64,000 nucleotides of DNA, taken from positions 17,360-81,359 of the forward strand of contig DUQF01000013.1 in the NCBI GenBank assembly GCA_012837965.1, read 5' to 3'. The translations under genes and the position numbers were made by a program. Positions within the stretch are counted from its first letter, which is position 1, and each line of letters starts with the position of its first letter. Below are positions 1 to 64,000 of this stretch, in pieces. The notes beneath the pieces were generated by a model. That model was not told the origin of the DNA and ran no database searches. It saw only the letters and a list, made by a program, of their open reading frames with translations. Source of the stretch: Clostridiales bacterium (lineage in GTDB: Bacteria; Bacillota; Clostridia; Christensenellales; Aristaeellaceae).

Positions 1-159
1 AGAATGCGTTTTGGTTTAGAAGACGGAAACCCACGAACATTGGAAGAAGTAGGTAAGGTGTTCGGTGTAACTCGTGAACGTATTCGTCAAATTGAAGCAA
101 AGGCACTAAGGAAATTGAAGCACCCAAGTCGAATCAAAAAGCTGAAAGAATGTTTTTAA
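1..159 (+). CDS. sigA: RNA polymerase primary sigma factor, C-terminal fragment (region 4); 5' end lies outside the window
   Basis: Frame 1 reads [52 protein letters not shown] then TAA at 157-159. This is the sigma-70 region 4.2 helix-turn-helix. It is followed by trmK and nif3 as in B. subtilis sigA-yqfN-yqfO. Confidence 0.85.
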
Positions 160-160
160 G

Positions 161-811
161 TTGATTCACCTTGATGCTCGATTATCTGCTGCCGCTGATA
201 TGTTTCCTGTTTGCAAATGGGGCGTTGATATGGCTGCAGATCATGGAAAGCTTGCCTGTTATTTAATCCAATCTGGAAAATGCAAGCGCATAATAGCAAG
301 TGATATTAGCCCTGCTTCCGTACTAAAAATGAACCGCTTGGTAAATCAATTGGGATTAAACGAGTCAATTTTAATTAGGCAGGGTGATGGCTGGTCTGTA
401 ATTGATAGAAAAGTTGATGCTGTAGCTATTCTTGGTCTTGGTGGCGAGAGTATCGCTCGTATTCTTGATCAAATGACACCTTATAATGGGTTTTATCCTG
501 TTTTAATACTCTCTGCGCATACCAATCTGCCAGCTGTTCGCTTTAAGCTGCAAGATAGAGGATATGCACCTGAAAAAGAACGAATTATTTGTTCTTCGGG
601 CCGTTATTATCATATCATAAAAGCATGTTTTCAAAATCGTACCTTAACGAAATCAGAAATACTTCTTGGATATAATGTATATGCAGAGAATCAATCGATG
701 TTGTACAATTACTGGAAATGGAAGTTTCATATGGAAAATAAAAAATTACCCAAACAAACAAAATTATTGTTGGAGATTAAGGAGAAAATAGATAAATGCA
801 AACCCCAATAG
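161..811 (+). CDS. trmK: tRNA (adenine22-N1)-methyltransferase TrmK (YqfN family)
   Basis: 216 aa with a TTG start. It has the SAM-methyltransferase pattern DMAADHGKLACYL ... RQGDGWSVI ... LGLGGESIARIL that parallels B. subtilis TrmK. Synteny after sigA supports the call. Confidence 0.75.
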   Translation: MIHLDARLSAAADMFPVCKWGVDMAADHGKLACYLIQSGKCKRIIASDISPASVLKMNRLVNQLGLNESILIRQGDGWSVIDRKVDAVAILGLGGESIARILDQMTPYNGFYPVLILSAHTNLPAVRFKLQDRGYAPEKERIICSSGRYYHIIKACFQNRTLTKSEILLGYNVYAENQSMLYNYWKWKFHMENKKLPKQTKLLLEIKEKIDKCKPQ

Positions 812-1572
812 TGCAAAATATTTATGAAATGATTGATCAAATTGCCCCCTTTGAAACACAAGCCGAATTTGACAATGCTGGTTTTCTCATTGGCGACAGA
901 AATCAGCCCGTGGAACGCATCCTTCTATGCTTGGATGTGGTACCCGCCGTTATTCGTGAAGCTAAAGAGAATAATGTTGATTTAATTGTTTCCCATCATC
1001 CTGTGATGTTCAACGGTACTAAAAGCCTGACTACCGACAACTTTGAAAATAGCATAATTTTAGAATTAATACGCCATAATATTTCTCTTATCAGTGCACA
1101 CACAAATTTAGACCAATCGGTCATAAGCCCATCCAATTGTACTGCTGAGCTTCTGGGTTTGCAGAATGTTGAGCCTATCGATCAGTACATGGTGATGGGG
1201 GAATATAATGAAGGCATGAATGCTTCTGACTTCCTTAACCATATCTCAGAAAAACTTAATTTTCTGGGAATACTATACGGACGTGCTGATAAGCTTGTTA
1301 AAAAAATCGCAGTCGGAAGTGGAGGATACAGCGAGGGGATACACAGTGCTCTTCATTCTGAAGCCGATGCTCTGATTACCGGAGAAGTTAAACATCATCA
1401 TGCGCTTGAGGCTACAGCTAAGGACCTTGTTATTTTTGAGGCAGGACATTTGCCCAGTGAATATCCTGCTTTACCGGTTTTAGCTGATTATCTTAGAAAT
1501 ACCGCTAAAGAATGGTCATTTAATGTTGAAATTTTGGTAAGTAAGGTTGATACTTATGATAAAATACCTTAA
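796..1572 (+). CDS. Nif3-like dinuclear metal centre protein (YqfO/GTP cyclohydrolase 1 type 2 homologue family)
   Basis: 258 aa with the VSHHPVMF, ISAHTNLD and GHLPSE motifs typical of NIF3. It overlaps the trmK end by 16 nt, suggesting translational coupling. Confidence 0.8.
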   Translation: MQTPIVQNIYEMIDQIAPFETQAEFDNAGFLIGDRNQPVERILLCLDVVPAVIREAKENNVDLIVSHHPVMFNGTKSLTTDNFENSIILELIRHNISLISAHTNLDQSVISPSNCTAELLGLQNVEPIDQYMVMGEYNEGMNASDFLNHISEKLNFLGILYGRADKLVKKIAVGSGGYSEGIHSALHSEADALITGEVKHHHALEATAKDLVIFEAGHLPSEYPALPVLADYLRNTAKEWSFNVEILVSKVDTYDKIP

Positions 1573-1686
1573 TCTAAATAGTTACTATATTATTGTATTT
1601 ATTCTGATTATCAAACTAAACTTATATTGATGATGCATGCGGGGGATAGGGCATAAAGCCATGAAGTAAAGAGATAAACAGATTTT

Positions 1687-1720
1687 AACTATTCGCAAAA
1701 GGCATCTTTTGCGAATAGTT
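1687..1720. repeat. Perfect 15-bp inverted repeat with a 4-nt loop; weak terminator for the nif3 gene and/or a recombinase core-type site
   Basis: The arms are aactattcgcaaaag and cttttgcgaatagtt, with a gcat loop. The downstream T tract is poor (tgcaattt). The right arm recurs at 2153-2168. Confidence 0.6.
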
Positions 1721-1957
1721 TGCAATTTAGGATGAACTTGTATATAATTATTTTGACGGGTTGTAATCCTGTTTATAATTGAATTTGCTTAGCTGAATTC
1801 ACCTATGAAATTGAGCAAAGTTTATCATTCATTCTACGCCATAAAAATCATATTAAGCTTGTCTTAACTGTCTTCTACTACCTCACGCTTTAAACTCTCT
1901 AAATTATCGGTCGCTTTAAATGCATTTAAAATTTTAGTAAATGGAGAATTCCCTATT

Positions 1958-3070
1958 ATGTCGCAAAAAAACAGTTACTATGTAGCGCAGAGCTATAAAA
2001 ACAACCAAAGGATTAAAGAAATTTTACGTGAGCTTCCGTTAGTGTGTCAGGATTATTTTCGTTCCATTTCACAAACCAAAAGCCCTTTGACTCGTCTTGC
2101 CTACGCATATGATTTGCGTCTGTTTTTTCAATATTTATGTGACGAAAGGGTTTCTTTTGCGAATAGTTCACCCGAATTATTAACTGCTGAAGATATTGCA
2201 CAAATAACAGCGCGAGATATTGAAGGCTTTCAAGATTACTTAATTCAATATGCCAAAAAGCCTGAAGATTTAAATGACACCGTTTCTAAACGCAACTCCT
2301 CCCCCGTTTTTGTTCAAAATGGTGCCTTAGGGATTATGCGTAAGCTTTCAAGTTTGCGTGCTTTTTTTGACTATTTATTTAAAAATGAATTGGTTTCGGC
2401 AAATGTTGCCACCTTGGTTGAACTTCCAAAGAAAAAAAGTAAACCCATCCTTTATATGGAAGATGATGAAGTCCAAAAAATGATAGATGCTGTTATCAGT
2501 TATGATGGTTTAAGTGAAAAACAAAAACAATATGCTAAAACAACCAAAAATCGTGATTTAGCGATATTAATGCTTTTTTTGGGTACTGGAATTCGTGTTA
2601 GTGAGCTGGTCGGGTTAGACGTATCAAGCATTGATTTTGAAAAAAACAGCTTTGTCGTCACAAGAAAAGGCGGCAATCAGACCATCTTGTACTTTTCAGA
2701 TCAGGTAAAAAATGTATTAAAGCGTTACTATAACGAAAGAATAACCATTGAACCTTTGCCCGGACACGAAAATGCGCTCTTTTTGTCCCTACAAAAACGT
2801 CGAATGACTACACGTGCTGTTGGAAACATGGTTAAAAAATATGCGCTTATTGGAGCTCCACTTAAGAAAAAATTAAGTCCCCATAAATTGCGCTCCACAT
2901 TTGGAACAAATTTATATCAAGAGACAGGAGATATTTATCTGGTGGCAGACACCCTCGGTCATTCGGATGTCAATACAACTCGAAGACACTATGCAGCAAT
3001 GAGTGATCAACATAAACGGGAAGCATCAAAACGCATTCCCCTGCCTGATATCAATGACACTGAGTCATAA
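1958..3070 (+). CDS. Site-specific tyrosine recombinase (XerC/XerD/phage integrase family)
   Basis: 370 aa. The N-terminal SAM-like domain reads TRLAYAYDLRLFFQYL. The catalytic residues are in LGTGIRVSEL (Arg), HKLRSTF (His-x-x-Arg) and LGHSDVNTTRRHY (His ... Tyr). Confidence 0.85.
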   Translation: MSQKNSYYVAQSYKNNQRIKEILRELPLVCQDYFRSISQTKSPLTRLAYAYDLRLFFQYLCDERVSFANSSPELLTAEDIAQITARDIEGFQDYLIQYAKKPEDLNDTVSKRNSSPVFVQNGALGIMRKLSSLRAFFDYLFKNELVSANVATLVELPKKKSKPILYMEDDEVQKMIDAVISYDGLSEKQKQYAKTTKNRDLAILMLFLGTGIRVSELVGLDVSSIDFEKNSFVVTRKGGNQTILYFSDQVKNVLKRYYNERITIEPLPGHENALFLSLQKRRMTTRAVGNMVKKYALIGAPLKKKLSPHKLRSTFGTNLYQETGDIYLVADTLGHSDVNTTRRHYAAMSDQHKREASKRIPLPDINDTES

Positions 3071-3109
3071 AAAGGCCGATGTGGCTTTGATCCCACATCG
3101 GTCTTTTTT
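3070..3109. terminator. Bidirectional rho-independent terminator between the convergent recombinase and clpC genes
   Basis: The stem ccgatgtgg / ccacatcgg (3076-3084 / 3093-3101) is flanked by an A run upstream and a T run downstream. Confidence 0.75.
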
Positions 3110-5552
3110 ATACTGTAGTTAAAACGTTGCTGTCATCAATCTGACACGCCGACTTAATCACGAATTCAATACCTTTTTCTGTCGTATACATTTTCACTTG
3201 GTCGCCCGATATTAGTTTTCCACTAACAATCAATTCGCTTAAAGAGTCTTCCACCAAACGCTGAATCGTTCGTCTTAGTGGACGGGCACCGTACTTGGGC
3301 TCAAAACCCTCCTTAGCTAAGTAGGCTACGACTTCCTGATCATAAGACAGCTCTATTTGTCTGGATTTTACACGCTCAACAACCTCACTAAGCATCTTGT
3401 GAGCGATATTAAGTATCTGTTCCTGTCCTAGTGAATGGAAAACAATTTGCTCATCCAGGCGATTTAAAAACTCCGGCTTAAAAATATCCCTTGTCTTTTC
3501 AAGAACAATATTTTTCATTGTATTATAGTCTGGAGTTTGTAAATCTCGCTGTCCAAAACCAAGGGATCGATCCTCAGCAATCGATTGAGTACCTGCGTTG
3601 CTTGTGAGCACGATGATAGTATTTCTAAAATTAGTAATCCTACCGACATTATCGGTTAATCTTCCGTCTTCTAAAACCTGTAAAAGCATATTAAAAACGT
3701 CTGGATGCGCTTTCTCAATCTCATCAAACAATACCAAACTGTAGGGACGGCGTCTAACTGCTTCTGTCAGCTGCCCACCTTCCTCATAACCTACATATCC
3801 GGGCGGTGAACCAACCATACGCGAAACCGTATGTTTTTCCATGTACTCACTCATATCAAGACGAATCATAGCATCTTCGCTGCCAAATACTGCTTCGCTT
3901 AAGGCACGGCATAGCTCTGTTTTACCAACGCCTGTTGGGCCAAGAAATAAAAAGGAACCTAATGGGCGTTTAGGATCATGAAGGCCTGCTCTTGCGCGCC
4001 TGATAGCCTTGCTAACCGCATTGACTGCTTCCGTCTGACCAATGACCCGTTTTTCAAGTTCTTTCTCAAGATTAAGCAGCATGAATTCTTCTTTTTCAGT
4101 TAACTGTGTTACAGGGATACCTGTCCATTCAGCTACGATTTTCTCTATAGTTGCAGCAGTTACTTTCGGTAGACTGTCAACGTCTTCAATAGTTTGAGAT
4201 CGGATTAATTCCAGTTCCTTACGGATTTTTTCTTCTTTATCACGTAAGAAAGCTGCTTCTTCGTAGCGCTGGTTATTTAATGCACGCATCTTGTCTTGAG
4301 CAAGCAAATCAAGCTCTTCTTCAACTTCGTCTTTACGAGTGGGGATTCTGTCGTGAGCAAGCGATACAGCAGCGGCTGCCTCATCAATTAAGTCAATGGC
4401 TTTGTCCGGTAGAAATCTATCTGGTATATACCGTACCGATAAATGAACGGCTTGAACAATGGCCTCATCTTGAATTCTAACCTGATGAAAATCTTCATAT
4501 TTTTCTTTTAGCCCCATCAAAATATCAATTCCGGCCTGTTCATCAGGCTCTTCAACCATAACAGGCTGGAAACGACGGCTTAAGGCAGAATCTTTCTCAA
4601 TGTATTTTCGATAATCATCCAAAGTTGTTGCACCAATGCACTGCAGCTCTCCCCTTGCCAAAGCAGGTTTTAAGATACCAGCTGCATCCATACTGCCTTC
4701 TGCCTTTCCAGCTCCGACAATGGTTTGAATTTCATCGATAAATAAAAGAACGTCTTTTCTTTCTCTTAATTCATCAATTACTGCTTTCATTCGTTCCTCA
4801 AATTCGCCACGGAATTTTGTACCAGCGACCATCGTGCTCATTTCAAGAGAAAGAAGGCGCTTATTTTTTAAGGGGGTGGGCACTTTATTTTCAACAATCA
4901 ATTGTGCCAAGCCTTCAGCTACAGCGCTTTTTCCAACTCCAGACTCACCGATTAATACAGGATTGTTCTTGGTTCTTCTGGCTAAAATATGAATCATACG
5001 GTTGATTTCCTTTTCTCGTCCCACAACAGGGTCAAGGAAACCGTCCTGAGCCATTTGTGTCAAGTCCCTTGCATACTTTTCAAGTGCAGAAGCTTGGTCG
5101 CCCTCTCGGTCATTATCTTCATCATCAGGGTTGGCGTTTACAAGATCCTGTTTAAGCTTTTCAGGATCGGCACCATAGATGCTTAAAACTCTAAGGGCGA
5201 CATTGGTTGGATCTTGAAGCAGCTGCTCCCAAAGCATTCCTGCAGATATGGCAGGCAATTCATTTTCCTGTACCAAAATCGTGACCTGATCAAGCAAACT
5301 TTTAAGTCTCGGGGTCATTTCCAACATCTGTGGAGGCTTGTTTCCTTTTTTGTACAGTTGATCAACAATCTGCTTGATGTTTGATAGTTCAATATTTTCA
5401 GGAAGCGATGGTACCAAATCTCTCGCCTCAGCTATAAGGCCAAGTAAAAGATGCTCAGTGCCGATGTATCCATGTCTCATCTGTGCCGCACTTACCTGTG
5501 CGTAGCGGATAACTCTTTGTGCTTTATTAGTCAAACGTCCCATTCGAGGCAT
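3108..5552 (-). CDS. clpC: ATP-dependent Clp protease ATP-binding subunit ClpC
   Basis: Two AAA+ modules ([10 protein letters not shown] and [10 protein letters not shown] Walker A), Clp N-repeats and a UVR-like middle domain. It is the last gene of ctsR-mcsA-mcsB-clpC. I chose the ATG at 5552 because AAAGGAG lies 7 nt upstream; in-frame ATGs also occur at 5558 and 5543. Confidence 0.9.
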
Positions 5553-6486
5553 TTTCATACTCCTTTAGTAGTGTTCGTATTTTTTTACTGCGTGAATCGC
5601 TGATACTATCAGTCTGCTCATTGGACATGCAATAGGTAGATAATAAGCTGTCAACTTGGTTAACTGAAAAGGATAAGATTCTATTTTCAACCCCCATCCG
5701 AATATTAGACCAAGCTCTAATAGTTTCTTCTTGATACAGGCGACGTGCATGTGTTAAAAGTCCTAATGAACGCCAAACCGCATCGTACAAAGAAGATTGC
5801 TGATTAGAAAAAATATTATTTGCGGCAGCTTTTTCTTTTTCAGTTAAAGCCGAAGCTGCTAGCTGTAGGCGTGCAACACCGTCCTTTTCCGGTGTATCAA
5901 TTGTGCTTAAGAAGTACAGGTTTCCCTCTTGCCCAGCTCCTAATATTTTTGCTTTTACTAAGCTTGACTGGAAGTTTCTTTTGGCCAATTCACTTAAATT
6001 GTGCTCTTTACGAAGTGCAGACAAAACCGGTAGATGCAACAAAGTAAATATGCGTATACCACTACCCGAGTCCCCATATCGTGCCGTCAAATAGCCAGTT
6101 CCCGATAAAAAAGCAGCTTCATGTTCTTGAAATAGCTTTGATTCAACTTTCCTTGCCTGTTCTAAAGCATCATTGAAATTGTCGTTTGTCGTTACAACGG
6201 ACAATCCATTCTCTGCATTAACCAATATTTGAGTATTCTCACTCAATCTATATATATGCATTATTTTCGACTGTCCAGCTCCAAACAACTCAAAGGGAAG
6301 TTCTTTGAGAATAAAATTCTCTGATTGTTTACTAACAACATCCAATGAAAGCGCCTGCCTTAACCAAGATAAGGACATTTCGGCTTCTTCCTCGGTCATT
6401 TTATTAGGAAATGGTAGTCCAGCATAGTTTCGTAGAATAGCAACTCCTTGCGTAAATACTAATCTATTTGACATCGCCCTCTTCAA
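5527..6486 (-). CDS. mcsB: McsB-like protein (protein arginine kinase / ATP:guanido phosphotransferase family), highly divergent
   Basis: It lies between mcsA and clpC. Recognisable remnants are AILRNYAGLPFP and GSGIRIFTLLHLPVL (compare GTGLRASVMMHLPAL). The start is ambiguous: TTG at 6486 or ATG at 6474. Confidence 0.65.
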   Translation of the reverse strand: MKRAMSNRLVFTQGVAILRNYAGLPFPNKMTEEEAEMSLSWLRQALSLDVVSKQSENFILKELPFELFGAGQSKIMHIYRLSENTQILVNAENGLSVVTTNDNFNDALEQARKVESKLFQEHEAAFLSGTGYLTARYGDSGSGIRIFTLLHLPVLSALRKEHNLSELAKRNFQSSLVKAKILGAGQEGNLYFLSTIDTPEKDGVARLQLAASALTEKEKAAANNIFSNQQSSLYDAVWRSLGLLTHARRLYQEETIRAWSNIRMGVENRILSFSVNQVDSLLSTYCMSNEQTDSISDSRSKKIRTLLKEYENASNGTFD

Positions 6487-6913
6487 CTTTCGTTAAGTGA
6501 TTGATATGGTCACGAATCATGGCGGCTCGTTCATAATTTTCAAGAACAATTGATTCCCGCAACAAATGCTTCCAATGCTCAAGATTGGTCTTTTTTTGAT
6601 TTTCATAGGTAGAAAACATATCGGTTTTTGTGTTCTGGAGCGCTAAAACGGCCTCATAGCACTTAGGACAACCCATGTTAGTATTTTCATCAATCTCCTG
6701 AAAGCTTGTATGGCAATAGGTACATGTCAGCTTAGACTTTTGAGGAATGGTTTTAACTTTTTTATTAACACGTAAAGACATAAACGCTTTCATAAAAGTT
6801 TCCTGTGCTTGCGCAGCGCAAGTTGAACAGACAGCTCGGGTGATCAACCGACCATTTTGAAATATTTGAAAATGAATAGTGGCTTTCTTTTGGGAACAAA
6901 TTTCACATTTCAT
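6464..6913 (-). CDS. mcsA: McsA (zinc-finger and UVR-domain activator of McsB)
   Basis: It has CxxC pairs (CEICSQ ... CSTCAA, CTYCHT ... CPKCYE) and a C-terminal UVR motif (LENYERAAMIRDHINHL). The ATG at 6913 is preceded by AAGGAG with a 7-nt spacer; the ORF track extends to 6940. Confidence 0.8.
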   Translation of the reverse strand: MKCEICSQKKATIHFQIFQNGRLITRAVCSTCAAQAQETFMKAFMSLRVNKKVKTIPQKSKLTCTYCHTSFQEIDENTNMGCPKCYEAVLALQNTKTDMFSTYENQKKTNLEHWKHLLRESIVLENYERAAMIRDHINHLTKVEEGDVK

Positions 6914-7385
6914 TTTCGTTCTCCTTTTCTCTTCGAGCAAGAATGGTTAAAAGCATGTTTCTCAAAATTTCAGTTCTTAAACTATTTTTCATTGCAGTTG
7001 CAATGGGCACGCTAAGAGCCTGGTTACTTGTTGCTGAAATAATCAACTCACTATCGGATTTACTAACCAATTCACGGTCTTCAAGTTCGGCACATAATAC
7101 TTTTACATCTCTTTGGCTCATTGGTTCGGATAGATAATTTTGCATTAAATACTGCATATAATCACAGCTTTGTGAGTGAAGGCGCTTAATACGGATGCTT
7201 CCTCCCCCGCCACGATTACTGTTAATTAAATAACCTGATTCAGGAGAAAACCTGGTCGTTAAAACGTAATTTATCTGTGAAGGTGAGCAACGAAAATATG
7301 AAGCCAGCTCATTGCGTTGAAGTTCTACCTCATCTTCAAAAAACATATCTCGGATAAATTGTTCAATAATATCGCTTAACTTCAT
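6903..7385 (-). CDS. ctsR: Class III stress gene repressor CtsR
   Basis: 160 aa reading MKLSDIIEQFIRDM ... ELASYFRCSPSQINYVLTTRF ... NRGGGGSIRI. This includes the winged HTH and glycine-rich loop of CtsR. Confidence 0.9.
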   Translation of the reverse strand: MKLSDIIEQFIRDMFFEDEVELQRNELASYFRCSPSQINYVLTTRFSPESGYLINSNRGGGGSIRIKRLHSQSCDYMQYLMQNYLSEPMSQRDVKVLCAELEDRELVSKSDSELIISATSNQALSVPIATAMKNSLRTEILRNMLLTILARREKENENEM

Positions 7386-7399
7386 ATTAATCCTTTCTT

Positions 7400-7423
7400 G
7401 TCAAAGTTTGACTTTCTTTGACT
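7400..7423 (-). promoter_or_regulatory. CtsR operator
   Basis: The minus strand reads AGTCAAA GAA AGTCAAA (7407-7423), an exact match to the (A/G)GTCAAA-NAN-(A/G)GTCAAA consensus. A third inverted heptad (gtcaaa, 7400-7405) forms the palindrome gtcaaagtttgac. Confidence 0.85.
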
Positions 7424-7429
7424 ACTAAT

Positions 7430-7458
7430 AATATACCACAGAAACTAAAACTTAACAA
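7430..7458 (-). promoter_or_regulatory. SigA-type promoter of the ctsR operon
   Basis: The minus strand reads TTGTTA (7453-7458), a 17-nt spacer, then TGG-TATATT (-10 at 7430-7435, extended TG). The CtsR operator begins at about the predicted transcription start. Confidence 0.65.
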
Positions 7459-7468
7459 CTTCCTCGCC

Positions 7469-7497
7469 TTTACATTTAAACTTTGTTTCGATATAAT
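7469..7497 (+). promoter_or_regulatory. SigA-type promoter for the zinc-ribbon/TPM gene pair
   Basis: TTTACA (7469-7474), a 17-nt spacer, then TATAAT (7492-7497). A GGAGG ribosome-binding site lies 5 nt before the ATG at 7527. Confidence 0.6.
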
Positions 7498-7526
7498 ATG
7501 AATAATTAAAATATAGGAGGTGGAAT

Positions 7527-8624
7527 ATGTCCGCTATAACATATCAATGCCCGTCTTGCGGAAGTTCGTTGACCTACGATGGTCGAGCATCAGAAATGAG
7601 TTGCGGTCATTGTGGCAATCGTTTTTCGATAGAAGCATTGCAAGCCTACCAAGGGACATTAAATGATGAAGCAAGGAGCGAAGTGTCTTCTTCGTGGACT
7701 GAATCCGTTTTAAGCGCAGACGACAGTTCTTTTACGTCGGCTAAAGCCTATCACTGTAATAATTGCGGAGCGGATTTAATGACCGATGAAACGACCGTCG
7801 CTTCTTCCTGTGCTTTTTGTGGCAGTCCCGCGGTCATTCCGTCCCAATTTACAGAAAGTACTTTTCCGGCAAAAATCATTCCCTTTCTTATTACTGAAGA
7901 ACAAGCGCAAAAGATTTTTAAAAACTACTTTCAAAAAAAGAAGCTTTTGCCAAAAATCTTCAGAAAGAATAATCGCATCGATAAAATACGTAAGCTATAC
8001 GTGCCGTACTGGCTTTTCTCCGGCATCGCCTCTGGAGATATAACATACAATGCTACTAAGGTAAATACGCGCCGAGAAGGAAATTATCGGGTTACAACTA
8101 CAAGCCATTATTTATTGCGACGGGCGGGAACGCTTGATTTTAACAGTCTTCCGGTTGATGCGAATTCTCGCATTCCCAATGAAGTAACCGAATCCATTGA
8201 GCCTTATGATATGAGCGCTTCCCTCCCCTTCTCCTTTCCTGTTCTTGCGGGTACTTTAGCTGACAGAGCAGATGTGGATGCTGAAGTTTGTAAACAAAGG
8301 GCAGATGAACGCATCGCTAGAAGTGTCACTTCTGCGCTTAACTCGACAACCACAGGCTATTCTTCCGCAGTACCCAGAACATCAAAGATTCATGTACCAA
8401 ACGGTGTTAGCGAGGGAGCCCTGTTTCCTTTGTGGCATATTACTACAAAAAAAGAAGATAAGGTCTATTCTTTTGCCATTAACGGACAAACTGGTGAATA
8501 CACCTGTAATATACCATACTCTACTAAATCAGCATTTGCCTGGTTTATATCCCTCACTTTAGGCTTTACTTCTGTCGGCAGTTTCATCTACTGGTTGTTA
8601 TACATCTTGGGGGTTATTGTATGA
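7527..8624 (+). CDS. Double zinc-ribbon protein with a C-terminal transmembrane anchor, function unknown
   Basis: Two CxxC ... CxxC ribbons (CPSCGS ... CGHCGN and CNNCGA ... CAFCGS) are followed by a ~230-aa domain and a terminal hydrophobic helix (AFAWFISLTLGFTSVGSFIYWLLYILGVIV). Confidence 0.6.
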   Translation: MSAITYQCPSCGSSLTYDGRASEMSCGHCGNRFSIEALQAYQGTLNDEARSEVSSSWTESVLSADDSSFTSAKAYHCNNCGADLMTDETTVASSCAFCGSPAVIPSQFTESTFPAKIIPFLITEEQAQKIFKNYFQKKKLLPKIFRKNNRIDKIRKLYVPYWLFSGIASGDITYNATKVNTRREGNYRVTTTSHYLLRRAGTLDFNSLPVDANSRIPNEVTESIEPYDMSASLPFSFPVLAGTLADRADVDAEVCKQRADERIARSVTSALNSTTTGYSSAVPRTSKIHVPNGVSEGALFPLWHITTKKEDKVYSFAINGQTGEYTCNIPYSTKSAFAWFISLTLGFTSVGSFIYWLLYILGVIV

Positions 8625-9349
8625 AAAAGATGATAATTATTCTTCTCCTACTCATGTTCTTATTTATTTTTGCTTCTTATGCTGAAGTTTATGATTTGGC
8701 TAACTTGTTGTCTGAGCAGGAAGAAAGTTTGCTCAATAACCAAATGGAGCAAATCAAGCAAACCCATAAACTGGATATGATGCTGATTACAACCAACGAA
8801 AGCTTGGGAAAGGAAGCCGACTTGTTTGCCGCTGAATTCTACGAAACAAAACGCTCTCAACCCTTACCCGAGGAAGCTTTAATTTTCACAATCTGCATGG
8901 ATATCCGAAACTATGGGGAGGCTGCCCGCGGTAAAAGAATTGAAAAAAAGTTTACCTATAGCAATGACTCTGTCCTTGATGATATAATTGCCCCTCATTT
9001 GACTCAAGGCGATTATTTTGAAGGATTCAAAAGTTATCTGCAGTATGTTGATGAACAACTAACCTTTCGCTTACCCATTCCAATCATTGTAGTTGTATCT
9101 GCCACAATTTCAGTGATGATTGTCCTTATGATGATTAAGCAAATGAAACACGCAAAGCCTAAAGATACTGCCAATCAATACGCACCGCTCAATACTTTGA
9201 ACCTTTCAAGGCGTGAGGATATTTATCTTTACAAGGCCGTCAAACGTGAACGCATCCAAAAGAGTAATTCCTCTGGTTCCTCCGGTAGTGGTAGGTCTTT
9301 TTCTTCTTCAAGTGGCAACTCTTATGGAGGACGCAGCGGTAAGTTTTAA
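8621..9349 (+). CDS. TPM-domain protein (YgcG-like) with transmembrane helix and Gly/Ser-rich tail
   Basis: It has a signal/anchor, then a TPM-like domain (VYDLANLLSEQEE ... MLITT), a TM segment (IPIIVVVSATISVMIVLMMI) and an SSGSSGSGRSFSSSSGNSYGGRSGKF tail typical of YgcG proteins. An ATGA overlap joins it to the upstream gene. Confidence 0.65.
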   Translation: MKKMIIILLLLMFLFIFASYAEVYDLANLLSEQEESLLNNQMEQIKQTHKLDMMLITTNESLGKEADLFAAEFYETKRSQPLPEEALIFTICMDIRNYGEAARGKRIEKKFTYSNDSVLDDIIAPHLTQGDYFEGFKSYLQYVDEQLTFRLPIPIIVVVSATISVMIVLMMIKQMKHAKPKDTANQYAPLNTLNLSRREDIYLYKAVKRERIQKSNSSGSSGSGRSFSSSSGNSYGGRSGKF

Positions 9350-9427
9350 TTATCTTGCCAAATTTATCCAAAATCCAAAGTTCTAAATAAAATCATGATG
9401 AAATATAATTTCGTCAACTAAACAAAG

Positions 9428-9455
9428 TCCCAGCAGAGTATGCTGGGATTTTGTT
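9428..9455. terminator. Bidirectional terminator between the TPM gene and rnfB
   Basis: The stem tcccagca / tgctggga has a gagta loop. The plus strand has a T-rich tail (attttgtt) and the minus strand has ctttgttt. Confidence 0.7.
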
Positions 9456-9485
9456 GACAGTTAGACAAGCATTTGTTTTGTTAAT

Positions 9486-10274
9486 TTAACTAACGGTTAT
9501 ACAGTTGTTTGGACACACTTTGATACACTCTTCACACTGGGTACATTTTTCTTGATCGATTGTAGCAAAACCGTCGGCAACATGAATGGCATCAAAAGCA
9601 CAGGCTTTTTCACAGCGTTTGCATCCGATACAAGCATGAGTACACGCGGCACGTGCTTCTCTTGCTTTGGCTGAACTGCGACAGCGAACAGCTACCGTTG
9701 CGCTTCTTGGTACAAGCTCAATTACGTGACGGGGGCAAACATTCACACACATGCCGCAAGCAGTGCATTTTTTATCATCAATGACGGCAAGGTCATTTTC
9801 AATGGTTAAAGCATCAAACTTACAAACATTCACGCAGTCGCCAAGGCCGACGCAGGAATACTGACAAAGTTTAGGACCGCCAGCGAAGGCAACCGCCGCA
9901 GCGCAACTTTCAACACCACTATATTCATAGCGGATACCAGCGATTTCATTGGCGCCCTGACATAGCACACGAGCAACCTTTGGTTCTGATGCAGTTGCAC
10001 TAACACCCATAATTTCTGCCAAAGCTTGCACTGTTTTTGACCCACCAGGCGGGCAACCGGTGATAGGCGCTTCGCCCTTGGCAACAGCTTCGGCAAAGCC
10101 ATCACATCCGGGATATCCGCAGGCGCCGCAGTTAGCCCCTGCAAGATTATCGCGGATAAGAGCGACTTTTTCATCAACAGGAACCGCAAAGACCTTATCA
10201 GCAAAGCTTAAAATAACCCCAAATACAATTCCTAGACCGCCCATCACAAGAAGGGCATTCAGAATATCTAACAT
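9486..10274 (-). CDS. rnfB: Rnf electron transport complex subunit B
   Basis: It has an N-terminal TM helix, a CGACGYPGCDGFA cluster motif and several CxxCxxCxxxCP ferredoxin motifs. It is the last gene of the rnf cluster. Confidence 0.9.
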   Translation of the reverse strand: MLDILNALLVMGGLGIVFGVILSFADKVFAVPVDEKVALIRDNLAGANCGACGYPGCDGFAEAVAKGEAPITGCPPGGSKTVQALAEIMGVSATASEPKVARVLCQGANEIAGIRYEYSGVESCAAAVAFAGGPKLCQYSCVGLGDCVNVCKFDALTIENDLAVIDDKKCTACGMCVNVCPRHVIELVPRSATVAVRCRSSAKAREARAACTHACIGCKRCEKACAFDAIHVADGFATIDQEKCTQCEECIKVCPNNCITVS

Positions 10275-10284
10275 CTTTCCCTCC

Positions 10285-10875
10285 TTATTTCACTAAACCA
10301 GTAAAGCCCATAAAAGCAACCGCCATCATGCCTGCTATAACAAGACTGATGGAAAAGCCACGGAAGGGCTTGGGAATATCGGAAGTTTCCAAACGCTCAC
10401 GAACGCCAGCCATCATAACGATAGCGAGTAGGAAGCCTAAGGCACCAAAAACACCGCTTAATACTGATTCGATCAAGCCATAGCTTGACTTGATATTCAG
10501 TAAGGCAACACCTAAAACCGCACAATTTGTGGTGATTAGAGGCAAATAAATACCAAGCGCGTTATATAGTGCAGGCAGTGATTTTTTCATGAACATTTCA
10601 ACAAATTGCACCAACGCCGCAATAATGAAAATAAAAGCGATCGTGTCCAAATACTTCAGATCGTACGGTTCAAGAAGATAAGTATACGCTACCCAGGTAA
10701 AGGCAGAGGCCAAGCCCATAACGAATGTAACCGCCAAGCCCATACCGATTGAGGTTTCAACTTTTGAAGAAACACCAAGGAAAGGACAGTTGCCCAAGAA
10801 ACGAGAGAAGATATAGTTGTTACATAGAATGCAATCAACCATAAAAAGAAAGAAACCAACTTCAGCTAATCTCAT
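10285..10875 (-). CDS. rnfA: Rnf complex subunit A
   Basis: A polytopic membrane protein reading NNYIFSRFLGNCPFLGVS ... LPLITTNCAVLGVALL, which is the RnfA/NqrE signature. The start is uncertain: 10875, or the internal ATG at 10842. Confidence 0.85.
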   Translation of the reverse strand: MRLAEVGFFLFMVDCILCNNYIFSRFLGNCPFLGVSSKVETSIGMGLAVTFVMGLASAFTWVAYTYLLEPYDLKYLDTIAFIFIIAALVQFVEMFMKKSLPALYNALGIYLPLITTNCAVLGVALLNIKSSYGLIESVLSGVFGALGFLLAIVMMAGVRERLETSDIPKPFRGFSISLVIAGMMAVAFMGFTGLVK

Positions 10876-11497
10876 GTTCTGCCTCCTTCTTTTTGGAGCT
10901 AAACTTTTCAGTTACTCCATTAATTATACCAAGAGCTAATCCATATACGATAAAGCCACCTGGAGCTAAAATTAGTAACAGCATTGGCTGAAAATGCGCA
11001 CCAAACACTTGATAGTCAAAGATTGTTCCAGCGCCAATCACTTCACGGATGGCACCAATGAGGAGCAGGCCCAACGTAAAACCGAGACCCATACCAAGAC
11101 CATCCATGGCAGATTCACCAACATTATTCTTGCTTGCAAAAGCTTCAGCTCTGGCAAGAATGATACAGTTAACCACAATAAGTGGAATGAATATACCTAA
11201 GGATTCATACAGTGAAGGTAAGAAAGCTTGCATTATCATCTGTACCATGGTAACAAAGGTACAAATCACAACAATAAATGCAGGAATACGAACTTTATTG
11301 GGAATAAAGTTTCTCAATAAAGAGATAACCACGTTAGACCCCACTAGAACGAACGTTGCAGCCAAACCCATACCCACGCCATTAATAGCGCTGGTGGTAA
11401 CAGCAATAGTTGGACAGGTCCCTAAAACTAAGCGGAATACTGGGTTTTCTCCAAAAAGTCCATTGGTAAATACCTTTCCAAGTTTATTTTTTGACAT
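10862..11497 (-). CDS. rnfE: Rnf complex subunit E
   Basis: It reads NPVFRLVLGTCPTIAVTT ... IPLIVVNCIILARAEAFA, the RnfE/NqrD signature. It overlaps the rnfD end by 14 nt. Confidence 0.9.
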   Translation of the reverse strand: MSKNKLGKVFTNGLFGENPVFRLVLGTCPTIAVTTSAINGVGMGLAATFVLVGSNVVISLLRNFIPNKVRIPAFIVVICTFVTMVQMIMQAFLPSLYESLGIFIPLIVVNCIILARAEAFASKNNVGESAMDGLGMGLGFTLGLLLIGAIREVIGAGTIFDYQVFGAHFQPMLLLILAPGGFIVYGLALGIINGVTEKFSSKKKEAEHEIS

Positions 11498-12425
11498 TCT
11501 TTTTCACCTCCCCATAAACTTTGCGCTTGGTATAGCGGTCGATAAGAGGCGTCAAACAGTTCATAAACAAAATCGCATAGGTGACGCCCTCAGGATAGCC
11601 GCCCCACTTACGGATTACAACAACAATCACCCCGCATAAAATGCTGAAGATTGCCTGCCCAACTTTAAGCATGGGTGTTGTTACATAGTCGGTCGCCATA
11701 AATACGGCACCAAAGAGAACGCCTCCGGTTAAAACAGTGTTTAACGGATCGTTCCCGACTATCAAGGAAAAGACAACGACAGTTCCAATAAACAGCGTGG
11801 GAATAAGCCAAGTAATGGTCTTAGTAAACAAAAGATAGGCGAGACCAAGCAAAATCGCAATTTTAGCCACTTCTCCGATAGCGCCAGGTACGTTGCCAAT
11901 GATAAGATCCCAAGTGGAAAAGGTTGATGATAAAGGCGTTGCAGCTGCCACGGTATCAACGCCAACCTTCGCTGTAGAAGAAAGCATCGCACGAATAGGC
12001 TCATAAGATTTGGTCATCAGTGCTGGCCAAGACGCAAGTAATACACCACGAGCAAATAGCGCCGGGTTCATGAAATTCTGCCCTAACCCGCCAAAGAGCT
12101 GTTTAACCAGAATAATAGCGATGGCAGAACCGAGTGCCGGCATCCAAAGTGGTACAATACTTGGCAGGCTTAATCCTACAAGTAAACCGGTTACTGCTGC
12201 GGAAAGGTCAAAGACAGTGACCTTTTTTCGGGTCAACAACTGCCACATAAGCTCACACAGCACTGCGCTAAGCGTAGATACTAATAGTACTAAAGCTGCG
12301 CGCTTTCCAAAAAAGTAAAGACCACAAAGCGTTGTTGGGAGTAAGCTAATCAACACGTTGCCCATCAGAGAGCGCGTCGTTTGCTTATCCACAATATGTG
12401 GTGCTGGAGATACACGTAAAGTCAT
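11484..12425 (-). CDS. rnfD: Rnf complex subunit D
   Basis: A 313-aa polytopic NqrB/RnfD-family protein. The putative flavinylation motif is DTVAAATPL. An ATGA-type overlap joins it to rnfC. Confidence 0.9.
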   Translation of the reverse strand: MTLRVSPAPHIVDKQTTRSLMGNVLISLLPTTLCGLYFFGKRAALVLLVSTLSAVLCELMWQLLTRKKVTVFDLSAAVTGLLVGLSLPSIVPLWMPALGSAIAIILVKQLFGGLGQNFMNPALFARGVLLASWPALMTKSYEPIRAMLSSTAKVGVDTVAAATPLSSTFSTWDLIIGNVPGAIGEVAKIAILLGLAYLLFTKTITWLIPTLFIGTVVVFSLIVGNDPLNTVLTGGVLFGAVFMATDYVTTPMLKVGQAIFSILCGVIVVVIRKWGGYPEGVTYAILFMNCLTPLIDRYTKRKVYGEVKKNVKK

Positions 12426-13747
12426 GCTTTTTTCCTCCTTACAGCAAGAGTATCTTTACCAAGCTTAAAGGTTGCCGTTAATCTGCGTTTTGCGGGACAC
12501 ACGAATGAACAAGCACCACAAAGAATACAATCTTCAAGGCCACTTTTTTCGGCATCGTCCAGACGATCCTGAATAAGCAGTCCACGCAGTTCAACAGGAT
12601 TGAGCCTTGTTGGGCAAACGTCCACACAACGTGCGCAGCGAATACAGTTGGTTTCTTCGGCAAGCTTAGCTTCCTTTTGAGATAGAACAACAAAGCCGTT
12701 GTTTTGCTTAGATAACGGTACTTCGTCATTAGGTATACAAACGCCCATCATGCTGCCGCCCACAAAAATTTTACCGGGTTCAGTAGCATAGCCACCGCAG
12801 AATTCGACAGCATCTTTGGTTAATGTGCCGTTTGGTAACAATAAGTTTGCAGGTTCTTTCACTTGTCCGGTGGCAGAACATAGACGCTTAACAAGAGGCT
12901 TTCCCTCATAAACGGCATCAGCTATAGCGCTTACCGTAGCAACATTTAACACAATGGTGTTTATATCAATTGGCAGACCGCCTCTGGGCACCTCACGCTT
13001 CAGCACAGCTTCTATCAGTTGCTTTTCGCCACCTTGCGGATACTTGGCTTGAACCGTAGCAAATTCAATGCCTTTATATTCTGGCACTAAGGCTTTAAGA
13101 GCAGCAATAGCAAGTGGTTTATTATCTTCAACGGCGATAATGCCACGCTCAACATTCAACGACTTTAATACAATTTTAAGCCCTTTGAAAATACTTTCAG
13201 GCCGCTCCATCATTAAGCGTTCGTCGCTTGTAAGAAAAGTCTCGCACTCACAGCCGTTTACGATAATGGTATCAGCTGACTTGCCTTGCGGTATAGATAG
13301 CTTGACATGGGTTGGGAAAGCAGCCCCTCCCATTCCACAGATGCCGGCATTACGAACAATAGAACAGAGTTCTTCGGCTGGAAGCGCCTTGGGATTTGCG
13401 CAGGGATTTAGTTCCACCCATGAATCCTGTTTATCATTTTCAATGGCGATAAAAGGCGAAGGCATTTTGCCAAACATTTGCATAGCGCCCACTTCTTTAA
13501 CAGTACCACTGACGCTTGCATGCACATAAATGCCCCAGTCGCCGCCCGGTTCGGCAATTACTTGGCCTAACTTTACTTGGTCGTCTTTTTTAACAACAGG
13601 CTTTGATGGCGGTCCGATATGTGTATCAAGCGGGATATAGACAACCGAAGGGCTAAAAGGCTTACTTGGTTGATTACCAGTTAACCCCTTCTTCTCATCT
13701 AACTCCTTATAAGGATGAACCCCTCCACGAAAAGTTAATAAGCTCAC
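12422..13747 (-). CDS. rnfC: Rnf complex subunit C
   Basis: 441 aa with an NADH-binding/SLBB-type core (ICGMGGAGFPTH-like: GMGGAAFPTHVKL) and two C-terminal 4Fe-4S motifs (CIRCARCVDVCP, CILCGACSFVCP). Confidence 0.9.
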   Translation of the reverse strand: MSLLTFRGGVHPYKELDEKKGLTGNQPSKPFSPSVVYIPLDTHIGPPSKPVVKKDDQVKLGQVIAEPGGDWGIYVHASVSGTVKEVGAMQMFGKMPSPFIAIENDKQDSWVELNPCANPKALPAEELCSIVRNAGICGMGGAAFPTHVKLSIPQGKSADTIIVNGCECETFLTSDERLMMERPESIFKGLKIVLKSLNVERGIIAVEDNKPLAIAALKALVPEYKGIEFATVQAKYPQGGEKQLIEAVLKREVPRGGLPIDINTIVLNVATVSAIADAVYEGKPLVKRLCSATGQVKEPANLLLPNGTLTKDAVEFCGGYATEPGKIFVGGSMMGVCIPNDEVPLSKQNNGFVVLSQKEAKLAEETNCIRCARCVDVCPTRLNPVELRGLLIQDRLDDAEKSGLEDCILCGACSFVCPAKRRLTATFKLGKDTLAVRRKKA

Positions 13748-13760
13748 GTTCTTCCCTCCC

Positions 13761-15764
13761 TTACTTCACTTCTAAAGCATTGTTGGCTTCATCACCCAAC
13801 AACTGCTCATAAGCCGCATTAATAGCTTGTACAACTGCCTTAGAGGTATACGTTGCGCCACTAATGGCATCAATATCCTCGATGGTAAGCGGAGCCACTT
13901 TGCCAATTAGCATCTGGGCGAATTCCGGTTCTAAAACCTTGGTGCCACGCCCTTCGGTTTCAACAAAGCTATCATCACCAATTATAATATCGGTAATGGA
14001 CTTGTTAGCGTCAAAAGTAACTTTAATAGCCACAGGGCCAACGCCACCCGGCGCGGAAGCGGATACAGTTCCACCTTGGAAAACAGCGCCTGTATCACCA
14101 TTGTTGTTGTCAGCGACGCTCTCTCCGCCGTCATTTTCATCGTCACCGTCTTTGCCATCATTACCCAACAACTGCTCATAAGCAGTATTAATAGCTTGAA
14201 CAACGGCCTTGGAGGTGAAAGTTGCGCCACTAATGGCATCAATATCCTCGATGGTAAGCGGAGCCACCTTGCCAATCAGCATCCGGGCAAATTCAGGTTC
14301 TAAAACCTTGGTACCACGTCCTTCGGTTTCAACAAAACTATCGTCACCAATTATAATATCAGTAATGGACTTGTCGGCGTCAAAAGTAACTTTAACAGCT
14401 ACGGGGCCAACACCGCCCGGAGCGGAAGCAGATGCTGTTCCACCTTTGAAGATAGGTTCGGCATCGTCAGCGTCACTACTGTCGGCACTGTCACCAACAT
14501 CACCGTCAAGGCTATTATCGGTATCATCACTCTTGGTACCGTCATCGCTATCAATAACACCGTTTATATCATCACTTTCTTCATCACTTACTTCGCCACC
14601 ACCACTTAACAGCTGCTCAAAAGCGGCATTAATAGCATCTACAACCGCCTGTGAGGTAATAGTTGCTTTGCTGATAGCATCAATGTCTTTGATGGCAAGC
14701 GGAGCCGACTTGCCAATGAGCATTTGAGCAAATTCGGGCGCTAAAACCTTATCACCAATGCCTGGGGTTTCCGCAAAGCTGTCATCACCAATCTTAATAT
14801 CAGTAATGATCTTGTTATCATCAAAGGTTACTTCAACCACAACTGGACCAGCAAAGCCTTGTACTGACGCAGTCGCTGTTCCGGCAGAGAAAACCATCCC
14901 CCCGGACGATAGCTGTTCAATAGCAACATTGATGGCATCAACCACCGCTTGCGAGGTGATGGTCGCTTTACTAATCGCATCAATATCGTTAATGGTAAGC
15001 GGAGCCGACTTGCCAATGAGCATTTGGGCAAATTCGGGCGCTAAAACCTTATCGCCAATGCCTGGGGTTTCCGCAAAACTGTCATCACCAATCTTAATAT
15101 CGGTAATGGTCTTGTTGTCATCAAAGGTTACTTCAACCACAACAGGACCGGCAAAGCCTTGAACTGATGCGGTCGTTGTTCCTGCCTTAAAGCCACCCAA
15201 GTCAACAGGAGCTTTTAACAGGTCTACTACCTGCTTAACAACGCTATTGACCCCACGGGTAATCGCATTGGTGGTAATAGTAGCGGCAGTAATGCTATCA
15301 ATCGTTGAGTCATCAGCCTCATCGCTTTGCTTAATGACTCTAAGAGGGGCAATCTTGCCTTTGAACTGGTCGGTAAATTTCGGTTCTTTTGCTTTGGCGC
15401 CAAGACCTGCCGTTTCCGCAAAATTGGCTCCACCGACACTAATACCGGTAATTATTCCATCGGGCGTTAAGCCGACAGTCACTTCAATATCACCGCCATA
15501 ACCCTTTGCGGTAATAACGCCTACATAGCCAATAACCTCATCACCTTTTTTACCCACAAAAAGTTGGTCGATGCTTAATTCCTGCTCCCCCTGGAAAGGC
15601 TCAAACTCAGCATCTGCCAATACGGCTTTGCGTGCCTTGTCGGCATTTAAAGCCTCTTGGTCTTTAATGGGGCCTTTAGTGATCAGGTTTGTCCCGGCCA
15701 AGCACAGCGCCGCAACCAACATAATGATTGCAAGTACTAACCAAGCCGGCATTTCCTTTTTCAT
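13761..15764 (-). CDS. rnfG: RnfG-like subunit expanded to five FMN-binding modules (membrane anchor + RnfG core + four extra FMN_bind-type domains)
   Basis: It has an N-terminal TM helix. The RnfG core reads GYGGDIEVTVGLTPDGIITGISV ... FAETAGLGAKA ... DSITAATITT. Four further modules each end in DAIS(K/G)AT(I/F/Y)TS. Start 15764 is preferred (AGGAGG 10 nt upstream); the ORF track starts at 15773. Confidence 0.8.
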   Translation of the reverse strand: MKKEMPAWLVLAIIMLVAALCLAGTNLITKGPIKDQEALNADKARKAVLADAEFEPFQGEQELSIDQLFVGKKGDEVIGYVGVITAKGYGGDIEVTVGLTPDGIITGISVGGANFAETAGLGAKAKEPKFTDQFKGKIAPLRVIKQSDEADDSTIDSITAATITTNAITRGVNSVVKQVVDLLKAPVDLGGFKAGTTTASVQGFAGPVVVEVTFDDNKTITDIKIGDDSFAETPGIGDKVLAPEFAQMLIGKSAPLTINDIDAISKATITSQAVVDAINVAIEQLSSGGMVFSAGTATASVQGFAGPVVVEVTFDDNKIITDIKIGDDSFAETPGIGDKVLAPEFAQMLIGKSAPLAIKDIDAISKATITSQAVVDAINAAFEQLLSGGGEVSDEESDDINGVIDSDDGTKSDDTDNSLDGDVGDSADSSDADDAEPIFKGGTASASAPGGVGPVAVKVTFDADKSITDIIIGDDSFVETEGRGTKVLEPEFARMLIGKVAPLTIEDIDAISGATFTSKAVVQAINTAYEQLLGNDGKDGDDENDGGESVADNNNGDTGAVFQGGTVSASAPGGVGPVAIKVTFDANKSITDIIIGDDSFVETEGRGTKVLEPEFAQMLIGKVAPLTIEDIDAISGATYTSKAVVQAINAAYEQLLGDEANNALEVK
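13764..14453 (-). repeat. In-frame tandem duplication, period 369 nt (FMN-binding modules 4 and 5, SGAT type)
   Basis: 13861-13920 matches 14230-14289 at 56 of 60 nt. The encoded modules are near identical (GGTxSASAPGGVGPVAxKVTFDAxKSITDIIIGDDSFVETEGRGTKVLEPEFAxMLIGKVAPLTIEDIDAISGAT). Confidence 0.9.
14598..15188 (-). repeat. In-frame tandem duplication, period 300 nt (FMN-binding modules 2 and 3, SKAT type)
   Basis: 14701-14880 matches 15001-15180 at 168 of 180 nt. The encoded modules are near identical (ASVQGFAGPVVVEVTFDDNKxITDIKIGDDSFAETPGIGDKVLAPEFAQMLIGKSAPLxIxDIDAISKATITSQAVVDAIN). Confidence 0.9.
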
Positions 15765-15783
15765 ACAGACCATCCCTCCTGAA

Positions 15784-16404
15784 TTATTGCATATTTAAAA
15801 GATGTGAATCGAGTGGACGACCCAACATCTCTTGAGCCAATGAATAGTTACGATTTTTCAGTGCCTCCCTGATAGCAGTACTTGACACAATCAGGCCTTC
15901 AGTGGTCTTGACCGGTGGCACAACAATTAATTGAAGATTTCTTTGATTACACAATTCCCGAAGCTTTACATGGTCAGTTTTTGCAGCAAATCCGAAGCGA
16001 TGATTGTATCCGATAACCAGCGCCTTAACTTGCATGGACTGTAAAAGTAACTTGTCAAGAAAGTCTTCTCCCGACATTTGCATCAGCTGCTTATCAAACG
16101 AACTAAATGCTACCGTATCAACCCCATAATTGAATAAAATATCGGTTTTTTCTTGAAGTGGGGTCAATTCTTGATAGGCTTGATCGGGAAAGAGTATCTG
16201 TGCAGGAGATTGAGTGTACGTATGCACACAAATAAAAAAACCGTCACTCTCTTTTAAAGCCAGAGCGGCATCAATTAAGGCACGATGACCGCAGTGTACA
16301 CCATCAAAGAAACCAAGACATACGACATAATCCTTGCCGCATTCGGGATGCAGCCCCAAAAACTCAATCAAAGCAAAGCACCATTCAATGAATTTTATGC
16401 ACAA
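15784..16404 (-). CDS. Stand-alone FMN adenylyltransferase (FAD synthetase N-terminal domain of RibF/RibC, no riboflavin kinase domain)
   Basis: 206 aa with the nucleotidyltransferase motif GFFDGVHCGH and the C-terminal SSTAIREAL motif. The protein ends about where the kinase domain of bifunctional RibF would begin. Confidence 0.75.
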   Translation of the reverse strand: MCIKFIEWCFALIEFLGLHPECGKDYVVCLGFFDGVHCGHRALIDAALALKESDGFFICVHTYTQSPAQILFPDQAYQELTPLQEKTDILFNYGVDTVAFSSFDKQLMQMSGEDFLDKLLLQSMQVKALVIGYNHRFGFAAKTDHVKLRELCNQRNLQLIVVPPVKTTEGLIVSSTAIREALKNRNYSLAQEMLGRPLDSHLLNMQ

Positions 16405-16429
16405 ATGGTATCATGGAGCACAAAAACTG

Positions 16430-17917
16430 TCAAGGACTTTCACGCTGTGTTGACAGAACTTCTACTGTTTCATCTTGTGATTCTTCCAACAGAAATGATG
16501 AAGAAAATGCCGTCATGACTTGATTGCCTTCATATACGGTTACCTGTGCCCAGTATAGGCCTTTTCCAAGGATATAACCATTTTTATCTTTACCATCCCA
16601 GTAAACTGTAGTGCCAAACTTTGTTTGTGGGCGACTTATAGCATGCAATACGGGTTGAGCAACAATACTTCCCTGCGCATCATAAATGGCAAGAGAATAT
16701 CGACATGGTCTTTCATGAGTAAAAGAAATGCTAAGTTCTTCACCTTTTATAGGATTAAAAATTGATGCCGTAGAAAGCTGTATAGGTTCGTGACAACTCA
16801 TCTCGACGGACAATAGAGTGGAAGCTAAAGGGGCCATCCCATTGTCCACTCTTTCAGCAATAATGAGTACCGCATAGCCACTTTCAATATCCGGAATGTT
16901 TTCTAACGCCAAAGAACGCTCCTGATAACCAGGGCTGGATTTTATATTCTCGTGAATAACTTGCGCACCATCAAATAACCACTGCCCTTCCTTGCGATAA
17001 ACCAATAAATATGAAAGATTGGCAGGTTGATGAAGAATAAAAGAAAAATAGAGCGAGTCGGATTCTTTTGTTAAAATTCGAGAATCAAAAGATAAGCCGG
17101 TAAGTGAACTCTGGATATACGGTACATTTTGAGCTTGAACGACTACAAAGTCGCTATTTTCCGGAAAACTTTGAACACTGGAGGGGCCAAGGTTATCCAT
17201 TAAAAAACGCTTACACTCTTCCAAGGTGATAACACCGTTACGGTTTTCGTCCGCCTGAAAATGAAAGGAGGCAGAGAGCGCCGATTCAAGAGCCAAAGTG
17301 AAGTAGCTACCCCCTAAAAGATTGTTGCTTCCACCAGACCAATTATAGCTAAGTTCATCCGCTCCACTTGATGTAAGGATTATAATATCGTTTGGTATAG
17401 AAACAGGCCGGAGCTTATTCTGCCAGCCGCCCTTCGGAATAATGGATCCGGAATAACAACTATCAAGAAAAAGTATTTTTTGACCAGGTATGGTGGATAG
17501 GTATTTTAACAAATCTTTCCCCCATACCCTATGTTGTATTTTACCGTCAGAAAACAAAAGTGAAAACCAACTATCAGCCCCCATTTTTTCACCATGTGTA
17601 CTGATGTATATAAAAGAAGTGTCGTTTTCTGTTGCACCTTCAAAAGCTGAGTGCAAACTGTTTTGTAATCCAATCTTATCAAGAGGTTGGTTGATAATGG
17701 TGGTCACCTTGTCGTAGCCACGAAGATCATCGGACAGAATGCGCCGCATAGCCTGTGTTGTTCCAAGCGCAGAAGGTGCCATGCTGTCTTGAGTCACAAA
17801 CTCGTCGCAGGCAATTAATAATGCACGTCTGTGTTCAATACTGGAAATATCAGCAATCGTTTGAAGGCTGATCATACAAAGACATAGCAGCAGTCCGATA
17901 TGCCGTCCAAAACGCAA
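16430..17917 (-). CDS. Secreted caspase-family (peptidase C14) protein with C-terminal FlgD-Ig-like domain
   Basis: It has a signal peptide (MRFGRHIGLLLCLCMISLQTIA), a His/Cys dyad context (FIYISTHGE and ILFLDSCYSGS), an EF-hand/dockerin-like DENRNGVITLEE segment, and a C-terminal YSLAIYDAQG ... TVYWDGKDKNGYILGKGLYWAQV. Confidence 0.65.
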   Translation of the reverse strand: MRFGRHIGLLLCLCMISLQTIADISSIEHRRALLIACDEFVTQDSMAPSALGTTQAMRRILSDDLRGYDKVTTIINQPLDKIGLQNSLHSAFEGATENDTSFIYISTHGEKMGADSWFSLLFSDGKIQHRVWGKDLLKYLSTIPGQKILFLDSCYSGSIIPKGGWQNKLRPVSIPNDIIILTSSGADELSYNWSGGSNNLLGGSYFTLALESALSASFHFQADENRNGVITLEECKRFLMDNLGPSSVQSFPENSDFVVVQAQNVPYIQSSLTGLSFDSRILTKESDSLYFSFILHQPANLSYLLVYRKEGQWLFDGAQVIHENIKSSPGYQERSLALENIPDIESGYAVLIIAERVDNGMAPLASTLLSVEMSCHEPIQLSTASIFNPIKGEELSISFTHERPCRYSLAIYDAQGSIVAQPVLHAISRPQTKFGTTVYWDGKDKNGYILGKGLYWAQVTVYEGNQVMTAFSSSFLLEESQDETVEVLSTQRESP

Positions 17918-17971
17918 ATCAACCTCCTAAATACTTTTGTTACAATTATATGAATAACCCTTCCATTCGTC

Positions 17972-17997
17972 AATAATAAACCCGCCCTGAGGCGGGT
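17972..17997 (-). terminator. Rho-independent terminator after the L,D-transpeptidase gene
   Basis: The minus strand reads acccgcc-tcag-ggcgggt followed by TTTATTATT. Confidence 0.7.
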
Positions 17998-18003
17998 GTG
18001 ATA

Positions 18004-19833
18004 TTAAAATCCATTTTCCTTGTTTAATGCATCGATTTCATGCTTACGAAGCGGCGGGTTACAGGATTTACAAGGTGTAAATTGGCTGTAATTCGCATCG
18101 TCTAATTGACCATAGGTAAACTCGCCTTTTAAAGGTAACCAACGGCTCTTAACACCACGACATCTCGCATCGGCATGATAGTTTTTACCGCCAGTGGGAT
18201 TATAATATAGCTTTAAATCATCACTGGGGTAGGCGTGAAAGCGGCCCGGATTATCGTCCCAAACCAGAACCTTAGTATTGACCTTAATATTATTCCACAC
18301 CCAAGCCATGTTAAATCCATCATCGTTGGTTTTGCGCTGGACACGCACACATCCGTGACTTGCTTTAGAACCCAGTAGCCCTTCTTGGGAACTGTAATCT
18401 TTATAGTTGGTTGCCTCGTTAAGAATATAGGGTACTTCATGAATCAGACAACCGCCATTAATACGCATGGCCATGTCGCAGTAAAGGTTACCTGCCCAGA
18501 AGCCGCCTGTACGAGAAATAAGGAGAAATTCTCCAGAGGGGGTTTCATTCCAAGGTTGTTGCTTGGTCGGCAGGCCTGTAGAAATCAACAAAGTAGTGAA
18601 AAGTTTACCTTCCTTAAAAATTAACATTTCTTGGGTTAATTTATCAATCAACATACCAAAATCCGCACGCGGAACAATGGTGTCTAAGCGATTGGTTTCA
18701 ACATAGCCTCGAATCAACTCATCAGAATTGCCCCAGCCGGGCCGGCTTTTGCAATTGGGTCCATAGCTTGAATTAAAAACCTCCACATAAGACCAACCAT
18801 TATCTAATGTTTCTAAGATATTGACACCCTGTGATTCACAGGTGATTTCTCCAAGAACATTGTCATTTTTCATGCTTGTATCGGGCGTTGCCCGCAGACG
18901 ATACATTTCTTTTTGGTCGCCTTTTCGTGTTGCTGCCTTAACAATGGTTATTGGTTGGATCATAACATTCCAAATAGCTTCTTCGTCCATCTTTCCTACA
19001 GGCAAAGTCCAATAGTTGGAGCCCAACTGTTCTTGAGGCACATGCTCTGCGGTGGGGGGTTTATAAGATATGGTTTGCTGTGTTGCTGGTGTGTCAATAA
19101 CATGAGAGGCGTCAAAACCTGTGTCAACCGTTGACCATGATTCTTCAGTTGACTCAACCTGTTCTTGCATTGGCTCGCTTACAGACTCCTGTAGCAAGCC
19201 ATTTGCGTCTCGCATGGTCAAGACAATATGGTGTGGCTGGCTAAAAAAACCAGTTTCATCGCTTAGCTGTACGGAAATCATATGACTGCCGGGCGCTACC
19301 TGCATATTATGATAAAGTCCGTTCCAAGACAGTGTGTTTTCTCCTTGAACGGCTTGTTTTGAAGCAACTGTTTCGATCATTCCGTTGATATTCGCACGGA
19401 ACATTAAAGTTCCCGGCATGTTCACATGGGCTGTAACTGACCATTCCTCCCCCTGTGTTATTTCTGCCGAGCTAATAATCATGGACTGAATGATGGGCGC
19501 TTCTTTACCAATAGTGATAGGGACGCTTTGTTCTGCTGAACTTTGCCTAAAATACAAAACATAGTCCCCGGGAGACATATAACGGTTGTTGTTGTCCATG
19601 CCATTCCAATAAAAAGTATTTGTGCCGACAATAGTAGGAATGCCGGTGAACAAAATCATCTCAATGCCAGAAGACGAAACCAACGCAATTTCGGTTGGAT
19701 CTTCAGTAAAAGACTGAAAAATAATACTCTCGGTTTTTCCGGGACGAATAAAAAGCGGCTGAACTTCAAGTGCGTAGACACTTGAAAATAACAACATGAA
19801 TGAAAATAAGATTGATAATCGTTTTTTTATCAT
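18004..19833 (-). CDS. Secreted L,D-transpeptidase (YkuD domain) with two N-terminal FlgD-Ig-like modules and a Cys-rich C-terminal motif
   Basis: The YkuD catalytic region reads LIHEVPY ... GSKASHGCVRV. The Ig-like modules read NTFYWNGMDNNNRYMSPGDYVLYF and ENTLSWNGLYHNMQVAPGSHMISVQL. Start 19833 has AAGGGGG 6 nt upstream and gives the signal peptide MIKKRLSILFSFMLLFSSVYA. Confidence 0.8.
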   Translation of the reverse strand: MIKKRLSILFSFMLLFSSVYALEVQPLFIRPGKTESIIFQSFTEDPTEIALVSSSGIEMILFTGIPTIVGTNTFYWNGMDNNNRYMSPGDYVLYFRQSSAEQSVPITIGKEAPIIQSMIISSAEITQGEEWSVTAHVNMPGTLMFRANINGMIETVASKQAVQGENTLSWNGLYHNMQVAPGSHMISVQLSDETGFFSQPHHIVLTMRDANGLLQESVSEPMQEQVESTEESWSTVDTGFDASHVIDTPATQQTISYKPPTAEHVPQEQLGSNYWTLPVGKMDEEAIWNVMIQPITIVKAATRKGDQKEMYRLRATPDTSMKNDNVLGEITCESQGVNILETLDNGWSYVEVFNSSYGPNCKSRPGWGNSDELIRGYVETNRLDTIVPRADFGMLIDKLTQEMLIFKEGKLFTTLLISTGLPTKQQPWNETPSGEFLLISRTGGFWAGNLYCDMAMRINGGCLIHEVPYILNEATNYKDYSSQEGLLGSKASHGCVRVQRKTNDDGFNMAWVWNNIKVNTKVLVWDDNPGRFHAYPSDDLKLYYNPTGGKNYHADARCRGVKSRWLPLKGEFTYGQLDDANYSQFTPCKSCNPPLRKHEIDALNKENGF

Positions 19834-19904
19834 AAAGTCCCCCTTTGCACAGTCCATGTTAGCATATACCCATGTTTCAATCAAGTAAACTTTATTAACA
19901 AGTT

Positions 19905-19934
19905 ATGACAAAACGCCGCACAATCGTGCGGCGT
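19905..19934 (-). terminator. Rho-independent terminator after yebC
   Basis: The minus strand reads acgccgcac-gatt-gtgcggcgt followed by TTTTGTCAT. Confidence 0.7.
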
Positions 19935-19962
19935 GATAAAATAAACGACATTCAAGAAAAAT

Positions 19963-20709
19963 TTACTCTTCATCCTCTTCTTCCGGTAATTGTGCATCAT
20001 GGTACACTTCAACCACATCGTCATTGTCTTCAAACATATCCAAAAGTTTATGAAACCTTTCAAGCATCTCAGGATCATTGATTTCTTTGGTCATCTGCGG
20101 CAGCTGGGCGCGCTCAGCCGATAAAAAGGAGTATCCTTGAGCTTCAAGAGCTTCACGCACGGAAGAAAAATCGTTGGGTTGGGTGAGAATTTCAAATACA
20201 TCGTCATCTGCTTCAAAGTCCTGAGCGCCAGCTTCCAAGGCGTGCATCATCACCTCGTCTTCATCCATATTGTCGCTACGTTCAATAACAATTACACCTT
20301 TATGCTCAAACAAATAACCAACTGATCCGGTCTGCCCCATACTTCCACCATTTCTGTCAAAGATATGTCGTACGTCGCTTGCTGTGCGATTACGATTATC
20401 TGTCACAACATTAACTATTACAGCAATGCCGCCAGGACCGTAACCTTCATAAGTAATCTCCTCATAAATTACATCCTCAAGCTCTCCAGAAGCCTTTTTG
20501 ATACTTCTTTCGATATTATCATTAGGCATATTATTGGAGCGAGCTTTGGCAATCACATCTCGAAGCCTGCTGTTATGTGTAGGATCGCTACCACCTTCTC
20601 GAACGGCCATGGCTATCTCTCTACCAATTTTAGTAAAAATAGCCCCCTTTGCAGCATCTGCTTTCCCTTTTTTATGCTTAATATTTGACCACTTAGAATG
20701 TCCAGCCAT
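19963..20709 (-). CDS. yebC: YebC/PmpR family DNA-binding transcriptional regulator
   Basis: It has the MAGHSKWSNIKHKKGKADAAKG N-terminus and a family-typical length (248 aa) with an acidic C-terminus. Confidence 0.9.
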   Translation of the reverse strand: MAGHSKWSNIKHKKGKADAAKGAIFTKIGREIAMAVREGGSDPTHNSRLRDVIAKARSNNMPNDNIERSIKKASGELEDVIYEEITYEGYGPGGIAVIVNVVTDNRNRTASDVRHIFDRNGGSMGQTGSVGYLFEHKGVIVIERSDNMDEDEVMMHALEAGAQDFEADDDVFEILTQPNDFSSVREALEAQGYSFLSAERAQLPQMTKEINDPEMLERFHKLLDMFEDNDDVVEVYHDAQLPEEEDEE

Positions 20710-20773
20710 TGTAAATTCCTCCTAAATGTTTCTAAATGTTATTTTATCATATACATAAAACAGCGCTAAATAT

Positions 20774-21544
20774 CTAACCTGCGCCTTTATTTAACTGATT
20801 GAGAACAGAGAGGGCTCTATCAGGATAATTGGTAATTAAACGATCAACACCTTTAAGAATTAAGGATTTCATCGCTTGATCTTCATTAACAGTCCAGGTA
20901 TTTACTTGCAGGCAATTAGTATGCGCTTGAGCAACCGTATCTTCAATTAAAAGAAGTTCATGATATTCAGGATGAATGGCATCAACACCCAATGTCTTGG
21001 CGTACTTCCAAGGCTCAACCATAGTGTGAGCATACAGTAATCCACAGTAGGCTTTTGGCTGCAGATTCTTCAAAGCAACCATACTGTGGTGGTTAAATGA
21101 AGAAAAGAGTACTCTTTCTTCCATTCCCAAAAGCGCAACACACTCAAGGCACTTTTCTTCAAGTATTGGGTTGGCTGTCCGGCTGTTTTTTAGTTCAATA
21201 TTGATATGCATGTTCGTGTCTTTTACAAATTCAAGTATCTCTTGGAGAGTTGAAAGCTTGGCATTAGCATATTCAGGATGGGTTCGATTGAATTTGAGTT
21301 TTTTTAATTCAGAATAGCGCATATCAGCTATACGACCAATCCCGTTTGATACCCTGTCAATACGCTCATCGTGGCATACAACCAAAAGGTTGTCTCTGGT
21401 AAGTTGTACATCAATTTCGATACCGTGAGCACCCAAATTATTGGCTAATTCAATAGCTTCAATGGTATTTTCAGGTGCATAGCCTGATGCACCCCTGTGA
21501 GCAAAAACCTGTGTATTCATATTTATCCCCAAAGTATTTTTCAC
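20774..21544 (-). CDS. Glycerophosphodiester phosphodiesterase (GDPD family), cytoplasmic type
   Basis: It has the VFAHRGASGYAPENTIEAI ... HGIEIDVQLTRDNLLVVCHD motifs and no signal peptide. The GTG start at 21544 has AAGGAG 6 nt upstream and overlaps the upstream stop (TAGTG). Confidence 0.85.
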   Translation of the reverse strand: MKNTLGINMNTQVFAHRGASGYAPENTIEAIELANNLGAHGIEIDVQLTRDNLLVVCHDERIDRVSNGIGRIADMRYSELKKLKFNRTHPEYANAKLSTLQEILEFVKDTNMHINIELKNSRTANPILEEKCLECVALLGMEERVLFSSFNHHSMVALKNLQPKAYCGLLYAHTMVEPWKYAKTLGVDAIHPEYHELLLIEDTVAQAHTNCLQVNTWTVNEDQAMKSLILKGVDRLITNYPDRALSVLNQLNKGAG

Positions 21545-22587
21545 TACTGACTCCTTGCTTTTTCTCTTCGAGCAAGGGCACTGTCAAGAACAACACCCAA
21601 AAAGCCTAAAATAATCATTAAGTAATATGTGTAAAAACGCCAAACCAACATGGCGGGAAAAATTAAAGATTCAGGAAAAAAAGAACCTAGGAAAACATAA
21701 AATCCCCCCTCTTGTGCTCCAGAAGCGCCTGGCAGCGGAGTGAAACTGGCCGCTATGTATAACATCACTTGCATAGTGAAAACTTCGATATACTTGGCAT
21801 TATTAAGTCCAAAACCACGATAAATAAAGTAAACAGTGCTGAGTAAAGCAAAAACTTGGAATATCGAAAGCAAAAGTAATACTAAAAACTGAAAAGGATG
21901 ACGAGAAATAAGCTGCACACTGGCTTGGAAATCTTGGATTCCAGCATCCCATTTAGAAATCGACTTTGCCTTATCTTTAATGATACGAAGCACATACAAT
22001 ATATGCACTATAAAAGCGATAATGGAACGAACAATGTTTTGGTTAATAGATAACAATAGGACAATCACAATTACCAAACCATTGACAAAAAATCCAAGGC
22101 CTAAAAACCAAATGCCAACGTGCATTCTTTCAGCAATAAAGGATGGATAACGAAACCAAAGTACGGTGCCGACGAGCAATAAAGCACACTGCCAGCAAAA
22201 GAATTTAACCGTGTAAGCAGACAATGAAGTGCCAGGCGCAATACCCCGACAACGCATGGCATGCACCTGCATTGGTTGACCGCCGGTTGCGGCCGGAGTG
22301 ATGGATGAATAGTACACACCAATTAGTCCGACGAGGTAGTTATCCCTCATCTTAGTTTTGATTTTTTGAAAATAATAATATAGATAGCAAATAAAGGCTT
22401 CCAAAAATAAGTGAACAAAAATACATACAAGGGCACCCGTCATCCATAACTTTCTGGAAGTGGCGACCACTGATTTGACTTCAGAAAGGTCACCTGATTG
22501 AAGGGCAAGGTACAATATCACAAAAAATGGGCCGACAACTATAAGGGCTGTAAAAATTCGTTTGGGTAAAATTTTTCTGCTTTTCAT
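21544..22587 (-). CDS. Flippase-like membrane protein (lysylphosphatidylglycerol synthase TM-region / UPF0104 family)
   Basis: 347 aa, about 8 TM helices, with the family-typical SSITPAATGGQPMQV loop. An ATGA overlap joins it to the upstream gene. Confidence 0.65.
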   Translation of the reverse strand: MKSRKILPKRIFTALIVVGPFFVILYLALQSGDLSEVKSVVATSRKLWMTGALVCIFVHLFLEAFICYLYYYFQKIKTKMRDNYLVGLIGVYYSSITPAATGGQPMQVHAMRCRGIAPGTSLSAYTVKFFCWQCALLLVGTVLWFRYPSFIAERMHVGIWFLGLGFFVNGLVIVIVLLLSINQNIVRSIIAFIVHILYVLRIIKDKAKSISKWDAGIQDFQASVQLISRHPFQFLVLLLLSIFQVFALLSTVYFIYRGFGLNNAKYIEVFTMQVMLYIAASFTPLPGASGAQEGGFYVFLGSFFPESLIFPAMLVWRFYTYYLMIILGFLGVVLDSALARREKARSQ

Positions 22588-23390
22588 GAACGCCTACTTT
22601 CTATGAAAAAATCTTTTCTGGAAAAAGCAAAGCTGGAAACAAAAACAAGTAAAAACCCGAATGTCGCAGCAATAAGGGACATGATCATAGGTAAGTTGTT
22701 GCCAATTACTACCTTGAAAGAATACAGGCTGAATGGTGTAAAATACTTAAGTATCTTGCTGGCGCCGTCTAACCGAGAAAGTCCCTTAATAATTGCCCAC
22801 AGAACAAATAATATATCCAGTAATTTACTAATCTGATCATTGGGAGAAAACACGGCACTAAAAAGATAAAAACCGGTAGGTAAGAAAGAAAAAAGCATAC
22901 TCTGCAATAGGAGAATGTCGATTTGATTAACCGTTTCCCTCCACTGATCAAACACAAGTGGAGCTATACGATATAGTCCGCTGATTAAAACATGTTGACA
23001 CAATACTGAAAATGAAATCGCAACAAATACTGAAAACACAATATTGCTCAACCATTTCTCCGACACAAAAAAGAAACGCGCTTTCTGCCTTTCCATCATC
23101 TGGACATACAGTCTCTTGATACTTAAGCGGATAAAAATCATATTGATTAGAGGGACAACAAAAGCGAACAAAAGCGACGTGAAATAATCCTGCGGATTAA
23201 TTGCCGCATCAATTCCCACAAACCTTGAAAGGGAAGGATTGCTTAGACGCCAAGCTTCAACACCCCGCGGAACACCTTCCACAGGAAGTCGATAGGTAGC
23301 GAAAACTCCCAACACAAAAAGCATACTAATTGCAAGAAAGGGTATCACATAAATTTTGAGCCTTTGCATACGATACTTTATGACACTCAT
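22584..23390 (-). CDS. ABC-2-type permease-like membrane protein
   Basis: 268 aa. An N-terminal TM helix is followed by a loop and five further hydrophobic segments. It is translationally coupled to the NBD-like gene upstream. No specific family was recognised. Confidence 0.45.
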   Translation of the reverse strand: MSVIKYRMQRLKIYVIPFLAISMLFVLGVFATYRLPVEGVPRGVEAWRLSNPSLSRFVGIDAAINPQDYFTSLLFAFVVPLINMIFIRLSIKRLYVQMMERQKARFFFVSEKWLSNIVFSVFVAISFSVLCQHVLISGLYRIAPLVFDQWRETVNQIDILLLQSMLFSFLPTGFYLFSAVFSPNDQISKLLDILFVLWAIIKGLSRLDGASKILKYFTPFSLYSFKVVIGNNLPMIMSLIAATFGFLLVFVSSFAFSRKDFFIESRRS

Positions 23391-24280
23391 TCTTCAATGC
23401 TCTCCTCTGCCCTTACTTCCTCGTATATCCAAGCATCATGATAACCGCCAATAAAATCAAGCACTTTGTAATCTTTAAGTATGTTAAGCAAAACATTCGG
23501 GCTACCGGATAGCTTTAAAGTAACTCGATCATAATTGATGGTTAACTTCTTATCCCATACCTTAGCAAAAGCATCGGCCTCATCAGCTTTTTCAAATACA
23601 ATATGATAGATTTTTTCTCTCGCTAATTGCATTTCGGTGTCCTTAAGTTCAGTGATTGCCTCCCCATCCATACATAAAATCACACGATCACAAATAAGAC
23701 TAAAATAATCAAAGCTGTCCTGCAAAATAAGCACGGTTTTCCCATTTTTTTTAAAAGAAAGTAGCAAATGTATCACATGAGAACGTTCGGCATTATTAAG
23801 GCAGGTAAAAGGCGATAGAAGAACATAGGCCTTGCTTTCTTCACATAACGCAAGAAGGAGGGCTAATTTTTTCCTGTTTTTTTCTCCCAAGGTACGAAAC
23901 AATCCAATAAGGTTTAAATCAAGTTTTTGCACAAGGGAACTAAAAAGCTCTTTATTATGTCGCTGATGCATTTTTTGATAAAGCTTAATAAAATCAGCAA
24001 TCTTTTCATCTGGTGAAAAAGCATCTTCAAATACTTGAAAAGAAACGGTTGACCAAAGCTCTTTTCGTTGACTGCGGCAATTTTTTTCAAAAAAAAGAAC
24101 TTGACCATCATCAGGCTTATAAAGTCCCTGTAAAAGAGAAAGGACACGCTCATGCATAAAGCTATCAGCGGAGAGAATACCCAGGGTTTCTCCTTGTTCC
24201 ACCACGAAAGATAAATTGTTTATGGCGCCAAACCCATCTCCATGCATGGAAACATCCTTAAATTTAAACAATGCCATCAT
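23387..24280 (-). CDS. ABC-transporter ATPase-like protein with all catalytic motifs degenerate (pseudo-NBD)
   Basis: The NBD fold is recognisable (LFKFKDVSMHG ... FVVEQGETLGIL ... LLQGLYKPDDGQVLF). The Walker A position reads SADSFMHER, the signature reads LGEKNRKK, the Walker B reads YVLLSPF and the H-loop reads LQDSFD. Confidence 0.65.
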   Translation of the reverse strand: MMALFKFKDVSMHGDGFGAINNLSFVVEQGETLGILSADSFMHERVLSLLQGLYKPDDGQVLFFEKNCRSQRKELWSTVSFQVFEDAFSPDEKIADFIKLYQKMHQRHNKELFSSLVQKLDLNLIGLFRTLGEKNRKKLALLLALCEESKAYVLLSPFTCLNNAERSHVIHLLLSFKKNGKTVLILQDSFDYFSLICDRVILCMDGEAITELKDTEMQLAREKIYHIVFEKADEADAFAKVWDKKLTINYDRVTLKLSGSPNVLLNILKDYKVLDFIGGYHDAWIYEEVRAEESIEE

Positions 24281-24392
24281 TCCTCCTTCTGTGATTATAC
24301 CAAAATATTAGGTATGGGGACAAGCCACTTGGAATCAAACCTAAAAAAAGTAGTAACGGTGTGGCAAAAGCGGCAAAAGCCCTACCTTTACC

Positions 24393-24421
24393 TTGACGCT
24401 TGAAGATAAAAAATGTATAAT
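24393..24421 (+). promoter_or_regulatory. SigA-type promoter of the PFOR gene
   Basis: TTGACG (24393-24398), a 17-nt spacer ending in TG, then TATAAT (24416-24421). An AGGAGG ribosome-binding site lies before the ATG at 24494. Confidence 0.7.
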
Positions 24422-24493
24422 TATTTTTGTATTGAAGGCTATGAGCTGCAAGATATATTTTGCAGCCACACGCTATGTTTATAGGAGGTTACA

Positions 24494-27400
24494 ATGGCTA
24501 AAAAATTTACCGTAGACGGTAATGGGGCAGCAACGCACGTTGCTTACGCGTTTAGTGACGTATCGGCAATCTATCCCATCACACCGTCTTCCAACATGGC
24601 CCAATACTCTGATGAGTGGGCTGCCCAGGGTCGAAAAAATATTTTCGGCCAGACCGTCAAGGTGCAGGAGATGCAGTCTGAAGCTGGTGCCGCAGGTGCC
24701 GTTCATGGTTCATTAGCGGCTGGCGCACTGACCACTACGTTCACCGCTTCTCAGGGACTTCTGCTCATGATACCTAACATGTACAAAATCGCCGGTGAGC
24801 TTCTCCCTTGCGTTTTCCATGTAAGTGCTCGTACCTTAGCAACCCATGCCTTGTCCATTTTTGGTGATCATAGTGACGTAATGGCTTGCCGTCAGACCGG
24901 TTTTGCTATGCTCGCTTCTTCAAGCGTGCAGGAAGCCCAAGACATTGCTCTGGTAGCTCATCTGGCTTCTATTGAGTCATCTGTTCCTTTCCTACACTTC
25001 TTTGATGGTTTCCGTACCAGCCATGAAGTTCAAAAGATTGATAAGATTGAATATGAAGAGATGGCAAAGTTAACCAACTTCGAAAAAATTGAAGCTTTCC
25101 GTGCCCGCGCCCTTAATCCGGAGAAGCCGCACCAGGCTGGTACTGCACAGAACCCAGACGTTTTCTTCCAAAACCGTGAGGCAGCCAACAAGTATTATGA
25201 CGCTGTTCCCGACATCGTAGAAGAACAGATGAGGAAAGTATCCGAACTAACCGGCCGTAAGATTAATTTGTTTGACTACTATGGCGCCGAAAACGCCGAA
25301 AACGTTATAATCCTGATGGGTTCCGGCGCTCAGGCAGTGTACGAAACTGTTGATGTACTCAACAAAGAAGGCAAGCGTTATGGCTGCGTAAATGTGCACC
25401 TATATCGCCCTTTCAGTGTCGAGAAGTTTGTAGACGTTTTACCTGCTACCGTTAAGACCATCACTGTGCTTGACCGCACCAAGGAATCCGGTTCCATCGG
25501 CGACCCCCTGTACCTTGATGTTTGCACTGCGCTTCGTGAGGGTGGTAAGGGCGATATCCGCGTATTGGCTGGCCGCTATGGACTTGGTTCTAAGGAATTC
25601 AACCCCACTATGGTTAAAGCCGTTTTCGATAACGCCGATAAGGAAGATGCAAAGCATCACTTTACTGTTGGTATTAACGACGACGTGACCCATTCTTCTC
25701 TGGGGCTTGGTGAAACTCTTGATGCCGCTCCTGAAGGAACTGTTAGCTGCTTGTTCTACGGCTTTGGTTCTGACGGTACCGTCGGCGCAAACAAGAATTC
25801 CGTCAAAATCATTGGCGATCATACCGACATGTATGCCCAAGCATACTTTGCCTATGACTCCAAGAAATCAGGTGGTTTGACTGTTTCGCATTTACGTTTT
25901 GGTAAATCCCCTATTCGTTCTACCTACCAGATTGACTCTGCCAACTTCGTCGCTTGCCACAAGCCCTCATATGTCACCGCATATGATATGGTTAAGCCGC
26001 TGAAAAAGAATGGTGTCTTCCTGCTCAATTGCCCCTGGTCTGCCGAAGAGCTTGACTCCCATCTGCCCGCCTCCATGAAGCGTGCCCTTGCTAAAAAGAA
26101 TGCCAAGTTATATACCATTGATGCTACCGATCTGGCCGCACAAGTCGGCATGGGCAACCGTATTAATACCATCATGCAGGCCGCTTTCTTTAAACTGGCG
26201 GATATCATCCCTTATGAAGATGCTGACCGCTACATGAAAGAAGCCGCGCAAAGGAGCTACGGTCGTAGAGGTGATAAAGTTGTTAAGATGAACTGGGATG
26301 CCATTGATATTGCTATCTCGGGTCTCAAAAAGGTAGAAGTGCCCGCTTCCTGGGCGGATGCCACCACCGGTGGAGAGCCCCCACATGTTGAAGCGACGGA
26401 CTACTTCAATTCCACCATCAAACCGGTGCTAAATCAGGCTGGTGACGATCTGCCCGTGTCCGCTTTCTCCCCCGATGGCTTTGTGCCCACTGCCACTACC
26501 CAGTATGAAAAACGTGGTATTGCTGTCAACGTACCTGAATGGCTGATTGACAACTGTATCCAATGTAATCAGTGTGCATTGGTTTGCCCCCATGCGGCTA
26601 TCCGTCCGTTCTTGATTAAGGAAGGCACTGAAAAACCTGCCTCCTTTGAAACCAAGAAAGCCACCGGTAAAGAGTTTGAAGGTTACGAGTTCCGTATCCA
26701 AGTCAGCACCCTTGACTGCGCGGGCTGCGGTAGCTGTGCTCAAGTATGTCCTTCCAAGGTAAAGTCTTTGGTCATGAAGCCTCTGGAAAGTCAGCAAATA
26801 CAGGAAGCCAACTGGGACTTTGCAGCAAAGCTGCCTGAGCTTGACATCCCTGTCAACAAAAATACTGTTAAGGGAAGCCAGTTCTTAAAGCCCCTGTTTG
26901 AGTTTTCTGGAGCCTGCCCGGGCTGCGGCGAAACACCCTATGTTAAACTTGTTACCCAGCTGTTTGGTGATCGCATGATTATTGCCAACGCCACCGGATG
27001 CTCCTCTATCTATGGTGGTTCTTCGCCCACTGTTCCCTACACCGTTAACGATAAGGGCCATGGACCTGCTTGGGCTAACAGCCTGTTTGAAGACAATGCC
27101 GAGTTTGGCTTTGGTATTAGCCTTGCTTTCACCCAGCGTCGTGAACTGATTGCCGAAAAGGTTACCAAGCTCATCGGTCTTGGCTACACGGTAGGCGAAC
27201 TTAAAGAAGCCGGCCAGGAATGGCTAGACAACATGAACGAAGGCGAGGCTTCCAAGGTTGTTTCCGCCAAGTTTGTTAAAAAGCTTGAATGCGGTATCGT
27301 CGAAGGTTGCCCATGTGAAGCTTGCCAGCTTGCCCGTGAAGTTCTCGAACAGAAAGACCTGCTCGTCAAGAAGTCCATCTGGATCTTCGGCGGCGACGGT

Positions 27401-28009
27401 TGGGCCTATGATATCGGTTTTGGCGGCCTTGACCACGTGCTTGCCCAAAATCAAGACGTGAACGTGCTGGTCATGGACACCGAAGTTTATTCCAACACCG
27501 GTGGCCAGGCATCTAAGGCTACCCCTACCGGCGCAGTAGCACAGTTTGCAGCCGCAGGCAAGCGTACCAAGAAAAAAGACCTTGGTGCAATGGCCATGAC
27601 TTATGGCTATGTCTATGTTGCACAGGTTGCTATGAGTGCCAACATGTCGCAGTTGGTAAGGGCAATGAATGAGGCGGAAGCTTACAAGGGTCCCTCACTG
27701 ATTATTGCCTACTCCCCCTGTATTAACCATGGTATCAACATGGCTAAGTCACAGGAGACTACCCGCCGCGCTGTCGCAGCCGGTTACTGGAACCTCTATC
27801 GCTATAACCCTGATAATGTCAAGGAAGGTAAGAACCCCTTCACCCTAGACAGCAAGGACCCGACGGATAGCTATCAAGACTTCATCCGTAGCGAAACCCG
27901 GTACACCAGCTTGCTCAAGTCCTTCCCCGAAGAGGCAGAAGTACTATTTGCTCAAGCAGAGGAAGATGCGCAAGAGCGCCTTAACCGCTACAAGAGTATG
28001 GCCGAGTAA
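24494..28009 (+). CDS. nifJ: Pyruvate:ferredoxin (flavodoxin) oxidoreductase, single-polypeptide PFOR
   Basis: 1171 aa with an N-terminal TVDGNGAATHVAYAFSDVSAIYPITPSS, two ferredoxin motifs (CIQCNQCALVCPH, CAGCGSCAQVCP) and a TPP domain (GGDGWAYDIGFGGLDHV). Confidence 0.95.
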   Translation: MAKKFTVDGNGAATHVAYAFSDVSAIYPITPSSNMAQYSDEWAAQGRKNIFGQTVKVQEMQSEAGAAGAVHGSLAAGALTTTFTASQGLLLMIPNMYKIAGELLPCVFHVSARTLATHALSIFGDHSDVMACRQTGFAMLASSSVQEAQDIALVAHLASIESSVPFLHFFDGFRTSHEVQKIDKIEYEEMAKLTNFEKIEAFRARALNPEKPHQAGTAQNPDVFFQNREAANKYYDAVPDIVEEQMRKVSELTGRKINLFDYYGAENAENVIILMGSGAQAVYETVDVLNKEGKRYGCVNVHLYRPFSVEKFVDVLPATVKTITVLDRTKESGSIGDPLYLDVCTALREGGKGDIRVLAGRYGLGSKEFNPTMVKAVFDNADKEDAKHHFTVGINDDVTHSSLGLGETLDAAPEGTVSCLFYGFGSDGTVGANKNSVKIIGDHTDMYAQAYFAYDSKKSGGLTVSHLRFGKSPIRSTYQIDSANFVACHKPSYVTAYDMVKPLKKNGVFLLNCPWSAEELDSHLPASMKRALAKKNAKLYTIDATDLAAQVGMGNRINTIMQAAFFKLADIIPYEDADRYMKEAAQRSYGRRGDKVVKMNWDAIDIAISGLKKVEVPASWADATTGGEPPHVEATDYFNSTIKPVLNQAGDDLPVSAFSPDGFVPTATTQYEKRGIAVNVPEWLIDNCIQCNQCALVCPHAAIRPFLIKEGTEKPASFETKKATGKEFEGYEFRIQVSTLDCAGCGSCAQVCPSKVKSLVMKPLESQQIQEANWDFAAKLPELDIPVNKNTVKGSQFLKPLFEFSGACPGCGETPYVKLVTQLFGDRMIIANATGCSSIYGGSSPTVPYTVNDKGHGPAWANSLFEDNAEFGFGISLAFTQRRELIAEKVTKLIGLGYTVGELKEAGQEWLDNMNEGEASKVVSAKFVKKLECGIVEGCPCEACQLAREVLEQKDLLVKKSIWIFGGDGWAYDIGFGGLDHVLAQNQDVNVLVMDTEVYSNTGGQASKATPTGAVAQFAAAGKRTKKKDLGAMAMTYGYVYVAQVAMSANMSQLVRAMNEAEAYKGPSLIIAYSPCINHGINMAKSQETTRRAVAAGYWNLYRYNPDNVKEGKNPFTLDSKDPTDSYQDFIRSETRYTSLLKSFPEEAEVLFAQAEEDAQERLNRYKSMAE

Positions 28010-28024
28010 CTTATATAAAGTTGG

Positions 28025-28060
28025 CGGGACTGTCATAAATCGACAGTCCCGTTTTTCTTT
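28025..28060 (+). terminator. Rho-independent terminator of nifJ
   Basis: The stem gggactgtc / gacagtccc has a 7-nt loop and is followed by gtttttctttt. Confidence 0.85.
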
Positions 28061-28112
28061 TGTTATACTATTTAATGATTAGGTATACTAAATTATACCA
28101 AAAGAGGCTTTT

Positions 28113-28504
28113 GTGCAACCAGTATTACTTACATTTAATGTTAGTGAAGCAAAAGCCAATAAGCTTTTGCTTTTGTCTATATACTATAAGGTACGTGTTC
28201 AACCTGTTTTAAAAGAAGAATTCGGTTTTACCATTGCCTCAATTTTAGAGAAAATACAAATGAAGTAGTAATTACTCACAATACCTTTGATGAAGAAATG
28301 CTTGTGTTTGCATATTTCCTTCAAGCGCTGCTACAAAGCTTTCTGAAATCATGGAAAGAAATGGGTATAGAAACCGTTGTTCTAAAGGAAATGCTCACTC
28401 AAAACAACATTAAATGGACTCCCGCCGTCTTATATCATGAACTACTTGAAGAAGTCCGATGGTTCAATGACAATAAAGCACCCAAACAAGAAGAGTCAAA
28501 TTAG
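28113..28504 (+). pseudogene. DUF3783-family small protein gene interrupted by a -1 frameshift in an A run
   Basis: A GTG start (AAAGAGG ribosome-binding site) gives VQPVLLTFNVSEAKANKLLLLSIYYKVRVQPVLKEEFGFTIASILEK, then TAG at 28266. The rest (ENTNEVVITHNTFDEEMLVFAYF ... LKEMLTQNNIKWTPAVLYHELLEE) continues in the -1 frame. Adding one A at 28251-28254 restores a ~130-aa ORF. Confidence 0.6.
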
Positions 28505-29500
28505 TTTAACTTGTCAATCTTTTTAAGCCATTGAATGGTATCCTTAATCGTTTCTTCAAAAGAGCGGTAGGTTTGTCCAAGCATACGCTCTGCTTTTTCG
28601 TCGGAAAAATTGGAGTTACTATTAAGCGTATAGATCGAATATCTTGTAACGACCGGCTTTTTACGTGAAATTTTATCTTTAATAAAATAATATGGTAAGG
28701 CAAAGTAAGCTAAAAAGGTCGGTAAAATCGGCACAGGCTTTTTTCTTTTTCTATCAATGGCCTTATCAATGGCCTCAAAAAATTCCCTAATTGTAACGTA
28801 ACGTCCAGGTATGAGATACTGTCCACGAAATTTTTGATCGGTTGCCAATCGATACAACCCGTCAACCAAATCACGAACATCAACAAAACTATATCCACCC
28901 TGGACGCCAACGGACAACTTACCACTTGCGTATTGGGCTAACATCGCTTCTTGGCTGCTCAACTGATAGCCGCCAGGACCAATAATGCCGCTTGGAAAAA
29001 CCATACAGGCATTTAGTCCCTCATTGACAATAGCGTCAATTACAAGCTTAGAAGCTTCAGCCTTGGTTTTAGCGTATCCCCCTGTAACGAGCTTTGCGGA
29101 AAAACCGGTCTGCTCCTTGATTTGCTCGCCTCTTGGAGCTTCAGGCAGAGCATGTACGGAACTAATATAGATAAGCCGCATATTGTTTGAAACGCAGGCG
29201 TCAACAATATTTTTGGTACCGCCAACATTAATTTTTTTCAACCTGTTTGTCCTTTCTCCAGCGAAGGCTGATGAGCCCGGCACAGTGGATGACCGTCGCA
29301 TCTTCCCATCCATGGAGAAAGAGTTGTATGGATAAAGGATCGGTTATATCGCCTTTTACCGTTTGAACCTCGATTGGTAAATGTTTAAATAGTTGATCAT
29401 CGCTTAGTACCAAGGCTCTAATCTGATATCCCGCTTCAACCAACCTTTGTACAAGCACCATACCAAGATGGCCTGTTGCACCAGTAACTAAAAACCTCAT
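28501..29500 (-). pseudogene. NAD-dependent epimerase/dehydratase (extended SDR, dihydroflavonol-reductase-like) gene split by a +1 frameshift in an A7 run
   Basis: The N-terminal part reads MRFLVTGATGHLG ... VIHCAGLISLRWRKDKQVEKN, then stops. The C-terminal part (INVGGTKNIVDAC ... SSVHAL ... YAKTKAEAS) is in another frame. Removing one base from the T7 run at 29232-29238 gives VEKINVGGT and a ~332-aa ORF. Confidence 0.7.
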
Positions 29501-29609
29501 GATGCCTCCTTGTTGTTTATCCATAGAAAAAGATAGAGTACCTAGAAAAACCATGCTTTGTATTGCTCAAATTATAAATGAACGATTTTTAAGCGTCAAG
29601 AAAAGCTTC

Positions 29610-29643
29610 TGCTAAAACAAAAATGCGCAGCCTAGCCGCGCAT
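29610..29643 (-). terminator. Rho-independent terminator of the sugar ABC operon
   Basis: The minus strand reads ATGCGCGGC-TAG-GCTGCGCAT (9-bp stem) followed by TTTTTGTTTT. Confidence 0.75.
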
Positions 29644-29660
29644 AAATAGTATCAGAAAAT

Positions 29661-31232
29661 TTACCCCTTAACACCGCCTGAGGTAAGACCAGAAACCAAA
29701 TGCTTTTCGATGAGCATAAATAAAACGATTACCGGCAAGGTTGCAAGCAAAGCTGCCGCAAACAAATAGTGCCATTCAATCATATTAAAGGAACTGAATT
29801 GCGTAATGCCGACGGTAATAGGCTTTTTGGTTGGTGTAGCGATCAAAACAGTTGAAATGGTATATTCATTCCACGAGTTGATAAACACGAAAATGAGAGT
29901 TGTAACAATACCAGGCGCTGCCATAGGAAGCAGAATGCGCAGAAGAGCGCCTACAGTTGAAGTACCGTCTATACACGCCGCCTGTTCCATTTCAGAAGAA
30001 ATGGATATAAATGTGCCCCGCAAAAGCCAAATAGCAAACGCTTGGTTGAAGGCGGCGTTAATAAAAATTAAACCAAGAATGGTATTATTTAATTTAAGAG
30101 TAGTCATCAGCTGAGAAATGCCAACTAAAAGAACAACCGGAGCAAACATTTGACTCATGATAACAAACCCAAGGTAAGCCTTTTTGCCCTTAAAATCCAT
30201 TCGAGCCATTGCATAAGCAGCAGGAATCCCACAAAGCATAGCAATTAACGTAGCGCCAGCAGAAAGAACCGCAGAGTTAAGTAAATATTGCGGTACACCG
30301 CGATTAAGAATATCAGTCATGTTGCTCCATATCCATTTTGTTGGGAAAATATACCTAAAGCGCATATCGTTGGCTTCTACCGGAGTACGAAAACCTGTGA
30401 TAAACATAACAAAGTATGGATATAAAATAACAACACAGAGTACAATAACAGCTACATATTTAAAGCCTGTTAATAAGGCAGCCGCTATTTCGCCTTGATA
30501 TAGCTTAATGAGACCTATTAAGTTCAGGAAAAAGATAGCAAAAAGCATCCATAGGAAACCGGTTGCCTGAAAGCTTAGTCCTTTGAAAGCGGAAATCGGG
30601 TCTTGCTCCTGCGTAAAAAGAAAGTCCATGCCTTGTTGAACAACGGGGGCGTCCAAAGCATTGTCATCTAACAAGAAAGGAATATTTCGATTAAATGTGT
30701 AGTTTGCATGCATCGCAAAAACGGGAATAAGCAGTAATGCAATTAAGGACAAAACACACGCAATAAGGAGCCTTCGATCTTTCACATGATATGCATGCTT
30801 ATCTTGAATTTTCTGACCTGATTGATAGCTCAAAACCGCAAACAAGCTTGCAAGCACTATGGAACCAAAGGCAATTAACAAAATGTGACCTGATAACAAG
30901 CCCGACTTCATCCAACTCCATCCGTTACGGGTAAACTTGACACCCACTTCAAAGGCAACCATTGTTGTTGTCTCACCCTTTGAGTTAGTGCGATGGGTTA
31001 CTGTTTCGTTCAGTTTGGCATCTTCACCAAAGGGGAGCATCGCATCTTGTGCTAAAGCCTTAGCTTCGATATATTTTTCACTATCGACAGGAGTATTTGC
31101 ATGCCTTTTAGAATACACTATCTGCCGGAAGGAATAAACTGGCAAGGAAAGTAAAATAATAGACAATAATAGCGAAAGAAAGACGAGCAACAACCAGCGG
31201 TGCTTATTCCTGATTTTTTGTTTCTTAGTCAT
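29661..31232 (-). CDS. Carbohydrate ABC transporter permease (MalG/BPD type) with a ~250-aa N-terminal membrane extension
   Basis: The C-terminal ~275 aa form a typical sugar permease (EAA-like region SSEMEQAACIDGTSTVGALLRILLPMAAPG). The N-terminus adds extra TM helices and a loop. The ATG at 31232 has GGAAGGAGG upstream and an ATGA overlap with the preceding gene. Confidence 0.75.
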   Translation of the reverse strand: MTKKQKIRNKHRWLLLVFLSLLLSIILLSLPVYSFRQIVYSKRHANTPVDSEKYIEAKALAQDAMLPFGEDAKLNETVTHRTNSKGETTTMVAFEVGVKFTRNGWSWMKSGLLSGHILLIAFGSIVLASLFAVLSYQSGQKIQDKHAYHVKDRRLLIACVLSLIALLLIPVFAMHANYTFNRNIPFLLDDNALDAPVVQQGMDFLFTQEQDPISAFKGLSFQATGFLWMLFAIFFLNLIGLIKLYQGEIAAALLTGFKYVAVIVLCVVILYPYFVMFITGFRTPVEANDMRFRYIFPTKWIWSNMTDILNRGVPQYLLNSAVLSAGATLIAMLCGIPAAYAMARMDFKGKKAYLGFVIMSQMFAPVVLLVGISQLMTTLKLNNTILGLIFINAAFNQAFAIWLLRGTFISISSEMEQAACIDGTSTVGALLRILLPMAAPGIVTTLIFVFINSWNEYTISTVLIATPTKKPITVGITQFSSFNMIEWHYLFAAALLATLPVIVLFMLIEKHLVSGLTSGGVKG

Positions 31233-32116
31233 CAGTGTTCCTCCTTCCGCAGGGAGCTTACCATATAAATGCCGGAAACAATACATAGCACGACAAAGCC
31301 TATGACAGACAGCGCCGTAGCTGGACCTTTTTGTCGGTCATAAAAGGCACGCATATAAAGCAATGTGATCATCGTGTCGGTCTTGTTGGCGGGAGCGCCC
31401 TTAGTGATAGTGTAAATAATCGGGAAGGAATTAAAAACATAAATAATATTTAAAATGGTACTGACAGTCAATGATGGCTGGACAAGCGGGAAAGTAACAT
31501 GCCGGAATTTCTGCCAAGCTCCTGCCCCATCCACAGTTGCCGCCTCATAATAGGCGCTATCTATTGATTGTAGACCAGCTAATATACAAAAGGTAACAAA
31601 GGGTATGGTCACAAAAATACCAACCCAACATTCCCACATAAACTCGATTTGATAGGATACACGCCAATTGATGGCATTCTTAATAATACCCAGGTTGAGT
31701 AATACGTTATTTAAGTTACCGTATTCGTACTTAATAATGTAGTTCCAGATAGATGCTTGAATAACCAGAGAGGTCGCCCAAGGGAACACGACGATAGAGC
31801 GTACAATTTTACGCCCAAACAGCTTTTGGTTTAGAAGAACAGCCACGCCAAAACCTATGAGCGTAGAAAAACCAACGACTGAAACAACCCAGATGAAGGT
31901 GTTAATCATCACCTGCTTAAATGCCGGGTCATTGATAGCTTTTTGGAAGTTTCCAAAACCCACAAAATCTCCAACAACGCCTGCCGGAGAAATATGGCTA
32001 AAGGATAGCTTAAAAACAATAGCTATGGGAAATACAATAAAGATGAGCATAAGCAGGATGCTTGGAAGTAGCCATAAATATGGCTCCCACTTATGTCGAA
32101 CAAATACTGAATTCAT
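31232..32116 (-). CDS. Carbohydrate ABC transporter permease (MalF/UgpA type)
   Basis: 294 aa with 6 TM helices and the EAA loop DSAYYEAATVDGAGAWQKFRHVTFPLVQP. Confidence 0.85.
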   Translation of the reverse strand: MNSVFVRHKWEPYLWLLPSILLMLIFIVFPIAIVFKLSFSHISPAGVVGDFVGFGNFQKAINDPAFKQVMINTFIWVVSVVGFSTLIGFGVAVLLNQKLFGRKIVRSIVVFPWATSLVIQASIWNYIIKYEYGNLNNVLLNLGIIKNAINWRVSYQIEFMWECWVGIFVTIPFVTFCILAGLQSIDSAYYEAATVDGAGAWQKFRHVTFPLVQPSLTVSTILNIIYVFNSFPIIYTITKGAPANKTDTMITLLYMRAFYDRQKGPATALSVIGFVVLCIVSGIYMVSSLRKEEH

Positions 32117-32184
32117 GGATGAACCTCCATTTAGAAGACACTACAAGCAAGAAGGGGCTTGGCTGTGCCAAGCCCCTAAGTTGC

Positions 32185-33453
32185 TTATTTGGTAATCTTC
32201 TCCTGTAGTGCATCTAAGCCTGCCTGAATATCACCACCAACCAAGGCTTCCTGCTGAACAGCAATAACACCCTGTTTCACGTCGTTCCATTCGGGTTTGG
32301 CGGTCGGATAGAACCTGGCATTGCCAAGAACAGCTAACCATGCTTCAAAGTCGGGATTGATTTCGACAAGAGCTGCAACAGCGCTGTTAACAGCAGGCAA
32401 GAAATCTTCCATTGATACCCAGCCGACATAGTTTTCTTTCTCATAGAAGAAAGTAAGGAACTTACCAATCGCTTCGTTACGAGCCTTGGTTTGTTCTTCG
32501 TTCAATTCGGTTCTGGGCTTGAAAGCCATGATACGGTCCATAACACCAACACTACCGGAGGTTGCGCCCTCATTATGTGGAATATCGGCTACACCAAAGT
32601 TAATGTCACCACCCTTGTCTTTGATATAGGTTGGCATGTTCTGAGGAGCAATAACCATTGCGGTTTTGCCGGAAGCAAACATATCCTGATTGTCATAGCG
32701 GGTCTGAGTAGCGGGGTTAGGGTTGGTATAACCTTTGTTATATAGGCCAATGGCAAATTCTACAGCTTCCACATTCTCTTTTCTGTTTACATTCCAATTG
32801 CCTTCTTCATCCACAAAACCGCCGTTGTTACCCCATGCATAGTAGGCAAAAGCAGCCTGTCCTTCGTCGGTTGTCAGGTCCATGCCCCAAGGGTAAACTT
32901 CGCCGCCGTAAAAATCAATAATGGCTTGGCAAACATCTTCAAGCTCTGCCCAGGTTTCAGGCGGATTTTCTACACCGGCTTCGGTCAAAAGGTCAATGTT
33001 ATAGTAAAGCGCGCGAGCGGAAGCCAGATCCGGAACGGCCCAGCAGACACCATCAATAACCGATTGCTCAATAAAAGAAGGGAAAAAGTCATCGAAAAGT
33101 TCTTCGGGGCAATAATCGGATACGGGAATGAGAAGGTCTTCGGTTGCATATTGAGCAAAGGTATCAATGTTGAGGATATCGGGAGCCATATTGTTGGAAA
33201 TACGGGTTGATACAACTGTATGCACGTCGTTCCAAGAAATGACTTCCAAGTTCAGTTTGATATCGGGATTGGCTTCTTCAAACTTTTTAACAAAGTTGGA
33301 TCCGTCCATCCCATTACCTAAGAACCAGTTTTGAGTGTTCGGACCATAATCGCAGATGATAACATCCAAGGTAACGGGTTCCGCTGCAGTTGAAACTGAA
33401 ATTACGGACACCATGAGCAGGGCTGCTAGCAACAGAGCAAGCAATCTCTTCAT
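32185..33453 (-). CDS. Extracellular sugar-binding protein of the ABC transporter (family 1 SBP)
   Basis: It has the signal peptide MKRLLALLLAALLMVSVISVSTAA and an SBP_bac_1-like composition, and is the first gene of the operon. I chose start 33453 (GTGAGGTG 7 nt upstream). Confidence 0.8.
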   Translation of the reverse strand: MKRLLALLLAALLMVSVISVSTAAEPVTLDVIICDYGPNTQNWFLGNGMDGSNFVKKFEEANPDIKLNLEVISWNDVHTVVSTRISNNMAPDILNIDTFAQYATEDLLIPVSDYCPEELFDDFFPSFIEQSVIDGVCWAVPDLASARALYYNIDLLTEAGVENPPETWAELEDVCQAIIDFYGGEVYPWGMDLTTDEGQAAFAYYAWGNNGGFVDEEGNWNVNRKENVEAVEFAIGLYNKGYTNPNPATQTRYDNQDMFASGKTAMVIAPQNMPTYIKDKGGDINFGVADIPHNEGATSGSVGVMDRIMAFKPRTELNEEQTKARNEAIGKFLTFFYEKENYVGWVSMEDFLPAVNSAVAALVEINPDFEAWLAVLGNARFYPTAKPEWNDVKQGVIAVQQEALVGGDIQAGLDALQEKITK

Positions 33454-33508
33454 AAGGATACACCTCACTTTATTTATTTGCCGTTTATACTCGGCATTGT
33501 TCAGTTTG

Positions 33509-33538
33509 ATTGTAGGACAAAGTAGTGGTTCATGTCAA
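33509..33538 (-). promoter_or_regulatory. Candidate SigA-type promoter of the sugar ABC operon
   Basis: The minus strand reads TTGACA (33533-33538), an 18-nt spacer, then TACAAT (33509-33514). Confidence 0.5.
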
Positions 33539-33622
33539 GCTTTTGCTGCTTTTGGTACTTCAATCTCTTGACAATACAAAAAACGAAACTGTATTTAAAT
33601 TGAAATGTTTATAAGGCTCAGT

Positions 33623-35557
33623 TTAAATATACTCATTTTTGAAATGTTCAAGCTCCAGCTCAGCCTTTTCCCACGCTCGTATCGCTCTTTCCAAGGCAAG
33701 CTTGGTTTCATGGTAGGTTATTGATAACTCTCTTGACACATCGGCATTTTCATGAGTTCTGGGATCACTCAAGTTGATTTCCTGCTTGTGAACCTTTTCT
33801 TCAAGCAAAGCCACCTGTTCAAGGGCAAACTCTACCTGATCTTTTAAAAGATTAAATTCTTTTTTTTCTTCCCTTGTTCGTCTTCTTCGTTTTTGTAGCT
33901 CGGTTTTAGTGATACCATCCGTAACTTCAAGCAAGTTTTTTTCTTGTTCAAGGGTAGCCAAATAATCATCATAATTACCAAGATATTCATGAAGCTTGCC
34001 ATCGGCAAAGTAGATTATTTTTGTTGCAATCCGGTTGATAAAGTAACGGTCGTGGGAAACACATAACAACGTTCCATCAAAATTTTCAAGGGCCTCTTCA
34101 AGCATTTCTCGGCTATCGGCATCCAAGTGGTTGGTCGGTTCGTCAAAGACAAGAAAATTATCGTGTTGTAACAATATTTTTGTTAGAGCAACCCTTGCCT
34201 TTTCTCCGCCAGAAAGGGTGTCGATTTTTTGGTAAACTTCATCCCCAGTAAACAGAAATAAACCCAGAGCACTGCGTATTTTTGTTTGATCAAGGCGAGG
34301 AAAGGCATCCCATACCTCGTCCAATATGGTCTTTTCTTGATTTAGTTTTTGCTGCTTTTGATCATAGTAACCTACTTGCGCATTGGTTCCAAAGTAAGCA
34401 TAACCGGTATCGGGCTTCTGCTCGCCTAAAATGCATTCAATAAAGGTGGTTTTACCGCTTCCGTTAGGCCCGATTATTATAGCCCTTTCTTCACTTTCAA
34501 GATCCATACGCACGTTACTGAACAAGGTACGCTCTCCAAAAGACTTACTTAAATTACGTACCTTGAGGGCATCCCTACCGATACGCTCTTTAGATGAAAA
34601 AGAAAAGTAAATGTTTTTGGTGTCTTTGGGATTGTCCAAAACCTCTATTTTTTCCAGTTTCTTTTCCCTTGACTCGGCAGCTCGAATAGACTTTTCTCGA
34701 TTATATGAGCGATACCTTTCAATGATTGCTTTTTGACGCTCTATTTCTTTTTGCTGTCTATCGTAAGCTCTTTGCTTGGCTTCAAAGCGTTCGACCCGCT
34801 GCTGCATATATTTTGTGTAGTTGCCCTGATATTGCTCGCTTTCACCAAAAAGGATTTCCAGCATATCGGTGCATACCTTATCCAAAAAATAGCGGTCATG
34901 TGAAACAACCATAACTGCACCGGAATAATCCTTCATATAGTTTTCTAACCAACTAAGTGCGTCAAGGTCAAGATGGTTGGTCGGTTCATCCAGTAAAAGA
35001 ATGTCAGGCTTTGAAAGCAACACTTTGGCAAGATTAAGTCTGGTGATTTCACCACCGGATAAAGTTGAAGCCTTATCTTTTTGTCTTTCCTCTGTAAAAC
35101 CTAAACCTACCAAAACACCTTGAATAAGTGAACGGGCGGCATAGCCATTGACCATTTCAAATTGATTGATAAGGCGGTCATATCGATGATATAGGGACCT
35201 GATTTCCTCTTCTGTTACAGCCTTTGCGAGCATAAGTTCCGTTTCTCGCAGTTTCTGTTCAAGTAAGAATACATTGTCAAATACTTTGGCTGTTTCTTCA
35301 TAGATGCTAATATTACTATCAGGGATATCGTTTTGTTTTAGGTAACCAACTTTTAGCCCCTTATATAAAGAAAGGGAACCAGTATCGCAAGATAGTTCGC
35401 CTGCTAAAATCCTTAAAAGGGTAGTTTTCCCCGAACCGTTTACACCAACCAAACCCATCACCTGTTTTTCTTTGAGGGTAAAGTTGATATCTTTTAATAC
35501 GGTTTTCCCGCCGAAAGATTTTGAAACATTTTGTGCTGATAGATATATCAAGGGCAT
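33623..35557 (-). CDS. ABC-F family ATPase (two NBDs, no TM domain; Uup/YdiF-like translation factor class)
   Basis: It has two Walker A motifs (GVNGSGKTTL, GPNGSGKTTF), two signatures (LSGGEITR, LSGGEKAR), a Lys/Arg/Glu-rich interdomain linker and a C-terminal coiled-coil extension. The TTG at 35551 is an alternative start with better spacing from AGGAG. Confidence 0.85.
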   Translation of the reverse strand: MPLIYLSAQNVSKSFGGKTVLKDINFTLKEKQVMGLVGVNGSGKTTLLRILAGELSCDTGSLSLYKGLKVGYLKQNDIPDSNISIYEETAKVFDNVFLLEQKLRETELMLAKAVTEEEIRSLYHRYDRLINQFEMVNGYAARSLIQGVLVGLGFTEERQKDKASTLSGGEITRLNLAKVLLSKPDILLLDEPTNHLDLDALSWLENYMKDYSGAVMVVSHDRYFLDKVCTDMLEILFGESEQYQGNYTKYMQQRVERFEAKQRAYDRQQKEIERQKAIIERYRSYNREKSIRAAESREKKLEKIEVLDNPKDTKNIYFSFSSKERIGRDALKVRNLSKSFGERTLFSNVRMDLESEERAIIIGPNGSGKTTFIECILGEQKPDTGYAYFGTNAQVGYYDQKQQKLNQEKTILDEVWDAFPRLDQTKIRSALGLFLFTGDEVYQKIDTLSGGEKARVALTKILLQHDNFLVFDEPTNHLDADSREMLEEALENFDGTLLCVSHDRYFINRIATKIIYFADGKLHEYLGNYDDYLATLEQEKNLLEVTDGITKTELQKRRRRTREEKKEFNLLKDQVEFALEQVALLEEKVHKQEINLSDPRTHENADVSRELSITYHETKLALERAIRAWEKAELELEHFKNEYI

Positions 35558-35574
35558 CTCCTATCCGACTGCTT

Positions 35575-35602
35575 GAAAAAAGCCGGCACAAAGGCGCCGG
35601 CT
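35575..35602 (-). terminator. Rho-independent terminator after secG
   Basis: The minus strand reads AGCCGGC-gcctttgt-GCCGGCT followed by TTTTTT. Confidence 0.7.
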
Positions 35603-35620
35603 CTGATTGTCTCCTGTAAA

Positions 35621-35857
35621 TTAGACAAATCGCATAGCAAAAGTAAGCACAATAAACACAATAGCGGATACCTTTGTAAGAGTGGCAAGCCTACCTTGCA
35701 TGGACTTATCTTTGTTTTTGCCAAAATAGCTGTCGCCTGACTTGGCGCCAAGCGCAGACAAGCCGTCTTCATCTCCTTTTTGCAAAAGCACAGAAATGAT
35801 AAGTACAGCTGCAACCAACATTAGAATAATGGTAAGTACCAACTGAATTCCAGTCAT
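35621..35857 (-). CDS. secG: Preprotein translocase subunit SecG
   Basis: 78 aa with two TM helices and a central loop reading LLQKGDEDGLSALGAKSGDSYFGKNK, the SecG pattern. The ATG at 35857 is preceded by AAGGGGGA. Confidence 0.75.
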   Translation of the reverse strand: MTGIQLVLTIILMLVAAVLIISVLLQKGDEDGLSALGAKSGDSYFGKNKDKSMQGRLATLTKVSAIVFIVLTFAMRFV

Positions 35858-35989
35858 CGGTAAAAATTCCCCCTTTTCTTTGACGCCGTTTATTTTATCA
35901 CAAGAATCGTGTTTGTGCAAGTAAAATCAGCTGACATGACACTTTCTAATTGTTTTTTTGGGAAAAAATCTAATCATTAATGAGGTTTT

Positions 35990-37678
35990 TTATTTTTTTA
36001 CCGCTTCCTGAAGTTTGTGCGCGTAATGTACAACCTCTTCTGGTTTCACCTTACATATCATACGATCATATGTCATGAGACCGTTAGTCTCGTCCTCTAC
36101 GTCAGAAACCTGAGTATAGACCGCTCCACACAAACCTTTTTGAGCAAGCTTAACCACATCATTAAGCAGTTTCTGCAGGTTGCTGACAAATTCTTCTCTG
36201 GTTTCACAAATCTTGTACCCATAGGTCTTTTTTTGATTAAAGGAGTGTTCCAAATCCTTCCACACATAACCGCCATATTCAGATAACAGCAGAGGTTTAT
36301 CACCTGCTTGCATTTTTAATGGTTTAAAGTAGATATGTCGTGAATCAAAGTCACTTTTCTTTTGCCGAAACCAGCCTGAGGTGGCATCAATCCATCTGGT
36401 TGGATCTTGTATTTTTAACAGTTCATACGCCTTATCGGCATTAAACTGTCCCCAGCCCTCGTTAAAAATTGTCCAAAGAACAATAGAAGGATAATTATTT
36501 AAGCATTCAACAATATCATGCATATGCTTTAGAAAAACGGTACGTACTTTTTTAGATAGATTCAAAAATCTGTCTGACACTTTTTGAAATCCTATGGTGG
36601 GCAGTACGGTATCACGCAGGTAAGAATAGCTGCCATTGTTAACCATATCCTGAAAAACAATCATGCCCAGTCGATCGCAATCGTAGTAAAAACGAGCGGC
36701 TTCAACCTTAATATGCTTCCGTAAGGTATTGAAACCAAGCGCCTTCATATTAAGGATATCTTTTTCATAAAGTTTAGGCGTGGCGGGTGTATATAAACCG
36801 TCACTCCAATACCCTTGATCAAGAACAGCATGGAAAAAATAAGGTTGACCATTGAGACAGAGTCTCTTTTTACCATTGATTTCCTGTATTTCTAAAGTAC
36901 GTAAAGCAAAATAGCTATTGATTTCATCTTCACCTGATTTGACAGTGAAATAATATAAATGAGGATTTTCGGGGCTCCAATGTACAGGGTTCTCTATCTC
37001 AATTGAAAGTTGATTGCCAACAAAATCATATTCTTTTTCCTCAAATATTACGGAACCTTCTTGAATACCTTTGAATGTCAAATGAACGGTGTTATTTTCC
37101 GTCCTAATCCCAATGGTTTGGATATACTTTTGGGGAACAGGCTCTATCCAAACTGTTTGCCAAATTCCGCTAACAGGTGTATACCACATGCCGCCACGAT
37201 TAACTTTTTGTTTGCCCCAAGGGTAGTCAGAATCAAGACCATCTTCCGCTTCTACGACAAGAGTATTTTTCCCTAAAATAATTGCATCGGTAATATCGAA
37301 AGAAAAGGGCAAATAACCGCCTGCATATTTACCAACCAACTCATCGTTCACAAATACACGTGTTTTTTGGTCTACTGCACCAAAGTGTAATAGAATACGA
37401 TGATCCGCAAAGTCAATAGGCAACGTAAATTGTCTTGTATAGCGCATATGAGCAACACCATCATAACTTTCATGAATACCGCTTAATAAACATTCAGGAC
37501 AAAAGGGCACCATTATTTTGCGTACCCCTTTGGATGAAACCCCATTAACCTGTACCTCATAGTCCCATTGTCCGTTTAGACATAACCATTTTTTGCGTTT
37601 CATTTGTGGCCGTGGATAATCATTCCATGGAATATCGGGCAAATTGCGACCTTCAACTGTGTACAGATGCTTATACAT
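35990..37678 (-). CDS. Glycoside hydrolase family 2 protein (beta-galactosidase/beta-glucuronidase-like)
   Basis: The sugar-binding domain reads LHFGAVDQKTRVFVNDELVGKYAGGYLPFSFDITD. The TIM-barrel region reads FNTLRKHIKVE ... VLWTIFNEGWGQ, containing the acid/base NE. Confidence 0.8.
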   Translation of the reverse strand: MYKHLYTVEGRNLPDIPWNDYPRPQMKRKKWLCLNGQWDYEVQVNGVSSKGVRKIMVPFCPECLLSGIHESYDGVAHMRYTRQFTLPIDFADHRILLHFGAVDQKTRVFVNDELVGKYAGGYLPFSFDITDAIILGKNTLVVEAEDGLDSDYPWGKQKVNRGGMWYTPVSGIWQTVWIEPVPQKYIQTIGIRTENNTVHLTFKGIQEGSVIFEEKEYDFVGNQLSIEIENPVHWSPENPHLYYFTVKSGEDEINSYFALRTLEIQEINGKKRLCLNGQPYFFHAVLDQGYWSDGLYTPATPKLYEKDILNMKALGFNTLRKHIKVEAARFYYDCDRLGMIVFQDMVNNGSYSYLRDTVLPTIGFQKVSDRFLNLSKKVRTVFLKHMHDIVECLNNYPSIVLWTIFNEGWGQFNADKAYELLKIQDPTRWIDATSGWFRQKKSDFDSRHIYFKPLKMQAGDKPLLLSEYGGYVWKDLEHSFNQKKTYGYKICETREEFVSNLQKLLNDVVKLAQKGLCGAVYTQVSDVEDETNGLMTYDRMICKVKPEEVVHYAHKLQEAVKK

Positions 37679-37857
37679 GATAATTATCCTTTCTATAGTG
37701 CTTTAAGTGTTCAGCGTGTAGATTTTTATGCACAAAAGCATTTGATACCGAGGCGGCAAGAATAGTGATACGATTAGTCAGCAATTATAGGCTTCATCAC
37801 AAAAAAGCAGATTTTCTCACTGAAATCGTCCTCAAATCCTATGAAAAAAGGTTCTCG

Positions 37858-39003
37858 TTATAACTCGATCACTTCCACCCCCTTGATCGCTCGATCAATT
37901 AGTGCATCAATATCTAACGGGGCTTCTGCCTTTAATACTCTTTCTATTTTAGGACGTGTAACCGGATGCTTTGGGGTAAAGACTGTGCAGCAATCTTCAT
38001 ACGGCAAACATGAAGTTTCATAGGTATCAATTTCTTCTGCTAAGCGGATGATATCAACCTTGTCAAAACCAATTAATGGACGAAAAACAGGTTTGTTTAC
38101 CACGGCATCAGTACAAACAATAGCTTCCATGGTTTGGCTTGCAACCTGGCCAATGGACTCCCCAGTTATTAAGGCTTGTGCCCCATCAAGTAGGGCTATT
38201 CTTTCAGCAAGACGCATCATGAAACGTCTCATAATCAAAGTGGTATGGTCGCTAAAAGATTTTTGGTAAATTTCCATTTGAATTTCAGTAAAAGGAATAA
38301 TATAAAGTTTCATACCGCAGCAATAAGCCGAGAGTTTACTTGCAAGTTGAATAACCTTATCTTTCGAGCGCTCCCCTGTATAAGGATAAGAGAAAAAATG
38401 AACCGCGCTAAGTTCTACGCCCCGTTTGGCAATTAAATAACCGGCAACGGGACTATCAATCCCGGCAGATAGTAGAAGCGTTGCCTTTCCGTTACTGCCA
38501 ACGGGCATACCGCCGGGTCCGGACAAGATTTTAATATATAAATAAGCATGGTCTCTGATTTCTACAGACATCACATGATCGGGATTATGAACATCGACTG
38601 ATAAATGCGGGTGACGATTAAGAATATATGCGCCGATCTCTCGGTTAATTTCAGGTGAAGTCAATGAATATCTCTTATCGCTGCGACGAGACTGAACTTT
38701 AAAAGTACCATTGTATCCATCTATCATATCAGCAGCAGTATTTTGGATATCTTCAAACGATTCTTTACTCATTTCAACAGCAATGCATAGAGAATGAACG
38801 CCGAAGACCTTTTGAATGGCTTGAATTGTTGCGTGTTCATCAGAATAATTAGTCACATAATATCTACCGTCACTAAGTGTAACGACGCCACCATATGGTA
38901 AAACGGCTTTTTTTAGACGTTGTCTTAATAAGTTTAGAAAAAAAGGACGATTTTGTCCTTTCAAATATATTTCTCCGTATCGTACCATCAATAATTGTCG
39001 CAT
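37858..39003 (-). CDS. thiI: tRNA 4-thiouridine synthase ThiI (no rhodanese domain)
   Basis: It has a THUMP-containing N-terminal half and a PP-loop (LLLSAGIDSPVAGYL). It is paired with a cysteine desulfurase gene, as in B. subtilis nifZ-thiI. Confidence 0.9.
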   Translation of the reverse strand: MRQLLMVRYGEIYLKGQNRPFFLNLLRQRLKKAVLPYGGVVTLSDGRYYVTNYSDEHATIQAIQKVFGVHSLCIAVEMSKESFEDIQNTAADMIDGYNGTFKVQSRRSDKRYSLTSPEINREIGAYILNRHPHLSVDVHNPDHVMSVEIRDHAYLYIKILSGPGGMPVGSNGKATLLLSAGIDSPVAGYLIAKRGVELSAVHFFSYPYTGERSKDKVIQLASKLSAYCCGMKLYIIPFTEIQMEIYQKSFSDHTTLIMRRFMMRLAERIALLDGAQALITGESIGQVASQTMEAIVCTDAVVNKPVFRPLIGFDKVDIIRLAEEIDTYETSCLPYEDCCTVFTPKHPVTRPKIERVLKAEAPLDIDALIDRAIKGVEVIEL

Positions 39004-39010
39004 TTAATTC

Positions 39011-40153
39011 CTACCTTCTAACATAGTGTTTAAGTTTATCATAAGCTGAAACACAAGAGTTGATGAGTTTGTCAGCATCAACTTGTGTGTTTAACAAGCC
39101 AAGGCTAATTCGTATAGCTGACTGGGCATCGGTTTTGTCTATACCCATGCTTTGAAGTACCGTGCTTATTCGTTGTTTTTTTGACGAACAAGCAGAACCG
39201 ATGCCTACATAAACATTATCGGCTTCCAAAGCATGCAGCATGGTTTCAGAACGCACGGGAGGTAAAGATACATTCAAGATATGTGGCGCTGCTTGTTGGC
39301 TGTCGGGTACGGGGCCATTTACAGATAGTGTTGGTATGGACTCTTTAAGGCGTTTATAAAGTTGTAATTTTAGCGACCGCATAGACGGATTGGCCGGAAA
39401 ATTTTCAATTGCTGCAAGAAGAGAAAGGATGCCCGGAACGTTTTCCGTACCCGACCGCAGACCATTTTCCTGATTGCCACCAAATAATATGGGAGATAGT
39501 TTACTGCCTTTGGAAAGAGCAAGCGCTCCTATCCCCTTCAACGCATGAATTTTGTGCCCTGACAGACTGTAGCTATTTATATCAAAGAAGCGCATGTTAA
39601 AGGGAACTCGCAAAAAACCTTGAACCCCGTCAACATGGATATGTGCATCTGGTGCCTTGCTTCGTACCAGTTGGACAGCTTCATGAAGCGGCTGGATAGC
39701 GCCCGTTTCGTTGTTCACATGCATAATGCATACAAGCTGAATATCATCTGACAGCAAGTCTTCAAAACTAGAAAGGTCTATAATACCTTCTACAGTATAG
39801 GGAATAGTCTGCGCCTTAAAACCAAGATTTAGCAATTCAAGACAGGCATTAACAACGGAAGGGTGCTCTCCCGCTGAATATAGAATGGTACCCTTTTGGC
39901 GTTTATGCTTAAGTGAACCAAAGATAGCTAAGTTATTAGCCTCTGTTCCGCCAGAAGTGAAATAAACTTGTTCAGCAGAAATTTTGCTTTTAATAAGGTT
40001 TCTGCATCGATTGATTTGTTGCTCTATATCAAAGGCGGGTTTATATAATGCAGCGGGGTTAAAATAGCCCTCTTTTATGCACTGGGTAACCCTTTCTATC
40101 ACTTCATTTGTTGGCCGGGTTGTTGCACTGTTGTCAAAATATGCGATATTCAT
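39011..40153 (-). CDS. Cysteine desulfurase (class V aminotransferase, NifS/NifZ/IscS-like)
   Basis: It reads YFDNSATTRP ... HVNNETG ... SLSGHKIHALKGIGAL (PLP lysine) ... GSACSS (active-site Cys loop). The start is uncertain: 40153, 40177 or 40186. Confidence 0.85.
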   Translation of the reverse strand: MNIAYFDNSATTRPTNEVIERVTQCIKEGYFNPAALYKPAFDIEQQINRCRNLIKSKISAEQVYFTSGGTEANNLAIFGSLKHKRQKGTILYSAGEHPSVVNACLELLNLGFKAQTIPYTVEGIIDLSSFEDLLSDDIQLVCIMHVNNETGAIQPLHEAVQLVRSKAPDAHIHVDGVQGFLRVPFNMRFFDINSYSLSGHKIHALKGIGALALSKGSKLSPILFGGNQENGLRSGTENVPGILSLLAAIENFPANPSMRSLKLQLYKRLKESIPTLSVNGPVPDSQQAAPHILNVSLPPVRSETMLHALEADNVYVGIGSACSSKKQRISTVLQSMGIDKTDAQSAIRISLGLLNTQVDADKLINSCVSAYDKLKHYVRR

Positions 40154-40154
40154 T

Positions 40155-40715
40155 TTAGTTGATTTGGTATTTTCCATGCCCCGCACTGCGTTTAATTAAA
40201 CCCATGAGTTTTTCACTGGGCTCCATGACAACAATCTGTTTTGCTCCTTCTTTGACAAAATAGAGGTAAAACAACTCTGAATCACGGTTTAAAAACCAAT
40301 TAATCATTTTAACGCCAGGCATTGAAGAGTACCGCTTGAATGAGCCAGAAGTTACCAGTCCACAAGCCTCGATATTTTTAAGAGTCATTGAACCAAGATT
40401 TTTGCGTTTCTTGTTGTTGTAAACCCGAGCAAAATCTAAAACGCCGCTTGTAAAGGTATATTCATACTCTGTCCGAATTTTATCCCGGTGAATAAACAGC
40501 AGGATACAGGCGACAAGGGAAATTAACGCCATGATTATGTCAAGTAAGAGAACCGTTGAAAAACCCTGTGAAAAGATGATTGTGATAAGCATATTAATGG
40601 TAAAGAAGGCATAAAAACCGCTTATAATCATAACGACGGCAGAAAAAGCAAATAAAATATTTTCCGCACCTTTATTGCGTTTGATAACTACCTCTTCATG
40701 AAATTGTTCAGACAT
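40155..40715 (-). CDS. Membrane protein of unknown function (two TM helices)
   Basis: 186 aa from the ATG at 40715 (AAGGAGGAG 6 nt upstream). It has two hydrophobic helices followed by a soluble domain. No family was recognised with confidence. Confidence 0.5.
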   Translation of the reverse strand: MSEQFHEEVVIKRNKGAENILFAFSAVVMIISGFYAFFTINMLITIIFSQGFSTVLLLDIIMALISLVACILLFIHRDKIRTEYEYTFTSGVLDFARVYNNKKRKNLGSMTLKNIEACGLVTSGSFKRYSSMPGVKMINWFLNRDSELFYLYFVKEGAKQIVVMEPSEKLMGLIKRSAGHGKYQIN

Positions 40716-41625
40716 AATATACTCCTCCTTGTTTTGGTATGGATACAAGTAATTGCTGTGCCAGATAAGCTAGCAATATTCCCCTCTCGCCAAATTGCTC
40801 CGCAATATTAATAGCTTCATCACAATAAGTTTTCGCGTCAACAAATGACTGTTCAACACCAAAAGCAGCAGGCCAGGTTGGTTTTTGCCTATTTTTATCT
40901 TTTTGTGTGTTTTTGCCCATGGTTTCAGCATCGCTAAAGATATCTGACAAATCATCAATGATTTGAAAGGCAGTACCATAGGCCGTCGCGTATAATTTGC
41001 CCGCTTCAACGAGAGAAACTTTAGCACTAGCCAAGGTTAAGCCGCCGACAATCGCCGCATAAAACAGACGGACTGTTTTATTATATTGTAAATACCGAAC
41101 CAAGTCCATTGATGGAGCTTCCCCCTCATGGATTAAATCTGCTGTTTGCCCGGCGATCATTCCCCTTGCACCTGCGCAATTGGAAAGTATGCGAAGAAAT
41201 GGTAAGGTTTGCGGGTGGTTGGAATGCGCACAAATTTCGTACGCTTCGTTAAGTAGCGCATCCCCTGTGAGAATAGCAATCCCTTCACCAAAAATCATAT
41301 GATTGGTAGGTATTCCTCGGCGTAGTTCATCGTCATCCATAGCCGGCAAATCGTCATGAACAAGGGAATAAGTATGAATCATTTCCAATGCAACAGCAAA
41401 CGGCAAACATTCTTCAAGCTGTTCCTTAGCCAAAGAATAGGCGGCTATCAGCATAATGGGACGTAAACGCTTTCCTCCAGCCAAAAGACTGTAGCGCATC
41501 GCTTCATTTAATGGGCCGGGGATATTATTCTGCATCCATTGCGCACTTTTAATTGGAAGAGCTTTTTCAAGCGCTTGTTCAATTAATTGCTGATATTCCA
41601 AATACAAGGTTTTCCCCTTACACAT
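40708..41625 (-). CDS. ispA: Polyprenyl (farnesyl/geranylgeranyl) diphosphate synthase
   Basis: The first and second Asp-rich motifs read LVHDDLPAMDDDELRRG and FQIIDDLSD. It follows xseB as in Bacillus. Confidence 0.85.
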   Translation of the reverse strand: MCKGKTLYLEYQQLIEQALEKALPIKSAQWMQNNIPGPLNEAMRYSLLAGGKRLRPIMLIAAYSLAKEQLEECLPFAVALEMIHTYSLVHDDLPAMDDDELRRGIPTNHMIFGEGIAILTGDALLNEAYEICAHSNHPQTLPFLRILSNCAGARGMIAGQTADLIHEGEAPSMDLVRYLQYNKTVRLFYAAIVGGLTLASAKVSLVEAGKLYATAYGTAFQIIDDLSDIFSDAETMGKNTQKDKNRQKPTWPAAFGVEQSFVDAKTYCDEAINIAEQFGERGILLAYLAQQLLVSIPKQGGVYYV

Positions 41626-41839
41626 CGGTTTCTATATCCACTTTCTGACCATTTTCAAGCTGTTTAATCTTCATTTCAGCGGCGTTTAAGCGAGCTGTCA
41701 ACTCCTTGATGATTTTGCTTCCGATTACATACTGAGCAAGCATATCTTCAAGAGAAACCTCATTTTCTTCCAAGTTGTTGATAATCTCTTCAAGCTTAAG
41801 CATAGATTCTTCAAAATTGAGTGTATCTTTTTTAGGCAT
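41618..41839 (-). CDS. xseB: Exodeoxyribonuclease VII small subunit
   Basis: A 73-aa helical protein (FEESMLKLEEIINNLE) that overlaps the xseA end. Confidence 0.85.
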   Translation of the reverse strand: MPKKDTLNFEESMLKLEEIINNLEENEVSLEDMLAQYVIGSKIIKELTARLNAAEMKIKQLENGQKVDIETDV

Positions 41840-43037
41840 CTTTCTTTCCTTCCTTTAGCTTCTGTACATAAATGTCTGCATCAATAAAGCGTAATTTGAA
41901 TGTTTCCGGAGCATCCTTTGCGCTTTTGAGAACATGATTTTGAGTGTCTAAAGCAATAATATAACCTCTTTTCATGGTTTCCTCCGGACCCAAGACCATT
42001 AGATGCGTTCTTTTCATTTCAAGTTCAGAGCGCAATAACGCGAGGCGTTGATGGAGAGAGGAGGACAGTTTGGTTTTGTTTAGATGAAGTCGATCGGAAA
42101 ATTGCTTTAATCTGATTTTGGGGTGTAGATTATTGAGGCTAAGCGCATATTGATTTATTATTAACTGAGATTTTGTACAAACCGAAAGGGCGCTTGAACG
42201 TAGAGTGAGAGCTAAAGCCTGAATCTTTTGCATTAAATCATCTTTATCCGGTACCGCTAATTCCGCTGCATGCGATGGAGTAGCAGCACGAACATCGGCA
42301 GCAAAATCACTTAGTGTAACATCGGTTTCATGACCGACGGCAGATATGATGGGGATGGAACAATCAGCCACAGCTCGCACAACTTTTTCTTCGTTAAAAG
42401 GCCAAAGGTCCTCCAAAGAACCGCCTCCCCTGCCGATAATAATTACATCAACATCGGGTTCGCTTTGCATCTCGAGTATTCCTTGAACCAAGTCATCAGC
42501 TGCCAGCGGTCCTTGAACCAAAGATGAACGTAAAAGTAGCTGTACCGATGGGCAACGTCGCTTGACCACCGTTTGAATATCATGTACAACCGCACCTGTA
42601 CTGGAGGTAATAATGCCAACACAGGAAGGCAGCAAGGGCAAGGGACGCTTTCTTGCCGGATCAAAAAGCCCTTCAACCGTCAGCTGTTCTTTCAGCCTTA
42701 GAAAGGCTTCGTATAATTCACCAACGCCGTCTCTTTGCATGTTGGTCGCATAGAATTGATAGTTGCCTGTGGTGGTGTATAGCCCAACAGAACCGGATAA
42801 TATAACCCGCATTCCGTCGGCAGGTAGAAAAGTGATAACAGTACTATACTGCCTAAACATTACACAATCAATGCGGGATTCTTCGTCTTTAAGAGAAAAA
42901 TACATGTGCCCAGATGCATGCCGCTTAAAGTTGCTAATTTCGCCTGCTAAACGTATGTTATGCAAAAATGGATCGGCGGCAAGCGATCGACGAACATACT
43001 CATTCAGTTTTGAAACAGTTAGCGTTCTGCCTTCCAT
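41832..43037 (-). CDS. xseA: Exodeoxyribonuclease VII large subunit
   Basis: The OB-fold N-terminus reads LTVSKLNEYVRRSLAADPFLHNIRLAGEISNFKRHASGHMYFSLKD. The catalytic core reads IIIGRGGGSLEDLWPFNEE. Confidence 0.9.
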   Translation of the reverse strand: MEGRTLTVSKLNEYVRRSLAADPFLHNIRLAGEISNFKRHASGHMYFSLKDEESRIDCVMFRQYSTVITFLPADGMRVILSGSVGLYTTTGNYQFYATNMQRDGVGELYEAFLRLKEQLTVEGLFDPARKRPLPLLPSCVGIITSSTGAVVHDIQTVVKRRCPSVQLLLRSSLVQGPLAADDLVQGILEMQSEPDVDVIIIGRGGGSLEDLWPFNEEKVVRAVADCSIPIISAVGHETDVTLSDFAADVRAATPSHAAELAVPDKDDLMQKIQALALTLRSSALSVCTKSQLIINQYALSLNNLHPKIRLKQFSDRLHLNKTKLSSSLHQRLALLRSELEMKRTHLMVLGPEETMKRGYIIALDTQNHVLKSAKDAPETFKLRFIDADIYVQKLKEGKKDA

Positions 43038-43864
43038 GCAGCCTCCAAGGTATTCTGCATCAGCATACTGATAGTGAGTTTTCCAACGCCGCCAGGAACA
43101 GGGGTAATGTATGAAGCGATTGGAGCAACTGTTTCCATGTCCACATCACCTACCACTTTCCCGTCCAACCGATTGATGCCAACATCAACCACAACAGCGC
43201 CTTCTTTGACCATATCCCCCGTAAAAAATTTTGCATTTCCAATGGCAACCACTAAAATATCCGCCTGCCTAGTCATCTCCTTCAAATCTTTGGTGTATAT
43301 ATGACAAATCGTAACCGTGCAATTCTCTTGCAGTAACAGCATTGCAAGAGGCTTTCCAACAACATTAGAGTGATTGACTATTACAGCGTGTTTACCCTCA
43401 AGCTGAATACCTGTAGATTTTAACATGTAAAGAATCCCTTTTGGTGTACAAGGAACGATGCTATTCTGCCCTCGAAAAAGCATACCGGCATTCAGAATAT
43501 GAAAACCATCGACATCTTTATGGGGTACAATTTCTTTGAGAACTGCTGCTTCATCAAGGTGTTTGGGTAAAGGAAGCTGGACAAGAATTCCATGCACGGA
43601 CGTATCCTTGTTGAGACGATCTATTAAATCGACCAATTCTTGCTGTGTAGTGTTTTCCGGTAACCTAAAGGATTTTGATTCAATACCGATGGTTTTACAA
43701 GCTTTTTCTTTATTGCGAACATAAATGGCGCTGGCCGGATCTTCACCAACGAGTACAACTGCCAGTCCAGGATTAATTCCTGAATCTTTTAGGGCTTGCG
43801 CCTCCTTGATTTGTTGTACAAGCAATTGCTCAGATAAAAGCTTTCCATTAATCAAAGTTGCCAT
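43019..43864 (-). CDS. folD: Bifunctional methylenetetrahydrofolate dehydrogenase/cyclohydrolase
   Basis: It reads LINGKLLSEQL ... PGLAVVLVGEDPASAIYVRNKEKA ... GILVQLPLP ... TPVPGGVG. Confidence 0.95.
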   Translation of the reverse strand: MATLINGKLLSEQLLVQQIKEAQALKDSGINPGLAVVLVGEDPASAIYVRNKEKACKTIGIESKSFRLPENTTQQELVDLIDRLNKDTSVHGILVQLPLPKHLDEAAVLKEIVPHKDVDGFHILNAGMLFRGQNSIVPCTPKGILYMLKSTGIQLEGKHAVIVNHSNVVGKPLAMLLLQENCTVTICHIYTKDLKEMTRQADILVVAIGNAKFFTGDMVKEGAVVVDVGINRLDGKVVGDVDMETVAPIASYITPVPGGVGKLTISMLMQNTLEAAWKAER

Positions 43865-44807
43865 AATTTGTTTCCTCCCATTTTTTAAAACCTATGTATG
43901 CGACTCCCGCAGCATTATCACCCGACAGTGAAGCCTGACCAAAATAAAACTGATATGGTAAACGCCTTGTATTACTTCGTGATAAAAGCATGTTTCGTAA
44001 GAGCTTAGAAGATGCGACGCCGCCAGTTATTAAAATGTTTTGTGACGGTAAAACATGGTTGTTCAATACCTTTAAAACCATTCGAACAATAACATCGTAA
44101 ATTTCCTTTGCAATTTGGCCTTTATTAAGCTCACCTTGCTTGATATCACGCATTGCCTGTGCTTCAACGCCCGAAAAACAGCAATTGCCCTCTTGTAAAA
44201 TAGCGGGATACCTGCTTGTGGCTTCGTAGCCTGCAGCTAGTGTCTCAAGGTGTCTACCTGACGGAAAAGGTAGAGAAAGAGCAACACCTACACGATCAAT
44301 TAACTGCCCAACATGTAAGTCCCTTGCATAAGCAAAAGGCTTAAAACTGTCATCATTATCTATGGCAATAAAATCCGTAGTTCCACCCGAAAGATGAATG
44401 AAAGTATAGGGCGGCTGAAGGTCTATATTTCCGATTAATGCCGCAGCTAAGTGTCCCCTTTGATGGGTTGTGGTATAAAGCGGTACTTTTAAAACTAAAG
44501 ATAATGTTTTTGCAAAGGCAGTTCCCACTTGAAACACTGGCATGTAGGAGTCTTTACCATCTACCGGCCTATCAGATACGCAAATTGCCGCAACGGAATG
44601 TGCGGCAATTTTTGACAGTAAATCTTCAAAAACAAACGGAAGCTGACGAATGTGAGCAAAAACCGCCTCGCTTTGTCTAAGGCCCCTCTGCCCTATTTCG
44701 ACCGGAAACAATTGCCTGCACGACGTAATGAGTTGCCCCTCACTATCAACAGCAGCACAGGATGTGGTGTAGGCGCTGGTATCAATTCCTAAAAAAAATT
44801 TATGCAT
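43848..44807 (-). CDS. Kae1/TsaD-like ASKHA-fold protein (peptidase M22 family paralogue)
   Basis: It reads FLGIDTSAYTTSCAAV ... THQRGHLAAAL (the H-x-x-x-H metal motif context). I chose the ATG at 44807 (MHKFF), overlapping the nusB stop; the longer ORF to 44948 would run deep into nusB. Confidence 0.6.
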   Translation of the reverse strand: MHKFFLGIDTSAYTTSCAAVDSEGQLITSCRQLFPVEIGQRGLRQSEAVFAHIRQLPFVFEDLLSKIAAHSVAAICVSDRPVDGKDSYMPVFQVGTAFAKTLSLVLKVPLYTTTHQRGHLAAALIGNIDLQPPYTFIHLSGGTTDFIAIDNDDSFKPFAYARDLHVGQLIDRVGVALSLPFPSGRHLETLAAGYEATSRYPAILQEGNCCFSGVEAQAMRDIKQGELNKGQIAKEIYDVIVRMVLKVLNNHVLPSQNILITGGVASSKLLRNMLLSRSNTRRLPYQFYFGQASLSGDNAAGVAYIGFKKWEETNYGNFD

Positions 44808-45207
44808 CAGCATCCCGGTCTTTTTCAAAGGCGCCCAAAAGTCCGTTGATGAACCTGGCATCGGTCTGCCGGGCAAATCGTTTTGCCAGTTCCACAGCTT
44901 CGGAAATAACAACAGCTTGCGGAGTATCCGGCTGGTATAACAACTCAAACAAGGCTAACAACAAAATTGATCTTGAAATAAAAGGAATCCGGTGTAACGC
45001 TCTTTGCTGGCTGTACGAGGAAATAATTTCCTCCAACTCACCTTTATGAAACAACACCTCTTGAACAAGCGGCTGCACTCGATCAAGATCTCCATCATCA
45101 TTATTATAATCTATAAGCTGGATGAGTGTATCGGAGTTGCCGCCACCGCCAAGATAATCTGCATAAATGAGCTGCATAGCAGCACGCCGTACTCCGGTTC
45201 TGGACAT
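44800..45207 (-). CDS. nusB: Transcription antitermination factor NusB
   Basis: 135 aa reading RTGVRRAAMQLIY ... ISEAVELAKRF ... FINGLLG. Confidence 0.9.
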   Translation of the reverse strand: MSRTGVRRAAMQLIYADYLGGGGNSDTLIQLIDYNNDDGDLDRVQPLVQEVLFHKGELEEIISSYSQQRALHRIPFISRSILLLALFELLYQPDTPQAVVISEAVELAKRFARQTDARFINGLLGAFEKDRDADA

Positions 45208-45208
45208 C

Positions 45209-45535
45209 TTATTTTTTACTTTTCTCGGATGATTCTTGTTCTGATGCTCCCTTATCGTTTTTCAGGACAGCATGAACTTTATCAAGATCTTCTTTGGTGT
45301 AAATTACTTTTTTCTTATGTGGAACAATCTTATTGACTTCTTTCTTAAATAAGCCGGTTCCTAAAACATAACCTAAGCCGACCATAAGAAACACAAAAAG
45401 AACACGCCAAAAGCCGAAAAGCAGCATAAGGATAGCAGTTAAACCAAATGCAGAGGCATAGGTGAGTCCGCGAACGGTAGCGTCTTTCTTAAAATTTTCA
45501 ATAAACTGTTTGCATTTACAATTTTCCGTTTTCAT
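45209..45535 (-). CDS. Small integral membrane protein (DUF2273-like)
   Basis: It has two adjacent TM helices (AFGLTAILMLLFGFWRVLFVFLMVGLGYVLG). It sits between asp23 and nusB, as in Bacillus and Clostridium. Confidence 0.55.
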   Translation of the reverse strand: MKTENCKCKQFIENFKKDATVRGLTYASAFGLTAILMLLFGFWRVLFVFLMVGLGYVLGTGLFKKEVNKIVPHKKKVIYTKEDLDKVHAVLKNDKGASEQESSEKSKK

Positions 45536-46104
45536 TCCGCCTGTTCCTCTTTATCCTGTTTTTTATTCTTGGTGCTTTTACGTGCAGAGGATTCTCTTTT
45601 ACTTTTGGGTGGAGTTTTTTTATCTTCGACCTGTACGTCAGATTTTTCAGATTTTTCTGAATCTTCCGGCGCATTAAGAACAGGCATTTGAGCGGAAGAA
45701 AGTGTTTGCTGTGCTTCCTGTCTTTCTTTTTCGAAACTTACACCCTGTACGTGTACATCAACTCTGACAACATGCAGACCCGTCATGGCCTCAATGTTTT
45801 TGCGAACGTTCTCCTGTACTTCTTTGGCGACCTTCTGAATAGGCTGACCATATTCAATCATAACGTACAGGTCAACCGAGGTTTCTTCTGTGCCAACTTC
45901 TACCTTAACACCGCGTGTAATGTTACGATTTTTGCCGATTATTTCGCCCAAACCACCGGTCGTTACCATACCAGCCAAGCCCTTAATCTCATTTGCAGCA
46001 ACTCCGGCAATGATAGCGATGACTTCATTAGCGTAAGTGATAACGCCGCCATCTGTCGAGGGGTTATCCGTGATCATAGCGACATTTTCTTCTTTCTTAG
46101 CCAT
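45532..46104 (-). CDS. Asp23/Gls24 family envelope stress protein with Lys/Glu-rich C-terminal tail
   Basis: It reads GGVITYANEVIAIIAGVAANEIKGLAGM ... GVKVEVGTEETSVDLYV. Confidence 0.85.
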   Translation of the reverse strand: MAKKEENVAMITDNPSTDGGVITYANEVIAIIAGVAANEIKGLAGMVTTGGLGEIIGKNRNITRGVKVEVGTEETSVDLYVMIEYGQPIQKVAKEVQENVRKNIEAMTGLHVVRVDVHVQGVSFEKERQEAQQTLSSAQMPVLNAPEDSEKSEKSDVQVEDKKTPPKSKRESSARKSTKNKKQDKEEQAE

Positions 46105-46168
46105 AAAACACCTCCTATTAAGTTAGTAAGATTATAACAAATCCATCTATTGTTTGCAATCTGGTTTT

Positions 46169-47956
46169 TTAGGTTAATGAAATGTTAAGCTGCTTAAGTT
46201 GAGCGGGATCAACACTAGAAGGCGTGTTCATCATCAAGTCAGATGCATTTTGAACTTTAGGGAACGCTAATACATCACGCAAGCTTTCAGCACCTGTTAA
46301 CACCATCATCAGTCGATCTATACCATAAGCAAAGCCACCGTGCGGCGGAGTACCGTATTTAAAGGCTTCCAGTAAAAAACCAAAACGCTCCCAAGCCTGC
46401 TCGTGTGTAAAGCCAAGAAGTTGGAACATCCTTTCTTGAAGATCACTTGCGTGAATACGGATAGAGCCTGAGCCCATTTCAATACCATTAATGACAAGGT
46501 CATAGGACTTGGCGCGTACCTTTTCAGGGTGCTTTTCCATCAAATCAAAGTCTTCATTCATTGGCGAAGTGAAAGGGTGATGGGCAGCAACATAACGCTG
46601 ATTATCTTCATTCCACTCGAGCAAAGGAAATTCAGTAATCCAGAGTAAATCATAACGATCTTGATCAATCAGGTTCAGTTGACGACCCAACTTCAAACGC
46701 AATTGTCCCATAGCTGTTAAGGCTGTTATTTTTTTATCCGCAATAAAAAAAGCCATATCACCTTGTTGTAGGTTCAACTGTTTGTTAAGTTGCTCAATTT
46801 TTTCTTCAGATAAGAACTTGGCAAATGAGGAACGTACGGAACCGTCAGGCTGTATACCATGCCAAGCAAGACCTTTTACATGATAGGTTTTAACAAACTC
46901 AACCAAACTGTCAATGTTTCTTCTTGACATATCTTCTGCGGCATTTTGGGCAACGATGGCACAAACGATGCCATCTTCCTGCTTAGCGCTTTGCTCAAAT
47001 ACGGAAAAACCGCAGTTCTTGACTGTTTCCGTCACGTCCTGGATTAGCATACCGAAACGGGTGTCCGGTTTGTCACTACCATAATTTGCCAAGGCTTCCT
47101 TCCAGGTCATGCGCCTTAAAGGCAAGGGAACATCAATGCCTTTAATAACCTCAAAGACTTTTTGAAAAGAACCTTCAATAACAGCTTGCACATCTTCCGG
47201 TTCAACAAAAGACATTTCTACGTCAAGCTGAGTAAACTCGGGCTGCCTGTCTGCACGGCTGTCTTCATCCCTGAAACAACGGGCAACCTGATAGTATTTG
47301 TCTATACCGCCAACCATTAATAGTTGCTTATAAATCTGCGGGCTCTGCGGCAAGGCGTAAAAAGCACCGCGATGCAGGCGGCTGGGAACTAAAAAGTCGC
47401 GTGCGCCTTCGGGCGTAGATTTAGAAAGAATGGGCGTTTCGACTTCCACAAAACCTAAGCTGTCCATATAATTACGAATCGTGTTGATAGTCTTTGAACG
47501 CATCATTAAGGTGGACTGGAGGGATGGTTTGCGTAGGTCCAGATAACGATACTTTAAGCGTACCGCCTCGTTGTCCTTGGCATTATCTTCAATATAGATA
47601 GGTGGAGTTTCGGCAGCGTTTAAGATGCGAGCCTCATCGACTAAAACCTCAATGGTTCCGGTTTTTAGATTCTCATTGACAGCGCCATCGTCACGCTTTT
47701 GAACCGTGCCACGTAAAGCCACTACGTATTCCGAACGAACCTCTGCCCCGACTTGGTAGATAGTTTCATCTAATGATTCGGAGTTAAAGACAACCTGAAC
47801 AATACCCGACCGGTCACGCAGCCAAACAAATATAATGCCCCCCATGTTGCGGGTACGCTGCACCCAGCCCATTAATGTGACTCTTTTTCCAATTGAATCT
47901 TCTGTTATTTCCGCGCACATACAGCTACGCTTCCAGCCATTTAGAAATTCTGCCAT
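46169..47956 (-). CDS. aspS: Aspartate--tRNA ligase
   Basis: 595 aa with an OB anticodon domain, class II motifs (FRDEDSRADRQPEFTQLD, GGFAYGIDRLMM) and the bacterial insertion domain. Confidence 0.95.
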   Translation of the reverse strand: MAEFLNGWKRSCMCAEITEDSIGKRVTLMGWVQRTRNMGGIIFVWLRDRSGIVQVVFNSESLDETIYQVGAEVRSEYVVALRGTVQKRDDGAVNENLKTGTIEVLVDEARILNAAETPPIYIEDNAKDNEAVRLKYRYLDLRKPSLQSTLMMRSKTINTIRNYMDSLGFVEVETPILSKSTPEGARDFLVPSRLHRGAFYALPQSPQIYKQLLMVGGIDKYYQVARCFRDEDSRADRQPEFTQLDVEMSFVEPEDVQAVIEGSFQKVFEVIKGIDVPLPLRRMTWKEALANYGSDKPDTRFGMLIQDVTETVKNCGFSVFEQSAKQEDGIVCAIVAQNAAEDMSRRNIDSLVEFVKTYHVKGLAWHGIQPDGSVRSSFAKFLSEEKIEQLNKQLNLQQGDMAFFIADKKITALTAMGQLRLKLGRQLNLIDQDRYDLLWITEFPLLEWNEDNQRYVAAHHPFTSPMNEDFDLMEKHPEKVRAKSYDLVINGIEMGSGSIRIHASDLQERMFQLLGFTHEQAWERFGFLLEAFKYGTPPHGGFAYGIDRLMMVLTGAESLRDVLAFPKVQNASDLMMNTPSSVDPAQLKQLNISLT

Positions 47957-47958
47957 TT

Positions 47959-49221
47959 TCAGTTCCCTTTCTCTAATAAAAATTGAATTAGATTGTTTTT
48001 TGATACTTCAGTTTGTTCTTTGGTATTCATGTTGCGAACAGCGACCGCACCCCTTGATTCCTCTTCTCCACCAACAATAACAACAAATTTCGCTCCAATC
48101 TTATCAGCGTATTTAAATTGTGCCTTTAGGCTGCGATTCATGTGATCCGAATCGGCCTTGATGCCAGACTGACGTAGTAATTGAGACAAGAGGAAAGCTT
48201 CCGATTGGTCTTCCTTTTGAAGGTTGCAAACAAAAACGTCAAGTATAGGCGGCGCGGCTGGTAGAATATTTTGATTACTCATTTCAAGGATAATGCGTTC
48301 CATACCAAGTCCAAAACCTACCGCTGGTGTAACAGGACCACCCAATTCGCTGACCAGCCCATCATAGCGACCACCGCCGCATAACGCCATTTCCCGTCCC
48401 TTAGTTTGCATGGTGATTTCAAAAACGGTTTTTGTATAATAATCAAGTCCCCTGACGATGCTTGTATCGATGGTATAAGGTACTTCAATTTTATCAAGAA
48501 TAGCCTTTAAGTTTTCAAAGTGTTCGTCACACTCATCGCAAAGATAGTCAATCATGAGAGGCGTTCCCCTAACCTCAGGCTTATCCGCATCAATTTTACA
48601 ATCAAGCACACGCAGAGGGTTTTGTTCTATGCGTATTTTACATGTGTCGCAAAGCTTATTTCTATAAGGTTTTAGGTAACCACGCAGTTTTTCCAGATAA
48701 GAGGGGCGACATTTCTCACAACCATTTGAGTTGATATGAACAGCCAGATTATTTATACCAAAACGCTTGAGCAAGGCTAACAAAATGACAATTAACTCAG
48801 CATCGGCTGAAGGCGACAGTGAACCGAAAAACTCCATTCCAAATTGATGGTGTTCACGAAGGCGACCAGATTGAGGGTTCTCATAACGAAAAATGGGAGA
48901 ATTTATATAATAGGCCTTAATTGGGAGGGTGTCGGCATACAAACGGTTTTCAATCACCGCTCGTACAACACCGGCTGTGCCTTCTGGTTTAAGTGTAATG
49001 GAACGTTTGCCCTTATCCTCAAAAGTATACATTTCCTTTTGAACAATATCGGTTGTGTCGCCAACACCCCGAAGGAAAAGTTCGGTATGCTCGAAAACCG
49101 GAGTCCGAATCTCTCGATAGCCGGCTTTTTCCGCGATTGTACGCATTTCCTGCTCAATCCATTGCCACAAATAACTTTCTTGCGGTAAAACATCTTTAGT
49201 GCCTCTTGGTGCTTGAATCAT
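47959..49221 (-). CDS. hisS: Histidine--tRNA ligase
   Basis: 420 aa reading PRGTKDVLP ... FRYENPQSGRLREHHQFG ... GGGRYDGLV. Confidence 0.95.
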   Translation of the reverse strand: MIQAPRGTKDVLPQESYLWQWIEQEMRTIAEKAGYREIRTPVFEHTELFLRGVGDTTDIVQKEMYTFEDKGKRSITLKPEGTAGVVRAVIENRLYADTLPIKAYYINSPIFRYENPQSGRLREHHQFGMEFFGSLSPSADAELIVILLALLKRFGINNLAVHINSNGCEKCRPSYLEKLRGYLKPYRNKLCDTCKIRIEQNPLRVLDCKIDADKPEVRGTPLMIDYLCDECDEHFENLKAILDKIEVPYTIDTSIVRGLDYYTKTVFEITMQTKGREMALCGGGRYDGLVSELGGPVTPAVGFGLGMERIILEMSNQNILPAAPPILDVFVCNLQKEDQSEAFLLSQLLRQSGIKADSDHMNRSLKAQFKYADKIGAKFVVIVGGEEESRGAVAVRNMNTKEQTEVSKNNLIQFLLEKGN

Positions 49222-49434
49222 GCTTCCTCCTAAAAATAACGCCCATGCTATACTTGCATGGGACGATTACTCGCGGTGCCACCCTGCTTGCACAACAATT
49301 GTGCCGCTTAAACTTTAACGCAGTTTTACGCCAAAATGGACGCTCGGGGTTGTCCCCTTCGAATATAGCGTAAGGGCTTTCAGCCTAGGCCCTCTCTCTA
49401 AAACACCATGCCTCGAAGTTTTTCCCGTCAAAGC
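49222..49434 (-). promoter_or_regulatory. T-box riboswitch leader of hisS-aspS
   Basis: The minus strand has an AGAGAG box, the distal loop GGCUGAAAGCC and the T-box sequence CAGGGUGGCACCGCG (49272-49286). The terminator cccatgc-aagtata-gcatggg plus a U tract lies at 49232-49265, followed by AGGAGG and the ATG. Confidence 0.85.
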
Positions 49435-49440
49435 AAGGAT

Positions 49441-49469
49441 ATTATAAGTCTTTACTGGCTTTTCGTCAA
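49441..49469 (-). promoter_or_regulatory. SigA-type promoter of the hisS-aspS leader
   Basis: The minus strand reads TTGACG (49464-49469), a 17-nt spacer, then TATAAT (49441-49446). Confidence 0.75.
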
Positions 49470-49506
49470 TGCTTCAAAATAAAACAACTAAATTGTTTCA
49501 AAAGTA

Positions 49507-49535
49507 TTGACAGCTTAATTATTTTGTAATATATT
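49507..49535 (+). promoter_or_regulatory. Candidate SigA-type promoter for the peptidoglycan-binding protein gene
   Basis: TTGACA (49507-49512), a 17-nt spacer, then TATATT (49530-49535). A GGAGG ribosome-binding site lies before the ATG at 49559. Confidence 0.6.
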
Positions 49536-49558
49536 AAGATTGTCCATTTAGGAGGTGT

Positions 49559-50806
49559 ATGAAAATGAAAAGAACTTTATTGTTCATTCTTATTATTGCT
49601 TGCCTGATTCCAAACTTCGCTATCGCCCAACAAAGCTATACAGGTACCTTAAATACTGACAAGGTTTTTTTTCGAATGGAAGCAAACACCGACTGTGCCT
49701 ATCATGCGGTTCTAAAGAAAGGTGACAAGGTTGCCGTGTTTACCATTAAGGGCAACTTTTATCATTGTCGGTTTAACGGTAAAGTGGGCTATGTGATGAC
49801 AAAATTTGTCGACCTGCCAAGCAGTTCTCTCAGAAAACTTTCCAAAACCGTTAGCACCAGCAAATATGCCAACAAGTCCACCATCGCTTCCCTTGGCAGC
49901 GCCCCCGGATATCTTAAATATGGGGACAGCGGCGAGGATGTTGAAAAATTACAAAGAGCCCTTCAAATCAAGGGTTATTCCCCCGGCGTAGTTGATGGAA
50001 AGTTTGGAAAGGCTACAAGAGATGCTTTAAAAAATTTCCAGTCAAAAAATAAGCTTACTGCTAACGGACAAGCTGATTATGCGACCATTAAAAAACTTTT
50101 TGGCTCTGTTAGCCAAACAACCGCTAAAGACGATCCCGCCTTGAAAGGCATTACCAGCATTTCACAGCTGACTGTTCCCAACACCACAAAAAAGGGAGAT
50201 AATGGCAGGCATGTAAAGGCCTTGCAGCAAGCACTTAAATTAAAAGGCTATTACCCTTGGGTTATTGACTCTAAATATGGTGATAACACTGCTGAAGCCG
50301 TAGCAAGCTTTCAAAAACGTTACGGGCTTACTGCGGACGGGATTGCAGGCTTTCAGACAATCAAAAAGCTATTTGGCAAGGATGCTGCTAACTATGTTGT
50401 TCCCACTCAAAGCCTTGATTGGTTTTCCGGCGGTACCAACATTATTCCAAAGGGCGCAAGCTTTCAAGTAAAAGACGTTTATTCGGGTGAAGTTTTCACT
50501 TGCAAGCGTTGGTCAGGCTATAATCACTTAGATGCTGAACCTGCAAACAAAGAAGCATCGGCCGCTATTAAGCGTGCAGCCGGAGGCTCTTGGTCATGGG
50601 CAAGGCGCCCCATCTTAGTCAAATATAATGGTGTTGTATACGCTGCCTCAATGAACTCAATGCCTCATGGCGAAAGTACCATTTCTGGCAACGACTTTGA
50701 TGGACATTTTTGTATCCATTTTACCAACAGTAAAACTCATGATTCCAATCGTGTGGATGAAGAGCATCAGAAAATGGTTAATAAAGCTTTAAACGCCAAC
50801 TGGTGA
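49559..50806 (+). CDS. Secreted protein with an SH3-like domain, two PG_binding_1 repeats and an uncharacterised C-terminal domain
   Basis: It has a signal peptide, then an SH3b-like segment (NTDKVFFRMEANTDCAYHAVLKKGDKVAVF). Two repeats of the type GDSGEDVEKLQRALQIKGYSPGVVDGKFGKATRDALKNFQ follow. The C-terminal 140 aa are unassigned. Confidence 0.7.
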   Translation: MKMKRTLLFILIIACLIPNFAIAQQSYTGTLNTDKVFFRMEANTDCAYHAVLKKGDKVAVFTIKGNFYHCRFNGKVGYVMTKFVDLPSSSLRKLSKTVSTSKYANKSTIASLGSAPGYLKYGDSGEDVEKLQRALQIKGYSPGVVDGKFGKATRDALKNFQSKNKLTANGQADYATIKKLFGSVSQTTAKDDPALKGITSISQLTVPNTTKKGDNGRHVKALQQALKLKGYYPWVIDSKYGDNTAEAVASFQKRYGLTADGIAGFQTIKKLFGKDAANYVVPTQSLDWFSGGTNIIPKGASFQVKDVYSGEVFTCKRWSGYNHLDAEPANKEASAAIKRAAGGSWSWARRPILVKYNGVVYAASMNSMPHGESTISGNDFDGHFCIHFTNSKTHDSNRVDEEHQKMVNKALNANW

Positions 50807-50849
50807 TAGGTATTTTTCATTGACAAAGGGATGTTAAACCTCTACAATT

Positions 50850-50880
50850 ATAACGCTTGTGTAAGCAGGCGTTATTTTTA
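50850..50880 (+). terminator. Rho-independent terminator after the peptidoglycan-binding protein gene
   Basis: A 10-bp stem ataacgcttg / caggcgttat (one G-U pair) with a tgtaag loop is followed by ttttta. Confidence 0.6.
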
Positions 50881-50898
50881 TGTTTATCGAAAGTGGAT

Positions 50899-52719
50899 AT
50901 GAAGACAAATCACAAATCAAACACAAGGATTAAAAATCTCTCGCAAGCTATTGGGGATAACATAAGGCTATACCTTTTAGTTTTCTTTGCGACAACTGTC
51001 TCAATTATCATGCGTTTTGTACCGGCCAATATTTTGGCCGAACTTTTTGATCATGTTTTAGGCGATCAGCCTTCAAGGTGGCTGCATTGGTTTCAAAGTC
51101 TCCCTATATTAAAAAATGTCTTTTATGGGGATCGGCTATCACAAGTATGGTTTTTAGGGCTGTGTATTATCCTCAGCTATTTTATACAAGGCATTGCTAA
51201 CTATGTCAGAGGTATTTATAGCGCCAAGGCTTCTGAAAACGTTGCTCAGTCACTGCGTAACCGCTTGATGAATCATATAGTACGCCTGCCCTATGCCTAC
51301 CATGTTTCCGCATCAACCGGCGACTTAATAAAGCGCTGTACTTCAGACGTTGAAACCGTTCGTAGATTTTTAAATCTCCAGTTGGTTAGTATATATAACA
51401 TCCTTATGATGGTCACTCTCGCTATTGTGTTAATGGTTCCTGTTAGCTTGAAAGTAACGCTTCTTGGCATGGCGCCCGTTCCCTTTATGTTTATATACTC
51501 CTACTTCTTTTTTAATAAGGTTATTCTGGCTTTCGAACGCACTGAAAAGGCTGAAGCTCAAATGAATGCGGTCTTGCAGGAAAATCTGTCAGGCATTCGT
51601 ATTGTCCACGCTTTTGGCACCCAACAAAGTGAGTTGGACAAATTTACTAAAGTTAACACCGGCTTTTTTAATGCTGCTCTCAAAGCAATCCCTATTGAAT
51701 CCTTGTACTGGTCAGGAGGCGATTTCTTTAGCGCAATTCAAAGCATCGTTATAATTGTCGTTTGTGTCCTTGAAACCTATTACGGTAAATTATCTGTTGG
51801 CGATCTTATTGTTTTAACCACTTATAGCAGCATGCTTCTTGGCCCTACCAGACAGCTTGGTCGTATTCTTTCTAATGCGGGCAGGGCTTTAGTAGCCTTA
51901 GGGCGTATTAATGATATTCTTGATACGCCAACAGAAAAAGAACCTGAAAATGCAAAACGCCCGCCCATGAATCGAGACATTGTATTTGACAATGTGTCCT
52001 TTTCCTATGACAATGAAAGAAAGGTCTTGGATGAAGTTTCTTTCCGTATTCAAGCTGGAAAGACTTTGGCCGTACTTGGCAACACAGGTTCCGGAAAAAG
52101 TTCATTGGTACACTTGCTCCAGCGTCTATACTCCCCAACCGATGGCAAAATTACCGTTGGCGGGATTGACATTCAAGAAGTAGACAGTAAGTGGCTGCGA
52201 AACCGTATCGGCTTAGTTTTGCAGGAATCCTTCCTTTTCAATCGTACTATTCACGATAATATATCCATTGCCGCGCCAAACAGCAATAAAAGAGCCATTT
52301 TGCGTGTTATTGAAGATGTACAAGCGAAAGATTTCATCGAAAATAGTCCCAAAGGTTTTGATACCTTGGTGGGCGAACGAGGTGTAACGCTTTCCGGGGG
52401 ACAGAAACAACGACTGTCCATTGCTCGAACCTTGCTTAAAGACAGTGATATCTTAATTTTTGATGATTCACTTTCGGCAGTTGATAGCGAAACCGAAGCT
52501 GCTATACGATCTTCACTTGAAAAACGTGCTAAGGAAGTAACCACAATTATTATCAGTCACCGTATCACTTCATTAATGACGGCTGACCACATCATTGTCT
52601 TACAGGATGGTAAAATAGTGCAGGAGGGTACCCATGAACAATTGCTAAAACAACCTGGGCTTTACCGTCAGGTGTACGAAATCCAAATCGAAAGCGGAGA
52701 AGAACATGTCAGCCATTAA
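50899..52719 (+). CDS. ABC exporter subunit (TMD-NBD half transporter) carrying the degenerate ATP site
   Basis: It has a six-helix TMD, Walker A GNTGSGKSS, signature LSGGQKQR and Walker B ILIFDDS (Asp in place of the catalytic Glu). I chose the ATG at 50899; the ORF track starts at the TTG at 50857. Confidence 0.85.
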   Translation: MKTNHKSNTRIKNLSQAIGDNIRLYLLVFFATTVSIIMRFVPANILAELFDHVLGDQPSRWLHWFQSLPILKNVFYGDRLSQVWFLGLCIILSYFIQGIANYVRGIYSAKASENVAQSLRNRLMNHIVRLPYAYHVSASTGDLIKRCTSDVETVRRFLNLQLVSIYNILMMVTLAIVLMVPVSLKVTLLGMAPVPFMFIYSYFFFNKVILAFERTEKAEAQMNAVLQENLSGIRIVHAFGTQQSELDKFTKVNTGFFNAALKAIPIESLYWSGGDFFSAIQSIVIIVVCVLETYYGKLSVGDLIVLTTYSSMLLGPTRQLGRILSNAGRALVALGRINDILDTPTEKEPENAKRPPMNRDIVFDNVSFSYDNERKVLDEVSFRIQAGKTLAVLGNTGSGKSSLVHLLQRLYSPTDGKITVGGIDIQEVDSKWLRNRIGLVLQESFLFNRTIHDNISIAAPNSNKRAILRVIEDVQAKDFIENSPKGFDTLVGERGVTLSGGQKQRLSIARTLLKDSDILIFDDSLSAVDSETEAAIRSSLEKRAKEVTTIIISHRITSLMTADHIIVLQDGKIVQEGTHEQLLKQPGLYRQVYEIQIESGEEHVSH

Positions 52720-54550
52720 ATTTGACGAATACGAATATCCCATGCAAATAAGTTTTGCTACTTGGAAAAAACTCTTTTCTTTTGGACGTTTTTTCTTGAA
52801 AGACTTTGCTGTGGTCATTGTTTTTATGTCCATCTTAGCTTTAACCAACGTTTTCATTCCGCTAATGACCCGTTATGCTATTGACCACTTTGTTCTCCCC
52901 CGTTCTATTACAGGGTTAGATATTTTTATTATCATCTACGGACTTATATTGTTGTTCCAAATCGTTTCTGTTTATTTGTTTATTTATCACGCAAGCAGAA
53001 TAGAATATGGTATGGCCTACAAAATTCGACAGGCAGGTTTTGAACGCTTGCAAACTTTATCTCTTTCTTTCTATGATCGAGTACCGGTTGGCTACCTCAT
53101 GAGCAGAATGACAAGTGACTGCAACCAACTGGGTGTGGCTTTTGGTTGGATATTGGTTGATATTGTTTGGGCTTTGGTTTATTTAGTAGCATCCCTTGTT
53201 TCCATGTTTATGATTCATTCCAAGCTAACGCTGCAAATTATTTTGGTATTACCGATTCTAACAGTTGTATCCATTTATTTTCAACGTAAAATTTTGGCGC
53301 AGCAACGTGAAGTGCGAAAGGCCAACAGCAAAGCATCGCACGCCTTTAATGAAAGTATTATGGGTGCAAAGACAATTAAATCACTCGTGCTTGAAGAAGA
53401 AACTGTACGGCGGTTTCATAAGGTATCAAGCGATATACGCCAAAAATCTATACGTTCCGCAAAACTCTCAGCTATTTATTTACCTGTTGTTATTTCCATT
53501 AGCTCTATAGCTTGTGCCTTTGCTATGGTTAAAGGATCCAATCAGGTAATAGCGGGCTTTATGACAGTTGGCTTCTTGAATGCGTATGTAAACTATGTAA
53601 TCAGCATGTTTGAACCCATTCATGATATTGCCGCTTCACTCTCAGAACTGCAAAGAATGCAAGCATCTGCAGAAAGGATTATAGGACTAATCAATACTGA
53701 GGCTGATATTGTTGATGACCCCGAAATAATCCAAACATATGGTGATTTTTTCAATCCAAAGAAAGAGAACTGGCCGTCCATCCGAGGCAATGTTGATTTT
53801 GAAAACGTGACTTTCCGCTATAAAGGCGGCGAGAAAGTGCTAAACAACTTCTCCTTACACGTTAACGCGGGCGAAAACATCGCTATTGTTGGTCCGACAG
53901 GCGCAGGAAAAAGTACGCTGGTTAATCTTTTATGCAGATTTTATGAACCGACTGAAGGTAATATTTTAATTGACGGTGTTGACTATCGAAAACGAAGTCA
54001 ACTATGGTTGCAGAGTAATTTAGGTTATGTCCTGCAGGAACCGCATCTATTTTCCGGAACCATTAAGGAAAATATCGCCTATGTCAAACCCGATGCTACG
54101 ATGGATGAAATTGTTGAAGCGGCCAAATTGGTCAATGCGCATTCTTTCATTCAAAAGCTTGATGGCGGATATAATGCTGACGTTGGTGAAGGCGGTGGAA
54201 AGCTTTCCACCGGCGAAAGGCAGCTGATTTCTTTTGCTCGTGCCGTTATCCACAACCCCACGCTTTTAGTACTGGATGAAGCAACTTCATCAGTTGACGC
54301 AAAAACAGAACAAGCTATACAGCATGCCATTGAAGCGGTGCTTAAAAACCGTACCAGTTTTGTAATCGCCCATCGATTAAGTACTATACGTTATGCGACC
54401 CGAATTATTGTGATTGATAGGGGGCAAGTCGTTGAAATGGGTACACATGATGAATTGATGAAAAAGCAAGATTTTTATTGGCGTTTATACACCAAGCAGT
54501 TAATTGACGAAAGGTCGAAATCTGCTCTTGGTACTAAAGATAAGGAGTAA
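52706..54550 (+). CDS. ABC exporter subunit (TMD-NBD half transporter) carrying the consensus ATP site
   Basis: It has Walker A GPTGAGKST, Walker B LLVLDEATS and a non-canonical signature LSTGERQ. It overlaps the upstream gene by 14 nt. Confidence 0.85.
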   Translation: MSAIKFDEYEYPMQISFATWKKLFSFGRFFLKDFAVVIVFMSILALTNVFIPLMTRYAIDHFVLPRSITGLDIFIIIYGLILLFQIVSVYLFIYHASRIEYGMAYKIRQAGFERLQTLSLSFYDRVPVGYLMSRMTSDCNQLGVAFGWILVDIVWALVYLVASLVSMFMIHSKLTLQIILVLPILTVVSIYFQRKILAQQREVRKANSKASHAFNESIMGAKTIKSLVLEEETVRRFHKVSSDIRQKSIRSAKLSAIYLPVVISISSIACAFAMVKGSNQVIAGFMTVGFLNAYVNYVISMFEPIHDIAASLSELQRMQASAERIIGLINTEADIVDDPEIIQTYGDFFNPKKENWPSIRGNVDFENVTFRYKGGEKVLNNFSLHVNAGENIAIVGPTGAGKSTLVNLLCRFYEPTEGNILIDGVDYRKRSQLWLQSNLGYVLQEPHLFSGTIKENIAYVKPDATMDEIVEAAKLVNAHSFIQKLDGGYNADVGEGGGKLSTGERQLISFARAVIHNPTLLVLDEATSSVDAKTEQAIQHAIEAVLKNRTSFVIAHRLSTIRYATRIIVIDRGQVVEMGTHDELMKKQDFYWRLYTKQLIDERSKSALGTKDKE

Positions 54551-56500
54551 ATGATGACACAACAAAGTTACACCTCTAAAAGCATTCAGGTGTTGGAGGG
54601 TTTAGACGCCGTCCGCATGCGTCCCGGCATGTACATTGGCACTACCGGTCAGCGAGGTTTGCATCATTTGCTTTGGGAAATTGTTGATAATGCCATTGAT
54701 GAAGCTGCCAGCGGTTTTTGTGATGAAATTATCATTACCTTACATAAAGATGGCTCAGCAAGCGTCTGGGACAATGGCCGTGGGTTACCCGTTGACCCTC
54801 ACCCTACCCTTGGCATCCCCGGACTCCAGGTGATTTTTACTCACCTACACGCAGGAGGTAAATTTGGTCACCAAAATTATGAATATTCAGGCGGTTTACA
54901 TGGTGTAGGCGCTTCGGTTGTTAATGCGCTCTCTAAGTGGATGGTGGTCGATAGTTACCGTGATTGGGAACACTGGCAAATGCGTTTTGAAACTGTCTAC
55001 AACAAAAAAGAAGATAAAATACACTCGGGTGTTCCCGCCACGCCATTAACCAAGGTTGGTAACACGCGCAAGCGTGGTTCGTATGTCCGTTTTCTCCCTG
55101 ATGAAGATGTTTTTGATGATATTAGTTTCAATCCGGAAATCGTATCTCGTCGTTTGCGTGAGCTCGCTTACTTAAATAAGGGTACCAAAATCATCTTTGT
55201 CGATGAAAAATCAGGTGAACCCAGTGAGGAGTTTTTATATGATGGCGGTATTGTAGACTATGTAAAAGTGCTAAACGAAGATAAATCCGCCCTGAATGAT
55301 ATCCCCATTTATTTAGCCGGAAGTAAAGACGGTGTCGTATGTGAGGTGGCTATTCAATACACTGATGCATACGCAGAATCAGTCTACTCTTATGTAAACA
55401 GTATCCCAACACCTCAGGGCGGTAGTCATGAAACAGGTTTTAGGTCTGCTGTTACCAAGTCGCTTAATGAATATGCTCGCCGCAGCGGTCACCTTAAAGA
55501 AAAGGACAATAACCTTGCCGGAGAAGACTACCGTGAAGGGATGACGGCAGTGCTGACTGTCAAGGTCAAAAACCCGCAATTCGAAGGCCAAACCAAGGGC
55601 CGACTTGGCAACACGGAAGTACGTCCAGTTATTGAAAACATCGTTTTAGAAACCTTGGGAGCCTACCTTGAAAACCTTAACAACACAGACACTGCTAACA
55701 ATATTGTTTTAAAGGCTATCAAAGCTTCCAAGGTACGTGAAGCAGCCAGAAAAGCAAGAGATGTTGAAAGAGCCAAAAATGATTTGGAGGCAGCCCCTTT
55801 AGTCGGCAAGTTGTCCAGCGCAACCGGTCGTAATCCTAAAGAAAACGAGTTGTTTATTGTCGAAGGCGACAGCGCAGGCGGAAGCGCCAAACAAGGTCGA
55901 GATCGGCGTTTTCAGGCCATTCTTCCTTTAAGAGGTAAACCGCTGAATGTTGAAAAAAAACGCATTGACCAAGTGCTCGGCAACGAAGAGTTTCGAAGCA
56001 TTATTACCGCCCTTGGTACTAATATTGATGAGTCTTTTAGCCTTGACGGGTTAAAATATGATAAGGTCATTATCCTCTCTGACGCTGATCAGGATGGGGC
56101 GCATATCCGTGCCATTTTACTTACCTTTTTCTACCGCTATATGCGAGAGTTGATTGCTAATGGCCACGTTTACATAGGCATGCCTCCGCTATATCTTGTA
56201 AAGTATGGGGACAAAGCAATTTATGCCTATAACGATAAAGAGCTTGAACAAATCATACCCAAAGACAGGAAATATACCATTCAACGATACAAGGGGCTTG
56301 GCGAAATGAACCCTGAACAACTTTGGGATACGACCATGAACCCGGCTACCCGCAAGCTCATGCGGGTTGAACTGACCGACGCTGCCCAAGAAGATCGAAT
56401 TATTTCCGTCCTTATGGGTGATAAGGTGGAACCAAGGCGTGACTATATCAGCAAACACGCTGATTTCTACCGACCGGACAACTTTGTTATTCCGTCTTAA
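54551..56500 (+). CDS. parE: Type IIA topoisomerase subunit B (GyrB/ParE family; ParE favoured because of its partner)
   Basis: It has a GHKL ATPase (LEGLDAVRMRPGMYIG ... HHLLWEIVDNAIDE), a Toprim domain (ELFIVEGDSAGGSAKQGRDR) and a PLRGK motif. The subfamily cannot be resolved by eye. Confidence 0.6.
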   Translation: MMTQQSYTSKSIQVLEGLDAVRMRPGMYIGTTGQRGLHHLLWEIVDNAIDEAASGFCDEIIITLHKDGSASVWDNGRGLPVDPHPTLGIPGLQVIFTHLHAGGKFGHQNYEYSGGLHGVGASVVNALSKWMVVDSYRDWEHWQMRFETVYNKKEDKIHSGVPATPLTKVGNTRKRGSYVRFLPDEDVFDDISFNPEIVSRRLRELAYLNKGTKIIFVDEKSGEPSEEFLYDGGIVDYVKVLNEDKSALNDIPIYLAGSKDGVVCEVAIQYTDAYAESVYSYVNSIPTPQGGSHETGFRSAVTKSLNEYARRSGHLKEKDNNLAGEDYREGMTAVLTVKVKNPQFEGQTKGRLGNTEVRPVIENIVLETLGAYLENLNNTDTANNIVLKAIKASKVREAARKARDVERAKNDLEAAPLVGKLSSATGRNPKENELFIVEGDSAGGSAKQGRDRRFQAILPLRGKPLNVEKKRIDQVLGNEEFRSIITALGTNIDESFSLDGLKYDKVIILSDADQDGAHIRAILLTFFYRYMRELIANGHVYIGMPPLYLVKYGDKAIYAYNDKELEQIIPKDRKYTIQRYKGLGEMNPEQLWDTTMNPATRKLMRVELTDAAQEDRIISVLMGDKVEPRRDYISKHADFYRPDNFVIPS

Positions 56501-56512
56501 AGGAGGCTTACG

Positions 56513-58969
56513 ATGGCAAAAAAGAAAACAACACAAATGCAGGAATTCGAGCCGCAAATCCTGTCCGGTACCTTAGAAGAAGTAATGCATAACAGCATGA
56601 TGCCCTATGCAGAACACGTTATCTTAGAAAGAGCTATACCCAGGGTGGAAGATGGATTAAAGCCCGTCCAGCGGAGAATACTGTATACCATGATGGAGCT
56701 CGGCCTTTCACCTGATAAACCGCACCGCAAATGCGCCCGCATCGTTGGTGATTGTTTAGGTAAGTATCACCCTCACGGAGATAGTTCTGTTTACGACGCT
56801 CTCGTTCGTTTGGCACAGCCTTTTTCAATGCGCGCGCCGCTGGTGGATGGGCACGGCAACTTCGGTTCAATCGATGGCGATATGGCCGCCGCCATGCGCT
56901 ATACAGAAGCCAGAATGACTCCTTTAGCGCTTGAAATGTTAAGGGATATTCATAAAGATACCGTACCATTCAGGCTCAACTTTGATGATACCTTGCAGGA
57001 ACCTGATGTACTTCCAGCTCGTTATCCCAATCTCTTGGTGAATGGGGCGTCAGGCATAGCCGTTGGGCTTGCTACCAATATTCCTACACATAATTTGCGT
57101 GAAACCATTCAAGCAACGACTTATTTAATTGATAATCATGACGCAACCTTGGATGAGTTAATGCAATTTATCCCCGCCCCAGACTTTCCAACAGGCGGTT
57201 ATTTACTAAAAACCCCGGCGATTCGTGAAGCTTATGAAACAGGGCGTGCCAAGCTTACCGTTCGAGGAAAGGTAGACATAGAAAAAGGAAGGAGCGGTAA
57301 ACACTTACTATGTATCACCGAGCTTCCTTATCAAGTCAATAAAGCCCAGCTGCTGGAGAAAATCCTGAAGCTGTCGGAAGATAAAAAGGATATTCTCAGT
57401 GGTATTTCCGATATTCGCGATGAAAGTGACCGTACGGGGATGCGTGCAGTCATTGAATTGAAAAAGGACGTGGATCCAGAAGTTATTCTTGGTGTCCTCT
57501 ACAAATATTCCGATTTACAGGTGACCTTTGGCGTTAACATGGTTGTCATTGCCGATGGTAAACCCAAGCAGTTAGGCTTGAAGCCAGTTCTAAGCGCTTA
57601 TATCCAGCATCAAAAGGAGGTAGTGCTTAGACGCACACGCTATGACCTCAACACTGCGGAAGCCAGAGAACATATTCTTGAAGGGCTAATGATTGCTGTT
57701 GATGCTTTGGATGAAACCATAGCGCTTATCCGTGCTTCTAAAAACGGTAAGGAAGCCAGAACTCGTTTATGTGAACGGTTTGAACTGACTGAAATTCAGG
57801 CGCAAGCCATCCTTGATTTAAGACTGCAGAGATTAACTAATTTAGAGATTCTTGAACTGCGAAAAGAGTATGAAGAAATTCTTAAAATCATCAAACGTTT
57901 AAAAAGCATTTTAAAAAGTGAAAAGAAGCTGCTTGAAGTTATTAAAACCGAACTTTCTGAAGTTGCTGAAAAATACGGCGATGATAGGCGGACTCAGCTA
58001 ATCAAAGAAGATAAAGAACTAAAAGCCAAGGTTGAAGAGCATGAAATGCCTGTGCCTGAAAATACTGTTGTTTCCATTAACCGAGGGCAACGTATAATAA
58101 GGCTTAGTCAGCGCAATTATGAAAGGATGGAGGCACCGGAAACGCCGGATGACCTTCCCCTATTTACTTTCCGTACCATGACGGACCGCACCCTCTGGTT
58201 ATTTACTTCACTTGGTAATTGTTTCCGGTTGGAGGTTGCCCAGCTACAGGAAAGTACACGGACAAAAGACCGAGGCATTTCGCTGGCAGGCGTGTTGGTT
58301 GGTTTACAAGATGATGAAAACATTGTAGCGGCTTTTGATGTTAATAGCATTGAAGCTCTCCCCTTTGATGAGCTAATTTTTGTCACCAAGAAAGGGCTTA
58401 TCAAGAGTTCTGTTGCACAAGACTATGACTTGAGACGTTCAAAGTTTATTGCTATTAAGTTGGGTGAAAAAGATGAACTGCTGGCTGTTTTTCCCGCACA
58501 TAAAGGATCAGATTGTTGGTTGATTAGCCAAAACGCTATGCTCATTCGATTTAACCTCTCGGAAGTCCCTGTAACCGGCAGAGCAACTCGTGGAGTAATT
58601 GGAATAAGGCTTTCTCCTGATGACGCTCTAATAGGCTGCGGCTTAATACTTGGTGACGAAAAGCTATTGTTGATGAGCGATCGTGGATTCGCTAAGCGGA
58701 TTGTTGCTACAACCATTGATCCGCAAAGACGGGGTGGTAAAGGCATGCGTGCCTTTACCTTCAATAAAAATGGTGGAAACGGTAGAAAACTTGCAGGGGC
58801 AATTGAAATTAACGATGCGGGTTTCTTCACGGTTGTGGAACACAGCGGAAAACTATCAACTTATTCCAGTATGGAGGTGGCTATCCAGTCATTAAAAGAT
58901 CGAGGCAAGCTTTATGTGGTAGATGCTGTCCTTGATAATACGGTTGATGATATTTTAACACAGAATTGA
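56513..58969 (+). CDS. parC: Type IIA topoisomerase subunit A (ParC-like)
   Basis: The active-site region reads [10 protein letters not shown]. ParC-like strings are [23 protein letters not shown] and [23 protein letters not shown]. No GyrA box lies at the first CTD blade ([13 protein letters not shown] instead). Confidence 0.6.
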
Positions 58970-59012
58970 CAGAAGCCCCGTTAAAACCATACAATGAACA
59001 GAGGAGGTAAAC

Positions 59013-60077
59013 ATGCAGCAATTGAAAGATCGCTTTTTTGTTCATCCAGCCTTTGTTTGGGTGTTGGTTATCCTAAGCCTCACTTTAGCACTTCCCCTAT
59101 CTTGGATGTATTTGTCGCTGATGGTGCTGTTTATCATGCCCGTCTTAAGTATATGGCTCTCTTATGATAGGCAAAAGTTGTGGGCACCCTTATCACTTGC
59201 CCTGATTTTTGCGGCATTTGTTAAAAGTATTGGACCTTTGTATGGCTTTATTGCTGTTGTTTATCTCTTGCCTATCAGTGCCTGTGTATGGTTGTGTACC
59301 CAAAAAGATGTGTCCTTATTAAAGTCGATGGTTTTAAGCATGATTACCTACGGCTCTACTATTTTGGTTTTCACCCTTTTGGTTCGGACAATCTGGGGTG
59401 TTAATGCCATTGATATTGCAGCTACTTATGTTATCGAAAAAATTCAGGGTCTTCCTTACTTAGATGAGGTTTTGTATATTCTTTTAAGCAACGGCTTTTT
59501 ATCTCAAGTGGGTTTATTAGACGGAGCGCCAATATTCGTTGAAGGAGTACAGGGGATTGTTTTAACACAAGTTGCACGTGCTGAGCTATTGATGCAGATG
59601 CAAAGTATTATTATACAATACTTATCTTTACTGCTTCCTTCCTTATTAATTAGTTATAACATCCTGTTGTCAAGCTGTGGGTTAGCATTTGCTCAGTCAT
59701 ATTCAAAGACAAGTCAAATCTTGCCACGATCCCTTCCTTTTTCCAAGTGGCAGTTGCCACTTGAGGCTAAGAATTATTGGTGGATTGCCCTGTTGATATA
59801 TGCATCAAGCTTCATGGTTGAAGGCAGTCTAAGTTATCCTTTAGCCTATTTAACACAGGCAATTGCAACGGTTTTTATTGCCCTTGGACTAAGTTTTCTT
59901 GCCTTTACAACAAGAAGGTTCAGAAGCAAAAACATACGGCTTATACTGCTAATCATTGCCTATTTTATGTTCCCCCAGTTTCTTGCTATCATCGGCTATG
60001 CTGAATGGGTTTTTAACCTAAAAAACAGACATTTTTCAACACAGACGAACGATCAAATAAGGAGAAATAAAGAATGA
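59013..60077 (+). CDS. YybS-like polytopic membrane protein (DUF2232)
   Basis: 354 aa with many TM helices, positioned immediately upstream of rplI-dnaB as yybS is in Bacillus. The family call rests mainly on synteny and topology. Confidence 0.55.
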   Translation: MQQLKDRFFVHPAFVWVLVILSLTLALPLSWMYLSLMVLFIMPVLSIWLSYDRQKLWAPLSLALIFAAFVKSIGPLYGFIAVVYLLPISACVWLCTQKDVSLLKSMVLSMITYGSTILVFTLLVRTIWGVNAIDIAATYVIEKIQGLPYLDEVLYILLSNGFLSQVGLLDGAPIFVEGVQGIVLTQVARAELLMQMQSIIIQYLSLLLPSLLISYNILLSSCGLAFAQSYSKTSQILPRSLPFSKWQLPLEAKNYWWIALLIYASSFMVEGSLSYPLAYLTQAIATVFIALGLSFLAFTTRRFRSKNIRLILLIIAYFMFPQFLAIIGYAEWVFNLKNRHFSTQTNDQIRRNKE

Positions 60078-60526
60078 AAGTCATTTTAACATCTGATGTT
60101 CCTGGAACGGGCAAGAAAAACCAGGTTGTCACGGTAAGCGCCGGATACGCAAGGAATTTTCTGTTCCCAAGAAAGTTGGCCAGAGAAGCCACCCCCGGGG
60201 CCATTAAAGAAATTGAACGCCGCAATGAGGCTGAAGCCAGAGAAGAAGCTCAGCGTCTTAAAGAAGCCGAAGAGTTGGCTGCTTCCTTAAAAGGAAAAAT
60301 CGTAACCTTACACGTCAAAGCTGGTGAAAAAGGACGGCTTTATGGAAGCGTTACCACGCAAGAAGTCGCTGATGCTATTGAAAAGCAGCTTGACCAAACA
60401 ATTGATAAGCGTAAAATCGAGCTGAAAGAAGCTATCCGAACTGTGGGAACAAGTGAAGCTACTTTACGTCTTTATCCCGGCGTTACCACCCAAATTCAAT
60501 TAAAGGTCACGGCTGTCGAAAAATGA
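60074..60526 (+). CDS. rplI: 50S ribosomal protein L9
   Basis: It reads MKVILTSDVPGTGKKNQVVTVSAGYARNFLFPRKLA and is 150 aa long. Confidence 0.95.
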   Translation: MKVILTSDVPGTGKKNQVVTVSAGYARNFLFPRKLAREATPGAIKEIERRNEAEAREEAQRLKEAEELAASLKGKIVTLHVKAGEKGRLYGSVTTQEVADAIEKQLDQTIDKRKIELKEAIRTVGTSEATLRLYPGVTTQIQLKVTAVEK

Positions 60527-61875
60527 GCGAACTAAAAGCTAACAGCGGAATTTTTGCCCAAGAGCAAGAGCGCTACCTGTTGCCTCCACATAGCGCAGAA
60601 GCTGAGCGCTCTGTTCTTGGCGCTTGCATGCAAAGCAGTACCGCACTATCCGAAGCCCTGGAGCTTCTACAAGAGGATGATTTTTATCAGCCCGCTCACT
60701 CGACCATTTTTAAAGCAATGCGTGAACTCAATATTCAATCACGTGCCGTTGACCTAATCACCTTAAGTGAAGAACTAGTCAGGCAAACACACCTTGAAAC
60801 TGTTGGCGGCCACATGTATTTGGTTGATTTGATGCAATCGGTGCCCACTCTAGTTAATACAAGATATTATGTGGATATTGTGATTGAAAAATCCACCTTA
60901 AGAAAATTGATACATGCTTCCCAAACTATCAGCCAAACCTGTTATAAGCAGGAAGATACGCTTGAAGATATTTTGATGCAGGCTGAAAAGTTGATTTTTG
61001 ATATTGTCATGAAGCGCACGGGCAGCCAGCAGCTTAAGCATATTAGCGAAGTATTAAAAGACACCTATGCGCAAATGGAAGAACTTGCCCGCAACAAGGG
61101 CCAGATTTCCGGTGTTCCTACCGGTTTTAGCAAGCTTGATGATTTGCTTACCGGGCTTCATAACGGTGAACTTGTAATGGTAGGCGCACGCCCTAGTATG
61201 GGTAAGACAAGCTTCGCTATTAACATAGCCACTTATGCAGCCTTAAAAGGACATTCAGTGGCAGTGTTTAGCTTAGAGATGCCTAGTGAACAAATTGCCA
61301 TGCGTATCCTCTGCTGTGAGGCAAGAATTAATTTACAACGGGTACGCCAAGGAATCTTGGAAACCAAAGAATGGGAAAAGTTAGCAATGACTCTCGCCCC
61401 GCTTACGCAAGCTCCCCTTTATTTGGATGATACTTCCAGCTTAACCCCATCACAGCTTCGTAGTCGCTGCCGTCGTTTGATGATGGAGAAAAAACTTGAT
61501 CTTGTTATTATCGACTACTTGCAGCTTATGAGTACCGACGGCAGGCCAGAAAACAGGCAACAAGAAGTCAGTGAAATTTCAAGGCGGCTGAAAGGCATTG
61601 CTTTAGAGTTAAAGGTACCTATTCTTGCCTGTGCCCAACTCTCCCGTGCCAATACACAGCGTTCAGACAAGCGGCCTCTGCTTTCAGATCTTCGTGATTC
61701 AGGCTCCATTGAACAAGATGCCGATGTGGTCATGTTTTTGCACCGAGAAGGTTATTATGATGAAACTGTTGAGAATCCCAACATAGCAGAAACTATTATT
61801 GCAAAACAGCGTAACGGTCCATTGGGCACAATAAAACTATATTGGCATGATGAGTATACATTATTTGAGGATTGA
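60523..61875 (+). CDS. dnaB: Replicative DNA helicase (DnaB family; DnaC in Bacillus nomenclature)
   Basis: It reads PPHSAEAERSVLGACM ... GARPSMGKTSFAINIA (Walker A) ... VIIDYLQLM ... RNGPLGT. Confidence 0.95.
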   Translation: MSELKANSGIFAQEQERYLLPPHSAEAERSVLGACMQSSTALSEALELLQEDDFYQPAHSTIFKAMRELNIQSRAVDLITLSEELVRQTHLETVGGHMYLVDLMQSVPTLVNTRYYVDIVIEKSTLRKLIHASQTISQTCYKQEDTLEDILMQAEKLIFDIVMKRTGSQQLKHISEVLKDTYAQMEELARNKGQISGVPTGFSKLDDLLTGLHNGELVMVGARPSMGKTSFAINIATYAALKGHSVAVFSLEMPSEQIAMRILCCEARINLQRVRQGILETKEWEKLAMTLAPLTQAPLYLDDTSSLTPSQLRSRCRRLMMEKKLDLVIIDYLQLMSTDGRPENRQQEVSEISRRLKGIALELKVPILACAQLSRANTQRSDKRPLLSDLRDSGSIEQDADVVMFLHREGYYDETVENPNIAETIIAKQRNGPLGTIKLYWHDEYTLFED

Positions 61876-61879
61876 GGAA

Positions 61880-62860
61880 ATGAGTGACAGTTTAAACACA
61901 ACAGATATTATTTCATTACAAAAGGATGATGACTTTTCGGGGTTTCTTCGGGTACAAAAGTCCGATGAATTAAAAGATAGAAACGGAAAAACCTATTTTA
62001 ACCTGACACTATCTGATAAAACAGGAGCAATCAACGCCAAGGTATGGGATGCGGGGCTGCTTGAACTTCCCCCACAGGGTTCTGTTATTAAAATAGCCTC
62101 ATCTATTGTGACTGAATTTAAGGGTAACTTACAGCTTCGTGTTAATAGTTTTCGTGTTGCCGACGACAATGACGGGTATGACCTGTCTATGTTGGTTGCA
62201 ACCTCCCCCGAAACTTCCGAAGTAATGTTTGAGTACTTAGATGAAATAATCGCCAGCATTAAAAATAATACATTGCATAAAATTGTCAGCTCAGTTGTGG
62301 ATAAAGTACGTGATAAACTCTATTATTACCCTGCCGCACAAATGATGCACCATGTAACACATGGTGGTTTGCTGCACCACATTACCAGCATGTTAAAGGT
62401 AGCAGAAGCTCTTGCTGCTTGCTATCCAAATATCAACCGTGATTTGCTGCTTTCAGGGGTTATTGTGCACGATTTGGGAAAAATCCATGAGCTTGCAAGC
62501 GATACAACGGGCGCCCCGCTTGGCTATACCAAGGACGGAATGTTATTTGGTCATCTTTTACGTGGATTTTCCATGATTGAAAAAGCGGCAGATGAGGCAG
62601 GTATTTTGGAAGATGATGAAATGTATATGCTTCTGCAGCACATGATGGTAAGCCACCATGGCTTGATTGAGCATGGCAGTCTGCGTAAACCTATGTTTGC
62701 TGAGGCGGAGATGCTCTACTTTATCGACAACTTAGATGCCCGGATGAATGAGTTTGAAACCATCATAAACCAGCTTTCACCCGGATCTTTTAGTGAAAGG
62801 AAACCTTTCTTGGACAATCGTAGCCTATATCGGCCCATCTTTGATGAGGACAAGGCTTGA
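61880..62860 (+). CDS. yhaM: 3'-5' exoribonuclease YhaM-like (OB-fold plus HD domain)
   Basis: The N-terminal OB fold reads DRNGKTYFNLTLSDKTGAINAKVWDA. The HD domain reads HHVTHGGLLHHITSML ... VIVHDLGK ... VSHHG. The ATG at 61880 follows GAGGA. Confidence 0.75.
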   Translation: MSDSLNTTDIISLQKDDDFSGFLRVQKSDELKDRNGKTYFNLTLSDKTGAINAKVWDAGLLELPPQGSVIKIASSIVTEFKGNLQLRVNSFRVADDNDGYDLSMLVATSPETSEVMFEYLDEIIASIKNNTLHKIVSSVVDKVRDKLYYYPAAQMMHHVTHGGLLHHITSMLKVAEALAACYPNINRDLLLSGVIVHDLGKIHELASDTTGAPLGYTKDGMLFGHLLRGFSMIEKAADEAGILEDDEMYMLLQHMMVSHHGLIEHGSLRKPMFAEAEMLYFIDNLDARMNEFETIINQLSPGSFSERKPFLDNRSLYRPIFDEDKA

Positions 62861-62926
62861 CGAATACATAAATTGTTGTTACAATTTATTACAGAATTCT
62901 GAATTTTTACAACTGGAGGTAAGATC

Positions 62927-63721
62927 ATGAAGAAAATTGCCCTGATCGCCTTAATAGGGCTTACTTGTCTCCTATTGGTTGGCTGTCAAAAGCAGGCGGC
63001 AAACATCACGCATGCCCCCATTGGTATAGCCACGCAGGCCCCTGCAATGGAGGTTTCCGAAACACCAGCAACAGATCTTCCCAGTCTTAAAGATCAACTG
63101 CCGCCAGGTTACGATCCCGCCTCCGAAGAGGCTCCGGAATCTCTGCTTGCCAATCAAAATCCGCAAACAGAAATGGCAGCGCATGCTGGCGCTACCGCAA
63201 TACCCATTGACCCAGTTGATTTGCCCACACCAACGCCCCGTCCCCCGCTAGCCTTTACCTACGCAAAGTATACGTCATCCGCTCTTGGACTTAGCTTTGA
63301 ATCGGTTGCCGGGTATGAAATTGATGAATCTCAGCCCAATACCTATATTCTTCGTGAACCGGTTACCAGCATCAAAGATAATTATCAAGTACAGATTACC
63401 ATAAGTTTGACGCCGGTAACCAACAACTTTAAATCACAGGACGCAAAGCAAGAGCTAAGCGCAAAACTCAAAGATTTGGGAACAATTAACTACACGCAGT
63501 GGGATTTAACCACCACCAACTCTCGCACTTTACTTGGTAAACCCGGTTATTATGCCAATTATCGAGGCGTCCTCTTTGATGGCACTATCGTTCGTGGCCG
63601 TGTACATATGGCTTTGGTAGATGGAAAGTTACTCACCTTACATGTAACTTGCCCGGGATGGTATAACACCGATTACATGGATGTCTATGCCCGTATTCGC
63701 AGTACTCTAAAACAAAATTAG
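62927..63721 (+). CDS. Lipoprotein of unknown function
   Basis: The signal peptide has the lipobox LLLVGC (MKKIALIALIGLTCLLLVGCQ). A Pro/Ala/Thr-rich linker precedes a ~160-aa domain. Confidence 0.65.
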   Translation: MKKIALIALIGLTCLLLVGCQKQAANITHAPIGIATQAPAMEVSETPATDLPSLKDQLPPGYDPASEEAPESLLANQNPQTEMAAHAGATAIPIDPVDLPTPTPRPPLAFTYAKYTSSALGLSFESVAGYEIDESQPNTYILREPVTSIKDNYQVQITISLTPVTNNFKSQDAKQELSAKLKDLGTINYTQWDLTTTNSRTLLGKPGYYANYRGVLFDGTIVRGRVHMALVDGKLLTLHVTCPGWYNTDYMDVYARIRSTLKQN

Positions 63722-63727
63722 CAAGTG

Positions 63728-63766
63728 AAAACAACAGCCCAAGAAATAAGGGCTGTTGTTTTTTTG
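63728..63766. terminator. Bidirectional terminator between the lipoprotein gene and nrdR
   Basis: The stem aaaacaacagccc / gggctgttgtttt has a 9-nt loop, with a T run on the plus strand and an A run upstream. Confidence 0.8.
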
Positions 63767-63780
63767 GTGCAGAATTGTAA

Positions 63781-64000
63781 TTAAGTTTTGCCGGTTTTAC
63801 TTGATTCCTTGACTAAATCATTCAATTCCTTCATAAAGGTCGGAATATCTGTAAATTGTCGATACACGGAAGCAAAACGTATATAAGCGACTTCATCTAA
63901 AGATTTAAGGCGTTCCATGACCATTTCCCCAATTTGCTTCGTGCTGATTTCCTGCCGCATAGTGTTATAGGCAAACTGCTCAATTTCTGAAACGATTTTT
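63781..64000 (-). CDS. nrdR: Transcriptional repressor NrdR, C-terminal fragment (ATP-cone); 5' end lies outside the window
   Basis: The reverse translation reads ...EIEQFAYNTMRQEISTKQIGEMVMERLKSLDEVAYIRFASVYRQFTDIPTFMKELNDLVKESSKTGKT then a stop. VAYIRFASVYRQF is the NrdR signature. Confidence 0.8.
   Translation of the reverse strand, partial: KIVSEIEQFAYNTMRQEISTKQIGEMVMERLKSLDEVAYIRFASVYRQFTDIPTFMKELNDLVKESSKTGKT

Follow-up and report, generated by a model that had tools for sequence, protein, structure and literature searches.

The window, i.e., the whole 64-kb stretch of DNA analysed here, carries on its minus strand a seven-gene operon, FAD_syn-rnfG-rnfC-rnfD-rnfE-rnfA-rnfB. On balance, we read this operon as a ferredoxin:NAD+ Rnf ion pump whose sole RnfG is multi-flavinylated, its tethered flavins giving the pump a side branch to acceptors or donors outside the cell. 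In many anaerobes, Rnf is the ferredoxin:NAD+ pump at the centre of energy conservation. If the fused flavins do move electrons into or out of the complex, cytochrome-poor Gram-positive bacteria would have in Rnf a conduit for extracellular electrons as well, with consequences for syntrophy and electron exchange in the digesters and guts that Christensenellales-like bacteria commonly inhabit.

The first-pass annotation knew of no described Rnf complex with such an architecture. Actually, multi-flavinylated RnfGs in RNF clusters have been known as a protein class since 2021, there as a prediction (Méheust, Huang, Rivera-Lugo, Banfield & Light 2021, eLife 10:e66878; PMC8238504, section 18, Fig. 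6C, H), and the present locus is confirmatory and not surprising. What sequence comparison and structure prediction appear to add here is a clade-wide order with rnfG ahead of rnfC (G-first), unlinked rnfG genes beside apbE, a linkage to FAD_syn, a near-invariant acceptor Thr, a dN/dS of ~0.1, and a beads-like AlphaFold model.

Operon layout and gene identities

Gene identities were derived from Pfam and NCBIfam profile searches, by which all seven genes were assigned and all Rnf subunits scored above the family cut-offs (Table 1). The gene order and the tight or overlapping spacing had been described by the first-pass annotation, and both the open reading frames and the profiles agree with it. 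The set of rnfC, D, E, A and B is complete and rnfD is unfused, which rules out an NQR/RNF-like two-subunit system, i.e., an RnfD-like protein fused to an NqrF-type NAD-binding domain and lacking RnfC, E, A and B. In the translation of rnfD, the motif DTVAAAT is a candidate FMN acceptor site.

As claimed earlier, no rnfG occupies the slot between rnfD and rnfE: these two genes overlap by 14 nt, as read directly from the sequence, so the slot is empty. The order is therefore neither of the canonical ones (rnfCDGEAB and rnfABCDGE, with rnfG between rnfD and rnfE), since rnfG stands before rnfC. The gap between rnfG and rnfC is 13 nt and contains the ribosome-binding site of rnfC, and the gap between FAD_syn and rnfG is 10–19 nt. 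A consensus scan placed a promoter-like site directly upstream of the FAD_syn gene, while a terminator-like hairpin (17980-17997) and a second promoter-like site (17945-17973) from the same scan set the genes further upstream apart. Beyond rnfB, the next gene (8621-9349, + strand) is convergent. An Rfam scan of the 64-kb window returned no FMN riboswitch and no other RNA family.

An identical protein with the same gene order is present on at least nine independent metagenome contigs. These contigs rule out an assembly artefact, as does the DNA identity of only 67–89% between the repeat copies within rnfG, which makes them distinguishable. The organism of the window can be placed approximately, as a Christensenellales-like member of the Clostridia, and is linked to biogas or anaerobic-digester samples. 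A PFOR gene, as a source of ferredoxin, lies 8 kb from the rnf operon.

Table 1 Features of the rnf operon and of its multi-module RnfG (residues in 670-aa numbering)
Feature	Position	Strand	Details
Promoter-like site, likely operon start	16405..16433	-	TTGACA-17-TACCAT + TG extension; consensus match only
FAD_syn-only gene	15784-16404	-	206 aa; PF06574 FAD_syn, E 5.2e-40
rnfG, multi-module	13761-15773	-	ATG 15773 gives 670 aa; ATG 15764, the probable start, gives 667 aa
TM anchor and linker helix, N-terminal	15621..15746	-	residues 10-51; AF2 helix H10-51; hydrophobic stretch AWLVLAIIMLVAALCLAG
Module 1, canonical RnfG FMN-binding core	15222..15518	-	residues 86-184; acceptor Thr165 in DSITAAT
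Module 2	14907..15194	-	residues 194-289; acceptor Thr271 in DAISKAT; hmmsearch envelope
Module 3	14604..14897	-	residues 293-390; acceptor Thr371 in DAISKAT
Acidic disordered linker	14454..14603	-	residues 391-440; Asp/Ser/Gly/Glu-rich; pLDDT < 50 over 392-438
Module 4	14166..14453	-	residues 441-536; acceptor Thr518 in canonical DAISGAT
Second acidic disordered linker	14085..14165	-	residues 537-563; pLDDT < 50 over 541-562
Module 5	13797..14084	-	residues 564-659; acceptor Thr641 in canonical DAISGAT
rnfC	12422-13747	-	441 aa; GTG start; RBS GGGAGGG; TIGR01945, 466 bits
rnfD	11484-12425	-	313 aa; TIGR01946, 304.6 bits
rnfE	10862-11497	-	211 aa; TIGR01948, 255.8 bits
rnfA	10285-10875	-	196 aa; TIGR01943, 258 bits
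rnfB	9486-10274	-	262 aa, polyferredoxin type; NF005503, 257 bits; PF04060 and several Fer4 domains
Terminator-like hairpin 3' of rnfB, likely operon end	9428..9448	-	consensus match only

A complete RnfG core at the N-terminus

The first-pass annotation left the start of rnfG between 667 and 670 aa. Since AGGAGG lies 1 nt before ATG 15773 and 10 nt before ATG 15764, the 667-aa form from the latter is the likelier product; this form is identical to the database protein P0001. Five PF04205 FMN_bind stretches are found in it by Pfam (E 2.4e-73), each with an acceptor Thr, at T165, T271, T371, T518 and T641, so the five modules proposed at first sight are borne out by the profile check. That is, the protein falls into the multi-flavinylated class, which is defined by more than one PF04205 domain with a motif in each, though two of its five motifs are a non-standard SKAT.

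The N-terminal TM helix and the normal RnfG core of the initial description hold as well. The TIGR01947 rnfG model matches residues 12-180 over its positions 2-183 of 187, at 210.4 bits (cut-off 102). The N-terminal anchor region aligns to the RnfG N-terminus in solved Rnf complexes, and the core matches the solved chains 7zc6_G (3.7e-26) and 9eri_G (1.4e-21) at sequence level with 35–37% identity. Foldseek with the predicted model returned the same two chains (E 9.5e-12 and 2.4e-11, respectively; TMt of 0.69–0.72 by target length), and the topology in AF2 and Foldseek is the one of the solved complexes, i.e., the helix at 10-51 followed by a β/α FMN domain. The core also has the flavinylation motif D-x-x-[S/T]-[G/A/S]-A-T with its acceptor Thr, in the form DSITAAT; the TAAT variant is common, with 38 of 181 cores in relatives showing it. 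Module 1 is 60–64% identical to the RnfG cores of other species and only 34% to the extension modules of its own protein. In addition, the N-terminal 185 residues are 41–56% identical to front-position RnfGs of both the one-module and the multi-module type. Overall, residues 1-185 constitute a complete, orthologous RnfG with membrane anchor, linker helix and FMN domain.

By analogy with the solved Rnf complexes to which it is homologous, and considering its N-terminal hydrophobic helix, the multi-module RnfG should face the extracytosolic side. It has no lipobox, because a Leu at -1 precedes the Cys (A-A-L-C). With the lipobox absent and a full-length RnfG core present, a lipoprotein identity of the PplA type is ruled out. 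Within the rnfC/D/E/A/B cluster the large protein alone represents G, at its non-canonical position, and no other FMN_bind open reading frame exists within the 64-kb window.

Extension modules and their linkers

Acidic linkers had been described between the additional modules. They are confirmed for residues 391-440 and 537-563, and modules 2 and 3 are joined by 2–3 residues only; the best FMN_bind stretch of Pfam in module 2 covers residues 206-286. The AF2 model of the whole protein has a mean pLDDT of 80.7 and a pTM of 0.37, with ~90 for each module and disordered linkers. This model suggests that modules 2–5 fold independently of one another, as beads joined by linkers that are either short or acidic and disordered, and with such a beads-on-a-string layout and low pTM no fixed flavin-flavin distances can be given.

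We have compared the module copies by a repeat search and at the codon level. The DNA copies are 300 nt long and 300–441 nt apart; Tandem Repeats Finder reported no repeat within the rnfG gene. Modules 2 and 3 are 92% identical at the protein level (dN/dS 0.10, dS 0.74), and the same identity and dN/dS are found between modules 4 and 5, with a dS of 0.43. Among 829 extension modules, the acceptor Thr is present in 822 and replaced by Ser in 5 more, and the flanking residues of D-A-I-x-x-A-T are near-invariant. Judged from these sequences, every module retains the acceptor Thr, and purifying selection acts on each. Since Thr is kept so widely, dN/dS is 0.10 and each module is predicted with a pLDDT of ~90, the extension modules should be functional.

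On the other hand, SKAT, with a Lys at the Gly position of the motif, occurs in modules 2 and 3 of this protein only among the 829 extension modules. In a model protein, a Gly-to-Ala change at the ApbE motif halves flavinylation (PMC12052999). Given the SKAT sequence, the flavinylation of modules 2 and 3 is uncertain, and the chain of flavins may have gaps.

FAD synthetase, apbE and flavin supply

The product of the FAD_syn gene consists of an FMN adenylyltransferase domain only, with GFFDGVHCGH and SSTAIR motifs seen in the translation. PF06574 is its only domain, and RibF models match at ~14-190 of ~300 positions, below the cut-off. A bifunctional RibF (FMN adenylyltransferase plus riboflavin kinase) is ruled out, since the kinase domain is absent. 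The homologues in relatives are mostly 173–232 aa long.

An operon-linked homologue of this gene is found in 11/11 complete multi-module G-first loci vs 0/29 canonical loci (Fisher p ~1e-6, not phylogenetically corrected). These counts come from a locus-by-locus listing, because the automated classifier miscalled G after a larger gap or a cut at a contig end. In single-module loci, the gene lies upstream of G or downstream of rnfB. So tight a linkage offers a new handle for choosing an experimental system.

Within the 64-kb window we found no apbE (PF02424), no FAD exporter of the EetB type, no wall-anchor domain, and no extracytosolic reductase or anything else that would obviously serve as electron partner. 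Among the relatives, apbE is adjacent to rnf in five loci, and in four others it lies beside an unlinked multi-FMN rnfG.

Gene order and module number among related loci

The first-pass annotation gave the impression that the position of rnfG at the front is a peculiarity of this locus. This does not hold, since the comparison of loci indicates that the G-first order is clade-wide: 35 of the 80 related GTDB loci show it, with 1–11 modules in G, and seven of these loci have an ordinary one-module RnfG of ~200 aa in front. Relocation and expansion are therefore separable events. The orthologue survey, which used an RnfC alignment against GTDB, had a best match of 61% identity and did not return the window's own species, and two loci with runs of N at the expected place of rnfG were left unclassified. 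We found no description of a G-first order (rnfGCDEAB and variants) in a literature search.

Christensenellales-like Clostridia have many homologues with 2–11 modules, and module number grades from 1 to 11 among related loci. The gene lies in the canonical slot, in front, or unlinked in this lineage, and in eight related rnf operons a linked G is missing altogether. Multi-FMN proteins that relatives encode away from rnf likewise reach the scores of a full-length RnfG. In the RnfC tree, all assessable members of the window's clade have the order FAD_syn-G(multi)-C-D-E-A-B. At depth, G-first and canonical operons are interleaved in this neighbour-joining tree, and we draw no count of relocation events from it. 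Considering that one-module RnfGs occupy the same place in relatives, that modules grade from 1 to 11, and that the clade is uniform, we infer that the front gene is the RnfG of the operon. The relatives also form a comparative series, from 1 to 11 modules, with rnfG in the operon or unlinked, and with or without apbE.

Proposed mechanism and alternatives

According to the favoured reading, RnfG would be exported by Sec, and an ApbE encoded outside the window would then attach FMN from FAD at Thr165 and at some or all of Thr271, 371, 518 and 641. Flavinylation requires FAD at the outer face (PMC9973259). The co-transcribed cytoplasmic FMN adenylyltransferase may raise the FAD supply for this demand, which could reach six covalent flavins per complex with RnfD counted. 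In the normal Rnf cycle, the FMN of RnfG would shuttle electrons between the [2Fe-2S] cluster of RnfA/E and the FMN of RnfD. The tethered modules, expected near the potential of free FMN if SaFMN3 (-184 mV) is a guide, could take electrons from, or give them to, the RnfG FMN by diffusional encounter. The result would be an electron relay across the Gram-positive wall space, i.e., a side branch of Rnf to extracytosolic acceptors or donors. RnfG has been described as a mobile switch domain (PMC12174285), and a bulky tail on a domain that swings ~25–30 degrees per cycle could interfere with pumping.

The first-pass annotation had proposed that as many as five flavins are held covalently outside the membrane, with an external partner. 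This is the best-supported reading and coincides with the hypothesis of PMC8238504, but five has to be taken as an upper bound in view of the SKAT motifs of modules 2 and 3. A more far-reaching picture, which we regard as tentative and somewhat doubtful, is that FAD_syn-rnfG(multi)-rnfCDEAB forms a self-contained extracellular electron-exchange device without quinones or cytochromes. Its wall-spanning flavin chain would wire the ion-translocating Rnf to outside acceptors or donors, such as the minerals, humics or syntrophic partners that anaerobic digesters offer, and couple ferredoxin redox to external chemistry and an ion gradient. Module number (1–11) would be tuned by rapid tandem duplication, with the dedicated FMN adenylyltransferase co-evolving.

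The extra flavins might instead serve as an electron buffer or oxidant sink with no dedicated partner: a surface capacitor for up to 8 extra electrons, or a means to reduce O2 or other oxidants outside, protecting a strict anaerobe or smoothing ferredoxin/NAD swings. The flavins of SaFMN3 titrate as one population at -184 mV and the reduced protein is reoxidised by O2 (PMC10339131), no partner reductase is nearby in the 64-kb window, and species differ freely in module number (1 to 11), as for a dosage-like trait. We nevertheless consider this unlikely, as the long acidic disordered linkers and the tandem layout suggest reach instead of mere capacity, flavin-driven O2 reduction outside the cell makes reactive oxygen species, and the fusion to RnfG instead of a free array is left unexplained. 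In a further alternative, very improbable in our estimate, modules 2–5 would be largely unflavinylated and act as a spacer, a wall-interaction or assembly scaffold, or a covalent flavin store. The departure of SKAT from the ApbE motif and the possible binding of cations or wall polymers by the acidic linkers favour this idea, and the near-invariant acceptor Thr and D-A-I-x-x-A-T residues, the dN/dS of ~0.1 and the full flavinylation of homologous multi-FMN proteins with ApbE (PMC10339131) speak against it. The flavin store, which the annotation had also offered, gains nothing beyond being possible, and covalent FMN is not retrievable, which makes it a poor store.

The 667-aa protein could also be something other than the working RnfG, namely a PplA-like extracellular electron transfer (EET) protein beside rnf, with a canonical RnfG of ~200 aa elsewhere completing the pump. 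Only 64 kb of the genome are visible, rnfG is mobile in the lineage, and the eight operons with no linked G are consistent with this explanation. It is nonetheless improbable, given that the N-terminal 185 residues form a full-length RnfG with anchor helix at twice the TIGR01947 cut-off, that one-module RnfGs fill the same front position in relatives, and that the 13-nt gap couples the gene translationally to rnfC. The protein also lacks a lipobox, and neighbours such as Ndh2, DmkA, EetA and EetB are absent. Moreover, at the level of the clade, unlinked multi-FMN proteins scoring as full-length RnfG occur alongside G-less operons, which suggests that the multi-FMN protein is G there too. We thus keep to the multi-flavinylated RnfG as the G subunit of this pump.

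Comparison with known systems

PplA of Listeria monocytogenes reportedly sits on the cell surface, carries more than one FMN_bind domain flavinylated by ApbE, passes electrons outward and needs exported FAD; from the work of Light et al. in 2018, it is said to be a lipoprotein that gets its electrons from Ndh2 and demethylmenaquinone through EetA/EetB. The present RnfG, known from its sequence, resembles it in having more than one FMN_bind domain in a Gram-positive bacterium. It differs in the absence of a lipobox and in its feed, which would be the Rnf [2Fe-2S]/FMN path, and none of the Listeria-type EET genes (Ndh2, DmkA/B, EetA/B, FmnA/B, PplA lipoprotein) was found within the 64-kb window.

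The canonical RnfGs of C. tetanomorphum (7zc6 chain G) and A. woodii (9eri chain G) share with residues 10-185 the anchor helix, the linker helix, the α/β FMN domain and the Thr acceptor, and have the same partner subunits, C, D, E, A and B. They are 187–207 aa long with one FMN, and the gene lies between rnfD and rnfE, whereas here the core is followed by ~480 further residues, which hold four additional modules, and the gene stands before rnfC. The tandem FMN_bind domains of ~90 residues and the flexible linkers are reminiscent of CbFMN4 and SaFMN3 (Tong et al. 2023, BBA Adv 4:100097; PMC10339131; PDB 8p2b), and module 2 matches domain 1 of CbFMN4 (8p2b) both by sequence (E 4.4e-5) and by fold (TM 0.80). 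Co-expression with ApbE leads to full flavinylation of such multi-FMN proteins (PMC10339131). Unlike the present RnfG, CbFMN4 and SaFMN3 as expressed are soluble, have no RnfG core described and lie outside an rnf operon.

The Rnf of Methanosarcina acetivorans with its multi-heme cytochrome MmcA has been cited as an analogy for multi-flavin RnfGs (PMC8238504). In both cases, Rnf is accompanied by an extra multi-cofactor extracytoplasmic carrier with a branch to external acceptors, as proposed here; the cofactors of MmcA are hemes on a separate subunit, while here they are predicted flavins fused to RnfG. We found no experiments on an Rnf with a multi-flavin G in the literature searched, including a query for Christensenella, Rnf and flavin.

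The closest likeness is to the class of Méheust et al., for which a branch pathway from Rnf to extracytosolic acceptors has been proposed (PMC8238504). As in that class, the RnfG has more than one ApbE-type FMN_bind domain and a predicted extracytosolic location, and its gene belongs to an rnf cluster of Gram-positive Clostridia, Christensenellales among them. A Christensenellales subset there also has a multi-heme domain, while the present RnfG has no CxxCH motif. The G-first order, the unlinked rnfG-apbE pairs and the link to an FAD synthetase go beyond the text of that paper, where they are not mentioned.

Operon layout and protein anatomy

The seven genes under study are closely packed minus-strand ORFs (Table) whose spacing points to a single operon, and our coordinates agree exactly with those of the first-pass annotation for all seven. 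The first encodes a 206-aa FAD synthetase (FAD_syn)-only protein (PF06574; Pfam, NCBIfam), of which RibF models match the N-terminal half only, with a score under the cut-off. In the 670-aa protein encoded next, Pfam finds five FMN_bind (PF04205) stretches (E 2.4e-73) and the NCBIfam rnfG model TIGR01947 matches the first 180 residues (210 bits vs a cut-off of 102), so the five modules and RnfG core read from the sequence are confirmed by profiles. The products of rnfC, rnfD, rnfE, rnfA and rnfB all exceed the curated cut-off of their own rnf subfamily or equivalog model. With a 14-nt overlap between rnfD and rnfE, the canonical D-G-E slot holds no gene, which bears out the first reading.

From the FAD_syn stop to the rnfG start there are 10–19 nt, and rnfC starts with GTG 13 nt past rnfG, with its own ribosome-binding site. 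As an AGGAGG lies 1 nt ahead of the first ATG of rnfG and 10 nt ahead of the second, translation most likely gives the 667-aa form from the second ATG, which is identical to the database protein P0001; residue numbering here follows the 670-aa frame. The identical protein is found in the same gene order on nine or more independent metagenome contigs, one of them from a biogas-fermenter assembly. Mis-assembly or repeat collapse of rnfG is unlikely, since its repeat copies are just 67–89% identical in DNA.

Positions of features in the window and in the multi-module RnfG
Feature	Position	Strand	Remark
Operon FAD_syn-rnfG-rnfC-rnfD-rnfE-rnfA-rnfB	16404-9486	minus	seven ORFs
Promoter-like site	16433-16405	minus	consensus match only
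Terminator-like hairpin	9448-9428	minus	consensus match only
Acceptor motif DSITAAT	T165		module 1
Acceptor motif DAISKAT	T271 and T371 (residues 265-271, 365-371; window 14961-14972, 14661-14672)		modules 2 and 3
Acceptor motif DAISGAT	T518 and T641		modules 4 and 5
Two long inter-module linkers	14085-14603
Integrase gene	1958-3070	plus	phage-type, PF00589
ctsR-clpC block	3108-7385	minus	just beyond rnf operon
Two large proteins	16430-19884	minus	directly upstream of operon
268-aa and 297-aa ORFs	22584-24280	minus	adjacent
Pyruvate:ferredoxin oxidoreductase (PFOR)	24494-28009	plus	1171 aa

An AlphaFold2 model, built with a 25-sequence alignment, has an N-terminal helix (residues 10–51), five separately folded α/β modules (pLDDT about 90), and disorder at residues 189–193, 392–438 and 541–562. 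With a pTM of only 0.37, the protein is predicted to be beads on a string, its modules lacking a fixed mutual arrangement. The joint between modules 2 and 3 is just 2–3 residues long. In Foldseek, the N-terminal third resembles the RnfG of the solved Rnf complexes of C. tetanomorphum (7zc6_G) and A. woodii (9eri_G) (TM about 0.7 on target length), and a single module resembles CbFMN4 domain 1 (8p2b; TM 0.80); the sequence search agrees with these matches. Compared with the family median (24% Asp+Glu, 42% Pro+Ala, essentially no Lys/Arg), both long linkers have an unusually high acidic and low Pro/Ala content (39% and only 5%, respectively). They keep the acidic, no-basic rule, while the usual Pro/Ala-rich spacer is replaced by an Asp/Ser/Gly/Asn-rich one. 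No CxxCH motif is found in this RnfG.

Of the two probably secreted large proteins upstream of the operon, one (495 aa) has two matches, a weak caspase/C13-peptidase-like one and an Ig-like one (FlgD_ig), and the second, of 626 aa, is an L,D-transpeptidase (YkuD); their genes are kept beside the operon in same-species contigs only, not in more distant relatives. Pfam matches neither the 268-aa nor the 297-aa ORF; both lie upstream of an LPG_synthase_TM/GDPD pair and are conserved in same-species contigs.

Gene order in relatives

The protein search with the window RnfG gave 973 matches at E ≤ 1e-10, the best 120 of which are 574–1151 aa long, mainly from MAGs of Christensenellales, Clostridia and 'Oscillospiraceae'. 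For an operon sample independent of RnfG form, GTDB species genomes were scanned with an RnfC alignment, and the 80 loci obtained were sorted by script. In 35 loci rnfG lies directly upstream of rnfC (G-first), its complete forms ranging from one module (~200 aa) to 11 modules (1274 aa, L080). The canonical order C-D-G-E-A-B is found in 29 loci, mostly Christensenella/Christensenellaceae, with a G of 176–187 aa (mostly 183 aa). Another 13 have rnfD and rnfE adjacent and no detected G, and three are unclassified, the contig ending after rnfC or rnfD. In the RnfC tree, every assessable member of the window's clade shows FAD_syn-G(multi)-C-D-E-A-B.

For eight of the 13 G-less loci (L031, L051, L052, L069, L073, L082, L083, L086), no rnfG is found even in the 5 kb or more of clean sequence ahead of rnfC, and it is presumably unlinked. 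One of these, L073, has a second rnfB-like gene (262 aa, about 7778–8566) about 1.4 kb upstream of rnfC, giving the order B-C-D-E-A-B. The commonest homologue families (about 926 and about 1028 aa, one cluster having 214 member sequences) sit outside rnf operons, adjoining apbE, the flavin transferase gene, directly downstream of ctsR-mcsB-clpC; their N-termini match the full-length RnfG model and are 43–51% identical to the window core (module 1). Overall, rnfG is mobile in this lineage, being found in the canonical slot, at the operon front or unlinked beside apbE, and its relocation is separable from its gain of modules.

Among relatives, the loci L008, L089 and L090, whose multi-FMN rnfG is unlinked, have the order ctsR-mcsA-mcsB-clpC, rnfG, apbE, DEAD/MZB helicase, RNase_H_2. 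The window shares the ctsR-clpC block with them but has the integrase gene after clpC, where these relatives have rnfG-apbE, which hints at a past rearrangement at this site (1958–7385). Runs of 100 N stand just upstream of rnfC, at the expected place of rnfG, in L012 (9495–9594) and L022 (1910–2009), and a contig edge cuts rnfG in many other loci. Apparently the repeated modules break short-read assemblies, and module counts from MAGs may be underestimates.

Linkage to a FAD synthetase

The FAD_syn-only gene, mostly of 173–232 aa in relatives, is directly upstream of rnfG in 11/11 complete multi-module G-first loci, and right after rnfB in several single-module ones (L043, L050, L081, L087). 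In some operons with no detected G (L031, L052) it comes straight before rnfC, and none of the 29 canonical loci has it within ±10 kb. Fisher's test on the automated table, in which 28 loci are scored canonical and kinship is not corrected for, gives p of about 1e-6. Since the FMN donor of ApbE is FAD (PMC12052999), which must reach the outside of the membrane for flavinylation (PMC9973259), the simplest reading is that FAD_syn is a dedicated boost of FAD supply for a complex with up to six covalent flavins. The apbE gene is adjacent in L015, L030, L032, L045 and L080; within the 64-kb window there is no apbE, riboflavin kinase, EetB-type exporter or FMN riboswitch.

Module history, selection and alternative readings

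The window core is 60–64% identical to the cores of other species but only 34% to its own tail modules, and is therefore an orthologous RnfG. The tail modules (2–5) share 70–92% identity among themselves and at most 66% with any other species' module, so the tail was either expanded or homogenised within the lineage. Codon-level comparison gives dS 0.74 for modules 2 and 3 and 0.43 for modules 4 and 5, with dN/dS 0.10 in both pairs, showing strong purifying selection on all four. In a survey of 182 related proteins (1010 modules, 829 of them extension modules), the acceptor position of extension modules is Thr in 822/829 and Ser in 5 more, and the flanking D-A-I-x-x-A-T residues are nearly as conserved. 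Both the acceptor motif conservation and the dN/dS disfavour modules 2–5 being a non-redox tail.

That this protein is not the working RnfG is also disfavoured, considering that the core is full-length and orthologous, that relatives have one-module RnfGs in the same position, and that rnfG is translationally coupled to rnfC; still, the genome beyond the window may hold another rnfG. The extra flavins could instead serve as an electron buffer or oxidant sink, as the multi-FMN protein SaFMN3 reacts with O2 and module copy number varies in a dosage-like way, though this leaves unexplained both the long linkers and the fusion to RnfG.

Modules 2 and 3 carry Lys at the Gly position of the motif, and this SKAT form occurs in no other protein of the survey. 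Because Gly-to-Ala at the same position halves flavinylation of a model substrate (PMC12052999), flavinylation of T271 and T371 is uncertain, although both modules still show the purifying selection noted.

Proposed electron path and comparison with known systems

In Rnf, electrons pass from ferredoxin via RnfB and the RnfA/E [2Fe-2S] cluster to the outer-face RnfG FMN, then via RnfD FMN and riboflavin and RnfC to NAD+, and the globular domain of RnfG moves between RnfA/E and RnfD (PMC12174285). Here, four tethered modules would hang off the C-terminal helix of this swinging domain. Since SaFMN3 titrates at -184 mV (PMC10339131), they are expected to lie near the free-FMN potential; electrons could pass between them and the RnfG FMN by collision, and be handed on along the chain. 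Taking each module as about 3 nm and each extended linker residue as 0.35 nm, the tail would reach roughly 20–45 nm, on the order of the Gram-positive wall. No gene for an electron partner of the tail is found near the operon. The PFOR gene, 8 kb from the operon, is a plausible source of reduced ferredoxin, in keeping with a ferredoxin-fed system.

The multi-module RnfG is well confirmed and would not surprise a specialist. The first-pass annotation took the architecture to be undescribed, which is wrong: one study counted 2081 multi-FMN proteins across 1530 genomes, noted multi-flavinylated RnfG in RNF clusters, proposed a second pathway and singled out Christensenellales (PMC8238504), and a 2024 follow-up modelled such proteins with AlphaFold as beads on a string. 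In the multi-flavin/Rnf literature searched, we have found no mention of the FAD_syn link or the G-first order; the clade-wide extent of that order, the unlinked rnfG-apbE arrangement, the strict tie to a monofunctional FAD synthetase and the SKAT variant appear to be absent from work on multi-flavin RnfG. The external flavin relay first suggested nevertheless agrees with the field's working hypothesis, and the mechanism proposed here is the same as the branch-pathway model of Méheust et al. 2021 (PMC8238504).

Follow-up and report, generated by a model that had tools for sequence, protein, structure and literature searches.

A gene within a 64,000-nucleotide stretch of a Christensenellales genome, hereafter the window, encodes a protein (A) with the fold of an ABC-transporter nucleotide-binding domain (NBD) and none of the motifs through which such domains handle ATP, yet its amino acid sequence is maintained by purifying selection. 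The gene is followed, in overlapping order, by genes for a permease-like membrane protein (B), a flippase-like protein (C) and a glycerophosphodiester phosphodiesterase (GDPD; D). We consider it reasonably probable that A acts as the non-catalytic partner of B in a type V (ABC-2) ABC-like complex, kept after the loss of both its motifs and its former gene neighbors. Judged from gene order, the link of this pair to C and D stems from recent deletions, and not from a conserved four-gene system.

All four genes lie on the minus strand of the window, A at 23387-24280 (297 aa), B at 22584-23390 (268 aa), C at 21544-22587 (347 aa) and D at 20774-21544 (256 aa), and the overlaps that a preliminary description of this DNA had placed at their junctions (23387-23390, 22584-22587 and 21544) are indeed present, as ATGA, ATGA and TAGTG. 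Upstream of A are GGAGG, 5 nt from its ATG, and a predicted promoter-like site on the same strand (24294-24323; TTGTCC, 18 nt, TG-extended TATAAT), which in a consensus scan matches ten of 12 consensus positions plus the extended TG, and is divergent from the promoter of a PFOR gene (nifJ). Translation of D may begin at the GTG or at an ATG eight codons further 3', although of these two starts it is the GTG that follows the better Shine-Dalgarno sequence (AAGGAG, 6 nt before it). A yebC/TACO1-family gene (19963-20709, minus strand) lies 64 nt 3' of D, and is itself followed by an intrinsic-terminator-like hairpin on that strand (19913-19934; 9-bp stem with seven G-C pairs, and a T-run). No terminator-like site was seen in the gap between D and yebC, and an Rfam scan of positions 19800-24600 found no RNA elements. 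On this layout the four to five genes A-B-C-D(-yebC) are probably co-transcribed and translationally coupled, with yebC probably the last gene of the transcription unit.

The preliminary description held that A keeps the NBD scaffold and has lost all of its catalytic motifs, and both parts of this claim were confirmed, by predicted fold and by alignment respectively. Motifs were placed using a phmmer alignment to CbiO (3gfo) and a family alignment, which position the letters originally claimed (SADSFMHER, LGEKN, VLLSPF and Asp) identically. In place of the Walker A GxxGxGK[ST], A reads S-A-D-S-F-M-H-E-R, with His in the Lys position and none of the three Gly retained; the Walker B hhhhD-E position is V-L-L-S-P-F, with Ser-Pro for Asp-Glu; the signature position (LSGGQ; MSKGMKQK in the subfamily) is LGEKNRKK; the switch His is Asp (LILQDSF); and the Q-loop Gln of 3gfo aligns with Glu (VFED). 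A shifted alignment, raised at the outset as a possible source of error, is ruled out as the cause of this loss, as three independent alignments agree. The sequence thus supports A as a catalytically dead NBD-like protein, which would be unable to bind or hydrolyze ATP in the canonical way.

Retention of the fold is evident despite a score of 17.9 bits against PF00005, under the 25-bit gathering cut-off (the orthologue in genome G008 scores 46.9 bits). Over residues 8-220, NBD models of the PmtA, NodI and DrrA type are matched with E-values between 1e-15 and 1e-11, PmtA being the best NCBIfam match. The AF2 model of A (pLDDT 84, and >90 across most of residues 1-200) contains a RecA-like core and helical subdomain, and returned 1230 PDB matches at E<=0.001 in Foldseek, all 50 of those listed being ABC NBDs; among these comparisons, Rv1218c aligned with an rmsd of 2.4 A over 211 residues (TMt 0.88), and NosF and TM_1403 were also matched. 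Beyond the nucleotide-binding fold, A carries a C-terminal regulatory-type domain (residues 221-279) in which 16 of the 37 invariant columns are found.

The predicted fold of B is that of an ABC-2 (type V) permease, in keeping with the six-helix, ABC-2-like protein proposed previously. Its AF2 model (13 orthologues in the input; pLDDT 78, pTM 0.79) exhibits a TMD fold of six helices, in which a long loop connects TM1 to TM2 and TM6 is preceded by short re-entrant helices, and its best Foldseek matches are NosY, PmtD, Rv1217c and ABCG2/5/8, with TM-scores of 0.5-0.66 and probabilities of 0.97-1.0, at E-values of only 0.03-0.3. The leading matches (NosY, PmtD, Rv1217c and ABCG2) have TM-scores of 0.56-0.66 and probabilities of 1.0, with E-values that are still weak (0.03-0.1). 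Sequence models are silent in this respect: neither Pfam nor NCBIfam yielded an ABC-2 membrane model at E<=1, NCBIfam gave no match of any kind, the sole Pfam match (Abhydrolase_9_N, E 0.031) is at chance level and under its cut-off, and no PDB sequence match was found at E<=10. A word-indexed homologue search with B retrieved only B itself and the copy in a sister species, and distribution was drawn instead from whole-genome searches and a degenerate-pattern scan. B lies directly 3' of A with a stop/start overlap in all 12 orthologous loci in which it was called, and the solved complexes that contain a structural match to A also contain one to B, which suggests that the two proteins pair.

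Orthologues of A were surveyed in 47 Christensenellales species, the Walker A being readable in 46. The Walker A Gly-Lys is retained in 45 of these 46 and the Walker B D[DE] in 42 of the 47, and an S.G signature occurs in none of the 47, the canonical ABC signature being absent family-wide. Among the surveyed orthologues, only that of a single sister species (G003) shares the complete motif loss of the window protein, and in a search of 1.84 billion representative proteins the dead motifs were confined to one 50%-identity cluster among the matches of approximately 290-340 aa examined. The two species are uncultured gut or digester Clostridia of the Christensenellales. Throughout the family the usual gene neighborhood is AI-2E transporter, A, B and maltose phosphorylase (GH65); orthologous AI-2E and maltose phosphorylase genes are absent from both genomes encoding the dead form, G000 and G003. 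A and B of the window each match their Christensenellales orthologues in length and share 25-31% and 20-28% identity with them, respectively, together with the C-terminal motifs R-x-K-V-Y-H-I-x-F, W and GG in A, and the 4-nt gene overlap. The orthologues mostly keep Walker A and B and are flanked by AI-2E and GH65; both these motifs and these neighbors are gone from the window lineage. The window genome additionally encodes a canonical paralogous NBD of the same subfamily (GPNGAGKTT; contig C16), which is translationally coupled to its own permease.

A shares 67% identity with its sister-species orthologue, at a dS of about 1.7. As synonymous sites are near saturation for dN/dS by NG86 or YN00, we relied on our own pN/pS counts with bootstrapping, which gave a pN of 0.21, a pS of 0.67 and a pN/pS of 0.31 for this pair (bootstrap 0.26-0.38; maximum 0.44 among 1000 replicates). 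On this result we reject A as a pseudogene, and the concern that it might be decaying in relatives is not borne out, the gene being under purifying selection and intact in both species. Being catalytically dead but selectively maintained, A is probably structural or regulatory, which lends support to the role first suggested for it. Active orthologue pairs at comparable pS have pN/pS ratios of 0.17-0.22, and the roughly 1.5-1.8-fold weaker constraint on A leaves room for slow functional loss. Constraint is unchanged in B (0.34 in the dead lineage vs. 0.41 in the active one) and in C (0.21 vs. 0.22-0.24). Within A, the former P-loop is variable (SADSFMHER here vs. SSDSQFTHH in the sister species; local pN/pS 0.50), and the degenerate signature and Walker B are identical between the two dead forms (LGEKNR, VLLSPFTCL). 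The stem branch of A measures 1.88 substitutions per site, or 3.7 times the depth of the remaining genus; the corresponding ratios are 0.94 in B and 1.36 in C. Copies of A in NCBI, ENA, JGI and Logan assemblies are 99-100% identical, the commonest variant alone occurring on 27 contigs; full-length variants from independent assemblies contain no internal stop or frameshift, and gene order is the same in four independent assemblies. An assembly artefact is ruled out as the source of A by the identity of the allele in independent assemblies from the four sources, and this conservation, with retention of the same residues in the sister species, indicates that motif loss in A is more than chance.

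The two downstream genes conform to their proposed identities. C matches PF03706 at 4e-35 (122 bits, cut-off 33.4) over model positions 5-302 of 302, and TIGR00374 at 4e-21, in accord with the MprF-TM/UPF0104-like flippase suggested earlier; as PF03706 is the only domain found and an aminoacyl-PG synthase domain is absent, C is not MprF itself but a flippase-like protein that stands alone. A sequence search of the PDB with C gave no match, and orthologues with 50-56% identity are present in all ten genus genomes with sufficiently long contigs. D, thought to be a cytoplasmic GDPD, matches PF03009 at 5e-49 (168 bits, cut-off 23.6) and aligns over its full length with the UgpQ-like 2pz0 (5e-51) with conservation of the AHRG, PENT, E-x-DVQ and HDE active-site segments, and no signal peptide was found; that assignment stands. 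It is directly upstream of yebC in ten of ten genus genomes checked.

The proposal that the four genes form one dedicated system was not supported by comparison across genomes. The uninterrupted block was found in this species only, and A-B-C adjacency recurs solely in the sister species, where a CHAP/Big_2 gene separates C from D. Nine other genus genomes have the order AI-2E-A-B-GH65-YhcH-C, or its visible parts, and in two more the contig ends within or just past the GH65 gene. In five of ten genus genomes D-yebC lies on a different contig from A-B (and from C, where assembled), and in three of these five the A-B-C contig extends several kilobases beyond C without D-yebC. Outside the genus, A-B is accompanied by AI-2E and GH65, and both C and D are absent from those loci. 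The gene set is therefore not conserved as a block, an outcome recognized in advance as speaking against the proposal; the pairing of D with yebC and its separation from A-B and C within the genus indicate that the block comprises three modules with independent evolutionary histories (A-B, C and D-yebC) joined by deletions.

In the history that we favor, A and B would be the two subunits of a complex like NosFY, PmtCD or Rv1217c-Rv1218c. The ancestor common to both species lost the AI-2E gene upstream, and the maltose phosphorylase and YhcH genes downstream, after which both Walker motifs, the Q-loop Gln and the switch His disappeared from the NBD in a burst of change; purifying selection has since held the protein. 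A probably now serves as a cytoplasmic, non-catalytic subunit which holds or regulates the permease, and its well-conserved C-terminal domain could maintain the dimer. Deletion of GH65 and YhcH placed A-B directly upstream of C in the same ancestor, and C came to lie beside the GDPD-yebC pair when the CHAP gene was subsequently lost, in this species only. The close ATGA overlap that joins B and C in both species could represent a newly acquired functional link. That A-B, stripped of its ATPase and of its old AI-2E and maltose phosphorylase neighbors, has become an energy-independent facilitator, scramblase or scaffold, recruited to a translationally coupled unit with C (and here with the GDPD), seems to us improbable.

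An ATP-independent module dedicated to lipid or teichoic-acid head groups, in which the dead ABC pair acts with the flippase and the GDPD, would be congruent with the overlap of all four genes behind one promoter-like site, with the coincidence of ATPase motif loss and new adjacency, and with plausible action of both C and D on glycerophospholipid-derived molecules; the A-B-C adjacency has also persisted, with its stop/start overlaps, across a dS of about 1.7. We nonetheless regard such a module as unlikely, as the full block is restricted to one species, with CHAP/Big_2 intervening before D in its sister and GH65 and YhcH between B and C in the other scorable genus members; D keeps company with yebC in every genome checked and is remote from C in at least three; A-B is never linked to C or D outside the genus; and the unchanged constraint on B and C in the dead lineage gives no sign of new co-adaptation.

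It is similarly doubtful that A is a relic en route to loss, its frame open either for lack of time or because B-C-D translational coupling requires it, notwithstanding its elevated pN/pS relative to active orthologues, the dissimilar former P-loops and the disappearance of flanking partner genes. Synonymous divergence is nearly saturated, yet neither species' copy has acquired a stop or frameshift and full-length variants are intact across assemblies; not one of 1000 bootstraps reached a pN/pS of 0.45, where maintenance of the frame by itself would not constrain amino acids; and both species have the same remnants of the signature and Walker B. Least likely, in our estimation, is that B remains ATP-driven through an active NBD in trans, such as the C16 paralogue, acting alone or as a heterodimer with A. 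A suitable canonical NBD is encoded in the genome, and there are well-known heterodimeric exporters in which a single site is degenerate (PMC7756269, PMC12038006); however, that paralogue is coupled to a permease of its own, selection on A would be unexpected had it merely been replaced, and, considering the ATP-sandwich architecture, a partner lacking both Walker A and signature would leave both composite sites half-missing.

Keyword searches of open-access text turned up neither a fully dead bacterial ABC-2 NBD nor the present set of genes in combination. What defines an ABC transporter is NBD dimerization driven by ATP, and known degenerate NBDs can still bind ATP and have an active site as partner. 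In the present case the NBD comes from a single gene and has no nucleotide-handling motif at all, yet its amino acids are conserved, and those of the adjacent permease equally so. Together with the canonical paralogue that this genome also encodes, the signature-less family of 47 species and the fully dead form in two species constitute a natural series, which could reveal what an ABC-2 permease needs its NBD for besides energy, and which also bears on the role of the signature-less family beside AI-2E and maltose phosphorylase in Christensenellales. In practice the series is limited by the uncultured state of the organisms, and by the occurrence of the fully dead form in two species only. Were the energy-independent reading of A-B true, the pair would be a natural example of an ABC-2 transporter that serves the turnover of membrane lipids or head groups independently of ATP.

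Among characterized systems, the locus most resembles NosFY (7o0y), PmtCD (6xjh) and Rv1217c-Rv1218c (8k1m/8k1o), in which separate, translationally coupled genes encode the NBD and a six-helix TMD; the predicted folds of A and B match both subunits of such complexes, and A has an extra C-terminal domain as do NosF, TM_1403 and ABCA transporters. It departs from these type V exporters in that A lacks the Walker A Lys, Walker B Asp-Glu, signature, Q-loop Gln and switch His and falls under the Pfam ABC_tran threshold, and in that B matches no ABC-2 membrane Pfam model. C matches the models for the MprF flippase domain and stand-alone flippase-like proteins (PF03706, TIGR00374) over the full length of the models, without the synthase domain of MprF, and no glycosyltransferase or aminoacyl-PG synthase gene was found nearby; against the equivalog model of the GlcN-PG flippase (PMC12713373) it scores only 34 bits, the cut-off being 320. 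D differs in nothing notable from UgpQ and 2pz0, to which it aligns in full with active-site segments kept, although it scores 142 bits against the E. coli UgpQ equivalog, below the cut-off of 264. In heterodimeric exporters such as TM287/288, BmrCD, TAP and MsRv1273c/72c, one of two composite sites is degenerate, and still binds ATP because its Walker A is intact, while the second site hydrolyzes (PMC7756269, PMC12038006). As in those exporters, catalytic residues have here been replaced naturally and the transporter retained; in contrast to them, there is a single NBD gene, whose product is presumably a homodimer, and all motifs including the P-loop Lys are lost, such that no canonical site would remain.

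Gene A (minus strand, 23387-24280; a 297-aa ORF) encodes a nucleotide-binding domain (NBD) that has kept its fold and lost the ABC motifs for ATP handling, and is here called dead. Its PF00005 score of 17.9 bits lies under the 25-bit threshold, and residues 8-220 match PmtA, NodI and DrrA-type NBD models at 1e-15 to 1e-11. Motif positions were read from a phmmer alignment to CbiO (3gfo) and from an alignment to orthologues and canonical paralogues, which agree and uphold the loss of Walker A, signature, Walker B and switch His proposed in the preliminary description: Walker A reads SADSFMHER (canonical GGNGVGKST), the Q-loop VFED (VFQD), the signature LGEKNRKK (MSKGMKQK in the subfamily, LSGGQ in general) and Walker B LSPF (LDEP), while the switch His is Asp. 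The NBD fold is retained in the AF2 model (pLDDT 84), for which the top structural matches are TM_1403, Rv1218c (rmsd 2.4 Å over 211 residues), NosF including its C-terminal domain, and ABCA NBD-R modules. The part best conserved between live and dead forms is the C-terminal domain (residues 221-279; 16 of 37 invariant columns).

The other product types and the overlapping junctions were also as previously described. Gene B (22584-23390, minus; 268-aa ORF) has no meaningful sequence match: NCBIfam and the PDB gave none, and the single Pfam hit (E 0.031) is at chance level and falls below its cut-off; its AF2 model, built with 13 orthologues (pLDDT 78, pTM 0.79), is a six-helix permease-like fold matching NosY, PmtD, Rv1217c and ABCG transmembrane domains (probability ~1, TM-scores 0.56-0.66). 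Taken together, the modeled A and B each resemble one of the two subunits found in the same structurally solved type V exporters. Gene C (21544-22587, minus; 347-aa ORF) encodes a stand-alone flippase-like domain (PF03706/TIGR00374), and D (20774-21544, minus; 256-aa ORF) an ordinary cytoplasmic glycerophosphodiester phosphodiesterase, GDPD (2pz0 match at 5e-51). Within this block (20774-24280) the junction sequences are ATGA for A/B and B/C, and TAGTG for C/D. A GGAGG precedes the start of A, with a promoter-like site bearing an extended -10 upstream (24323-24294, minus); yebC (19963-20709, minus) starts 64 nt downstream of D, no terminator-like hairpin was found in the intervening gap, and a strong hairpin follows yebC (19934-19913, minus), which together point to A-B-C-D-yebC as the likely transcription unit. 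An Rfam scan of the region gave no match. Downstream of yebC lies a gene for an exported YkuD-type L,D-transpeptidase (18004-19884), syntenic in the sister species (L013:261-2138) and in other assemblies.

Motif loss of this extent could reflect a decaying gene, and the preliminary description had named pseudogene decay in relatives as a possible refutation. The source genome (2.03 Mb, 97.6% complete) is accompanied by related records that are Christensenellales/Clostridia MAGs, several from anaerobic digesters. The dead motifs recur in the sister species G003, in which LGEKNR and VLLSPFTCL are identical and the former P-loop has diverged (SSDSQFTHH). Between the two species, A shows pN 0.21 and pS 0.67 (dS ~1.7), and its pN/pS of 0.31 (bootstrap range 0.26-0.38; maximum of 1000 replicates 0.44) compares with 0.17-0.22 in pairs of active orthologues with equal pS, indicating a constraint that is relaxed ~1.5-1.8-fold yet clearly purifying. 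Copies of A in NCBI, ENA, JGI and Logan assemblies are 99-100% identical, the commonest variant alone accounting for 27 contigs, and gene order is the same in four independent assemblies. Accessions carrying this species, from digester or gut samples, include GCA_046128195.1, ERZ4240871, ERR12982444 and SRR20986778. Decay was rejected on the strength of the shared motifs, the pN/pS ratio and these intact copies. Throughout the two-species clade the order PFOR / A-B-C-(CHAP)-D-yebC-YkuD is stable; near PFOR, an SDR epimerase/dehydratase gene (~28900-29900) is an intact 332-aa ORF in independent same-species assemblies (L074/L075:779-1777).

An A orthologue is present in 11 of 11 other genomes of the genus and, where the contig extends far enough, a B orthologue comes next, its start overlapping the stop of A. 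The A orthologues share only 25-31% identity with the window's A, against 50-84% among themselves; the corresponding values for C are 50-56% and 60-84%. In the ML tree of A, the stem of the two-species clade measures 1.88 substitutions per site, 3.7 times the rest-of-genus depth (B, 0.94 times; C, 1.36 times), and the tips are ordinary, which shows that A changed in a burst and later stabilized. A pattern scan of orthologues from 47 species, one genome per species, found the Walker A Gly-Lys in 45 of 46 readable orthologues, Walker B D[DE] in 42 of 47 and the switch His in 32 of 47, with the subfamily signature S-x-G in none of 47. Searched by profile, 1.84 billion representative proteins gave only one cluster with dead Walker motifs among the 290-340-aa hits examined, alongside a few milder relatives (Walker B Glu to Gln/Lys, switch His to Asp). 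A canonical paralogue pair elsewhere in the window's genome (C16:129755-131367), comprising a 271-aa NBD with GPNGAGKTT whose gene overlaps that of a 266-aa permease by the same 4 nt, would provide a natural in-genome control for the dead pair. These observations outline a graded series from canonical paralogue, through a signature-less family, to the fully dead form in two species. Three proteins of the wider NBD subfamily (P0022, P0091, P0082) have an intact Walker A, Lys or Gln for the Walker B Glu (VLDKPF, LLDQPF) and Asp or Glu for the switch His, which suggests repeated drift toward non-hydrolytic forms.

The near-universal Christensenellales order is AI-2E transporter, A, B and a GH65 phosphorylase, in overlapping genes, with ClpB divergent upstream in the two distant loci annotated; the GH65 is maltose-phosphorylase-like (1h54 match at 4e-264). 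Within the genus, GH65 is followed in turn by a YhcH/DUF386 gene, C and the gene for a secreted CHAP/Big_2 protein. D lies directly upstream of yebC in 10 of 10 genus genomes checked; D-yebC is downstream of C in five (the window's genome G000, G003, G001, G004, G007) and on a different contig from A-B in the other five. In three of the latter (G008, G006, G002) the A-B-C contig runs several kb past C without D-yebC, and in G005 and G010, where the A-B contig stops there or sooner, D-yebC may still be adjacent. The AI-2E and maltose phosphorylase orthologues and YhcH are absent from both G000 and G003, and the CHAP gene from G000 as well. Judged by this comparison, the four-gene operon is three modules (A-B, C and D-yebC) joined via deletions, rather than a conserved block, and ATPase motif loss coincides with the loss of ancestral neighbors. 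The ancestral arrangement may be of greater interest than the window's derived form: AI-2E transporter, signature-less NBD, ABC-2-like permease and GH65 are translationally coupled and conserved in ~45 Christensenellales species (L028-L073; for example, L029:1364-6450 and L065:7830-12897), and the NBDs keep Walker A and B, with the canonical signature in 0/47. One Christensenellales genome that looks complete has, downstream of A-B, only a 359-aa GH65 remnant (L069:10656-11735) with part of the catalytic domain and the C-terminal domain, suggesting that the maltose phosphorylase partner has been partly lost there independently.

The reading with the best support is that A and B form a type V ABC-like complex in which the NBD is now a non-catalytic subunit. 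The interpretation in the preliminary description is partly borne out: the pseudo-NBD is real and kept by selection, and the four-gene system is not conserved. The analysis demonstrates the lost motifs, the retained fold, the selection and the history of the gene order; from these we infer that A would associate with B, do without nucleotide binding and act in a structural or regulatory capacity. The C-terminal domains of NosF, ABCA and MalK-type proteins provide an analogy, by which that of A would hold the dimer. B might instead be powered by an active NBD paired with A, but such a heterodimer would not rescue catalysis, as A has neither Walker A nor signature and each composite site would therefore miss one half. 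An integrated lipid-handling module of all four proteins is conceivable in the window's lineage, because the two species share the B/C coupling; it finds no comparative support, however, and constraint on B and C is as in relatives (pN/pS in the dead lineage of 0.34 vs 0.41 for B, and 0.21 vs 0.22-0.24 for C).

In keyword searches of the open literature, no bacterial ABC-2 pair whose single NBD is completely dead came up. For heterodimeric exporters, degenerate sites are well documented (PMC7756269, PMC12038006), but there ATP binding is retained and the partner site is active.
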